In this document: piece after piece, positions 1 through 64,000 of the stretch
Layout of the letters: each line of letters begins with the position of its first letter
Position numbering within the stretch: the stretch's first letter is position 1
Assembly: GCF_902652985.1 (NCBI RefSeq)
Contig: NC_047028.1
Coordinates: 19,344,001 to 19,408,000 of the forward strand
From: Pecten maximus
Lineage: Eukaryota
Direction: 5' to 3'
Length of the DNA stretch: 64,000 nt
The notes under the pieces: generated by a model
Told to the model about the DNA's origin: nothing
What the model saw: only the letters and a program-made list of their open reading frames with translations
Database searches by the model: none
Program-made: the position numbers and the translations under genes

Positions 1-1423
1 TTTTATATATGAACATATTTAATTTAAAAATGAAATTCGTTCGAATATTTTAATTTTAATGAATACCGTTCATGCTACCATAATAACTACTGTGGTGTTA
101 TCGGCTTATTCTTACAGGTCATTGGGATCCCTGATGATAGGTTAGGTGATGATGTCTGCCTCTTTGTTGAGTAAGTTGGACTCGAATTTAAAATTTGTAT
201 ATAAATATATAAAATAATATATGATTAGTTTCAGCTGTTTGTTGACTCTAAGAACAAATTTAAAATATGTATATAAATAGTTTAAGCTGTTTGAACCTGT
301 CACCTTCCTATCCTGTACCTATCAGTTAGATCCAAATCTGATCTAATTAACTTCATTGAATAAATTAAAGAAATAATTTTGTGTGTCATTTTATTCATTG
401 AGAAATTCTAAAGTATCGGTGTAACTTACACTAATTCCATGTTCTATTCTTGCGCAACTTTAGTTTCTGTAAAATAAATTTAAAACATAAACTGGATATC
501 AAAATATTTACATCTGTGTAACAGGTTAAAACATGAAGCTACACTAACGGAGGATGAGTTAGAGTCGTACTTTCAATCAAAGGTAATGACACCGATATGA
601 TGGTTCAACTTTACTAGCCTTATTTTCGTAAAACTCATAAAATTAAACACATACACTGTATATGTATATGCCATAGTCTTACGTAAACAGCTGTTATCTT
701 TCGATATTTTTTATACGGTTCATTTTCATAAGATTATTACTCAATGTAAGTTTAATATTTTTTTTTCAATATATATGTGGCTTTTTGAAGACGTCATTAC
801 AGTATCGTGTCTCTTTTAACATACCTCAAGATGTCGATTGCAACTGAAATATATATAGATTAATGTATATGGATATGTTGATATTTATATCTCTGTTTCC
901 CTTGTCACATTTGTATCAGCTGATGTTTCTACAGTGTCCACTCTACTACTTTGTGTTAGAAAAGCTACCCCGAATCGGTGCCCGTAATAAGGTAACCAGC
1001 CTAATTTCGATTTACTAGTATTTATTCATGTTTAATTACTTTCCTTTGATCATAACGATTATAGACTGACATGAGAATTTAAGGTCAAGTTCTTTTGATA
1101 TTAAAACATAATTTATTATCCCAATAAACTAAAGTACACCGCCTGATCCTATATCTTAGTCTACTATCGATAAATGCTTATTTGTTGATGAATACTGTAA
1201 GCCGGACATAAAACGCAAAGAAATCTGTTCTGTGTCTATTTTTATATATTTACCATTGTATGGCACTGCCACTATATAACCCTACCAATTCAGTTGCGAG
1301 TTCACCAGCCTATGAACTGCCAACAGGAAGTGATATCTGCTACTGGTAAGCGCGGGAAATTTGAATTTGAAAATTTCAAAACAAAAATCGCATGACAAAT
1401 AAAAAAATCGCAGATGGTAAATA

Positions 1424-1585
1424 TAAGAATTGAACGGCTTTCAGTTGGCATTCATAGTCAATATGAATACCAACTGGACAGAGGCAAATTCAACATGAAG
1501 CGCTAGCGCGCTTCATGGAATTTGCCTCTGTCCAGTTGGCATTCATATTGACTATGAATGCCATCTGAAAGCCGTTCAATGCTTA
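1424..1585. repeat. Long imperfect palindrome (~78-bp arms), probably part of a non-autonomous DNA element
   Basis: Left arm taagaattgaacggctttcagttggcattcatagtcaatatgaataccaactggacagaggcaaattc..catgaagcgc is the reverse complement, with few mismatches, of gcgcttcatggaatttgcctctgtccagttggcattcatattgactatgaatgccatctgaaagccgttcaatgctta. Confidence 0.85.
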
Positions 1586-2525
1586 AATGAACACGGTACG
1601 TGCGATAACAATAGAATTATACTAGTATACTATAGTACACCACGCAATTATCGCAATAGTCTAAACATTCTTGTTTTGTTTTTCGTTATTGTTTTTGTTT
1701 TTTGTTTCCTTGTTCTTTTTTGTACGGAGTTTAATGTCCACGCAAATCAGATAGAAAGGAAACCCAATGAGAGGTAGCAAACACCTGAGTGGAATTCACT
1801 TCTGACAGGGATCAAAGTTGACCGGTTTTCGTTTATTTTACCATTAATTAGTTAGTTAATCTTTTTTTTTGATTATTTTTTTTAATTTGATGCATAATAT
1901 GTTTATGTTAGACTAATTACTACTTTGCGTTTGATTGTAGGTTCATATAGCAGAACTCAAGCAAATAGCTACTGAGCGGATCGCAACTGATAACAAGGAA
2001 GAACAGTGGAACAGATGAAGGCCTACTGATTGTGGACAACAAATTATTGGTCTACAAGGCGTCTTCAGACGATACAATATACACCCGATGTGTGGTATCC
2101 AGTATCTAGGAGTGCTTTTTGGGACTCTAATAATTGAGTCCTTGACTCGTGCTTTTTCATGTTGGAACTTGCTGTGAGTTTGAGTGCCCACTATATCTCT
2201 TAGTATAGGGGCTCATCAAATGTATAGAACTTGATTAGCCTAAAAATCCTACAACGATTACTAAATGAAGAATCATTGGAGTCCGGAGTTGCAAAGGCAA
2301 CATCTGGCTGTGTACTTCCCATACAGATACATAAATATGACATGTTTTTTATTGATAATGTGTTAACGTTGACCAAATACCGAACATTCGAGACCGCACC
2401 ATCCAACTTTGACTTTTTTATTTAAACGGGATAAGTAAGATATGTCTGCATTCGTACGTGTATGTATCATTATTTTTGTACATGTAAATTAAAAAACAAA
2501 AATGCAACGTTCCTCGTTTTATTTA

Positions 2526-3132
2526 TGTTTCTAGTCTATGACGTTTTACCATTACCAGACAATGGCCCTGTCTGGCCTTCACCAGGGGGTCTTGACCAAT
2601 TAAGGTCAATGTCAGATGCTGTGTAAATCAGAATATGACTAAGTTGATTCTGTCGCATTGCTGCTGTAAAACGTCATTTATTTCATCAGCAGTTGTGCCT
2701 GTCCATGGGTGAGTAAGTGACCCTGTTTGGCCTACACCAGGGTGCCTTGACCAAGGTCAATGTCAGCTGCTGGGTAAATCATCTCGCGGCGCATCTGAGA
2801 AAGGACACAACTCTCGAGGAAAAAAAGATAGCCAGGTCACTATGCTAGGATGACAGAACAGGGTGTCCATGGGTCATGTATTAGAGCTTATCTGGAAAGG
2901 AAACACACGGGCAGTGTACGGTGGTACCTGAACGCGGACGAGGGGACATTATACCCTCCATTGTATGAAGACTTCTCAAACATCATCTCTTTTTGTGACC
3001 TATGAACAAGTTTTTACTATAGTTTAGCTTCTGTGTGTGTATTAAACTTGCCATGAATTATCCTCTGACCATGTGTTGTTACTTTATTTTTCGTTACTGT
3101 CAAGAAAGCCAGAATGATATATAGATCAGACA
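2526..3132 (+). mobile_element. Possible solo LTR
   Basis: TG...CA ends (tgtttc...cagaca), near-TSD ttta/ttca, internal ~62-bp direct repeat (2566-2630 vs 2721-2781), attaaa near the 3' end, higher GC than flanks. Confidence 0.3.
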
Positions 3133-6100
3133 TTCATGTTGTTAAATGGAGAGAAAAAACAGGACAGCGTATTGCACAATATGTACTGAAAGGGGAAAGA
3201 AACGCGATTAGATTTCGAGAAATAAAGAAGTTGTAATAAGATGTAATAATGGTGCAATTAAATTTCAGGTAGATCTGACCTCTCCTCGATAAAACAATCA
3301 TAGGCCGAACTCTGTAGTCAAAGTCGATTAGTTAACGTTGGCGCTGGGTGAGGAATGAAGCGTATCCCACAGGGTCAATACCCTGACCAATTAAATGCAC
3401 AAAAGTGTCCTTGCAACCACTGCAGTTCATGGGGGTATACACGACACAGATGGGCCAAAAACGTTATTTATTTTGAAAGGGGTAGCTTTGGATCAATCAG
3501 AAATTTGACTTTCAATTACACCATAATTACATTCTATGACATCTTTTGATTTCCCGTAGTATATAATCCGTGCAATTTCTAAATGCGTTTCATTTTCCTT
3601 TCGGTATATTAAAGATGTTACAGTGCCGATAGCCTATACACGGTCACAAAACTGTATAAAAATTGGCCGACTTTTACTTTTACACCGACTTATACCGAGG
3701 CACCTCGGCCCGGCTGACATTGTGCAGGGCCGAGGTTTCCAATTACCTATAAAAAAAATTCTAATTAAAACCAAGAAATGAAAAAGAATAAAATAGTGCT
3801 GTCATTCTTGCTGCAAAATTGAATTACTCGAGTATTGAAACAGACAAAATAAAATACTCCAAGAACCAGAGTCAGACGGAGACCAAGATAATTCGATTTT
3901 GTTAACTGTTAAAATGATCAAAACATATGTACGTCTGTAGCATGAATTAATTATTTTTTAACCTACTATACAAATGAATGTACTGTACACAATATACATG
4001 TACCTGCTTATAATCCAACGACTGGATCAGTAGGCCTATTGTACAGGCACATTGGGTCTGTGACGCAGGGACTATACTAAGTAAGCTTACTATTATTGTA
4101 TAATATTTAAAGACCGTTATTGTTCACTGTTGTCTTCCGAAATCGCTTGTACATATATGTATGTAATATTAGAACCGGATACCCCATATTGTTTACTTGT
4201 ATGTACTCGATACACGAAAACATATATATACCTATACACAACTACTTTTCGTATCCCGCGAAAAAGTCAACGCGACTGTTGGTAGAGGTGGAACACGATA
4301 GCATTTTTCGGGATGCAATTTTAAAGACAAAATTAGAAGTTAAAACTTTGGAGGGTTGTTATTACATACAGTATTTAAATTTTGGTATTGTATAAAAATA
4401 TACCCTAGTCTTTTCTTTTCTTGTTTTAAATCAATCATAATCACTGTTTGTCGGCGCTGTAGCATCTGATATAATTGTAAAACTCGGGTGTTCATAGTGA
4501 GACGACCTTTAAGACATTTAGAAATATCCTGTTTGTATGGCTGTTATATAGATAGAGTTTTAATTCCTCTTGTGCAATATATATAAGAACCGCAGCCAAT
4601 TTTATTTTGAGTTAATATAAGATCAAATTTTATCAACATTTAGATATACCTGGTAAAGTCAGGATGACAGATATAAGGCAGTCAATTTACACAGGGCTAT
4701 ATATGTAACAACTACAGGTATCTAACACAGATTATATATTGGATGTATTGACAGACGAGGCTAGGACCTGTGCCTGTATAGGGGGAAGTGTGGTCACACC
4801 TGACTGGACGTAGTGCACTACTAGTTTACCTGTAGCTTAAATGTAGTGCACTACTAGTTTAAATGTAGTGCACTAGGAGTGCACTAGGGTGTACAGGTTA
4901 GCTTACACTCAACTGTAAATTCATGATTCATGAAAAATATATTATTATTTTATAACTGCGCAGGGCATGAATATATTTAATTTGATATGCATGTTTTTAT
5001 CAGTTAGCTTAACATATCTCTCCTAAATAGATAAACAAAGTACACTGCAATATACGTCATTTCAATGAGCTCTCGTGTTGGTTCACGAGCTAGCGATGAT
5101 GATTTTTCTTTGCAATCCGGAATATTTGTCGGGTTCTTTAATTTACAATGACCTCAGCGTTCAAGCGTGTCAAAGGTGAGGATTTTCTGACTCTGCGCTG
5201 CCAGCTCGTTGACTGTAAACATACGTGGACCCTAGATGCATTGTTTACCTTAACACTCCAATAATCGATTAGTTCTATCTACCTGTTTTGGAGGAAGGCT
5301 GCGTCAGCGAGATGGGAGAAGGTACGCTTTTTAATATCATCCTAGTCCTCGTATTTGTCTATATGTAGTCCGCTGTGATCTCTATATTATTTCACCTGAT
5401 GGCATTTGACCCACAACATCCAGTCAGTGATTTTAATTGAAGTTTAAAATCGTGACATGTACTTCATTGTCAAAGATGACCCACTTTCAGTCAGGAGTAC
5501 GATAGAACTTTGACAGGTGAATTCTTCTTTGTTGGTGGTTTAAAGTTCCATCGTATTAAGTGTTGTTAGTTATAAGGATTATGCAGGTAATATGTTTGTA
5601 ATTATTGTACTATTATGTACATATCAGATCAGCTAATGTCGATGAATTTAAATGTCGTCATTATACATACACTGTTCTATTTATAGACCACTGCATTATG
5701 AAATACATTGATGTTTTTAAATATGTTGAAATAATCTGGGTACGTTCACACAGACAGGTTAGTATTTGTCACTTTCATTCAATCTATTGTTACTTAATTT
5801 ATGTTGAATTTAATTTTTTTATTCATCAAGGCATAATACAGTTGTACATGTACACTGTATATGCGTTAACATTTATTTAATAATTTACAATTAATTAATC
5901 TACAGAATACATGTTGTCATCACACATGCTATACATATATGCTGTACCTGTACGCTCGTATGTTTTCAACTATAGTCTGGGATGATGTCAACATGATCTA
6001 TCTAAAGCTTATATACATATATATGTATATAATTTATTGTGTCAACTCACATTTATGATTTGAAATACATTTATGTACATCATTTTGTAAAAATATTTAT

Positions 6101-7905
6101 GTATGATGTATATCATCTTCATTTCATGAAAACAGAAATATTGTTGGGTCTAATTTAGTGAAATATCAAATTGAATTAAATTGATGCGATTGTATTTTAT
6201 GTTTAGAATATTTTAATTTCCCCTGACATTAGTGATTTCAGATCTCAACTATTATAATCCTTTGGTTCAAACTTTATCTTGGAAAAATCTAACAATATCT
6301 TTAGTCGATGGGACAATTACATGTACATACATTTTCCTTTCTTATTTTAAGTCTCTATGAATTTTATATTTAATTATCTAATCTTTTGAAAATATTAAGA
6401 TTCAAGTTATGCATCAATTAGACTTTGAGCAACGTTAACTTTTAACCCTTGCCTTAGTGCTTATACATGTATATATAGGTTACATACACGATTGAAAATC
6501 GATCAATTTCATAGAACATGTGTGATCAATGAAACAAGTCTACAGTGTACATATGTATACCACTTTCATGCTGAATATAAACTGAATATTTGGTCAACAT
6601 ACAAGTTTTCTCAAACTGATGATCAGTCTACCAAGAAAACAGCTTAATTATTTCATTTTTTTGGATGACACATGTGTACATTTTACTGTTGAATAGACTG
6701 TGTAACTTAACCACTCAATAAAGGTTAACGTGATTCTTGTTATATTTTTTGATCGTACAAATTCTTAAATTTTCTTGATTTCATTCTTAGTATATGTCCC
6801 TAAAAAAGGACAACATTTCACATTATGTCCCAGAGAATTTCCTTCATATCATATTAATACACTGGTTGAGGTTTGTATTACTCGGTACATTTGTGTATCT
6901 ATAAATAATCCTTTTTATCCGATATACATGTATATACACAATATTCACATTCCAATAGCCTTTACATGCATACAGTGTTTACATGTATATATATACACAT
7001 CTACAACTAATATTTAGTCATGCCATGTGTACATGTGCTTATAAAATCTTCTAAACACTACAACTCAATCTATGATATATCACAAGCTGGAAACTAAATG
7101 TTTGTAACCATCATTAAAACATAAATACCTGGTACAATGCCCCAGTCAAGAGAGTATCCTTTTAACACTTATACTACATGTAGTTCCAAATTTCAATGGC
7201 TGCAATTTAGATTTAACCACAGAGTTTTGACTATACAAACTTTTTTATTCAAAATTAAAAAAAAAAATCACAATAACTGATGTACATTTTGTAATTCTCA
7301 TCCTGAAACAAGTATACATCTTTTATAGGATTGTGAGTATACAATGTATATCAAATTTGATAGAATAATTAAGGATCATTATTAGGTACTACTGAAAACC
7401 TGAGTCTTAGATTCGATAAACAGGAATTCATCTTTGGCAAGCAAATTAATAAACTTACTAACCTTATATGAACAGTCCAAAAAATCATTTTGATTTTGAG
7501 TTAAAAGTGCACAAAATGTTAATATCCAAAAGTAACATTAAAAACAAAATACATATTGACACACAAATACAGCAGGGGCTACAAATCTAAAATGAGAATA
7601 CAAATGTACAACATCTCTGATCTAGATTTATTGTATTGTATCCTTTCTGTTTTCAGTTGTTTTTGTATATACTATTTTGTTTGTTTATTCCTTTTTCTCT
7701 CTTTTGTTTGCTTATACTCTTATTCCACTGACATAATGCCTTTTGAGCAAAGTTTAATTTTAACTACATTATTTATTTGGGTGGAGTGAAAATGTAACTG
7801 TGGATGTATAAAGTGTGAATATTTGTGTTTACTCGTGTATTTTGTATATGTCATGTTTTGTAAACAAAATTTGAAAATGAATAAAAAATAAATTAAAAAT
7901 AAAAA

Positions 7906-10900
7906 GATAGTAAATATAATTTCCCTGTGAAGACAGTAAATATAGTGTCCATGTATAGTCAGTAAATATAATGTCCCAGTAAAGTCAGTGAATATAATGT
8001 TCATGTAAAGTCAGTAAATATAATGTCTATGTAAAGTCAGTAAATATAATGTCCCAGTAAAGTCAGTCAATATAATGTCTCGGTGAAGTCAGTAAATATA
8101 ATGTCCCGGTAAAGTCAGTAAATATAATGTCCATGTAAAGTCAGTAAATATAATGTCCCAGTCAAGTCAGTAAATATATTGTCCCTGTAAAGTCAGTAAA
8201 TATAATGTCCCGGTAAAGTCAGTAAATATAATGTCCCTGTAAAGTCAGTAAATATAATGTCCCTGTAAAGTCAGTAAATATAATGTCCCTGTAAAGTCAG
8301 TAAATATAATGTCCATATAAAGTCAGTAAATATAATGTCCCAGTCTAGTCAGTAAATATAATGTCCCAGTCTAGTCAGTAAATATAATGTCCATATAAAG
8401 TCAGTAAATATAATGTCCCTGTAAAGACAGTAAATATAATGTCCATATCAAGTCAGTAAATATAATGTCCCTGTAAAGACAGTAAATATAATGTCCATAT
8501 AAAGTCAGTAAATATAATGTCCCTGTAAAGACAGTAAATGTATTGTCCCTGTCAAGACAGTAAATATAATGTCCCAGTCAAGTCAGTAAATATAATGTCC
8601 CTGTAAAGTCAGTAAATATAATGTCCAAGTAAAGTCAGTAAATATAATGTCCCTGTAAAGTCAGTAAATATAATGTCCAAGTAAACTCAGTAAATGTAAT
8701 GTCCCAGTAAAGTCAGTAAATATAATGTCCCGGTAAAGTCAGTAAATATAATGTCCCTATCAAGACAGTAAATATAATATCCCTGTAAAGACAGTAAATA
8801 TAATGTCCCAGTAAAGTCTGTTAATATAATGTCCCGGTAAAGTCAGTAAATATAATGTCCCAGTCAAGTCACTAAATATAATGTCCCTGTAAAGTCAGTA
8901 AATATAATGTCCCTATCAAGTCAGTAAATATAATGTCCCTGTAAAGACAGTAAATATTATGTCCATATAAAGTCAGTAAATATAATGTCCCTGTAAAGAC
9001 AGTAAATGTAATGTCCATGTCAAGACAGTAAATATAATGTCCCTGTAAAGTCAGTCAATATAATGTCCCTGTAAAGACAGTAAATATAATGTCCCTATCA
9101 AGTCTGTAAATATAATGTCCCTGTTAAGACAGTAAATATAATGTCCCTGTAAAGACAGTAAATATAATGTCCCTATCAAGTCAGTAAATATAATGTCCCT
9201 GTAAAGACAGTAAATATAATGTCCCTGTAAAGTCATTAAATATAATGTCCCAGTAAAGTCAGTAAATATAATGTCCCAGTAAAGTCAGTAAATATAGTGT
9301 CCCAGTAAAGTCAGTAAATATAATGTCCCTGTAAAGACAGTAAATATAATGTCGCTATCAAGTCAGTAAATATAATGTCCCTGTAAAGTCAGTAAATATA
9401 ATGTCCCTGTAAAGTAAGTAAATATAATGTCCCTGTAAAGTCAGTAAATATAATGTCCCTGTAAAGTCAGTAAATATAATGTCCCAGTAAAGTCAGTAAA
9501 TATAATGTCCCTGTAAAGTCAGTAAATATAATGTCCGTGTAAAGTCAGTGAATATAATGTCCCACTAAAGTCAGTAAATATAGTGTCCCAGTAAAGATAA
9601 TGTCCCTGTCAAGACAGTAAATATAATGTCCCAGTAAAGTCAGTAAATATAATGTCCCAGTAAAGTCAGTAAATATAATGTCCCAGTAAAGTCAGTAAAT
9701 ATAATGTCCCAGTAAAGTCAGTAAATATAATGTCCCTATCAAGTCAGTAAATATAATGTCCCAGTTAAGTCAGTAAATATAATGTCCCTGTAAAGTCAGT
9801 TAATATAATGTCCCTGTAAAGTCAGTAAATATAATGTCCCTATCAAGTCAGTAAATATAATGTCCCAGTTAAGTCAGTAAATATAATGTCCCAGTAAAGT
9901 CAGTAAATATAATGTCCCAGTAAAGTCAGTAAATATAATGTCCCTATCAAGTCAGTAAATATAATGTCCCAGTTAAGTCAGTAAATATAATGTCCCTGTA
10001 AAGTCAGTTAATATAATGTCCCTGTAAAGTCAGTATATATAATGTCCCTGTAAAGTCAGTAAATATAATGTCCCAGTAAAGTCAGTAAACATAATGTCCC
10101 AGTAAAGTCAGTAAATATAATGTCCCTATCAAGTCAGTAGATATAATGTCCATGTAAAGTCAGTAAATATAATGTCCCAGTAAAGTCAATAAATAAAATG
10201 TCCCTGTAAAATCAGTAAATATAATGTCCCAGTAAAGTCAGTAAATATAATGTCCCTATAAAGTCAGTAAATATAATGTCCATGTAAAGACAGTAAATAT
10301 AATGTCCCGGTAAAGACAGTAAATATAATGTCCCAGCAAAGTCAGTAAATATAATGTCCCAGTAAAGCCAGTAAATATAATGTCCCTGAAAAGACAGTAA
10401 AAATAATGTCACTGTAAAGTCAGTAAATATAATGTCCCTGTAAAGTCAGTAAATATAATGTCCCAGTAAAGTCAGTAAATATAATGTCCCTGTAAAGTCA
10501 GTAAATGTAATGTCCCAGTAAAGTCAGTGAATATAATGTCCCAGTAAACTCAGTGAATATAATGTCCCTATCAAGTCAGTAAATATAATGTCGATATGAA
10601 GTCAGTAAATATAATGTCACAGTAAAGTCAGTAAATATAATGTTCCAGTAAAGACAGTAAATATAATGTCACAGTAAAGTCAGTAAATATAATGTTCCAG
10701 TAAAGTCAGTAAATATAATGTCCCTGTAAAGTCAGTAAATATAATGTCCCTGTAAAGTCAGTAAATATAATGTCCCTGTAAAGTCAGTAAATATAATGTT
10801 CCTGTAAAGTCAGTAAATATAATATCTGTGTAAAGTCGGTAAATATAATGTCCCAGTAAAGTCAGTAAATATAATGTCAAAGTAAAGTCAGTAAATATAA

Positions 10901-13900
10901 TGTCATTATAAAGTCAGTAAATATAATGTCCCAGTAAAGTCAGTGAATATAATGTCCCTGTAAAGTCAGTGAATATAATGTCCCTGTAAAGTCAGTAAAT
11001 ATAATGTCCCTGTAAAGTCAGTAAATATAATGTCCGTGTAAAGACAGTGAATATAATGTCCCCGTAAAGTCAGTAAATATAATGTCCCTGTGAAGTCAGT
11101 AAATATAATGTCCCAATAAAGTCAGTAAATATAATGTCCCGGTAAAGTCAGTAAATATAATGTCCCAGTAAAGCCAGTAAATATAATGTCCCAGTAAAGT
11201 CAGTAAATGTAATGTCCCTATCAAGTCAGTAAATATAATGTCCCGGTAAAGTCAGTGAATATAATGTCCCTGTAAAGTCAGTAAATATAATGTCAAAGTA
11301 AAGTCAGTGAATATAATGTCTTAGGAATGGGAGTAAATATAGTGTCCCTATCAAGTCAGTAAATATAATGTCGCTGTAAAGTCAGTAAATATAATGTCCC
11401 AGTAAAGTCAGTAAATATAATGTCCAAGTAAAGACAGTAAATATAATGTCCCTGTCAAGTCAGTGAATATAGTGTCCCTGTAAAGTCAGTAAATATAATG
11501 TCCCAGTTAAGTCAGTAAATATAATGTCCCAGCAAAGTCAGTAAATATAAAGTCCCTGTAAAATCAGTAAATATAATGTCCCAGTAAAGTCAGTAAATAT
11601 AATGTCCCTGTAAAGTCAGTTAATATAATGTCCCTATCAAGTCATTAAATATAATGTCCCTAAAAAGACAGTAAATATAATGTCGCTATCAAGTCAGTAA
11701 ATATAATGTCCCTAAAAAGACAGTAAATATAATGTCCCTATAAAGTCAGTAAATATAATGTCCCAGTAAAGTCAGTAAATATAATGTCCCTGTAAAGTCA
11801 GTAAATATAATGTCCCTATAAAGTCAGTAAATATAATGTCCCTAAAAAGACAGTAAATATAATGTCGCTATCAAGTCAGTAAATATAATGTCCCTAAAAA
11901 GACAGTAAATATAATGTCGCTATCAAGTCAGTAAATGTAATGTCCGTAAAAAGACAGTAAATATAACGTCCCTATCAAGTCAGTAAATATAATGTCCCAG
12001 TAAAGTCAGTGAATATAATGTCCCAGTAAAGTCAGTAAATATAATGTCCCAGTAAAGTCAGTGAATATAATGTCCTTGTAAAGTCAGTAAATATAATGTC
12101 CCTGTAAAGTCATTAAATATAATGTCCCAGTTAAGTCAGTAAATATAATGTCCCAGTAAAGTCAGTAAATATAATGTCCCTGTAAAGTCAGTAAATATAA
12201 TGTCCCAGTTAAGTCAGTAAATATAATGTCCCAGTAAAGTCAGTAAATATAATGTCCCTGTAAAGTCAGTGAATATAATGTCCCAGTAAAGTCAGTAAAT
12301 ATAATGTCCCAGTAAAGTCAGTAAATATAATGTCCCAGTAAAGTCAGTAAATATAATGTCCCAGTAAAGTCAGTGAATATAATGTCCTTGTAAAGTCAGT
12401 AAATATAATGTCCCTATCAAGTCAGTGAATATAATGTCCCAGTAAAGTCAGTAAATATAATGTCCCTGTAAAGTCAGTAAATATAATGTCCCTGTGAAGA
12501 CAGTAAATATAATGTCCCGGTTAAGTCAGTAAATATATTGTCCCTGTAAAGTCACTAAATATAATGTCCCTGTAAAGACAGTAAAAATAATGTCCATGTA
12601 AAGTCAGTAAATATAATGTCCCTGTAAAGTCACTTAATATAATGTCCCTGTAAAGTCAGTAAATATAATGTCCCAGTAAAGTCAGTAAATATAATGTCCC
12701 AGTAAAGTCAGTAAATATAAGGTCCCTGTAAAGTCAGTAAATATAGTGTCCCTGTAAAATCAGTAAATATAATGTCCCGGTAAAGTCAGTAAATATAATG
12801 TCCCTGTAAAGTCATTAAATATAATGTCCCAGTTAAGTCAGTCAATATAATGTCCCAGTAAAGTCAGTAAATATAATGTCCCAGTTAAGTCAGTCAATAT
12901 AATGTCCCTGTAAAGTCAGTAAATATAGTGTCCCTGTAAAATCAGTAAATATAATGTCCCGGTAAAGTCAGTAAATATAATGTCCCAGTTAAGTCAGTCA
13001 ATATAATGTCCCAGTAAAGTCAGTAAATATAATGTCCCAGTAAAGTCAGTAAATATAATGTCCCAGTAAAGTCAGTAAATATAATGTCCCTGTAAAGTCA
13101 GTAAATATAATGTCCCTGTAAAGACAGTAAATATAATGTCCCAGTAAAGTCAGTAAATATAATGTCCATATAAAGTCAGTAAATATAATGTCCTTGTAAA
13201 GTCAGTCAATATAATGTCCTTGTAAAGTTAGTCAATATAATGTCCCTGTAAAGTCAGTAAATATAATGTCCCTGTAAAGTCAGTAAATATAATGTCCCAG
13301 TAAAGACAGTAAATATAAGGTCCATGTAAAGTCAGTAAATATAATGTCCCAGTAAAGTCAGTAAATATAATGTCCCAATAAAGTCAGTAAATATAATGTC
13401 CCTGTAAAGTTAGTGAATATAATGTCCCAGTAAAGTCAGTAAATATAGTGTCCCTGTAAAGTCATTAAATATAATGTCCCAGTAAAGTCAGTAAATATAA
13501 TGTCCCTGTAAAGTCAGTAAATATAATGTCCCTATCAAGTCAGTAAATATAATGTCCCTATAAAGACAGTAAATATAATATCACTGTAAAGACAGTAAAT
13601 ATAATGTCCCAGTAAAGTCAGTAAATATATTGTCCCTGTAAAGTCAGTAAATATAATGTCCCAGTAAACTCAGTAAATATAATGTCCCTATAAAGTCAGT
13701 AAATATAATGTCCATGTAAAGACAGTAAATATAGTGTCCCAGTAAAGTCAGTAAATATAATGTCCCAGTAAAGTCAGTAAATATAATGTCCCAGTAAAGT
13801 CAGTAAATATAATGTCCCTGTAAAGTCAGTAAATATAATGTCCCAGTAAAGTCAGTAAATATAATGTCCCAGCAAAGACAGTAAATATAATGTCCCTGTA

Positions 13901-14023
13901 AAGTCAGTAAATATAATGTCCCTATAAAGTCAGTAAATATAATGTCCCTATAAAGTCAGTAAATATAATGTCCCGTTTAAGTCATTAAATATAATGTCAT
14001 TATAAAGTCAGTAAACATAATGT
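7906..14023. repeat. 26-bp tandem satellite, ~235 copies, consensus GTCAGTAAATATAATGTCCC(A/T)GTAAA
   Basis: Directly visible period; ORFs inside it repeat every 26 aa (3 units). Confidence 0.98.
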
Positions 14024-14273
14024 ATTGTTCTAATAATGTCTATTTTAATTTTTTTTTCTCTGACTAAAATTTATTTTGCTGAAGTTGGTACTTCTTAATC
14101 TGTATGTGACATGCCTCTTTTGAAATATATTTAAAAAGTTTTTATTGCAAGTATTTAGCGATGACTGCATGTGGTGAACTTTGCAATCATGTTTGCCTCT
14201 TCTATTTGCAGGGCATGACTTATCCTGTACCGAATAGAGACAACATAATCACTTGACAAAACAAAAGTACAGT

Positions 14274-15182
14274 ATGTTGAATACCAAAGTACCGCATTTT
14301 GCCTTAAAAGAAAAGGCTAAACTTTTTAAACGGTTGATGTTGGCTTTCCTGTTCGTCTACCTCCTGGAAGGTCTGGCGTCTCTGAGCATTGGGATATGGC
14401 TAATTGTGCGACTTCGTGTGGTGATAGACTGTTTCGTTAACTATCAGATCCATGTCGCGAGTGTCTTGGTCCTGGTCTCTGGAGTGCTTAACATTTGTGT
14501 ATGTTCATTAGGGGCGCTGTCCTCCTCCAAAGCGAAGAACACACCTACTCTACGACCATTTGCCATCTTTTTTGTGCTCCTGATAGCACTGGAGTTGTCT
14601 GCCGCCATTGTGTCAACGGTTGATAAACATAAACTCGATGACAAGACTTTCCGTAATAGTATGACTTCGACTCATTGGCTTATCAGCAACGAAAAGGAGG
14701 AAGACGATCAGAAAGAACGACTGGAATGCTGGACAGAAATGCAGAAAGAGTTCAGATGTTGCGGGATAGACGGTTATCGTGATTGGATAAGCGACTCGTC
14801 AGATACATATAATTTCTCAGAAACAATATCAACGACAGCATTAGATAGCTGTAAGTGCGAGTCGGATTGGCGACGTAAGGAACGGAAATGTATCGATGTC
14901 AATGTGACGCTTGCAACTGATGTAAGATCCTACAGTTTGTTTGTGAGTCCGTGCTATGACACTTTGTACAATGCTATCAACACCCACACGACATTGTTGA
15001 AATGGTACTGTCCAATTCTTGCTATCGTTCAAATTGTTTCATTCAGCTTTATTTTCGGGTTAATCTCAAAAATCCAGAAAGCCAATGCTATAGCAATTTA
15101 CGGAGTAGATAACAAGAATAACACAACCGAGTCTGAACCTCCAAACTTCTCTGTCACGGATGATAGACGCAACAGTACCTAA
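14274..15182 (+). CDS. Tetraspanin-family protein (~302 aa), single coding exon
   Basis: Four hydrophobic segments (RLMLAFLFVYLL...; VASVLVLVSGVLNICVCSLGAL; FAIFFVLLIALELSAAIV; ILAIVQIVSFSFIFGLI), large loop with the signature FRCCG..GYRDW, DSCKC and PC; first in-frame ATG at 14274; splice acceptor tctatttgcag ends at 14211. Confidence 0.9.
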   Translation: MLNTKVPHFALKEKAKLFKRLMLAFLFVYLLEGLASLSIGIWLIVRLRVVIDCFVNYQIHVASVLVLVSGVLNICVCSLGALSSSKAKNTPTLRPFAIFFVLLIALELSAAIVSTVDKHKLDDKTFRNSMTSTHWLISNEKEEDDQKERLECWTEMQKEFRCCGIDGYRDWISDSSDTYNFSETISTTALDSCKCESDWRRKERKCIDVNVTLATDVRSYSLFVSPCYDTLYNAINTHTTLLKWYCPILAIVQIVSFSFIFGLISKIQKANAIAIYGVDNKNNTTESEPPNFSVTDDRRNST

Positions 15183-15578
15183 ACACGTGATACTCATGCC
15201 TGTCTGAACCTCCAATCATCTTCTCTGTCACGGATGATAGACGGAACAGTACCTAAACACGTGGTACCAATGCCTCTCTGAACCTCCAATCATCTTCTCT
15301 GTCACGAATGATAGACTGAACAGTACCTAAACACGTGATACCAATGTCTGTCTGAACCTCCAATCATCTTCTCTGTCACGGATGATAGACGGAACAGTAC
15401 CTAAACACGTGATACCAATGCCTGTCTGAACATCCAATCATCTTCTCTGTCACGGATGATAGACGGAACAGTACCTAAACACGTGATACCAATGCCTGTC
15501 TGAACATCCAATCATCTTCTCTGTCACGGATGATAGACGGAACAGTACCTAAACACGTGATACCCATACCTGTCTGAA
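15132..15578 (+). repeat. 74-bp tandem repeat, ~6 copies, spanning the tetraspanin stop codon
   Basis: tctgaac unit starts at 15132, 15203, 15277, 15351, 15425, 15499; the first copy is 71 bp and encodes the C-terminus SEPPNFSVTDDRRNST*. Confidence 0.95.
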
Positions 15579-18333
15579 TTGACTACATTCTCGCTGAATT
15601 CGACGGACGCTGTGTTAAACATAGCGTGACTGCTATTTAAGTGTTTTGTGTGTATATGTAGACATGTTGACGAGGACTTTAGCTCTCGATATGCATGTAC
15701 ATGTATATATAGTGGCATCAACATTCAAACGACCTAACATCAATACTGTAGTAATGTCCAGGTCCTGTTATATTACAAACTCGTTCATCAACGATTTCTT
15801 TGGGTTCATCACAAAAAAAATGTGTATCCAGGGCAATAACAGTTTATGAGAAAGCAGCCGAGACTGAGTCTCGAACAGGTCTGTTTTAATTGGGAACCTG
15901 AAATGCCCAAGGTTATCATATACAGCCTTTATACGTGGGAACTACCAACGATTCGGTGACTAAATTGACCAAATAGAGCACGTTTGGTCAAAATATGGCA
16001 GTTTTTGCATGTTTTAATATTTCTATTAACGGACACAGCCTTATACCAAGGTAGATACGTACATGGTTACCCATTCTATACGTACCGGACTGAGCTACGC
16101 GGTTAGTCCAAGTTGTCGTAAAGCGTTCTTGTGTGTTCTGTATGTTGCGAACATTAACACCCGGTGTAGTACTTAAGACAGATAATCGTAACTCCGTCCA
16201 ATATTTAAAACAATACAAATTGCTGTGGTATAATTTGCAAATATACCATGTTGTAAATCCGTCCGACGTTAAACAAACTGATATACTGTTACGGCCACAG
16301 AGAAAGTGTTGTAACCTAAGTGGAGCCAGCATTACAGTTAAACATCTTTCTTTATTTTACGATATATACTCTAAACCTAGAACACTTGAGAGCATCATTT
16401 TAAAATTCAGTCTTTATTTTTTTGTATCTAAACCAAATCAGTAGTATGGAACACTACGCATAGTCTACACATGTATCCTTATTTCAGGATCAATGAAACT
16501 CCTTCGCTTGAGTATTTTTGTTTTGCTTTGTTTTAACTAACAAAATGAGACGTTCGTATAATGATGTGGTGTAAGAGTCGTACATGATACGATGTTTTGT
16601 GCTATCTAGAAAAAATAGGACCAACCCGCACAATCGAACTCTAGATGTAGCGCTGAAAACTGTTTCACTTGGAGTGTGTTCCGTGTTTAGTGCTTTACCT
16701 GTGTGCATCAACATTAATTTATTTCCGTTGTAGGCTACTGCTGAGAGTAGGAACATGTGAAATGTAAGGGCGGCAAAGGAACCACTGTGCGTACCCCTAA
16801 ACTGTCAGATTAATATTAACACCCCCCCCCCCCCCCCCCAAATGTAGATCTCATCGAGTTATTAGAGACGTAATTGAAAAAGAATAAGAGTGTTTTGTGT
16901 TTTGCTAATGTTTGAGAAATGATAAATACACGTTGTTCCTCTGACCGCCACTGGTGATAATTAAAAATTCTTACATTTTACTTTTGACAATAAGGGGGGG
17001 GGGGGGGTATCAAGACTGCTGTCATAGCAGCCAAATATAGGTACGGTATTGTAAACGTGTCTCCACGCAGGACATATCTTTCTTTAAAATTGTTAATATA
17101 AAAATATCCGACATTATAATATTCATTGTATGTACTAGTGGTCGATATTGTACTGGTCGTGCAGAATAAAGGCCATATATTGCGGCCATATTACAAACTA
17201 TTGATTTTAAAAGTCTAGCCGGAGTCGAGTAAAACCTATGTCAATGTATTTTATTTTACACGAACAAAGAGGTATCGGTACATGTTAAAAGTAAATAACA
17301 ACGAAATCGATAATTCTGTTCCATTAACTGTGCACAACAGACTTGGCACGAACCAGGGTATTATATATACAAAGCGAGGAACACAAAGCCAGGTCCTGAG
17401 CATGTTTGACGCCAATATTTGTGAATTTGATTGTCGGATAATACTCGTTTACTACATTAGTACCGCAAAATATGTAATACATGCCTTCAGAATGAACAAT
17501 GCTCAGCTAGTTATTCCGTATGGACCAATCCTTGATTTGTTGACTCTAAATAAACACTAATGTTAGATTTTATTTATTTTAAGAGCTTATCTTTCAGTAG
17601 CCGTTCAACCCCCGAGCGATGCTCTTTATCGTTAACATTATACCTACGTAGAATGTGAATATATTGAATGGAGTTACTTCCCTTCCTTATGCAGAGATCC
17701 TACCAGGCATCATGTCGTGTCCTTACTACGAACTAGCCGGTTTATAATGAGTCGATTTGTTCACACTTTTCAATCATTAGTTACTTTTGTTTGGGTGTTT
17801 ACTAAAAAATCCGTACTGCATATCATTTCAAAATATTTAGCAATCGAAGGGAAAATGTGTATTCAATTTTAATTTATGCCCCTTTATCTAGAGTCAATGC
17901 TATCTTTTTTAAATTGAAATATGTTAGATAATTTAAACATTGTTTTAATTAAAGTGGTGTTTGTTACTGAATTGATTAAATAAAAATGGATTCCTATGTA
18001 CAAATATGATATTGATTTTTATGATTTATTTTTTTATAAATATGCTGTATTATCTTGACTTTATCCTTGTTTATAATAACACATTCTTTAGATTGTAGTG
18101 AGAATGATGTTTATGTTATCCGCAGAAGATTGTTTGAACTAGTTTGAAAAGTGAAGTAATCTAGGTGCAAAGTTTTTAGGGATCCGATGCTCAATCCGTG
18201 AACTTGGAGTCATTCGGACTTCACAGGAATCCTTGAAGCGTGCCTTTAAAGTCAACATAATCACACACAGGATTAATTATGGATCATTTTGACCTCCAGA
18301 TCCGCAAACATTACGGCAAAGGCATGTCCGAAC

Positions 18334-18424
18334 CACAGGGGCATGTATAGTCTTATAATTAAAAAAAAAAAATAGCTAGAAATACCTATATAACACTAAA
18401 TATAAGACTAGACGTGCCCCTGTA
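18334..18424. mobile_element. MITE with CACAG ends (P- or hAT-like)
   Basis: TIR cacaggggcatgtatagtcttata / tataagactagacgtgcccctgta; flanking near-duplication tccgaac/tccggac. Confidence 0.6.
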
Positions 18425-19149
18425 TCCGGACTGTGAATTTTGCGGTAGTTGTCATAACCGCGCAATGCACCATCGCAACACTGATGTTATTTTCGTCATT
18501 GTTTGTAGCCAGGTGTTTTGAGGCAGGGTCTCCTTGTAATAGTTGGTGACTACCTCAATGAAAACATATGGGAGGTCCATCGCATATCATCCAGAGCATT
18601 TAGAGTAAAGATGGATACAAGTAGCACAGACCAGTCCGTTTCTCAGCTTCTCGAGAAACACAAACCGACACGCGTAGGGAGCAGCCAACCACGCACCCCG
18701 GATCTTGGCTGAAATTTTTAATCAATGAAAAAAAAAAAGAAAAAAAAAGAGGAGAATTGAGGGTTTTTGTCTTAAATTGAGAATTATTGATGACACAAGG
18801 GCCTGGTTGTTGACACCATGGGTATCTGAAGATGGCATTACGTGGAACGTTTTTTTTTTTTGAAACTGCTGTTCTAAACGGAAAGCTTTTATTAAATGGT
18901 TATTTCAACCAAGTTGAAAAGTGAGGTTCGTGGAAAATTGAACCGACTAGAATGAATAAAACATTATATATACTATACTAGCAGAAAAAAGAAACGCAAG
19001 TTCATTTCCGATAGTTATCATTTTACACGATTCTTTGATGATGTGTTCATTCATGGTGTGGGTATCTCGATTATTTCATCATTACTGGATATATTTTGAT
19101 GATATTTGTTGTCCTATTGAATACCGTTCAAACAAAGGTACCCTACGCC

Positions 19150-19697
19150 GAATCATCTTCCCTGAATCTGTCATTTTCCGTTACGCATTCGTCAGAATAT
19201 CGCTCACAAGGACGTCGATAGACACATTGTCGTCCATCTGACCTGTAAAGCGAGACACTCAGCCAACACGCGAAACCGATTTAGTGCATGTGCAAGCAGC
19301 CACTGCCTTCGACGTTGGCGTCGTAACTGCGTAAGTTGCGGACCAACATAGGGACGTCGTGGTCTTAAATGAAAATCCTGCAACCGATCCCTAATCCTCC
19401 TTGGACAGAATGGACGACCTTGAGTGCGGACAACTTGACGTTCCGTCTCCGTCGCTGTCTGAGTTTGGGAATGGAGGTGCGAGTCACGTATGCCTCTATC
19501 TTGGCGTCGCGACGTAATGCACGGACGTCCGCTCCTTTAACGGTTATCAAATCTCCTTATGACTCCGAGACGCACATCTAAACGGGGTTTTGTTGTCACA
19601 TATACACCGTAATGCTGGGCTATATGAAGTTATGAATACCCCTGCATTATCAGAGCAATAAACCTATGCACCCTATCGATTCACCCAATCGCAGCAT
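19150..19697 (-). pseudogene. Decayed Tc1/mariner transposase fragment (N-terminal HTH to start of catalytic domain)
   Basis: Manual minus-strand translation: MLRL...IAQHYGV...; RSGRPCITSRRQDRGIRDSHL...TATET...RIRDRLQDFHLRPRRPYVGPQLTQLRRQRRRQW..AH; DGRQCVYRRPCERYSDECVTENDRF; matches Tc1 motifs (SGRPR, LRARRP, DGR.RVYRR.GERY) with stops and frameshifts. Confidence 0.85.
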
Positions 19698-19777
19698 TCC
19701 GCAGTACAATCGCTTCGAAAAGAAATGGTGTGTAACTTATCTGTACTGTTCAAATGTTCGATTTGTAATGATTTACC

Positions 19778-19968
19778 CACAGGTACTTGTGGACATGATT
19801 ATGATGTTTTGAATTTAAATGTTACTCTATACTAATTAGTATTTATAAGGCCAAGGTACGATGTTTTTTTTTTTTAAATTAAGCATGCGATTGTAATACA
19901 ATAATTTACTTGTCTATAATGTAACATTTAAATTAAAAATATCATAATCATGTCCACAAGTACCTGTG
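19778..19968. mobile_element. 191-bp MITE with 8-bp TSD (P-element or hAT type)
   Basis: TIR cacaggtacttgtggacatgattatgat / atcataatcatgtccacaagtacctgtg; perfect TSD gatttacc at 19770-19777 and 19969-19976. Confidence 0.9.
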
Positions 19969-21705
19969 GATTTACCAACACATATGGTACAAGAGTACCC
20001 TGGATGAACGCTTTCTTAAAAGATCTGATGAAAGCATGCAGCGTCGAGCGGGGTCATGGTCGACGGGATTTCAACCAAACATTTTCATAGTGCTCGGATG
20101 TAGCTCGGTGTGAAATTTATTTTTTTCGCTCAGAGAAAACAATGTGCGAGAAACCTGTTCTTACAAATGCGCCTTTACGATAGTTTGAACAATTTAAAAT
20201 TAGTGGAATTGGTCCTTACATTGACTGGTGTTTTGTATCACAAACCGTAATTTACTGTATTTATGAAAAACAACAACTTTGCAGCTATGGTGTTACCTAA
20301 TCTATTTATACATAATATATACAGCACGCTGATTGCTGTAATATTTAATTGGAGTTGCCTCCCCTCTCCCCTGCAACACACCCTCTTCAATGTGAAGAAG
20401 GGTTTACGAAAAGTAAAAATAAATAAAAAAATAGCCTGAAATCCTACTAAAAAACCTAATTTTAAATCCTAACTACACGGAATTCATTTTAGAAAACACG
20501 AAAGTATAAAATAGAAGTACTATGAAGTGTTAATATAGCTCTTTATCTAAATCGAAAGTAGGAAAGATTCTGAGAATTCGAAGAGCAGTAAGCCTACTGG
20601 GAAATATCCCAGATGACAGGTCTACATGCAGGCAAGACCATCTAATGGTTTATAGATAGTCTAAAGATAGAAGTATGTAGTGTTATTTATAAATGTGTCT
20701 GGCGTACTGAGAACAACAGGATGTTATTCTGACTGGGAAGTCTATACATGTGGGTGAGTATGTAACATCGTCTGCTGTTTAACAATATTGTCAAGTATCG
20801 GACATTGTACCTGGTAGGTGTTTATTACAATATTGATATTGTTACGTGCCCGAACTGCAGACACGTGTGGTACATATTTTTTCCAACATTCACATATTTG
20901 TTCTCTTTTTAGGAGAAATTATCCAAATTTCGACCAGCACCTAATTTCGATCATTTATTTCTTTGCTTGTTTATCCCATGTTTATAATCATTACAAAACT
21001 ATCCGTAGACATCCGGTTTGGTGCATTCGATACAGAAGCTCCGCTTTTTCTATTGTATAGGGAGAGTAGCGGTTATTTATACCTGTCGATTTCATTTGCT
21101 GCTATTAACGACCGCACAAATTATACACTCGACAATGCAAGGAATTGTTTAGTGATGATCAGCCTGTTCGGCAGTTTGTGTATATTGAACGGACTATCGA
21201 AAACATGCCGGAATGTTCGATAGCCTCTGATCTATCTTTGCTTTGCTACTTTTAAAACTTCCTTCCGGGATTTTGTCCGTTACAACAATCAAAAATTACA
21301 CAAACTACCCCAATTTAGTCCAAGTACATCGTCCAGGACGTGAAGTGGCTGGCGATAGGCGCGGTCATTGTGGTTTGGTTTACACTCGGATAGCATCTAT
21401 TCAACTTAAAGTTACAGCCATAAAGTTTTCGAGGGGAAGCAGATTCTGGCAAAATTTTGCCAAATATATTATAACTGGTTGGTTGAAAGTTCAACATGAT
21501 ATAACCCTAGCCGGCGAATTACCCTAGCGCACCCCAAATCTTCACCGGAGGTTACGGAGGCTGACGATATCCAACTTTAATGAGATTCAAATCTGATTTT
21601 GTGGTTGACCAGATTTGGATATATTTTATTCATACGTTTGTTGGAAGATCTTTCACTATTACATAAATATACACAAGCTATATTTATTATTTCAGATTTA
21701 ATGGC

Positions 21706-24150
21706 ATGGAAAACAAATGTGGATATTGCAACAAGAAAACTCTAAGTCTCCGGCGGTGTTCGGCATGTCAGGACGTGTACTACTGCTCCACCGTATGTCA
21801 GCGTGAAGATTGGAGAGGTCAGCACAAGGTCAAGTGTAAAGAGATTCAAAAATGGAATGAAACCGAAAGCGCAAAACAAACTCCTGACGACATCCCATTT
21901 GCTCCAACAAATGAAAATGGAACCGGAACTGTTTTATACCCATCCGAACCAGCACATGGGATTCCGCATGAACAGTTTATGGACTTTATGAGACAGGATA
22001 AAGATACTTTCCATTTTTTGCATGATAGAGTAACCGGCCGTTTTCATACTTTTAAGGCCGATACCAGAGAACACAGAAATGAGGACGACAAAGATGGTAC
22101 TCGATACAAAACATGTTCCGTATGTGGTAAAACGAACGCTTCCGTAAAAACCTGTGGTCGGTGCAAGAAGGTAGATTATTGTTCCAAAGAGTGTCAAAAG
22201 AAAGATAGAAAATCACACAAACTTCAATGTAAAGAAACGAAAGAGGAGGTCTTTGATACTATAACAACAGATGGTTATCGCCGAGAAGCGAACGCATTCG
22301 CATCAGCGAAGTCAACGAGCACACACGATGACGCTTCTCATTTCTTCCATCCTATGCCAGGAGCACCAGACCTATCACGACGGTCCTTCGCTACACCAGG
22401 TGCGCTTCACAAAGCCAAGAGTCTGGCCTGGAAGGCCTTTCCTGGCTGTACTATCTTGGACTTTGTCCGGGAGATCCCACCCGAGCTGTTCGGGATGAGG
22501 CCACGTGGTACCTCCAGAGTTGCTGTTGGGTTTATATCGCGGTTTCATCAATATATGATGCGACACTGCATTTTCCTACAGGTAAGGTTGATGCGATATA
22601 GCTGTCTCGTTACATGAGTTTCTGCCCGCAGAATGCTAAGAAGTCGAAAATTTGCAAAATTGAGATGTTTTATTGACATGGTGAATTCTTTCCCTAAGAA
22701 GGTATTGATTTTGATCAAACTTATTAGGTCACGTGGTTTAACAAATCACCATAGAGACCATGCAAATGTTTTGAGAGGCGTAACGTCCGTCGGGGACAAA
22801 CCATTAAGACATTACATTGAAATGTTTGATATCTCAATATCATACCAATGTACAAATATAGGTCACTAACTGCGAAATGTACATACATGTTTGTCATTTA
22901 ATTAACATATATGATATATGATATAGATAATTACATATTGTTGTTATTATTCATGTTAACTTCGTTCCTGAGGCAGAAGTCGAGATTCTCTTTCAATGAA
23001 TTTGATGGAAATAACAATCTGTAACATCTGATTCACTTTATAATGACGGGTTAAATATATATTAAATGTTAAAATCCAACTGATTAGCATTCATTGTATT
23101 AGTTTAGTGACTCGACGTTTGGTTTGGTTTATTTAGTTTAACGTCCTATTAACAGCTAAGGTCATTTAAGGACGGCCTCCCGTGCGTGCGACATGTATGT
23201 GTGTGGTGAGTGCGTATGTGTGTTTTGGGAGGCTGCGGTATGTTCGTGTTAAAGTCTCCTTGTGATAGGCCGGAACTTTTGCCGATTTAAAGTGCTACCT
23301 CACTGAAGCATACTGTCGAAGACACCCAGCAGCACACCCCACCCGGTCACATTATACTGACAACGGGAAAACCAGTCGTCCCACTCCATATATGCTGAGC
23401 GCTAAGCAGGAGTAGCAACTACCATTTTTAAAGACTCTGGTATGTCTCGGCTAGGGGACAGAACCCAAAGCCTTCCTCACAGGGGCAAACGCTCAACTAA
23501 AGGCCAAAAGTGAGGCAGTGACAAGGGAGACGTTAGGAAGAAGAAAGTTGTTAAGAAAGAAGAGAAAAGATAAGATCCCAAATTTAGTCGCCTCTTACGA
23601 TCATGCAATGGGGGCAGCAGGTACAATTCTTACGCCCTACCTGCAGGGCAGTGACTCGACGTTTTGCCCGGTAATCAACAATATAGCCAAATATAACAAC
23701 CAGTTCAGATAACTGAGGAAAAATAGGAAATAACTTGATTTGTCGAGAATGTAAACATAAATCTAGTATAACATTCTGAGAAAGTGATTCAACACGGATT
23801 TTATCTAGAAACGGAAGACGCTTTCCTCCCGGAACACCCTTATCCTTGTACCTTTCGGAATTCTTAGGTGTTTACATTATCGATAACATTTCTTTTCCTT
23901 TTACCTACCTTTGCATATTGTTCTCATTTAATAAACGCAAAACGTATTTCGTTACAGGACAAAGATGGCGATGAGGTATATGTAGGGTTTTACCTGGAGC
24001 GTGACGATCCTCGACCCTACTTCTGGTGGGAATGACGTAGTTCCGGGAAGATACATATGTATAGAAGATCCTTACATCCACCCGTTCATAGACGGCTCTG
24101 TTGGAATCCGAGTAGACGACCCTGCCGCCGTTCGGGTGTTCTCGGTTTAA
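21706..24150 (+). pseudogene. Double-MYND family copy 1; exons 21706-22581 and 23958-24150; +1 frameshift in exon 2 (pseudogene or base-call error)
   Basis: MYND motifs CGYC..CSAC..YYCSTVCQREDW..HK..C and CSVC..CGRC..YCSKECQ..D...HK..C; donor CAG/GTAAGG at 22581, acceptor gttacag at 23957; TGGGAATGAC versus TGGGATGAC in paralogs gives TGA at 24033-24035; ancestral stop TAA at 24148-24150. Confidence 0.85.
23121..23649 (-). mobile_element. Full-length SINE in the intron of copy 1, degenerate tRNA-like segment plus 5' extension
   Basis: 15-bp TSD agtgactcgacgttt (23106-23120 and 23650-23664); AAACC/AAAT-type tail; degenerate B-box-like GGTTCTGTCCC; diverged related copy at ~41800-42080. Confidence 0.85.
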
Positions 24151-26665
24151 TTATGTTATTTTGAGCTAATCATTGTTGTACGTCTTGTAATACCTATAGG
24201 CATTATTACAGTGATTCTACTACCGTATAACTGTTTAATCAATCTTAAATGTGTATTGTTTATCTCTGTCCCTGGAATTGTTACTTTAGCTTCCATGCTA
24301 AATGAAATAAAGATAAATAATGTTTAATCTTTCTCCGAGTTTACGTATGTCTAAATCACGATACAGACATTATGTTATGGACGGGTATTTAAGATTCTTT
24401 AACTTTTGTTAGGCCATTAAAATGAATTAGAACCTCTCGGATATTTCTATTTACAAAAAAGAATGAATTTGACGTCACGTCATGGCATATAAATTACATT
24501 TTCCAGACGTAATACTGTATATATATATATATATTAATATATTATTAATTAATTGTCAAGTAGTAATAACGACAGTACAGACAAGTAAATTGTCGAATTT
24601 TCGAGGCAATCTGCCCCTTTATCAAGACACAGGTAAATTACATACGATCACATATATACATAGAACATGGAACAGTTACACAAATATGTAGGGTATAAAT
24701 CAACAATAAATAACGTAAAGTTGTAAAAACGACCCCCCTCGGCCGATAATTAATTCGCCGAGGGCCTATTATGATCTATGAATATATTATTATATAAGAT
24801 ATGAATTAGATCAAGACCGCTTTGTTCACATTTTTTGTTTCTTAGATATCAACCAAGTACTTCTGCAGTCACTTTTAATTTTAGTAATAAATAGAAAGTG
24901 TTCGTTATGTAACAAACTGTTGGAAATTATAATGTTTTATATTTTTTTCTCCGCGTGATTTTTTAAAAACATTATAGCCGCTTTAATAGTATTCATATTC
25001 AATTCCTAATTTATATTAACCCCGATATCTATAGCACACACTACGTTTCAACCGCCCATCGCGCGCTCATTCGCCTGCACAATACAATCGTGTATCTTGT
25101 CCTAATATGAAGATTATTAGATTTGTTTTTTATTCAAATCAGGGTAAAAAAAAAGACTTGCATGTAATATCCTAATAGCCTGGTTGCGATGCGGCACTGG
25201 AAATTGTTTTCATTATATTTCGGAATGTATTTCTGCCGACGGTTTGTTTTGGTACCAAACTGAATCTGTGCAATGTACAGCATCAATAATAGATTTTGCG
25301 GAGTGTTGAATTTCTATTAAGAGGTGAACTTGATCAGAAACGAGGTGTGGCTTAGTTAAGTTCAATAGGCAATGACAATGACAATATTTTATTCTCATAA
25401 ACATATAAAGTGTAGAGAATTATAAACATACAAAATTGGTACAGGACATATGATATAATACATGGATACATTTGTTAAGCAAGATATTATCTTAAATATT
25501 GTTGAGTCGTATACTTATTTGTTTAATAAATTTCACAAGTGATTTCAATTCATCGTCTACTACAAAATTAAAAAGGGTATTAAATTTGAATGTACTTGGT
25601 CTTTCATAATAGTATCTAGATATATATGTTTTTCTGTTTAGTGCTATTTGTTGATCGCTAAAGTCTAGTTTCACAATCGTAAATAACCATGGCAATTCAT
25701 GCAGAGTTATTCCCCTTGAAAACTACAATAACGAGGCTCAGGCTACTTCCGGCGGTATCCAAAATAAATAATGGAGCTCGTCTCCTATTTCATTCAGGTT
25801 ACACAGAGTACGGATTCTATTTTCTCTTGGGATGTTATTCCATCTTCCGTATTCAATTAGTAATATAATGTTACAAGTTCGAAATTTACAATAGGAATTA
25901 GCTAGCTTAGGAGGGAGGTCAAGTAGATATTTTTCTGAAATTAAGTCATGTTTATAAATTCTGTAATTGGTCCCTTTCGGATAATTGAAAACATCATTTT
26001 TTTTAATTACAAATGAACATGTTTTTAGGGTATGAAAAACAGTATTTTTTAAGCAACGTATACTAGTAAATTCATGATTTTCAAAAACATCTTATAGATT
26101 ACATTCTTCAAAAATATTTTTGATATTGTTTGACCATTGCGTATTATAATGTCTTAAATATTTGGAAAAGTTTGTTACTCAATTTATTATGCGGCCCATA
26201 ACACAATTGGTCATGGTGCTTTTGCAGAATAGAATATTGTCCATATCCAATCAAGACATTCGTTGGAAACGAATCGTGTTAGAATAGAAAGATAATTACG
26301 TTTCCGGTAAAATTTTGACAAGTATCGTCTTTGATAGCAACGAAAACAATGACCGTTAAAACATAAAAATTTACTATGGTAATAAAGTCATTTCTAGAAC
26401 GACCCGTCTTAGTAATCTGAACCATAATGGTGTAATAATGATTTGTTCTATGAGAGATCAGGAAAGGACAAGACTGAATGACACCCTTTGAAGTTTTGAA
26501 TTCCACCCTTCCCCCTCCCCCTCCTCGTATAGAATACATATTTTACATATTGTAGTTAGAGTTTCCTCCCCTAGGACAAACTTGTTTACGGCAATCAATT
26601 TTGATAACGACAATACAATTATCGAAACTAACTTTGGAAATCGTAGCCACGCAACAATGCATTAA

Positions 26666-26696
<31 letters not shown>

Positions 26697-27599
26697 AATA
26701 AACAAATAAATGGAAACGAATAATAATGAAAAAAAATGTTCTTTTTTTTTAAATCGAAAGTAGACTTTTAAAATCTGAGTATTCGCAGAACAATACAATC
26801 GATAGATAAATATCCCACGTGATTGAGATACACTCACTAGACTATCGGACACTGTCGATACAGAAACAGATTTATGTAGATAGTGGTGCTATTTGATAGA
26901 TGTTTCTGGTGTACCGAGAACAACGCGATGGCATTTCGACCAGGAAGTCTCCACCTGTTCTATACATACTGGTGAGTATACCATATAGTATGTTGTTAGC
27001 AACCGCCAGACCGGCAGACATTTTTCCTGGTACGTGTCCCCACACAGACCGGCACACAAGGACATTGATAGATTTGATGATTATGTGGGGCGTATTTGTG
27101 TGTTGGATCATCGCCATATATATAACCTTATACTCAAGTATATGAGACGAAGAATAACAGTGGATGGAGTCATGTAGGCGGTAATCCAGTTACCAATTAA
27201 CTAATACAACCTGATAGTCTATAGGCAGTTAAACATTAAAATGATAGTAGTAACCACTTCTTCACCACTTCCTCGTTTTTTGGTATCACGGTAATTGTTC
27301 GGTAGGAGAGGCACACATGCACTAACGGTGTGTGGTTGGAGGATATGCGATGTATTTTGTTTACGAGTATATATTTTAATGTATGCAAGATTTCCTTTTG
27401 AGTTAATTTTTTACTAGAATGACAATTTCACCTTTCATTTCTCACATTCCATTCAATGAATGATTTGACGACTCTGTTTTCTTAAATATTTTACTTACTT
27501 TACTACAGGAGACTGTTGACACACAAAGTTAAGAAAAAAATTAAAAATCCAGCGACTTGGTCGTCGTCCCCTGGTATATCATGTAGTGTTGGATCAGAT

Positions 27600-29770
27600 C
27601 ATAGCAGTATCTAAATCGACTTAGAGCTAAGGTATAACAACTTCATCGCTATGGTATAGAGACATTTATGATAAGTGTGTTCTGATGAATCATGCTGGTA
27701 CGAAAGACGATCGCCGATATCCCTTTCTCATTTTGAGTATGATGATTTTGTGCAGTCGTTCATTTCTTTGAAGCATAGACCAATGGTTGGTTGTTTTATA
27801 AGGAGAAGTGTACCTAATCCTGTCGATGATGCGTCCTTCATAAAGCTACAACATAGGCGTCTCGGGGGGAAAAAGTAACTGTTTGCAACTGTCTGGTGGG
27901 TCCTGTTCACGGATATGGTAAACTTACTTCAGTTAGTTATGGACTTTCCAACATATTTTACCGTGAGTTGGATCATTGCTGAATTGTTCTCAGATTCAGA
28001 CTCTTCCTGAATTGCTTTCACTTTCCCAGCATTCAGTTTATACAAAGTACAAGTTATATTCAGTCACTGTTTTATTTGACACTCTGACGCTATGTTTTCC
28101 TTACGCTTTCATATGTCTACAACTGAATGTAGACTAGTGACGTGTTCCTCCCGCGCTTCGCCCCAAGTAAGTGAATCTTCCACAACGGTTTCGAATTGTC
28201 ATCCGAAATTAACTTACGACATTGTTTACTGAAAATACCTCAGGCGACTAGAAACACCAATTGGTACCCTTACAAACGTTTAACGTCCAAACGGGGATGT
28301 TGAATGTGCACAAGGTGCTGCTTGGCTCGTCTGACTTAATTATCGAAATTCCTGATTCTGCGTCAGGTACAATGTATACAGGATAATTCGCATTAACTAC
28401 ATTGTAGATGTGTTATCATTTATTGTTTTATGGAGAACTGCTCATTCCAATAACACTAGTCAGATTTTGGGCTCAATAGAGATACCGAGTGTATTGTTTT
28501 ATTTTTTTTACCGCTACACTACTAGTGTTAACTCAATTAATTGGCTCGTAAACTTTCTCAACTAATGCCTGTTCCTCCATTCTATTAGATCTTGGTTTGG
28601 TTGTAAATCATACGGTACTTACTAAGGTGAACGACCGGCCATTTTCAATGTGATTTTTGTATAAAGATACCCTTTAATCCGATTAACACATGTAGACTTT
28701 CGTTAAGAGTATCAGTCTTTTTTGTCTGACTCAACCTGCCGACTCTCTATACAAGATTTATCTGTTGACTCGAAGCAAGTCCATTGACATAAGTAACGTC
28801 TTGATCAACGATCAGACAATATATAGTCGTTCTCGTTCGGAGAATGCGACTTAACCCGGATCGACATAGAAACAGAAGACGCATATCCTTCCGAACCCCT
28901 GGTCTTATTTTGCTGTAATTTTAAATGGATTCAATACGAATCTATGTTATTTATTCGTATTTTGGTTTCGTTTTATCGATTTTGACTTTAACGATTTTAT
29001 GTGACTGTCGGTGTTCTCGTTCGTTTTGGTACTCACACTGAATCACTGACCTATCAAGAGTTATTATCTGTCTGCTTGTAGTATTTTGAGATTTCCCATG
29101 CCATTGTTGTTCCATCTGTGACAATGCTGTCTTTATTCGATTTCACCGAGCCCACATGTACATCTTAAATCTCACTGCTGTGTCTTTTAGTTTCAGTTTC
29201 ACATCACAGACCAGTCGTCCTTTTTTTCTGGAGTACTTACTTTGTCTTATTGAGTTGCTCCGATAAAGAATAAGTCATCTTTATTTTCGATATGTTTGTC
29301 AATCAACTGTTCTTTTCCCCTTTTGCCATTACCTCTGTGAGAGTTTGCGACCTTTGTGAACGCTTGTTTGTATATGTAAGGTCTACACACCAAGGAATAA
29401 TCATTGAGCCTGACCACAATTCTGAAGCTGTAATTTTACCGCCTGTAAAGGTTTTGACGGCACGCTTCGTGTTTGCCTGTTTTTTTTCTTTTTTGTTGTT
29501 TTTTTGTTGTTTTTTGTTGTTGTTGTTGTTGTTTTGTTTGACAACACGAACCGATTGATCAACCCTATAACATATGTCAATGAAGAGGTATTCATTTTCA
29601 CTAGCACGGAAGATGTCAATTGCTTTCTTCAATTTAAAACCAAGGTTAATCTCTAACATAACAGGGCAGTCTGTCCTTGACCAAAGTATCGCATAGATCA
29701 CCAAATTTATACATACCCATGATGGCTTTATTTCTGAGCTCAGTGACATATCTTGATCAAAAGTTTCCAT
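27600..29770 (-). mobile_element. Highly decayed Gypsy-type LTR retrotransposon internal region (gag-PR-RT-RNase H)
   Basis: Manual translation gives, in gene order: LKKAIDIFRASE (gag), NCG.LNDYSLVCR (knuckle), VRFKMYMWAR*N (decayed FK.DTGA), VEKVYEP, DAESG..IKSDEPSSTLCTFNIP-FGR..F.RVPIG..S-PEVF, VEDSLTWG..REEH (RT), KVKAI, DASSTGLG..LL..PLVYASK (RNase H); many stops and frameshifts. Confidence 0.8.
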
Positions 29771-30388
29771 AATGCATATCTTTCATAAGTGTATTATTTT
29801 ACTTACGTGGATACAATATTGATAGAGCATCACTTTCGGAGTGTTTATTTGATCTGTATTGCTGGTTGTACAATTTGAATGTGTTGACAACTACCAGTGT
29901 ATCCGATCCCGAGCCGATCCCGAGCCGATCCTATGGATGAATGTTTATGTTTGGATTTCCTGGTTGTTTGTCCCAATCTCTGACGTGATTAAGTAAGACT
30001 AAAAACGTTGATATCACTAACGACAAGCTAATACGGCGGACTGTTGACAATTTTTATTCCATATCGAGGCTTACTCACCAGTCATGACGTAATGATTCAT
30101 TACACACACATATACAGACCCCTTTCTACGATATCATGTCAATGAGGTTTCTTATTCCACGTATCCCAGAAGACCCTCCCATACATCGTACGACCCTCCC
30201 ATACATCGTACTGTATACCTGTGACCAAATGAGCATCAAAGACATTCATGAAATTCTATTTTGTATATTCGTATGTAATTTTCGACTTACAAATGTATTG
30301 CCGATCACAACAAGTAAAGCAAATTTATACCTGTTTCGATTTGTGACGAATGAAGTGGATACTTTATGTTTATTTCAGATTTTATGTC

Positions 30389-32817
30389 ATGGAGAAAAAA
30401 TGTGGATATTGCGGTAGGAACACTTTGAGTCTCCGGCGGTGTTCGTCATGTCAGGACGTTTACTACTGCTCCACTGTGTGTCAGCATGAGGATTGGAGAG
30501 GTCAACACAAGGTCAGATGTAAAGAGATTCAAAAACGTAAAGAAACCGGAAGTAGAAATTCACATGAGGACGCCTCTCTTCTTCCGAAAAAGGAAAATGG
30601 AAACGGAACTGTTCTATATCCACCTATCGGGGCCTCTAATGAAGAGTTCGTGGAATATTTCGACCGGGAAGGAATGAGCTTTCTTACTTTGACAGATATG
30701 TTATCGGGCAGTGTCGATGCTTATAAGGAGGATCCAGTGGATCAGAATACTAAAAGAAAAAGAGATAACACTATAAACAAGACATGTTACGTATGCGGCG
30801 AAACAAGTGCCGTAGTGAAAACTTGTGCTCGGTGCAAGATGGTAAATTATTGTTCCCAAGACTGCCAAAAGAAAGATAGGAAAAGACACAAAATACAATG
30901 TAAAGAACCAAAAGAGCAATGTCCTGATACTAACACAACAATGGATGGTTCTGCTTTTTTTCGTTCCATGCCAAAGATGCCAGATCTTTCCATTCAGTCC
31001 TACTCTGAACCAGGTGCGCTTGCAAAAGCCAAGAGTCTGGCCTGGAGGGCCTTTCCCGACTGTACTGTATTGGACTTCATCCGGGAGATCCCACCCGAGC
31101 TGTTCGGAATGAGACCACGTGGTACTTCGAGAGTTGCTGTCGGTTTTATATCACGGTTTCATCGAAATATGATGCGACATTGCATATTTCTACAGGTATA
31201 ATATCAGTAATTATTTAAAATTATGTTACGGTGCGGTAGTTAACGATCCACCATGAGGTCATGAGGTCAAATCTCAATCGGGATCGAGTGCGCATATTTT
31301 GCGAGGTGCATCGTCATCCGGAGACAAGTCCTAAAGACATTTCACGGAAGCGTTAAAGATAGCAATCTTATAATAACACTTTCTAGGTCACAAAGCAACA
31401 GCGACACAGACGTAAATTGAGAAAATAATCTACCCCGCAAGATGAATATTTCAAAATACTGATATGCATGAGAAATCGCTTCTAGCCCCGTCATAACCAC
31501 CCATACTGCCACGCCGCCGTGCACGAGTTCCCATTTCTGTTTCAAACCTATTGCAGCGTAATCTAGAACATTTATCCATCTAACTATTTCTACGAATTTA
31601 TTAAACGGGCATATGCTTAAATTCTGTAGTGCTTTCCTATGAAAAAAAATAAGTAACGGAATTTCCTTACCTTAACAATCATTTATTTTGGCGAGCAAAA
31701 AATGAAAAATTCAAAACGGGTATCATCAATCTATTATGAAGAGAAACGAATGACATATTCTATTTATCTTATGAATGGTATCTACTTTCATTTCTTCCCT
31801 TTTTGTTTGTTCAGACAGGTGATCGATCAATTTGTACGAGCCGTTTTGGACCGCATCAATAAAAACTAAGAGTCGGTCAAGTGCCGAAAAAATAGGGCGA
31901 GTAAATAACGAACTCCTTCAAAAATTTACTTTATAATAAAAAGAGCATTTTAATTAATTTCAATTTCAATTTTATAGAAAACAAGAACCACGGAGCGATA
32001 ACACGAGCGACCGCTTATGTTGTGTCATCACAGTTTGACAGGCGAAAACGCATTCCTCAGTAGTTATCAAATATCGCTGTCAGAGGGGGCCATCGGACAG
32101 AGTTTTATAACCGCTACATATTAACATGATTTAGTGTCACTAAGTTAGGAGAGTTGAGAGATGTTTCTACCAAAGATTATGTTTAAAGTGCCATAAAAGG
32201 TCATATTTGTAGCCGAATTATGAGTTTTTTTGATATTCATTTATTTTTTTGAAAAGGGTATCTTTTGATAGACTTGAAATTTAAAAAGGGTTCTAAACGT
32301 ACATGGATGATTTTCTTTATTTCCCGTAGTTAACCTTCCAATTTCAAACTGCGTTTTTTTTTTCTTTCAGTTGATTCACAACATCAACAGTATTTAATTT
32401 TAAAGTAAAAAATTGGGGTTCGGAAATACACCATATGACTGCAATGCTATTAATCAAGTCCAGCGACATATAAAAAAAGATTTTGTTTTGTAGGAAATGT
32501 TTATAGCAATTTTCGGAGAGCAGTCAGCCTCATCTGTTGATGGATTTAAACTACAGATTCTTCTTTTATTATTATTTGCAATATTGTAGTCATTTTACCA
32601 AGGATAAAGTGTTTTTTTGTTGCAGGACAAAGACGGCGATGAGGTATATGTTGCCTTTTACCTTGAACGTGACGATCCTCGACCCTACTTCCGGTGGGAT
32701 GACGTAGTTCCGGGACGATACATATGTATAGAAGATCCTTACATCCATCCGTTTATGGACGGCTCTGTTGGAATCCGGGTAGATTTCCCTTCCGCTGTTC
32801 GGGTGTTCGCGGTTTGA
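30389..32817 (+). CDS. Double-MYND zinc-finger protein copy 2 (~332 aa); exons 30389-31195 and 32626-32817
   Basis: Two MYND motifs; donor CAG/GTATAA at 31195, acceptor ttgttgcag at 32625; phase-0 join ...HCIFLQ|DKDGDEVYVAFY...RVFAV*; open throughout. Confidence 0.92.
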
Positions 32818-33460
32818 TGATTCGATTTAAGACATCACTTCAGTATTCATACCCTGCTGTTACATTGATTAATCGCGTATTATATTTCAATCGGTCTGAA
32901 CTGTTTGCTATTCATATTTCATAGGTTTGAAGAACCAGAAATTTCATAGTATTCTCAAGGAATCTCTTATCATAGAATGTAGAGTGTAATTGACCAGGGG
33001 TACATAATTTATTATGAAATATATTTAAACTATGAAATGATGTATCTTCAAAATAAAAAAGAAGAATATCGTTTAATGTTTTTTTTATTTTCTTTTCTTT
33101 ATTTTGTAAAAGGATCGGCTTTTCACCTCAAACCGACACCTTTAAAATATTTATACCCAGGTTCGGTGATCTTGGGTTCGTCAGGGTCTTACATTCTGGG
33201 TCATAATTTGTACGTGAAGTCTGGCAAATAAACACGAACTCAAGATATATAAAGTTCAGGTAGTCTTATTAGGATACCACTAAACACTATGTAAAAATAT
33301 ACAGAGACACAGGGACAAATTATACAATTCTGTCACGCACTCAACACACACATACTATAGGACAACATGACAGTAGTTTAGTAAACTAGCGGCTACATGG
33401 CCATACTATAACGATAGTACACAAAACTACTGACAGTGAGTGTTACCATAACAGTCTAAC

Positions 33461-33590
33461 AAAGACTTTCATTCTGACTACGTGAGTCGGGGAGAGCTGA
33501 GCCAGGCAGTCCTACAAAGACTTTCCATCTGACTACGTGAGTCGGGGAGAGCTGAGCCAGGCAGTCCTACAAAGACTTTCCATCTGACTG
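33461..33590. repeat. 55-bp tandem repeat (~2.4 copies) in an LTR-like GC-richer segment (~33200-33745)
   Basis: aaagactttc..tctgactacgtgagtcggggagagctgagccaggcagtcctac starts at 33461, 33516, 33571. Confidence 0.8.
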
Positions 33591-36179
33591 GCGAACTACA
33601 CAGGTGTACCGGCTTATATAGACAACCGCGGCAATCCGCACGTGCAATATTCGCGCCAAATTACCTGTACTCGGAACACTTCCGCTGTCAAATGACTAAG
33701 GAATTCCGAATAGTATAAACAGCCGGTATATCGAACAATACAGTCGTAACTTGTAAGTAGACAGTCACCATATAATCTATTCAATAAAGTTTATAAATTC
33801 CTCAACTTTTACCATTTTTTCTTTCTTTGTTTCTTTTATCTTTCGGTTGTTTACGTACATTCTTATCTATGTTTACAATGGCTGGATTTTTAGGATTCTC
33901 TGTTTTCAACATTTGTGCGGCGACTTTAATTAATTAGAGCCTCTCGGAAATGTCCATTGTGACGTAATACCATAACATATCATCGATTGCTCTAATTATA
34001 ATCTGACGGACTATCCCCAAGAGTGTCCTATTTGTAGAATTTCAAAATCTAGTCAACTGTTATCTAAAATGATAATTTTCGCAATTTCTTTAATTTATGC
34101 AATATTTATGGGCATAGTCAATCATTATCCATGACGGCAAATGTAATAATTACTCTAATTTATGTTACTTAAATGATTTATCGCTTATGTTGCACGTCCT
34201 TTCGCAATTTCGGAGCAACCACTCTCTCAGTGCGAACGGCCTCTTCCCTCCATGGGATTCAGAAAGACTGGCCACTTTTGTAAAAGTTCAAAATATATGT
34301 TTACTATGGATGAAAAAGGCAGATTGAAAAACAATTTAATTGTTACCTTAATTTAATCTAGACATATTTTATTGCTTCCAACAATCACGCAAGATGATTG
34401 GGCATAATTTATTGCAACTTATAGAAGCCCTCTCCTCCACTTTTTGATTCAGCAATGTGACCGCAACAATAGATATATAGGTACATTATATACAAAAAAA
34501 AAAACGGAATTGGAAATCAGTGGAGTGAGACAGAATGGAAGTCCAAGGAAATAACATTAGGTGATATCATAACGCAATTCTTATCATTTACAACTATATA
34601 TTGCATACACTTCCATGCTAGTATGGAGCAAATCAATTACAACCTCAGATTTTACATGAAGCCCTAACGTGGTGTGTAGTCGATTTACCTTCATACTAGA
34701 ATGGATAATAACATTTTAATATACGTGGATCTTAGCGTATTGAAATGCATGTTGAAATGTTAAATATTAAATCGTTAAGTAACTAAGCATTGTTAACCGA
34801 TTCAAATGATTAAACAAATACGCCTAATCTTACTGCCAGTCTCGACCAAGAGGTTTCGTTCCCCACACTCACTAAACATCTATGAAATATTGACAATCGG
34901 TCATCTTCGTGCCTTTCGGCAAGCTCAGAAATTACGGGAGAACCGATTGTGACTAAACCACTACGAACGGTTATTTAGTGTCAGGATGGACATCTCTACC
35001 AGCAGCACCTAGTTAATTTACGTATTTAAGAACAAATCAATTGTCGCTCATCGTTTTCCTAATTTCGAATTGACCACATGCACAATCCGAACTGTCTCTC
35101 CCCTCAGTTGAAATAATGTAGCCATACTCATATTGTGGCTGTCTTTTACTGGGCGACCACGTCTGTCACGAATCAGTATAATAATATACCATTATGTCAT
35201 TGCATGTGTGTATGTGTACATTGAAAACCACCACTATATGCACATTGTAGATAACAACGGCTACCGGGAGTCGAAACCAAAAATGAAACCGAAAGTAGGA
35301 CTACAATTTTGAAACTATGTTTCTCGGAACGATACGACGGTATCTGAAAAGGGCGCACCGATCAATACTATGATAATGTACAGGTACATAATGTTTACAT
35401 TACAGGTATGTTTTGGGTTAGGTGGACAAAAGGCTGCGTCATTATCTTCAGTATTACGCTGGCAACATGTAAATCAACTGTCGGAAATAGATAAACTACA
35501 TATCACTTTCAATATACATGTATATACGCTGTGTGTATTTTAAGGTACGAGAAGTCGGAATTCCTGAAAACAGATATCCGAAAATAGTCAAATGCTTACA
35601 ATGTAGATGTGCTATATAGTTATGATAAAAGCTGGATAGCGATACTTCAGTGTCAAATTGTCACAAGACCTGGTGTACTGCTACAGGTGAGCCGAGCTGG
35701 ATATTCCTAGGTGTAAGTAATACGTACGTTTAACTATATGATCAAAACTGAAATTGTATTCACTAAGTTAGGTGACTGAGAACGTATTATTTTAATGTCT
35801 GGTACAGATGTAAGTAATGTTCCTTATATTTTTTCTACTTAAGCTATCAAGAGGGATTAGAATATTATATAATCTAAGTTATAACTGCTGAATAACTGAG
35901 GTTATTAAAAACAAATAACATCCATTTAATCATTTGTATTCGCAAATTTGAGTTGTCTCCCTTCCTAGTTGTAAAACATGCAACCTTTCGCTTTCTGTTT
36001 GACACGGTGAACAAGATTTTTTTTTACGGTTGCGACATGAAAAAACCATAACTAACAAACTAAAGTTGAAAATAAGATGGTGTGGCACGGGGGCGTATTA
36101 GGACCACTAGAACAATCATTTATCTTGTACGTACAATATACATCAGTTCAACATAAACAATTATAGATTGTAAAATACT

Positions 36180-37298
36180 TGCAAGATACTAAAGTTGTGC
36201 ATACATGTACAATATACTAAGTAGTCTGTACACGATACTAAGTTGTACGTACAAGATACTAAATAGTATGTACACGATGCTAAGTTGTACGTACAGATAC
36301 TAAGTAGTCTGTACACGATACTAAGTTGTACGTACAAGATACTAAGTAGTCTGTTCACGATACTAAGTTGTACGTACATGTACAATATACTAAGTAGTCT
36401 GTACACGATACTGAGTTGTGTGTACACGATACTAAGTTGTACGTACAATATACTAAGTAGTCTGTTCACGATACTAAGTTGTACGTACATGTACAATATA
36501 CTAAGTAGTCTGTACACGATACTAAGTTGTACGTACAAGATACTAAGTAGTCTGTACACGATACTAAGTTGTACGTACAATATACTAAGTAGTCTGTACA
36601 CGATACTAAGTTGTACGTACAAGATACTAAGTTGTGTGTACACGATTTTAAGTTGAACTTACAAGATACTAAGTAGTCTGTACACGATACTAAGTTGTAC
36701 GTACATGTACAATATACTAAGTAGTTTGTACACGATACTAAGTTGTGTGTACACGATTTTAAGTTGAACTTACAAGATACTAAGTAGTCTGTACACGATA
36801 CTAAGTTGTACGTACATGTACAATATACTAAGTAGTTTGTACACGATACTAAGTTGTGTGTACACGATTTTAAGTTGTACTAACAATAAATATACTAAGT
36901 AGTCTGTACACGATACTAAGTTGTACGTATTATACGTACATTGTACTAAGTTTTGTGTACACGATTTTAAGTGGTACGTACAAGATACTAAGTTGTGTGT
37001 ACAGGATACTAAGTTGTACGTACAATATACTAAGTAGTCTGTACACGATACTAAGTTGTGTGTACAGAGACTAAGTTGTGTGTACAGAGACTAAGCTGTA
37101 CGTACACTATACTAAGTAGTCTGTACACGATACTAAGTTGTACGTACATGTACAATATACTAAGTATTCTGTACACGATTTTAAGTTGTACGTACACTAT
37201 ACTAAGTAGTCTGTACACGATACCAAGTTGTACGTACAAGATGCTAATTAGTCTGTACACGATACTAAGTTGTACTGTACACGATACTAAGTAGTGTG
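36180..37298. repeat. 21-bp minisatellite with alternating subtypes (TACAAGATACTAAGTAGTCTG / TACACGATACTAAGTTGTACG)
   Basis: Visible period; 7-aa periodic ORFs on both strands. Confidence 0.95.
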
Positions 37299-37651
37299 CA
37301 TATAAAACCTTATTTCTCTCTTTAACAACACACTGTATATGGCTCACGTTAGCTTTATAGGTAGCATAATATATCGTATGGTTTTAAGCAGATACCTCAT
37401 CGAAATGAACATTTCCTGGCTGTTTTGATAAGTTCGATATCACTTCCGATGACGAAGATTGTCCCATTGGCGTCGGATGTTTCGAATACTTAAATAGATT
37501 TTTACATTGTATAAAATGCAAAACTCAGATGAAGCCCTCACATAATATTTCTGTTTGATTTGGATAAATAAAAGCTGAAGCTGAATATTTGAAAACTTCT
37601 ATCAAACGATTTGTTCAAAATGTGTCTGTTTTTGCAGAAATTGAAATTGCC

Positions 37652-38822
37652 ATGGCAGATGTTTGTGGATACTGCGGCCTTAAAGCATTGGGTCTACCCC
37701 AGTGTTCGGGGTGTAAACACATACACTACTGTTCTAATGAGTGTCAACGAAAAGACTGGAAAGGTCAGCATAGGGTCAAATGTAAAGAGATACAGCGTCA
37801 AGTACAAAAGGAAAACAACACACCAATGACGCGGAAACAGCCAATACTGAAGAAAGACAATGGCTACAGAGCAAACGCACTTACTCAAAACATTCATCAA
37901 CGACAAGGTGGAAATAAAGAAACCGGAAGACGAAATTGCCGGAAGTGTGTCGAATGTGGCAAAATAATATCAACTACGCAGAAATGCAGTCGTTGTAAGA
38001 AAATTGATTACTGTTCAAACACGTGTCTAAGTAAAAATTGGAGTGAACACAAGTTGTATTGTACTTCTCCAGAGGAGGAAAACTACGTTACCATCACAAC
38101 GGATGGATTCCGGCGAGAGGAAGCCTTTGCATCGAGGGTATGCAGACGAGTCGGATTTCAACAGGCGGAGAGTCTAAGTCGGAGGACGTTTGAGAGATCA
38201 ACTCCCATGTACTTTATCCAAGATATACCGCGATGTATGGGCTGGATACGGAGAAAGCGTGCATCTGGGGTTTTTGTTGGTTTTATATCAAGAATGCACA
38301 AGCGAATATCCAAATCCATATACTTGCAGGTAATTAATATATCAATTTACATTTAACATAATTATACATTTTCATTAGCGCCCGTTCTTTATAAAAAAGT
38401 AAAAACAACAAGCGGAAATATTCTAAATTGAATAACAATAATCCATATCGATGGTTTGTTTGTTTGGGTTTAACGGCCCATCGACAGCTAGGGTCATTTA
38501 GGGCCGATCAAAACAGTGGTTTTTATTTTATTCTATTTGAGTTTAAAATCATAATATCGATGGAATTTCGAGTAAATTCGTTTTTAGCTAATATTGATAG
38601 GGAAAAAAACGTTACAAAAAGATGCTTTTTTTTCTACAGGATGAAACTGGAGACGAAGTACAGGTGATATTTGCTCTTGAGAGAGGGGTCAAACAGTCTA
38701 ACTTCCGGTGGGATGACGTAGTTCCGGGTCGGTACCTGTGTATTAAGGATCCATCCATTGACCATTTCTCTGGATTGATGCTAGTAAGCGATGCTTCCAC
38801 AGTTCGCGTTTTCCGTGTTTAG
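37652..38822 (+). CDS. Double-MYND zinc-finger protein copy 3 (~286 aa); exons 37652-38329 and 38640-38822
   Basis: CGYC..CSGC..YCSNECQRKDW..H...C and CVEC..CSRC..YCSNTC...NW..HK..C; donor CAG/GTAATT at 38329, acceptor tttctacag at 38639; join SIYLQ|DETGDEVQVIF. Confidence 0.9.
38452..38505 (-). mobile_element. SINE 3' tail fragment in the intron of copy 3
   Basis: ggtttgtttgtttgggtttaacggcccatcgacagctagggtcatttagggc resembles 23121-23176. Confidence 0.6.
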
Positions 38823-39571
38823 CTGATTACTAGAGGTAGTTGTTATTTATTTGAAGGACAGACTTTTGTACGACAAACGACTGAAAAGTCGCACATAATT
38901 ATGATGTCGATATTTATCAGTAAATGTGACTGGTAGAAATGAACTACAAAATGTGCATATATTAATTTATCCCAAAATGTTGTTATTGAAAACTAGCTTA
39001 AAATGCTGTTATCAGAAAATTTTCGACGAAATGTTATTTTTGATATTTACCTCAGAATGACGTTATCAAAGGGGTGATATAGATCAAGGATACTGTTTGT
39101 TGTCAATTTTGAACCTCATAATAACTATTGTTTTCTGAATGTATTTTATAAATCATCTGTTCTCCACAACGAAATCACATACATAACAAGATAAATGGAA
39201 AGATTTATTCGAAAACCTGTGAAAAACGAATGAGACCAGGTGTTCCGAGGCGATAAACATCTCCTCGACCAACAACAACTACTACAACAGTCATGTTAGT
39301 CGAGGTCAGATCAATGTGACGTCACGTTCTCATAAATAACATGGGTCCGTGTAACACTTAACAATTCAAACCTGGAAAGCTTGAGACTCGATGTAGAAGC
39401 TTCCAACTTCCCCAAACATATGGCATGTGATCATATTGCAATTGTACGTATACCTTTCAAAAGCAAGGTAAATATAACCATAAGATTCTTACAAAGTTTC
39501 ACACATCATACATTTTGTGTCATGTCAACTTTTGTTTGCTTTAAACAATTAAATACCATATAATTTAAGAG

Positions 39572-39693
39572 TTATCAACCCCCTTTTCAGGTGAATACGA
39601 GGATTTATTAAACCTGAGAGAGGTTTTCCCTCGGCCTCCGGTTGATAATTAATAATTGATAAATCCTCGTGTTAACCTGATAAAAGGTTGATA
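39572..39693. repeat. Imperfect inverted repeat (hairpin element)
   Basis: ttatcaacc..ttttcaggtgaatacgaggatttat versus ataaatcctcgtgttaacctgataaaaggttgata. Confidence 0.65.
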
Positions 39694-40189
39694 GTTGTAT
39701 AATATTGAAGGTATTGAGTATATGAAGAGGCGACCGACGTCTTGAAATTGAAATATGGCCAAACAATGTGATGTCAGACATACTATCCTTATTTTCCTGG
39801 GATGGATTTCAAAGGAAATGAATGTGCATTGTATTAGTGGGATTGAAATACATTGTAATTGTGTGTTTATTCTAAATTAATTTCATGTGTACATATAGAT
39901 GTGTGATATTAGAATAATTCTGATTGCTAATTTGTAGTATATCCTAATGTAACAACATTCATCTTACTCTTAGATCTCTAGTTATGTCTTTCTTCCTGTC
40001 ATTCTTCTTTGCTTTAATTTCTTTATAATCATTATAAGTATACTGTGTCGCTATCACAATCTTTGTGATATATAAATATGTGGGAGGAATTTTATAAGTT
40101 GTTAAAACTTGTGCCAAACCGATTGTGTCTAAACATTAAAATATGTTCATATAAGAAGAAATATCAATGCATTGAGTTGAGATAAAACA

Positions 40190-40645
40190 CATTTATTACA
40201 TTTTTACCAGTGAAATATCAAAAATTATTCATTCTATAAAAGTGATATTTTTCACTAGTGAAGAATATCATATTTTTCATAGTGAAAAATATCACTTTTG
40301 CTGATTTGACCAATCAAATTAATGATTAGAAAATACCAAAATAATTGACCAATCAGAAAGCCCGACATATATGTCAGCACCTGGACAGGGGAAACTACTT
40401 TTTTTGTTTACAAATTATCGCTGTAGTCCTAGTTAGCATACGGAGTAGGGTTTTCGTTGATAAAAAATGTAATAAACAGAATATCTAACAGTGTCTTCAG
40501 TAAAACCAAATATATTTCACTCGTGTGGCTAATATTTTGATATTTTTCACTCGTGCTGCGCCCTCGTGAAAAACATCAAAATATTAGCCCCACTCGTGAA
40601 ATATATTTGGTATTACTGAAGACACTGTTAGATATCCTCTATATA
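40190..40645. mobile_element. Hairpin-bearing non-autonomous element (Crypton-like by inference)
   Basis: Long palindrome 40478-40640 (atatctaacagtgtcttcagtaa..ccaaatatatttcac / gtgaaatatatttggtattactgaagacactgttagatat) plus a shorter palindrome aaaagtgatatttttcacta..tagtgaaaaatatcactttt. Confidence 0.7.
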
Positions 40646-41121
40646 TCAGTATGCGTATTCTATTATATCGAAGTTTCCTTAGCCTCGGTAAAAGTAAAGT
40701 TAGAAAGCTATTAGTTATTCCGACTGATGAAAAACGAAAAAAAAAAATCTTTTGTTTACCACACGTGGATTGTTTCTAATAATATCAGGGTGAATAGTGG
40801 AGCAATTATGATAAACTATTGATATGGAACACAACACAACACAAATGAATTATAACGAATGTATATTATGTTTTTGTTGAATATATACAGTGCTGTAAGT
40901 TGTGTACATAACCAGCGAGCTTTCGTCTCATAATACTACCTGCGATTATTTTGACATACATTTTAAAGTTATAAAATAATGTGCCAATCAAATTATTTCC
41001 TTCGATAGAAGTTTCTGTGTGAGTAAGATCAGTATATATCGTGAACTGAAACCTAATCTACGGCTGAGTATTCCATTTCATCTCCACCGCGAAATTACCG
41101 GTGTAAGTTATAAGCCAGTTA

Positions 41122-41292
41122 CACAGGGGAAAAGTCTTTTTGTCAATTCAGGTCAACTTCTTAGCATGAAATTGACCTGAAATTCTTCCATCTGAAGTTC
41201 AGAAAAAAATTGGCCAATTTCAGCTCAAATTCAGGTCAATTTAAGATTTACATTTTTTCAGGTCAAATTGACCTCAAGATAGTTTGCCTGTG
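41122..41292. mobile_element. MITE-like element with CACAGG termini and CAGGTCAA internal repeats
   Basis: cacaggggaaaagtctt..gtcaatt versus aattgacctcaagatagtttgcctgtg; several caggtcaa/ttgacct motifs. Confidence 0.55.
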
Positions 41293-41799
41293 AATCGTAA
41301 CAGACATAATTGTATATGATGAAAACCCGAGATGATAAAGAAAAACTCTGCAGGGACAATTTCACTTTATATTACGGATCAACACCGATAGGAGACCTGC
41401 CTTACAGTTAGAGAGTAAGAATCGTACCTGTTTGTCAATTACATGATTCGTAATTAGGAATATAATATTGGAACATGTTTCTTCGTCTTCAATAACTTTA
41501 ATAACTAAGTCATGTATATTAAACTTATTTGCTTAAAAGATATCAATAAATGTGGTTACTGGTATGGCCTGCGAAATTGTGTATTGTCACCTTGTATAGT
41601 AATTATAATATTTATATTATATATCACAAATGCTGACATTTGTAAATACTATTGTATATATGTTTATGGAAAAGCAGGTTTATAAGTTATACAACTTGTG
41701 TCTAATTCCGTTTAACTGTTTTCAAATAAAATATGTTTAAACTAAATAACTTTCGTCTTCATAATGTCTTCATTGACACCGTTCCACGGTTGGCTTCTA

Positions 41800-42080
41800 A
41801 TTAAGCTTTCGCCCTTGTTAAGAACGCTCCGAGTTCTGTCACCTGGTCTTAAAATACCTGAGTATATAAAAATGGTATCCGCTACTCCTGCTTGGCGCTC
41901 AGCACTTTTCAGAGTGGGACGACTGGTTTGACCGTTATCTGTTTAATGCCACTGAGTGGGATGTCCTGTTGGATGTTTTCGATAGTGTAGGCTTCAGTGA
42001 GCTAGCACTATGAAGTCGGCATCAATTCCACGCTATGACAAGGAGGCAAAGATACACAAATCCACTACAAGCAAACAAGA
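41800..42080 (+). mobile_element. Diverged SINE, same family as 23121-23649
   Basis: aaaatggta..gctactcctgcttggcgctcagca..gagtgggacgactggttt..cttcagtgagctagcact..tcggca..ctatgacaaggag matches the reverse complement of the 23.2-23.5 kb element. Confidence 0.75.
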
Positions 42081-43038
42081 TGCCAAAGGACACGAGGCTC
42101 TGTACCGGAAGAAAGTTTTCTACAATATATTCTGATTGTTTTTCCCACCGATTTTGCTCTCTACGTTTTCTTATCATCATTTTGATTTGTTTTACAAACT
42201 CGCAATTTTGTAGACCTGTACCTATTACTGAACGTGATGACATGCTATCTATAGACTGCTTCGAATTTCCTTGCTACGGTGTAATTCACAAATGAGCATA
42301 TAGTGATTTTAATAGAGATAAATCTATAGCTGTATGAATTTAGCAGCAAATGTTCACAATACTTAAATTATACGATTTATATCTCCTCATTTACTATCTG
42401 AATTCAGCGGCCATAGATTTTAGCAGGTGCTTGTTCCTTTGCTTGACGATGTGCTATCTGTCGTCTGTTTCTATATAAACTTCTTGCTTTTATTACGATT
42501 TTATGATAATAATATTAGACATTATCCTGAAAAGGGTCTGCTCTATTTTCAAATGTACTGATACACAGTTTTATGTAGCTACAAAGGACGCGGTGCAAAA
42601 TTAAGCTTAAATGATACGAGTTTTAAATGAGAGGCTGCCGGAATAACCTCTTTATTATATTAGCTGCAGGTAACTATCATTCATATAGCAGTTTTTCATA
42701 CACAATTCATTCCCCAAAGCTTGATCTGCACTAGGTGCTATAACTCGACAAATGCATTGTGTAACGCATTATAGTTTTGCTGGGAATGTTGCAAAAAAAA
42801 AAAAAAAAAAAAAAAACTAGTTTCGATGCCTTGTATTGAGATATAGGCCCTCGGCTATGGCCGAGACCGAAACATACAATGGACTGGGTACCTGTTAATT
42901 CCTGTAAGAACTCTGTCTAAATCAGAGATTTATAACGTGATCAATCTCTGAATCAGATACATTTCCTTCTGAAATTAGGTGCATTGCTGTGATCCCATGT
43001 GAAAGTCTACTGCACATGTATTTAAGCATTGTAAATGC

Positions 43039-43176
43039 TAAAACTGTAAATGGTAGTTTACAGTCGATATGAATACAATTTGGGTGACAGACAAATATAA
43101 TATGGCCCGTTATGGATATTTATCTGTACCCAAATTGTATCAATATCGACCGTATACTACCATTTTGTAACAGTTT
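43039..43176. repeat. Imperfect inverted repeat (also in the duplicate at ~58753-58889)
   Basis: aaactgtaaatggtagtttacagtcgatatgaatacaatttgggtgacaga versus tctgtacccaaattgtatcaatatcgaccgtatactaccattttgtaacagttt. Confidence 0.7.
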
Positions 43177-44522
43177 AATGCCTATATTTACGTTCATAAA
43201 TATTTTTTTTATTTACTGTTAGTTAAGACGCGTTTAAATTTGCCGCTTACCTTATCGCTGACGTCATCAGGTTCAAATAATGGAACAGCCGAAATTTCCA
43301 GAAGCAATAATATAATCCCCCATGTTGTTATTAATAGCAAACACATAAAATGGTTTTTGCACAAATTTGGATATCGTCAAATATTTCACAATTGCATAAT
43401 TTCTTATTGTTTAAAATCAAAGCCGTTTTACGGGTATTACACAGGACAGACTCGAATCCTCGGAGACACTTATTTTTTTTCTATTGACTGGATTTATGTT
43501 AATTTCAGAAGAATATCAGCTGTTCAATTCTTAATGAAAATCGGCTTGACTGTAGGTAAAATGATTTCATGGATACTTAGCAGACGATGGTCAGCTTCAC
43601 AGGGGCTCGATTTGTAAGGTAAGCCTTTGATATCAGTAAATAACCACAAAACTAAAATCCAGTATACATACACAATCGGAAACATACCGATACTCTCGAT
43701 TTTTTACAAGATTTTTTTTATTAATACTGGACTTTTACTGCTGTCGTGTCTTGCATTTCTGAAAATTCGGAAACGAGCCCCTGTTAGTGTGACGACTATT
43801 TGATAATTTCGTAAAGATCAAGAATGGCGCTTATAATAAGTTTGAGTTGACTCCATTTTTTTAACCATAAAATATTACTCTCATCACCTGGGATTTTGGT
43901 TTATTTTTTGTGGTAGCTTATGTAAATAAATGCTAGCACTCGAAAGCTCTCTAGGCCGAACGTACCTGGCGGCGATTGTTTTAACCTGCAACACATAGAG
44001 CTGTACTGTCTTCCTACACTGACCAAATCATTGTAAATTGTAGTATACAGTCTCATGAATACAATTTGGATTACTAACAACATACAGACAAATGCAACAC
44101 AGAACGTAAATACACTGTATATTGTTATATAATTGGTAATAATAGACGTTTACAAGAAAAACGTAGACGGTATTGTTAAATATCTTAATTAAGCGGTACA
44201 TATATATACATGTACATTGTATATACAAATATACATATACATAAGCTACATCTACCTGTTGCTGTGCTTGATTACATGTTATCTTTACTCTGTTCGATTT
44301 TAATTGTCTTACATTTTCACTTGGTAACCACGGTATTCCAATAATACATTACTTTATAACATCGTCTGGACAGCGACGAGTTTAATACAACAACCAAATT
44401 ATACCGGAAGCACTAGGCGGCGCTGCTCAGGAAGTTGGATTTTTATTATAATGATTTGATATACATGTATATAATTTTGTATTGCATTTGTTTGAAAGAA
44501 AAAAAAAAAAAAAAATAGCGAT

Positions 44523-45361
44523 TGTAGGCGTCGAGTACGCCTCGAAATCGCTCTGGCTATCGTAAATAAATGAGGTCAATTCCATCTTCCTGGCTTCATC
44601 TGTGTTTATTATCTTTGACATCAACTACATACAAGTATAGTACAGGTGTATTGACTCAGTGATAGTTCTACGTAGATAGATTGACTGTAACGAAAAGAAA
44701 CAGTACTTATTAGACTAATTAACTAAGCAACAGTTACTATTATGCCTTATCATCTATAACACATGACGAGTTTGATCTGTAGATGAGATCGAGACAACTC
44801 GCCCTCTACTATTCAGTATACAATACACATGACTTGACAAGACTAGGACGTTTCGGCCCAGAATGAATTTAACCGAACCTGATAAATATAGCAAAATACA
44901 ATACTATTACGATACTATTACTCTTACACATTTATAGCGAGTTAAACAGAAATGAAACAGCAATGTATCAATCATATCATAGCATACAAATACAGCAGAA
45001 ATCAAGTGATAGACTAGAATGCACGAGGGACTTGTCGTCTGTCCACGGTTCACTGACATATTTATATATTGGCCAAATTATCCAAAATGACATTATAACA
45101 TGATGACATGGATTCCTAAACAAGCATAAATCATATTCAAATCATTCAACAGTAATTAGTTACCGTATCGTATCCTACGATAGTCCGAACGAATCTTCTC
45201 ATACTCAAAACATGTGCTGCGCTTGGATAACGCTATCCCATAATATTCGTCTATACTAAAACCGGAAACCGGATAACCGTATTTTCCGGAATCTTAACAA
45301 AATTACCACAAATGAAACTAAACAATAAATTCAACATAAAACTAACATTTAGGCCGTAACA
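44523..45361 (-). repeat. 3' LTR of the BEL/Pao element
   Basis: tgtaggcgtcgag...ggccgtaaca, near-identical to 51555-52393. Confidence 0.97.
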
Positions 45362-45536
45362 TACCGGCCCCTTAATCGAGGCTTCAACCGAGATTATCAA
45401 TTCGCAAAAACGGCCTAATAACCATCAAACACATCAATTAAATCATTATGCTTAATCATAAAATAATTACAATTACAAAAGTACATATGATATTTTAGTT
45501 CGAATTGTCCTTTCACTCAAGCGTTCACCGTATCCA

Positions 45537-48500
45537 TTACTCAATGTCTGACTCGAGCAAGAGCACGAGTTTTGACACTGGACGCGTTAACACATTGGAA
45601 GGGGTCTTAACTTTCACGAATCGCACTAAGTCATGTTTGTCTTTCACAACTTCCTGAATCCTACCGGTTATCCACGCATGCCTAGGTGTACTATCAGCGA
45701 TCAGCACAAGATCTCCAGTCTGCATATTGCGTCGTTTCTTCATCCATTTCTGGCGGCCTTGCAGAAGCGGCAAGTATTCCTTGGTCCACCTATTTCAGAA
45801 AATATCTGAAAGGTATTGTATCTGTCTCCACCTCCTTCTGGCATAGTTATCCGTGGCGACGAATGTTGCAGGTGGGAAATACTCTCCAGGCTGAAGTAAT
45901 AGCAGATGGTTTGGGGTCAAAACCCGTAGGTCAGTTACGTTATCCGATGCTTCAGTTAACGGGCGTCCATTTAAGATAGCCTCTACCTCACAAAAGAGTG
46001 TCTGAAGTCCTTCGTCATCCAGTTTCGCATTCTGCTCATGCATAACAGAGTACAACACCTGTCTCACAGACCTAATGAGTCTTTCCCAGACTCCGCCGAA
46101 GTGAGAACCGGAGGGAGGATTGAATTCCCACTGAATGCTAATCTGCAACATGTTATCACGAATTTTGTCTGTGTTCCATTTCTGAATATTTTCCTTCATT
46201 TCTCGTTGAGCACCGACAAGGTTGGTTCCGTTATCCGATCTAATAAATACAGGTTTTCCTCTGCGAGCGATAAATCGTCGAATGGAGTTGATGCAAGAAT
46301 CTGTATCGAGCGACGCAGCAACTTCTAAATGGACCGCACGAGTCACAAGACAGGTAAACAATACCCCATATCGCTTTACCACACTCCTTCCACGTTTCAG
46401 TTCAAAGGGTCCGAAGAAATCCATCCCAGTTCTGCTGAAAGGAGGCTGATCAGCTGCGAGTCGCTCTGCGGGTAAGTTTGCCATCTTTTGCTCAACACAT
46501 GGAGCTCTGTATTTCCTACAAGTCACACATTTGGAAAGAATAGATTTCACCAGAGTGCGAGCACCAACAATCCAATATTTTTCTCGAATGAATGCAAGAA
46601 CAGTGTTCTTTCCTAAGTGACCACATGATCTGTGGGCATCATCCACAACGAGTCTCGATACGACAGATTCCCTAGGCAACACCACTGGGTGTTTTGCATC
46701 ATACGAAATTTCAGCTCTTTCAAGACGACCTCCTACGCGAATGACACCATCTTTAACAAAGGGGGCCATCTTGAATAATTTCGAAGTCTTTTTGAGTTTT
46801 CGCGACTGAACACCATTGTCCTGGTGAAGGATCTTGCTTTCGGCTGCGAAGTACTTTCGTTGCTCATACTTAATCAACGCGGCTTCAGCTCGTTCCAGAA
46901 TATCCACAGACAGGCACGCTGTACGAAGGTTTTTCTGTCCTTTGAGAAGTCTATCCTGTCTCTCTTTCGACAATGCTAACTTTATTTTCTGGTCGCGTTT
47001 CACAGGATCAGATTCTGAACTGCTGATGTCCTGTTTTATCTGCCGGCTCCTCTCAACAGCTCCCTGCAGGTTGTCCATAGCTCTCATAAGCCATCCAGTA
47101 GCTCTCCTAAGCTTATTAAAGTTGGAGTAATAGTCGAAAAGATTTTCGACACCACTGTTTGTGTCTAAAACAACTGATGTAGCGCACGCAGTCGTCCTTA
47201 TTTCAGGATCATTCTCTTTATCCGTGATCTTAACATCCTTTTCCACAACGGGCCATTCACGTTCGGATTTCCAGAGGAACATTGGTCCACGAGTCCACAG
47301 GTCAGGCAACTTCGAAATGCTCGTTCCTCTTGATGCAACATCAGCTGGATTCTCCTTAGTGTTGATGTAATACCAGTCATCTTCCGACGTAGCTTCGTGG
47401 ATAAGAGCAATGCGGTTAGCTACGAACGTGTGGAAGCGCAAATTCTTGTTTGCGATATACCTTAAGACTGAAGTGCTGTCAGTCCAAAAGAAGAATCGAT
47501 CTATGTTGTAATTCAGCTGTTTTGTCACCATCCTGACCAACTTCACTAGAGAAGAGGCAGCTGTAAGTTCCATCCGGGGTATAGTCACTGCCTTCAGTGG
47601 TGCGACTCTCGCCTTCCCGAACAAGAACGAGCAGTGGATCTTTCCAGTGACATCAACGAGTCGAAGATAGAATACCATTCCATATCCAATGTCACTTGCA
47701 TCTGCGAAACCATGAAGTTGACAGGAGGTTACCTTGCCGAGGTTTTTCCCTTTGTAACACCGATCAATGGTAACATGCTCTAGTTCAGGTAGCTGAAGCA
47801 GCCAATCGGTCCAGTCCTTCAGATCTTTTCCTGTGATCTCCTCATCCCATCCCTTACCATCCCTACAAAGTCTTTGCAGAATTGACTTGGCCTTAAGAAC
47901 AAACGGGGATGCAATTCCTAAAGGATCGTACACTGAGCTGGTTACTGATAGAATACCTCTTCTAGTAACGGGCTTGTCTTTCATCTGAATTTGGAATCCA
48001 AGGGAGTCATTCTCCATGAACCAATAAACTCTGAGAGCTCTTTCGATAGGTGGCTTACTATCCAGACTCCACAACTTGACTTCTTGGGCACGATCACCCT
48101 CTGGAATAGATTCCACAACCACATCACTGTTACTCGTCCATTTGGTAAGTCGGAATCCTCCGGATTTACACATTTGAGTCACATCATGTATAAGACTAAT
48201 CGCCTTCTTCTCTGTAGCAACGGAGGTCAGACAATCATCGACATACATATTTCTTTTCAGTGTGTCCTGAACTTCTTGGGGAAACCGTTTTTGACTGTCC
48301 TCTGCAGTTTTCTGAAGAGCAAAGTTGCAAACACTGGGAGATGATGAGGCTCCAAACAGGTGAACCGTCATCCTGTAGCTCCTTGGCTCATTCGCAGTAT
48401 TCCCGTTGGGCCACCAGTAAAATCGCAGATAGTCTCTTTCATTTACTGGGACCTTCACCTGATAGAACATCGCTTCAATGTCTCCAATGACAGCCACTGG

Positions 48501-51482
48501 TCCCTCCCGGAATCGCATCAACACACCAAGAAGATTGTTTGTAAGGTCAGGTCCCTGGAGTAAGTTGTCGTTAAGGGAGACACCTTGATATCGCGCAGAG
48601 CAATCAAACACAACTCGAATCTTGTTCTTTTTCTTGTGGTATACACCATGATGAGGAATGTACCAGACCTTTCCTTTGTCAAATCCCACAGGTGCTGGTT
48701 CCGCATGACCTTTCTCCAACAGTGTTTCCATGAAGGTAGTGTAATCTTCTTTGAACTTGGTATCTGCCTTGAACCTGTTCTCAATGCTGCGTAATCTCCG
48801 TTTAGCTATTACCGAGTTATCAGGCAAAATAGTGACCTTGTTACGAAATGGCAACGAAACGCAGTAATGTTCTCCATCCTTATAAATAGAGTTTTCAGCC
48901 ATATCCAAAAATTGTTTGTCCTCCCTCGAGTTTTCTTTTCTATCGTCAATAAGACGCTCAGGGAAATCCATGTTCATAGATCTCTTAACCATGTCTTCGA
49001 TGTCTTCTCCAGACTCATCCTGAATGTGAACTCTGTTGACACCTATAGTACCACTTTCTCGAAGAACATTCCAGACCACCCATCCGAGCTTAGTTCTTGT
49101 GGCATGTGGTGATCCACTAGGGCCTGCAAGTATCTCAATAGGCGAGTAGGCATCTGGTACGTTGCTGCCAATCATCAAACCTATCTCACAGTTAGGCTCA
49201 GCTAGTGAAACCTTTGCTAAGTGTTCCCACCTTGACACCTCTGCTTGTGTTGGGATGTGCTTCTTAGACACGGGCATTTTCTCCTTCGTGAACACTCGCG
49301 GAAGATCAATAGCATTTTCCGAGTCAATGTCACTTACTTGCAGTCCACTGATGGAAAATGTGTTCATGATAAATGGCTCACCCATTGTACTCAGTGTAAG
49401 CTGTGTCTTCTTACCTCTAGCTCCAAGCTGTTTCATAACTGTCTCGGTGCAAAACGAAGCACTACTACCTGTATCCAAGAATGCGTATGTCTCTATACTA
49501 TGAGGTTTATCACGCAAGCGAATTCTAACTGGGACTATCGCCATGGCACAAGACACATCCCCCTTTTGATCTTCTTTTGCGATAGCATAACCAGTACTGG
49601 CATTCGATACACTAACAACTGACGAGCTTTCTTCGTTGTGTAAGATAGATGGATGACATTTTTTGCATATGCCGCACTTGGAACGATTACGGCATCTCTT
49701 CGACAAGTGGCCTTTCTTGAGACAGCCAAAGCATAATCCCTTTTCTTTAATGAAGTTGACTCTTTCGTTCATAGGTTTGGCAGTTATCTTTTTGCAAGAA
49801 TCCAGAGAATGGGAAGTAGAGTCACAGAAGAAACACTTATAATTCGGGCCTGGAGGAGGTACAGTCTCACTGGTGCTCTCAGGTATAGAATCTGTAACAA
49901 TCTCTGGAACTGCATTGCTGGAACGTGCAATCTTTGTCTGAGTCTTTGGTCTTGAAGTCCCAGTGGCATTACTTCCATACGTAGGGTCGTTGACTTTCTT
50001 AGCCTCTGCCTTCACAAACTTCATCAAGTCTTGGAACCGAACCTTCCTCTTCGCTTCCTTGTACTTGTATACTTGGTTCCTCCATTTATCATGCAGATAG
50101 AAGGGTAGTTTGAGCATTAATTTCTTAATATTGTCCGAGTAGTCAAGAACGCCATTTGATTTTGTGCCAACTGCATTATCACAATCTACAAGAAACAAAG
50201 AGAAGTCATCGAGTGCCTTCGGGTCTCCAGGACGAATGGTGGGCCAGTCTAATGCTTTCTTGATGAAAGCTGTCGCTATAACTTCCTCATCGCCATAGCG
50301 ATCCTCCAGCTGACTCATGGCTGCCTTATAAGCCTTGTCGCCGTTAAGATGGCTGAATCCTGACACCACTTTATGTGCATCTCCGAATGTAAGTTGTTCA
50401 AGGTAGTTCATCCTTTCATCGTCATCATCAGTGTTGATTACAACCTTCGAGTGAAATTGACGAATAAATCTGCGATATTCTAGAGGATCTCCACTAAACT
50501 TCTTTACCTCTGCCACAGGTTTTCTTAAATGTTGAACTACCGACTGAACTACGGTTTGTGAATGGGACGAATCAACATATTGTTCAGGTAGTGTTCTCGA
50601 TGACACTTCTGCTACACCAGTCATATGTGGTCTAGGTCTATCATATAGGACTGGAGGGGGACTTGCACAAACACTTTCATCTGTAAATCGTACAGGCAAT
50701 GGTCGCGGCTTAGGGGAGGTAAATCGCGGTTGCTCGAACGCAAGAGCCTGGTCAACTGAATCATTAAGATTTTCATTTGAGTCGTACTTGTCGAGTACTC
50801 CGCTTCTCGCTTGAGCGACAGCTATACCGGTATCAAGTTCCAGCTCTTCCTCTTTGAGCTTTAGCGACAACTTAGCTAACTCAATTTCATGTTTCTTTGA
50901 TAACGCTAGTTTCCTTGTCTCTAATTCTACCCTAACCTGTTCTTCTTTGATACGTTTCAGAGACGCGTATGAACTGGCAGTACTGGAAACGGATACATTA
51001 TCATCGGCTTCTGGATCAGTTTTCTTTACAATGCCTTGGTCTATTTTCTCGCCAGCCACACTCAACTCTTCGGCTACAGATAAAGTGTTCTTACTCAATG
51101 TCATAGCACTCCGCGAAGAAATGTAGTTCTCAATCCAACTTTTGAATTGTTTCGCAGAACCATAATTCTCATTGAACCTTTGAATAAGCTCATCATGCTC
51201 ATGGGAAGAGACTTGGGGCAGCAAAATGTCATACAGTTCCAAATATTTTTCGAACTCACTCATCCACATACTGTATTTTTTACGCACAATATCCAAAGGT
51301 TCGTCATCTTCAGTGGCTATTTCTTTTAAATATCTCTCTGACCTACATAGAGACTTGTATTTTTTGTCAAGTTGTTCCATATTGTACTGCATGCCTTTCT
51401 CACTAAATTTTCTGGCCCGTCCAGAATCTGAATTTAAGTCATACATGTAACCTTCTACAGCTTCACTGTCTCTAGTAGCCAT
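45537..51482 (-). CDS. BEL/Pao gag-pol polyprotein with one in-frame nonsense codon at 45795-45797
   Basis: Three Cys/His knuckles (CFFCDSTSHSLDSC, CFGCLKKGHLSKRC, CGICKKCHPSILH), protease FLDTGS, RT YVDD, RNase H HGFADAS/WTDS/NPADVASRG, integrase H..H/CVTC, DFFGP, SDNGTN, GVWERLI; first ATG at 51482; frame continues DIF*NRWTKEYLPLLQGRQKW to 45537. Confidence 0.95.
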
Positions 51483-51554
51483 CTTGTTCCAGATCTGTAT
51501 CACTTAAAAGCTTGAAGATCATACCTCTTACATCTGGGATGATACGTCAATGAA

Positions 51555-52393
51555 TGTAGGCGTCGAGTACGCCTCGAAATCGCTCTGGCTATCGTAAATA
51601 AATGAGGTCAATTCCATCTTCCTGGCTTCATCTGTGTTTATTATCTTTGACATCAACTACATACAAGTATAGTACAGGTGTATTGACTCAGTGATAGTTC
51701 TACGTAGGTAGATTGACTGTAGCGAAAAGAAACAGTACTTATTAGACTAATTAACTAAGCAACAGTTACTATTATGCCTTATCATCTATAACACATGACG
51801 AGTTTGATCTGTAGATGAGATCGAGACAACTCGCCCTCTACTATTCAGTATACAATACACATGACTTGACAAGACTAGGACGTTTCGGCCCAGAATGAAT
51901 TTAACCGAACCTGATAAATATAGCAAAATACAATACTATTACGATACTATTACTCTTACACATTTATAGCGAGTTAAACAAAAATGAAACAGCAATGTAT
52001 CAATCATATCATAGCATACAAATACAGCAGAAATCAAGTGATATACTAGAATGCACGAGGGACTTGTCGTCTGTCCACGGTTCACTGACATATTTATATA
52101 TTGGCCAAATTATCCAAAATGACATTATAACATGATGACATGGATTCCTAAACAAGCATAAATCATATTCAAATCATTCAACAGTAATTAGTTACCGTAT
52201 CGTATCCTACGATAGTCCGAACGAATCTTCTCATACTCAAAACATGTGCTGCGCTTGGATAACGCTATCCCATAATATTCGTCTATACTAAAACTGGAAA
52301 CCGGATAACCGTATTTTCCGGAATCTTAACAAAATTACCACAAATGAAACTAAACAATAAATTCAACATAAAACTAACATTTAGGCCGTAACA
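51555..52393 (-). repeat. 5' LTR of the BEL/Pao element
   Basis: 839-bp match to 44523-45361, five substitutions seen by eye. Confidence 0.97.
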
Positions 52394-52688
52394 GCGATGA
52401 AACTGGACATATATACTTCGTCAGGCTCTAATAGTGCCCTGACAATATCCTTCACTCTCCTAAATTCAATTTAATTAGAATATCAATATTTACAAAATTA
52501 TGCTCCAGGTCAATCCGACTAATGTTCAAGAATTCCGAAGGAATCCCGCAGCTGCATTCATGATGTCAATATTTGTTACATGTGATAAAATTCCCATTTA
52601 GCGTCTGATTGGACAAAACCTTTTTATTCTTATATTCATTTATGTCTGAAATGTGTTTCTCTATTTTCTTTTTACAAAATATTATTTT

Positions 52689-52788
52689 NNNNNNNNNNNN
52701 NNNNNNNNNNNNNNNNNNNNNNNNNNNNNNNNNNNNNNNNNNNNNNNNNNNNNNNNNNNNNNNNNNNNNNNNNNNNNNNNNNNNNNNN
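52689..52788. other. Assembly gap (100 N)
   Basis: Run of N. Confidence 1.
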
Positions 52789-54012
52789 TCAGATTACTTG
52801 AAAAATTCCTTTGTTGACATAAAATGATATTAATCCTTTGATCACGATAGCATCAGTACAGTAAGAATGAGAATCAGTGATATCTTTTATGAGCATTTTC
52901 CTTTTCTATAGCTCAAATATATGTTATAACAGGAAAGAGACGAGGAGGATATTTTTTATTACATTGTATGTCATGAGAGACGGGGTTAATCCATGCTGCA
53001 ACATTAAATGATCTATGACGTCGAAAGTAATAATTATCTCTGATATTGATACAATGTTATGATAAGTAATGAATAAGGGCAATTTGTATTATGTATATTA
53101 TAAAAAAAGGTTTTGTTGTATGCGTCTTCTTTCACTAAGCGGTGTGACATGTTCAACTCTCTAAATGTTATAGTATAAATAGTTCTTTGTCTTAAACCAG
53201 TTATAATACGTATAACGATAAGTTGGATTTACTTCAAAAAGTAACATTCTGCCTTAGTACAGTTCGGGCATACGATACCCACATACCAATAGTTCTTCGC
53301 GTTCTTTGACATTTGTTTATCAATCATTGTGTCGTTAATCAGCTGATCTCATTTATACCCAATAATAAAGCCGAAGTGCAACGTCGGGTCAATATGACAT
53401 ACCTCTGTCCAATATCTGGGTCAATACAATTATAGCTGCTGTGGAAATATACGTATGTCCGAAACAAAAAATGAAAGTAGAAAGTAGATAAAAAAAGATA
53501 GAGACGCATGTTATCAGTATCATCTAGTATATATGTAATGTCACGTTGATAACGAAGTATTATAATAATGCAAACTATTTATTTAAAAGTTACGTCACAA
53601 TACTGGTATATCACTTTGATGATAAACAAAAAAACAAAACATTACCTTACTATCTTTTTTCACGATAAATAATAACCTCTGGAACTGGAATCTCAGGTGA
53701 GGCAATTTACAATGCTTATTTCATCCCAAACGTTGCGTAAACAACATTAAATGTTACCCTCTAAATTCAATGCCTTGTGCTTGATTTGCTTATCACGTTA
53801 CATTTTGTTTTAAAACAAAACGAAAATAAGTGATCAAATAGAATTAGTTATAGCACCAAAACAGGGTCACCATCTGTCCAATCACTTGGGTTCCGCTTCG
53901 TACCATAGTTAGACCCGTCGCGTGTTTCTATCGTACAAGATATTCTTACAAGATTTTGAAATTTTAGTACAATACAGTTGATTCGTGTAGTTTTAATTGG
54001 ATGTAAAACTGG

Positions 54013-54235
54013 GTAGCTGGGTGGCATACTGGTAACACTATTGCCTTTCACCTAGGCGGCCGGGGTTCAAACCCCGATCGGACGTGAAAAAGTAAGGGGT
54101 CGCCTGACCGACCACATGGGTGTTCCCCGAGTGCTCTTTGTTTCCTCCCACAGTAAGATCCCTCGCACGCTTAGTTTCGGGCCAGGAAGAGTGATACCCT
54201 CTAAGTTTCAAACTTGTTTCGTAATTGTTATAAAA
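54013..54235 (+). mobile_element. tRNA-derived SINE with V-domain-like core; the duplicate starts at ~63950 and runs off the window
   Basis: A box TGGCATACTGG, B box GGTTCAAACCCC, then catgggtgttccccgagtgctctttgtttcctcccaca resembling the V-SINE core GGGTTTTCTCCGGGTACTCCGGTTTCCTCCCACA. Confidence 0.7.
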
Positions 54236-54775
54236 CGTGATAATAACGTGTAATGAAACGATTTAGTAAAAAATAACCATTGTTGGATATTAGACAGTTT
54301 TAATAGAAAACGAACACGTACTCTGAAATTATTTAACTAACTACCGGTAAATCAATGAAAACATTGAAATGATAATTATTGTGTATGTACGATTTTGACA
54401 AGTAACATGGGTATGATGGTGACGCTCATATTCTGCGGGGAACTTCCTCCTTTTTGCTTCTTTCTAAAAGGCAGACGAATTCAAACTCAAAAGTTTTATT
54501 TCAGTCTTTGGGTCGAAAACTTTATTGAAGGATGAATGAATGTAGTAAACGGGAATTGTCTGAACGCCGATTGACTGGTAGCTCTAATGACTGTAGCGTT
54601 AGTTAAGAGTACTGAGGTCCCAGCCTCAAGTCTTGGTCTGGTCAGTTTTCCTCTCGTGTTACAAAGTATTCAAATAACGTTTCTGTTTAAATTCAACGCT
54701 TAAACATTGATACTAAATCATGGTTCATTTACTTCGAATTGTTGTTCAAAATGTATTCCTTTTACAGGAATTGAA

Positions 54776-56693
54776 ATGTCAGAGATCTGTGGATACTGCG
54801 GATTGCCTTGAATCTAAAACGGTGTTCAGGATGCAAAAAGGTTTACTACTGCTCTAGAGAGTGTCAACGAGAAGACTGGAAAGGTCAGCACAAAGCCAAA
54901 TGCAAAGAAGTCCAGAATCGTGTACACAAGGAAAACGCCGACTTACTGATGCAAAGCAACAGTCAACAATGAGGAAATCCGAAGGACACCGAACTGAAAA
55001 ACCTGATCAAAAAGGTGATCAACTCCAAGTTGACGACAAAAAATCCGGAACCTGGACACACGGGAAGTGTATTGAATGTGGAAAGAATGTTTATTTTACG
55101 CAGAAATGCAGTCGTTGTATGAAAATGAATTTCTGTTCCAGTAAATGTCTACGTCAGAATTGGAGAGGACATAAGCCGTATTGTGCTGCTGTCAAGGAGG
55201 AAGATTCCAAAATCAATACAACAGATGGACTACAACCACAGGGAGCCTTTGTATCAGGGGCTACAATAGATGAAGTACGACCACAGGAAGCCTTTGTATC
55301 GGGGACCACAACAGAAGATGTAGTACGACCACAGGAAGCCTTTGTATCGGGGACCACAACAGATGAAGTACGACCACAGGAAGCCTATGTATCGGGGACT
55401 ACAACAGATGAAGTACGACCACAGGAAGCCTTTGTATCGGGGACTACAACAGATGAGGTACGACCACAGGAAGCCTTTGTATCGGGGACTACAACAGATG
55501 TAGTACGACCACAGGAAGCCTTTGTATCGGGGACTACAACAGATGATGTAGTACGACCACAGGAAGCCTTTGTATCGGGGACCACAACAGATGAAGTACG
55601 ACCACAGGAAGCCTTTGTATCGAGGACTACAACAGATGAAGTACGACCACAGGAAGCCTTTGTATCGGGGACTACAACAGATGCAGTACGACCACAGGAA
55701 GCCTTTGTATCGGGGACCGCAACAGATGATGTAGTACGACCACAGGAAGCCTTTGTATCGGGGACTACAACAGATGAAGTACGACCACAGGAAGCCTTTG
55801 TATCGGGGACCACAACAGATGAAGTACGACCACAGGAAGCCTTTGTATCGGGGACTACAACAGATGAAGTACGACCACAGGGAGCCTTTGTATCGGGGAC
55901 TACAACAGAGGAAGTACGACCACAGGGAGCCTTTGTATCTGGGACCAGCAGACAAATCGGGTTTCAAAAGGCAAAGAAACAAAGTCGGGGTACTTTTGTT
56001 AATTCCACTCTGATACAATACATTCCACAGATCCGGCGCAATCTTTGCGGAATTCGAGAAACGTGTGCATCAACATATTTTGTTGGTATTATATCACGAA
56101 TCAATGAAGATTGCACAAAGTGCATTAACTTGCAGGTAACTGATCAATGGATTTTTTTTTATCTCAAAAATTATTTACCATAACTATGATTATACACTTA
56201 ATGGGTTTCTGTTTTATAACGTTAAAAAAGGCATAATTATTTAAAATCGACTACAGGTAATTGATATACATGTAAATGGTAAAGTAAGAGATTCTGATAA
56301 ATTACTAAAATTCAGATTAATGATTATGAGGTAAATGAAAATAAACTTAAGAAATATCTAGGCATCGAATTTATTTATTGTTATAATTATTAATATTTAC
56401 TATTTTGTTTATTCATTAATCATTTCTTTTATTATAATAAATGCTTGTTAAAGATAAATATAAGACACACAACATTTTTACAGGATGAAATTGGAAACGA
56501 AGTACAAGTGATGTTTGTTCTTGAGAGAGATGGCGGCAAGTTTCACTTCTGTTGGGATGACGTAGTTCCGGGTCGTTATCTGTGTATAAAAGATCCATTC
56601 ATCGACTACTCTGAAAGGCTGATGCTGGTAAATCAGGCTTCAAATGTTCGTATTTTGAGTGTTAAGCTGGATACTACAGGTAGATGCAATTAA
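54776..56693 (+). pseudogene. Double-MYND family copy 4; exons 54776-56135 and 56484-56693; two frameshifts in the 5' part
   Basis: ATG TCA GAG ATC TGT GGA TAC TGC GGA TTG CCT TGA; MYND1 continues in another frame from 54805 (ALNLKRCSGCKKVYYCSRECQREDWKGQHKAKC); a second shift near 54955 enters the long ORF with MYND2; donor CAG/GTAACT at 56135, acceptor tttttacag at 56483. Confidence 0.85.
55218..55946 (+). repeat. In-frame 45/48-bp coding repeat, ~16 copies of TTDEVRPQEAFVSGT
   Basis: Visible in the DNA and in ORF 54861-56183. Confidence 0.97.
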
Positions 56694-57744
56694 CTGGAAG
56701 GACCAGCATGCATCTATTTTAAATGATTCATGGATGGATAACTCAAAACTTTGTTACCGAATTTACAAAACGTCAAAAATGAAAGACAAAGCAAAAACGT
56801 TTTGATCATTTTCTTATCAAATATTTTATTCGACTCTTTAACATGATGTCACGCATGTACGGAGACGAGTTTCACAACATAGGCTAGGCGCACTGAAGTG
56901 CGACCATACAGACAAACAGAATTGGCGTGAAGAGAGAAAACCTGGAAGCTGTAGAGAATGACGCTATAAGGATTCAGACAATTTAAATATTTTTTTTTCT
57001 TATTATCATAGTTCAACAAAAAAGTGCATGTATATATATATGTAGGAGTATAATAAAACATGTTTAAACCAAGAGGTCTGGCTATATAATTATGTGGTAT
57101 TTTTATGTTTGCATCAAGTCACGTGTTGTGGTGGTCTATACTTTAATCAGTGGTATAACGACGCCTATGAAAGCATAACATTTCGTATTACAACAAAACG
57201 ATAATCATATAAGTACAATTTATACAAGTCTTTAATTCATCGGATACAAATATGACCGCAGCAGCAGAAAGACATTTATTGGATACCATTGACAGTTGTT
57301 GGCGAGATAAGATTAATATTGGATACATGTATTATAATTACCCGAGTGTACACCGGAGATAATTTTTAAAGAACAATGTACATGATTGGCCCTTATAAAA
57401 CTCAACCTTGTTGTCCTCATATCGCCCTATGGTACTCTGTATATTGAGACATGGAGAATATTCGAAAATATTGGAGACTACAAATAAAGTATTTAATCTA
57501 TATATAAACAATGCTGTTTCGAAACACTTTTCTGTCCAATCCAGTAAAATCCATAATAATTCACGATCTGTATTGGATATGACGTCGATTAATGGTATTA
57601 ACATACATAAAAAGAAAATAAGACAACTGTCTCATGGACTAATGTCGCACGGAAGTAAATTCGTCATCATTGGAATATAACGTTTGCTGGCTATTGAGCC
57701 ACAAGGAAAGCTATCAGAATGTATGATACAAATCGAGTATCCCG

Positions 57745-60700
57745 AATTCCACGCTATGACAAGGAGGCAAAGATACACAAATCAACAAGATGCCAAAGGA
57801 CACGAGGCTCTGTACCGGAAGAAAGTTTTCTACAATATATTCTGATTGTTTTTCCCACCAATTTTGCTCTCTACGTTTTCTTATCATCATTTTGATATGT
57901 TTTACAAACTCGCAATTTTGTAGACCTGTACCTATTACTGAACGTGATGACATGCTATCTATAGACTGCTTCGAATTCCCTTGCTACGATGTAATTCACG
58001 AATGAGCATATAGTGATTTTAATAGAGATAAATCTATAGATGTATGAATTTAGCAGCAAATGTTCACAATACTTAAATGATACGATTTATATCTCCTCAT
58101 TTACTATCTGAATTCAGCGGCCATAGATTTTTAGCAGGTGCTTGTTGCTTTGATTGACGATGTGTTATCTGTAGTCTGTTTCTATATAAACTTCTTGCTT
58201 TTATTACGATTTTATGATAATAATAGTAGACATTATCCTGAAAAGGGTCTGCTCTATTTCTAAATGTACTGATACACAGTTTTATGTAGCTACGAAGGAC
58301 GCGGTGCAAAATTATGCTTAAATGATACGAGCTTTAAATGAGAGGCTGCCGGAATAACCTCCTTATTATATTAGCTGCAGGTAACTATCATTTATATAGC
58401 AGTTTTTCATACACAATGCATTCCCCAAAGCTTGATCTGCACTAGGTGCTACAACTCGACAAATGCATTGTGTAACGCATTATAGTTTTGCTGGGAATGT
58501 TGCAAAAAAAAACAAAAAAAACAAAAAAAACTAGTTTCGATACCTTGTATTGATATAGGCCCTCGGCTATGGCCGAGAGCCGAAACATACAATGGACTGG
58601 GTACCTGTTAATTCCTGTAAGAACTCTGTCTGAATCAGAGATTTATAACGTGATCAATCTCTGAATCAGATACATTTCCTTCTGAAATTAGGTGCATTGC
58701 TGTGATCCCATGTGAAAGTCTACTGCACATGTATTTAAGCATTGTAAATGCTAAAACTGTAAATGGCAGTATACAGTCGATATGAATACAATTTGGGTGA
58801 CAGATAAATATAATATGGCCCGTTATGAATATTCATCTGTACCCAAATTGTATTAATATCGACCGTAAACTACCATTTGGTAACAGTTTAATGCCTATAT
58901 TTACATTCATAAAGATTTTTTTTTTATTTACTGTTAGTTATAACGCGTTTACCTTATCGCTGACGTCATCAGGTTCAAATAATGGAACAGCCGAAATTTC
59001 CAGAAGCAATAATATAATCCCCCATGTTGTTATTAATAGCAAACACATAAAATGATTTTTGCAAAAATTTGGATATCGTCAAATATTTCACAATTGCATA
59101 ATTTCTTATTTTTTAAAATCAAAGCCGCTTTACGGGTATTGCACAGGACAGACTCGAATCCTCGGAGACACTTAATTTTTTTTTCTTCTATTGACTGGAT
59201 TTATGTTAATTTCAGAAGAATATCAGCTGTTCAATTTTAAATGAAAATTGGCTTGACTGTAGGTAAAATGATTCCATAATTATTTCGTTCGAAACAGATT
59301 CCCGTCTAACCGGTCACATCAGTGTCACTAACTTAGCAGACGATGTTCAGCTTCACAGGGGCTCGATTTAAAGGTAAGCCTTTGATATCAGTAAATAACC
59401 ACCAAACTAAAATCCAGTATACATACACAATCGGAAACATACCGATACTCTCGATTTTTTACAAGATTTTTTGTTATTAAAACTGGACTTTTAATGCTGT
59501 CGTGTCTTGCATTTCTGAAAATTCGGAAACGAGCCCCTGTTAGTGTGACGACTATTTGATAATTTCGTAAAGATCAAGAATGGCGCTTATACTAAGTTTG
59601 TGTTGACTCCATTTTTTTAACCATAAAATATTACTCTCATCACCTGGGATTTTGCTTTATTTTTTGTGGTGGCTTATGTAAATAAATGCTAGCACTCGAA
59701 AGCTCTCTAGGCCGAACGTACCTGGCGGCGATTGTTTTAAGGTGCAACACATAGAGCTGTACTGTCTTCCTATACTGACCAAATGACTGTAAATTTTGGT
59801 ATACAGTCTCATGAATACAATTTGGATTACTAACAACATACAGACAGATGTAACACAGAATGTAAATACACTGTATATTGTTATATAATTGGTAATAATA
59901 GACGTTTACAAGAAAAACGTAGACGGTATTGTTAAATATCTTAATTAAGCGGTGCATATATATACATGTACATTGTATATACATATACATAAGCTACATG
60001 TACCTGTTGTTGTGCTTGATTACATGTTATCTTAACTCTGTTCGATTTTAATTGTCTTACATTTTCACTTGGTAACCACGGTATTCCAATAATACATTAA
60101 TTTATAACATCGTCTGGACAGCGAAGAGTCTAATACAACTAAATTATACCGGAAGCACTAGACGGCGCTGCTGGGGAAGTCGGATTTTTATCATAATGAT
60201 TTGATATACATGTATATAATTTTGTATTGCATTTTTTTTGCAAAAAAAAAAATAATAATAATTAAAAAAAAGATATGAAAAAAAAAATAAAAAATAGCGA
60301 TGAAACTGGACGTTGGAGTCTCGGGATGTCACACAGGCTCTAATAGTGCCCTGACGATATCCTTCACTCTCCTAAATAAAATTCAATTAGAATATCAATA
60401 TTTACAAAATTATGCTCCGGGTCAATCCGACTGATGTTCAAGAATTCCGAAGGAATCAGCCGCAGCCGCATTCATGATGTCAATATTTGTTACATGTGAT
60501 AAAATTCCCATTTAGCGTCTGATTGGACAAAACCTTTTTATTCTTATATTCAGTTTTGTCTGAAATGTGTACCTCTATTTTTTTTAAGTAATGCTACTCT
60601 TTTACATTATTAATTGATGTATCTTTTAATTCATTTTTCAAGCACTGGTGATTCTAGACAATCAGTTATGTTTACATTGATTCATTGTATTCATGCGCAG

Positions 60701-63700
60701 CCCTAATTAGGCCTACCATGCGTAAACATCCATAATTACCTACGTTGAGTTTGGTTAGCTTCATCTAGAGGCAATACAACGCAAGTGTAAATAGGATAAA
60801 ACAACACTAAGTCTTGTACTGTGACTGGAAACAAGCAAGTTGAACTTCTTGCTATGTTATCATCTTCCATGTCTTGGTGATTGACAGATACGTGTGCTAC
60901 TTTCTACTAATACATATACATATATGTATCCTGACACACCAATGGTTTTTATAAAGGAAACCACTGAAACACGTATATCACAATAGCAAATGTTAGTCAA
61001 GGTGAAAGGAAAACTGAAAAAAAGGTTTCCCGTGAAACGAATGCATATCAGGAGTTTCGAATGTCAAACATGTATATGCATTCTCGTTATCTGTTAGGTA
61101 ATAAGTCAAAACACCCTTCATTATCTTCATTATCGTCAGTATTACAATAGCAATATATATAACCTATCGGAAATAAACAATACATACCTTTTAATCTAAA
61201 AATAGGCCGCAAGCTCTGTTCTTGTAAGTGACATCACAATTTCATAAAACAGACAATCACATGGTATATTTTCATTATAAAACCTAGCTAGTCGCAACGC
61301 AATATCCAATTGTCCTAGGACCTGATGTACTGATGCGGAACAGGCAGAAACCAACAAGCTGTACGTATAATATATTAAATAAGAAGTTTAAAGAAATTTT
61401 TATTATTGACTTCTGTAAACAATCATGAAAGTATTTTAATTCTAAAAAAATGTCGAAAGACAATAATGTTGATGCGAGTATTTTCTAAAAGAATACTTTT
61501 ATTTGTGTACATATACTCTTTGTGTGTGCTTCTGTCAAAGCAGCAACATGTTTGATATCAACTTTTATAGATAAATTGTCTAATTATTTAAAATGCTATA
61601 CCATCGATAGCACGAACATACCGCAGCCTGCAAAAACAAACTTATTCTTTTAAATGTATTTTTTTCGCAATCTTACAGTTTTACATGGAATATCTTGTAT
61701 GCTCATTCTCATTCGAACATTAAAACCCTACGTGATTATTGTTGACATATTAACTCAATCAACAAATTAATTTTACATAAGTGTCAAACGTCACGAGTGA
61801 CTCTTTTTTCTCTATACATATGTATATACATGTATGACTTTCCAAGTCGACATACAAATATGGAATCCTGCCATATCGGCTGCAACCTGACTTTCGGAGT
61901 TTTTTGCTATGCGAAGTCTCATTTTCAACATTCACTGTCACTTGATGACTGGCAGACGACAAACGCTGGACGACACAGATCTCGACAGCATAATTAATGG
62001 TTATTAATTATTGTTGTTAACAGGTTTTTGTCAGATTTGTGGTCAGATTTCTATTTCATCTCAGAATCCTTTATTCTACCGATTTTAGCACAAACGGAAT
62101 TGTGCAACAGACGACGCCTGTACCAGACATCTTTATGTCGACAGAATATACACATTATGTTATATGTATCAATTTATATCAGTACAATCATATATTTATT
62201 ATATAAAACATCAACAATAAAGATAAGTAGGATATTGTTATGCTGGATACAAAATAAACTATGATATCACATTATTGGAAGATAATAATTTGAACTAGCG
62301 AGAAATCATAGTATCAATCAGCTGATCAACAATATAGCTGTTGGATGACAGAAAACTAACTATTCTTATATAAACTTTACTGAATCCAATCCAGATTGTA
62401 GATTAGCAACCAAAGTTTACAAGTTAGTTTTGAATTGTGTTCATATATGTCAATGAATAAAAGCGTCTGGTATCTCTGTTGTATTCCTAAACTTTCGCTA
62501 GTGTCGTTACGTATGCATTTAAACATTCTGATTGTGAAAACCGCAAGTGTTTGGTTAGTTGGATATTATATATTACAACAATATGGTAACAGCGGAGTCA
62601 TCTTAGTATAGATATGACAACAGAGGAAGTAATAGTATTCAACTGGAATACCACACAAGCAGTTTGTATTGTCATTTAGATGTGAATTAAAGATATTTGT
62701 TCTCAGATTACTTGCAAAATTCCTTTGTTGACATAAAATGATATTAATCCTTTGATCACGATAGTATCAGTACCATAAGAATGAGAATCGGTAACATTTG
62801 TTTATGAGCATATTCCTTTTCCATAGCTCTAATATATGTTATAGTAGGAAAGAGACAGGGAGGATAATTTTATTATGTCATGAGAGACGGGGTTAATCCA
62901 TGCTGCAACATTAAATGATCTATGACGTCGAAAGTTATAATTATCTCTGATATTGATACAATGTTATGAGAAGTAATGAATAAGGGCAATTTGTATTATG
63001 TATATTATAAAAAAAATGTTTTGTTGTATGCGTCTTCTTTCACTGAGCGGTGTACTATGTTCGACTCTCTAAATATGATAGTTGACTAGTTCTTTGTCTT
63101 AAACCAGTATAATACGTATAACGATAAGTTGGATTTACTTCAAAAAGTAACATTCTGCCTAAGTACAATACGGGCATACGATACCCGCATACAAATATTT
63201 CTTCGCGTTTTTTGACGTTTGTTTATCAATTATTGTGCCGTTAATCATATCTCATTTAAACCCATTAATAAAGCCGAATTGCAACCTAGGGTCAATATGA
63301 CATACCTCTGTCCAATATCTGGGTCAATACAATTATAGCTGCTATGGAAATGTACGTATGTCCGAAACAAAAAATGAAAGTAGAAAGTAGATAAAAAAGA
63401 TAAAGACGCATGTTATCAGTATCATCTAGTATATATGTAATGTCACTTTGATAACGAAGTATTATAACAATGCAAAATATTTATTTAAAAGTTACGTCAC
63501 AATACTGGTATATCACTTTGATGATAAACAAAAAAACAAAACATTACCTTACTATCTTTTTTCACGATAAATAGTGACCTCGCAGTACTGGGATCTCAGG
63601 TGAGGCAATTTGCAATGCTAATTACATCCCAAACGTTGCGTAAACAGCATAAAATGTTACCCTCTAATTCAATGCCTTATGATTGCATTGCTTATCACGT

Positions 63701-64000
63701 TACATTTGTTTTAAAACCAAACGAAAATAACTGATAGAACATAATAAATTATAACTCCAAAATAGAAAAGGTTCAAGGTCACCATCTGTCCAATCACTTG
63801 GGTTCAGCTTCGTACCATAGTAAGACCCGTCGCGCGTTTCCATCGTAGCCAACACGAGCTATTCCTACACGTTTTTGCAATTGTTGTAAATTACAGCTTA
63901 AACATGTAGTTTTATATTATAGCATGTGTCAAATATTGAATGTAACACTGGGTGGTTGGGTGGCACACTTGACTTTCACCTAGGCGTCCGGGGTTCAAAC
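57745..64000 (+). repeat. Segmental duplication, copy B (no BEL insertion; single GCGAT at 60297-60301)
   Basis: Colinear match to copy A; aaaatagcgatgaaactgga is the empty insertion site. Confidence 0.95.

What the first reader, a model, noticed from the sequence alone, without database searches (positions are those of the whole stretch)
31015..32817. Unannotated C-terminal domain with an OB-fold-like pattern and HxFxDGSxGIR motif
Spliced sequence VAVGFISRFH..MRHCIFLQDKDGDEVYVAFY...FRWDDVVPGRYICIEDPYIHPFMDGSVGIRVD..SAVRVF follows the OB-fold pattern (beta1; beta2-LxDxxG-beta3; connector; PGxxIxI beta4; beta5). It is the most conserved part of the family (WDDVVPGRY.CI.DP in all four copies, ignoring the copy 1 frameshift) and is split across exons, so the ORF track hides it. 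From unverified recall, a similar D..G..V.FY...G....H.F.DG..GIR domain occurs with MYND fingers in uncharacterised fungal proteins, which would imply a patchy distribution. Inference: a single-stranded nucleic-acid-binding module coupled to MYND protein-binding fingers.
Basis: inference. Interest (0 to 1): 0.7.

Follow-up and report, generated by a model that had tools for sequence, protein, structure and literature searches.

The report
Unnamed OB-barrel domain on MYND proteins
A real, spliced scallop gene pairs two zinc fingers with an unnamed predicted OB-type barrel that recurs across molluscs and in fungi and protists, and this barrel likely grips single-stranded RNA or DNA so that partner proteins would be brought to it.

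Summary
Observation confirmed. Exons 30389-31195 and 32626-32817 splice (4 RNA runs of one study) into a 332-aa protein with two MYND fingers and a ~125-aa tail that no Pfam family names. AlphaFold gives a confident OB barrel (pLDDT 96). Closest solved folds, tied: TTC5 OB (Z 10.1) and Teb1 OB-A (Z 9.9). A profile search gave 139 hits: MYND-OB across molluscs, OB-MYND in fungi, OB-TPR(-phosphatase) in euglenozoans, one OB-SET. R263, Y281, H310, F312, G318, R320 are 81-99% conserved and fall on the usual OB binding strands; most are lost together in copies 3-5 while the core stays. Corrections: the title motif is in only 2 of 4 window copies, and copy 1's frameshift is absent from RNA contigs of 4 of 4 runs. 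Nucleic-acid binding is inferred only; the domain is not basic overall. It is not a TTC5_OB member by Pfam score. The scan noted this same array once before (own window). Verdict: a new family within a known fold.

The parts
26818..26956 (+). upstream non-coding exon of the gene (joined to about 30378 in RNA contigs)
   Evidence: runs X1 and X5
30389..31195 (+). first coding exon, 269 codons: MYND1, linker, MYND2, linker, first half of the OB domain
   Evidence: RNA contigs
30401..30520 (+). MYND finger 1 (residues 5-44)
   Evidence: Pfam PF01753, 2 stretches, E 3.1e-21 for the exon
30785..30901 (+). MYND finger 2 (about residues 133-171)
   Evidence: second PF01753 stretch; Cys/His pattern in the translation
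31010..31195 (+). OB domain, residues 208-269: N-terminal helix, strand 1, loop 1-2 with R263, strand 2
   Evidence: model secondary structure; conservation
31196..32625 (+). phase-0 GT..AG intron, 1430 nt, splitting the domain
   Evidence: joint in 4 RNA runs of one study
32626..32817 (+). last coding exon, residues 270-332: strand 3 with Y281, capping helix, strands 4 and 5
32746..32778 (+). HxFxDGxxGIR hairpin (H310-R320), the loop 4-5 region of the barrel
21706..24150 (+). tandem copy 1 (exons 21706-22581, 23958-24150); motif intact; one extra base near 24031 in the assembly, absent from RNA contigs
37652..38822 (+). tandem copy 3 (exons 37652-38329, 38640-38822); open frame, spliced in one RNA run; barrel core kept, face residues lost
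54776..56693 (+). tandem copy 4 (exons 54776-56135, 56484-56693); frameshift near the start in the assembly, 15-residue repeat in the linker, face residues lost
   Evidence: not checked against RNA

Best explanation
This is a real, spliced scallop gene whose last 125 residues form a predicted OB-fold barrel of a family with no Pfam model, and this barrel likely binds a short stretch of single-stranded RNA or DNA while the two MYND fingers would hold partner proteins. Shown: the gene, the splice, the tandem array, purifying selection and the family's spread. Predicted: the fold. Inferred: R263, Y281, H310, F312 and R320 form one site on the usual OB binding face (strands 2, 3, 5 and loop 4-5), with Y281 and F312 stacking on bases and the arginines holding phosphates. 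Inferred: the domain is a portable targeting module, used alone with protein-binding domains (MYND, TPR) or to aim an enzyme (SET methyltransferase, tyrosine-phosphatase-family domain). Inferred: copies 3-5 keep the barrel but have lost or changed this site.
For: Fold: pLDDT 96.4, pTM 0.89; a euglenozoan member folds the same way (pLDDT 93.7; profiles A3 and A1 match at probability 99.8). The top structural matches of both models are OB domains of nucleic-acid-binding proteins: TTC5, Teb1, MCM10, RPA, POT1, HIN. Over 150 domains from 143 proteins: R263 82%, Y281 84% (+10% H), H310 81%, F312 94%, D314 94%, G318 99%, R320 90%; 108 of 118 complete domains keep at least 6 of these 7. They sit at the start of strand 2, the end of strand 3 and the strand 4-5 hairpin. 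RPA uses two conserved aromatics per OB domain, F238 and F269 (PMC4937323, passages); that these lie at the end of strand 3 and in loop 4-5 is recalled. Copies 3 and 4 and P0043 keep 10 of 10 aligned core positions but lose R263, Y281 and H310; two gastropod-type internal domains show a similar loss: a site that is lost as a unit. dN/dS copy 1 vs 2 is 0.16 in both halves of the domain against 0.39-0.77 in linkers. Partners by Pfam: MYND 63, TPR with phosphatase 7, TPR alone 3, SET 1, of 87 hits scanned.
Against: No binding was measured, and a shared fold shows no function. Mean net charge of 91 full domains is -2.8 and the scallop domain is 0; only some segments are mildly basic (helix +1.6, strand 1-loop +1.3, hairpin +0.7). 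D314-G315 may be conserved just as a turn. Sequence identity to every solved match is 24% or less, and no solved structure matches by sequence. Both models draw on overlapping alignments, so they are not fully independent.
Confidence: 0.5

Rival explanations
1. The barrel binds a protein or peptide, not nucleic acid; the whole protein would be a protein-protein scaffold.
For: Net charge is neutral to acidic. Nearly all partner domains act on proteins: MYND, TPR, SET, phosphatase. Protein-binding OB domains are known (RPA70 N-terminal domain, TPP1; recalled).
Against: The best structural matches are mostly nucleic-acid-binding OB domains. The same Arg/Tyr/His/Phe set is kept from molluscs to fungi and euglenozoans, which suits a chemically constant ligand better than a drifting protein partner.
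Confidence: 0.25
2. The conserved face is a pocket for a small ligand (nucleotide, phosphorylated or modified residue) or an active site; copies 3-5 would be pseudo-enzymes or non-sensing decoys.
For: A small set of near-invariant polar residues (R, Y, H, D, R) on a non-basic domain, lost together in a subfamily. Many hits are short proteins with little besides the domain, though these may be fragments. Staphylococcal nuclease is a catalytic OB fold (recalled).
Against: No catalytic OB domain ranks among the top 50 matches of either model. H310 is replaced by R or K in about 13% of domains and Y281 by H in 10%, loose for catalysis. Only one acidic residue is conserved on that face, and it can be a turn residue.
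Confidence: 0.2
3. The tail is not a functional domain, or the splice is a modelling artefact.
For: One RNA contig (X1) has a 50-nt skip that stops the frame after residue 66; the joint was seen in one study only.
Against: X2, X3 and X4 carry the joint without the skip; dN/dS 0.16; 139 profile hits; confident fold.
Confidence: 0.02

Closest known systems
TTC5 (Strap) C-terminal OB domain, Pfam PF16669, PDB 2xvs / 8bpo
   Same: Best whole-domain structural match of the scallop model (Z 10.1, rmsd 2.8, 110 aligned, model 1-124 including the N-terminal helix) and top Foldseek hit of the euglenozoan model (E 8.5e-5, TM 0.63). First named family in the ESM look-up (0.81, under the 0.9 lead line). 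Weak Pfam hits in 2 of 24 distant members (best E 0.0015). Same DxxG to Tyr spacing and the same Arg in strand 5 in scallop TTC5, by eye. Both are an OB domain joined to a protein-binding module.
   Different: No member reaches the Pfam cut-off; 14-17% identity; profile against scallop TTC5 scores no better than against MCM10 (15.1-16.5 vs 14.4-14.6). TTC5 has TPRs before the OB and a longer strand 4-5 hairpin without the FxDG motif. The genome's own TTC5 lies on another contig.
ssDNA-binding OB domains: Tetrahymena Teb1 OB-A, RPA70 DBD-A/B, POT1, MCM10 internal domain
   Same: Z 9.9 (Teb1, rmsd 3.0, 102 aligned) and 8.9 (MCM10) for the scallop model, Z 10.1 (Teb1) for the euglenozoan model; conserved aromatics at matching strand positions (inferred).
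   Different: Single domain fused to MYND, TPR, SET or phosphatase rather than tandem OB arrays; not basic; patchy spread with tandem duplication instead of a core replication role; no sequence match.
MYND-finger adaptor proteins and SMYD methyltransferases
   Same: Two PF01753 fingers. The family's partner domains MYND, TPR and SET are the three SMYD building blocks (composition recalled).
   Different: No SET domain in this gene; no described MYND protein with an OB domain turned up in the paper searches.

Membership tests
OB-fold superfamily | five-stranded barrel with a capping segment between strands 3 and 4 | tested here: met
   Predicted model, pLDDT 96.4; 7 chains at Z 8 or more, all OB domains, best Z 10.1. 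A prediction, not a solved structure.
TTC5_OB (PF16669) | score over the Pfam cut-off of 30 bits | tested here: not met
   Scallop domain no hit; 1 of 60 members at E 0.012, 2 of 24 at best E 0.0015, P0101 13.3 bits.
TTC5_OB (PF16669) | OB domain behind a TPR array in a TTC5 orthologue | tested here: not met
   Architecture is MYND-MYND-OB; true TTC5 exons lie on contig C11.
TTC5_OB (PF16669) | specific kinship beyond the shared fold | tested here: inconclusive
   First or tied, but rank 6 and rank 13; hhalign 15.1 (3 of 60 shuffles as high) and 16.5 (0 of 60), MCM10 control 14.4 and 14.6 (3 of 60 each).
TTC5_OB (PF16669) | binds the ribosome | not testable with these tools
   TTC5 binds the ribosome through its OB domain (PMC9541101, passage).
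RPA/Teb1/POT1-type ssDNA-binding OB | conserved base-stacking aromatics on the binding face | tested here: inconclusive
   Y281 (84% Y, 10% H) and F312 (94%) at the end of strand 3 and in the 4-5 hairpin; exposure not checked on coordinates.
RPA/Teb1/POT1-type ssDNA-binding OB | basic binding surface | tested here: inconclusive
   Whole domain mean -2.8; face-bordering segments +0.7 to +1.6; no surface map.
RPA/Teb1/POT1-type ssDNA-binding OB | binds single-stranded nucleic acid | not testable with these tools
   Needs a binding assay.
MCM10 OB (PF22379) | Pfam match and MCM10 context | tested here: not met
   0 of 60 members listed; the genome's MCM10 lies on contig C7.
zf-MYND (PF01753) | Pfam match over cut-off | tested here: met
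   75.6 bits, cut-off 22.7, 2 stretches.
SMYD methyltransferases | SET domain | tested here: not met
   None in either coding exon; 1 of 87 scanned relatives has one.

The most novel reading that the evidence does not exclude
The domain is a sister of the TTC5 OB domain and serves as a portable ribosome/rRNA dock: molluscs, fungi and protists have fused it to MYND fingers, TPRs, a SET methyltransferase or a phosphatase to read or modify nascent chains or ribosomes, giving a large undescribed class of TTC5-like co-translational regulators, with site-less copies acting as decoys.
Probability: 0.17. Interest if true: 0.8.

Novelty: new variant of a known kind. Interest (0 to 1): 0.47.

Why it matters
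It names a eukaryotic OB-domain family that Pfam does not model and that five paper searches did not find described. It is kept across bivalves, gastropods and cephalopods with 1-7 MYND fingers and is reused with TPR, SET and phosphatase domains in other lineages. The scallop array supplies a natural pair for testing: copies with the conserved face (1, 2) and without it (3-5). If it docks on ribosomes like TTC5, it would widen co-translational control beyond tubulin. As it stands it is a new family in a very common fold, with no function shown.

Tried and rejected
Sequence searches of solved structures gave nothing below E 0.04. PHROGs 0 families; NCBIfam nothing meaningful. No relative confirmed in viral contigs (29 pattern matches, 0 confirmed) or prokaryote genomes (117, 0 confirmed), and no viral fold at E 0.001 or better; these find close relatives only, so absence is weak. 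A metagenome scan with the SET-type protein P0126 found none (212 matches, 0 confirmed), so the SET-linked branch stayed at two sequences. The profile test of TTC5 kinship did not separate TTC5 from MCM10 (one search had a wrongly cut exon and is discarded; P 0.016 only). Staphylococcal-nuclease-type catalytic OB folds were not among the top 50 rows, which does not exclude them. Four of the 139 hits were dropped before all counts: P0122 (bacterial Ig repeats) and P0074, P0103, P0105 (very long, short repeated matches; not inspected further). The tree is the quick search only, 99 rows by 127 columns, 44 of 96 inner branches open: no claim on origin or gene transfer is made. Runs X5, X8, X9 and X6 showed no joint for this gene, which is no evidence against it. 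The TTC5 cryo-EM paper (PMC6942541) was not held, and the recalled rRNA-contacting lysines of TTC5 were not found in print, so they are not used. The word search of earlier findings returned eight unrelated bacterial OB families. No complex prediction was run.

Full report
Gene. The region is a two-coding-exon gene on the + strand: 30389-31195 and 32626-32817, with a phase-0 GT..AG intron of 1430 nt. The spliced product has 332 residues and equals a database protein named Pecten maximus LOC117342620 isoform X2, 'uncharacterized'. RNA contigs carry the joint in X1 (1 of 4 runs) and in X2, X3, X4 (3 of 4), all one study. X1 also skips 50 nt upstream, which would stop the frame after residue 66; X2-X5 do not. 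Pfam finds two MYND fingers and nothing for the tail.

Array. The window holds four copies and a fifth lies just beyond it; two dispersed paralogues lie elsewhere in the genome (8 matches at 7 loci). Copies 1 and 2 and both dispersed genes carry the HxFxDG..G.R hairpin; copies 3, 4 and 5 do not. The extra base that breaks copy 1 is left out in contigs of 4 of 4 runs from 4 studies, so copy 1 is probably intact. Copy 1 against copy 2 gives dN/dS 0.16 in both halves of the domain, 0.15-0.19 in the fingers and 0.39-0.77 in the linkers. Among the motif-less copies, exon 2 gives 0.39 (3 vs 4), 0.50 (3 vs 5) and 1.43 (4 vs 5, only 12 differences). Copy 3 is spliced in one run, and P0043, a separate record of unknown source, has the same motif-less form, so this looks like a kept subfamily and not simple decay.

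Family. A 7-sequence scallop profile against 1.84 billion representatives gave 139 hits at E 0.001 or better, 63 at 1e-10; four were dropped as spurious. Of 87 hits given to Pfam (the longer ones), 63 have MYND, 7 TPR plus tyrosine-phosphatase family, 3 TPR only, 1 SET, 1 bacterial Ig (dropped) and 12 nothing. A pattern count puts MYND before the domain in 62 and after it in 14 of 143 proteins; it misses some fingers. Of 30 hits looked up, 11 are molluscs (bivalves, gastropods, cephalopods), 2 basidiomycete fungi, 3 euglenozoans and 14 uninformative; Cyclocybe adds a third fungus. The ESM Atlas ranks unnamed fungal clusters first (0.91-0.94, no common Pfam). No non-mollusc animal was named among the 30, which does not show absence. 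The quick tree clusters the labels but leaves the backbone open.

Fold. With 60 aligned domains AlphaFold gives pLDDT 96.4 and pTM 0.89: an N-terminal helix, then strands at 41-50, 58-62, 68-73, 94-104, 110-114 and 120-123 of the 125-residue model (add 207 for protein numbering). Foldseek finds 21 chains at E 0.001 or better, led by Teb1 OB-A, archaeal RPA and TTC5. VIA-align ranks TTC5 OB (Z 10.1, rmsd 2.8, 110 aligned), Teb1 OB-A (9.9), MCM10 (8.9); differences under 1 are ties. The euglenozoan OB-TPR domain folds alike (pLDDT 93.7), with TTC5 first by Foldseek but rank 13 by VIA, where Teb1 leads. The OB fold is therefore well supported; the nearest family is not settled.

TTC5 link. Three kinds of hint point to TTC5: whole-domain superposition including the helix, ESM features (0.75 and 0.81) and weak Pfam hits in distant members. 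A direct profile test against scallop TTC5 exons was marginal and little better than an MCM10 control. TTC5 binds near the ribosome exit tunnel and triggers tubulin mRNA decay (PMC10501990, passages), through its OB domain (PMC9541101, passages). Passages of PMC10403363 and PMC11570694 added nothing on the OB domain. The gene is not TTC5: that lies on contig C11.

Site. Over 150 domains the conserved non-core residues are R263 82%, Y281 84% (+10% H), H310 81%, F312 94%, D314 94%, G318 99%, R320 90%, in all three architecture classes. RPA relies on two conserved aromatics per domain (PMC4937323, passages); their match to Y281 and F312 rests on recalled positions. In copies 3 and 4 and P0043 the 10 aligned core positions are unchanged while R263, Y281 and H310 are replaced; the aligner trimmed their last strand, where G318 and R320 are replaced by eye and the hairpin is three residues shorter. 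Against generic nucleic-acid binding, the domain is slightly acidic (mean -2.8, n 91).

Mechanism. Most likely (0.5) the barrel binds a short single-stranded RNA or DNA element through this small Arg/aromatic site, and the MYND fingers, which bind proline-rich peptides (recalled), link it to partner proteins; in other lineages the same module would aim TPRs, a SET enzyme or a phosphatase. Rivals are a protein-binding barrel (0.25) and a small-ligand pocket or active site (0.2). The boldest open reading is a TTC5-like ribosome dock (0.17, inside the 0.5).

Novelty. Five searches of the held papers for MYND with OB fold and related terms listed no description of this domain (listings only; subscription papers are not searched), and a search on MYND in bivalves listed nothing on MYND. 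It is a new family within a well-known fold, not a new kind of system.

Noticed in passing
window 44520-52393 (-): BEL/Pao-type LTR retrotransposon between copies 3 and 4: terminal repeats of about 842 bp, 99.3% alike, and one long open frame 45798-51503 with Pao peptidase, reverse transcriptase and integrase-zinc matches. It sits in a segment duplicated at 87-94% upstream of copy 5, so it probably inserted after that duplication.
   Followed up: partly
window about 24028-24031: The base that frameshifts copy 1 is absent from RNA contigs of 4 of 4 runs; the database model of this copy (P0002, LOC117342621) is truncated there and is probably wrong.
   Followed up: yes
window 30573-30622: One RNA contig (X1) skips 50 nt with 3-nt microhomology and CT..AC ends, breaking the frame after the first finger; not seen in X2-X5. 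A deletion allele or an artefact.
   Followed up: partly
window 55217-55947: Copy 4 (and copy 5) has an in-frame array of about 45-nt units encoding a 15-residue repeat in the linker before the OB domain.
   Followed up: no
window 7900-14023: About 6 kb satellite array with offsets in multiples of 26 bp, about 89% alike.
   Followed up: no
window 14274-15179 (+): Single-exon tetraspanin open frame (PF00335, E 1.5e-26), followed by a tandem repeat of about 74 bp at 15131-15578.
   Followed up: no
P0087, P0096, P0115, P0121, P0136, P0138, P0139: OB-TPR-tyrosine-phosphatase-family fusion proteins; one is from the euglenozoan Namystynia. An undescribed architecture worth its own look.
   Followed up: partly
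P0014 and P0037 (internal domains): Gastropod-type proteins carry both intact and site-less OB domains in one chain, echoing scallop copies 3-5.
   Followed up: partly
window about 30960-31000 (residues 193-200): A proline-rich segment just before the OB domain recurs in scallop homologues; it could be an internal ligand for a MYND finger. Speculation.
   Followed up: no
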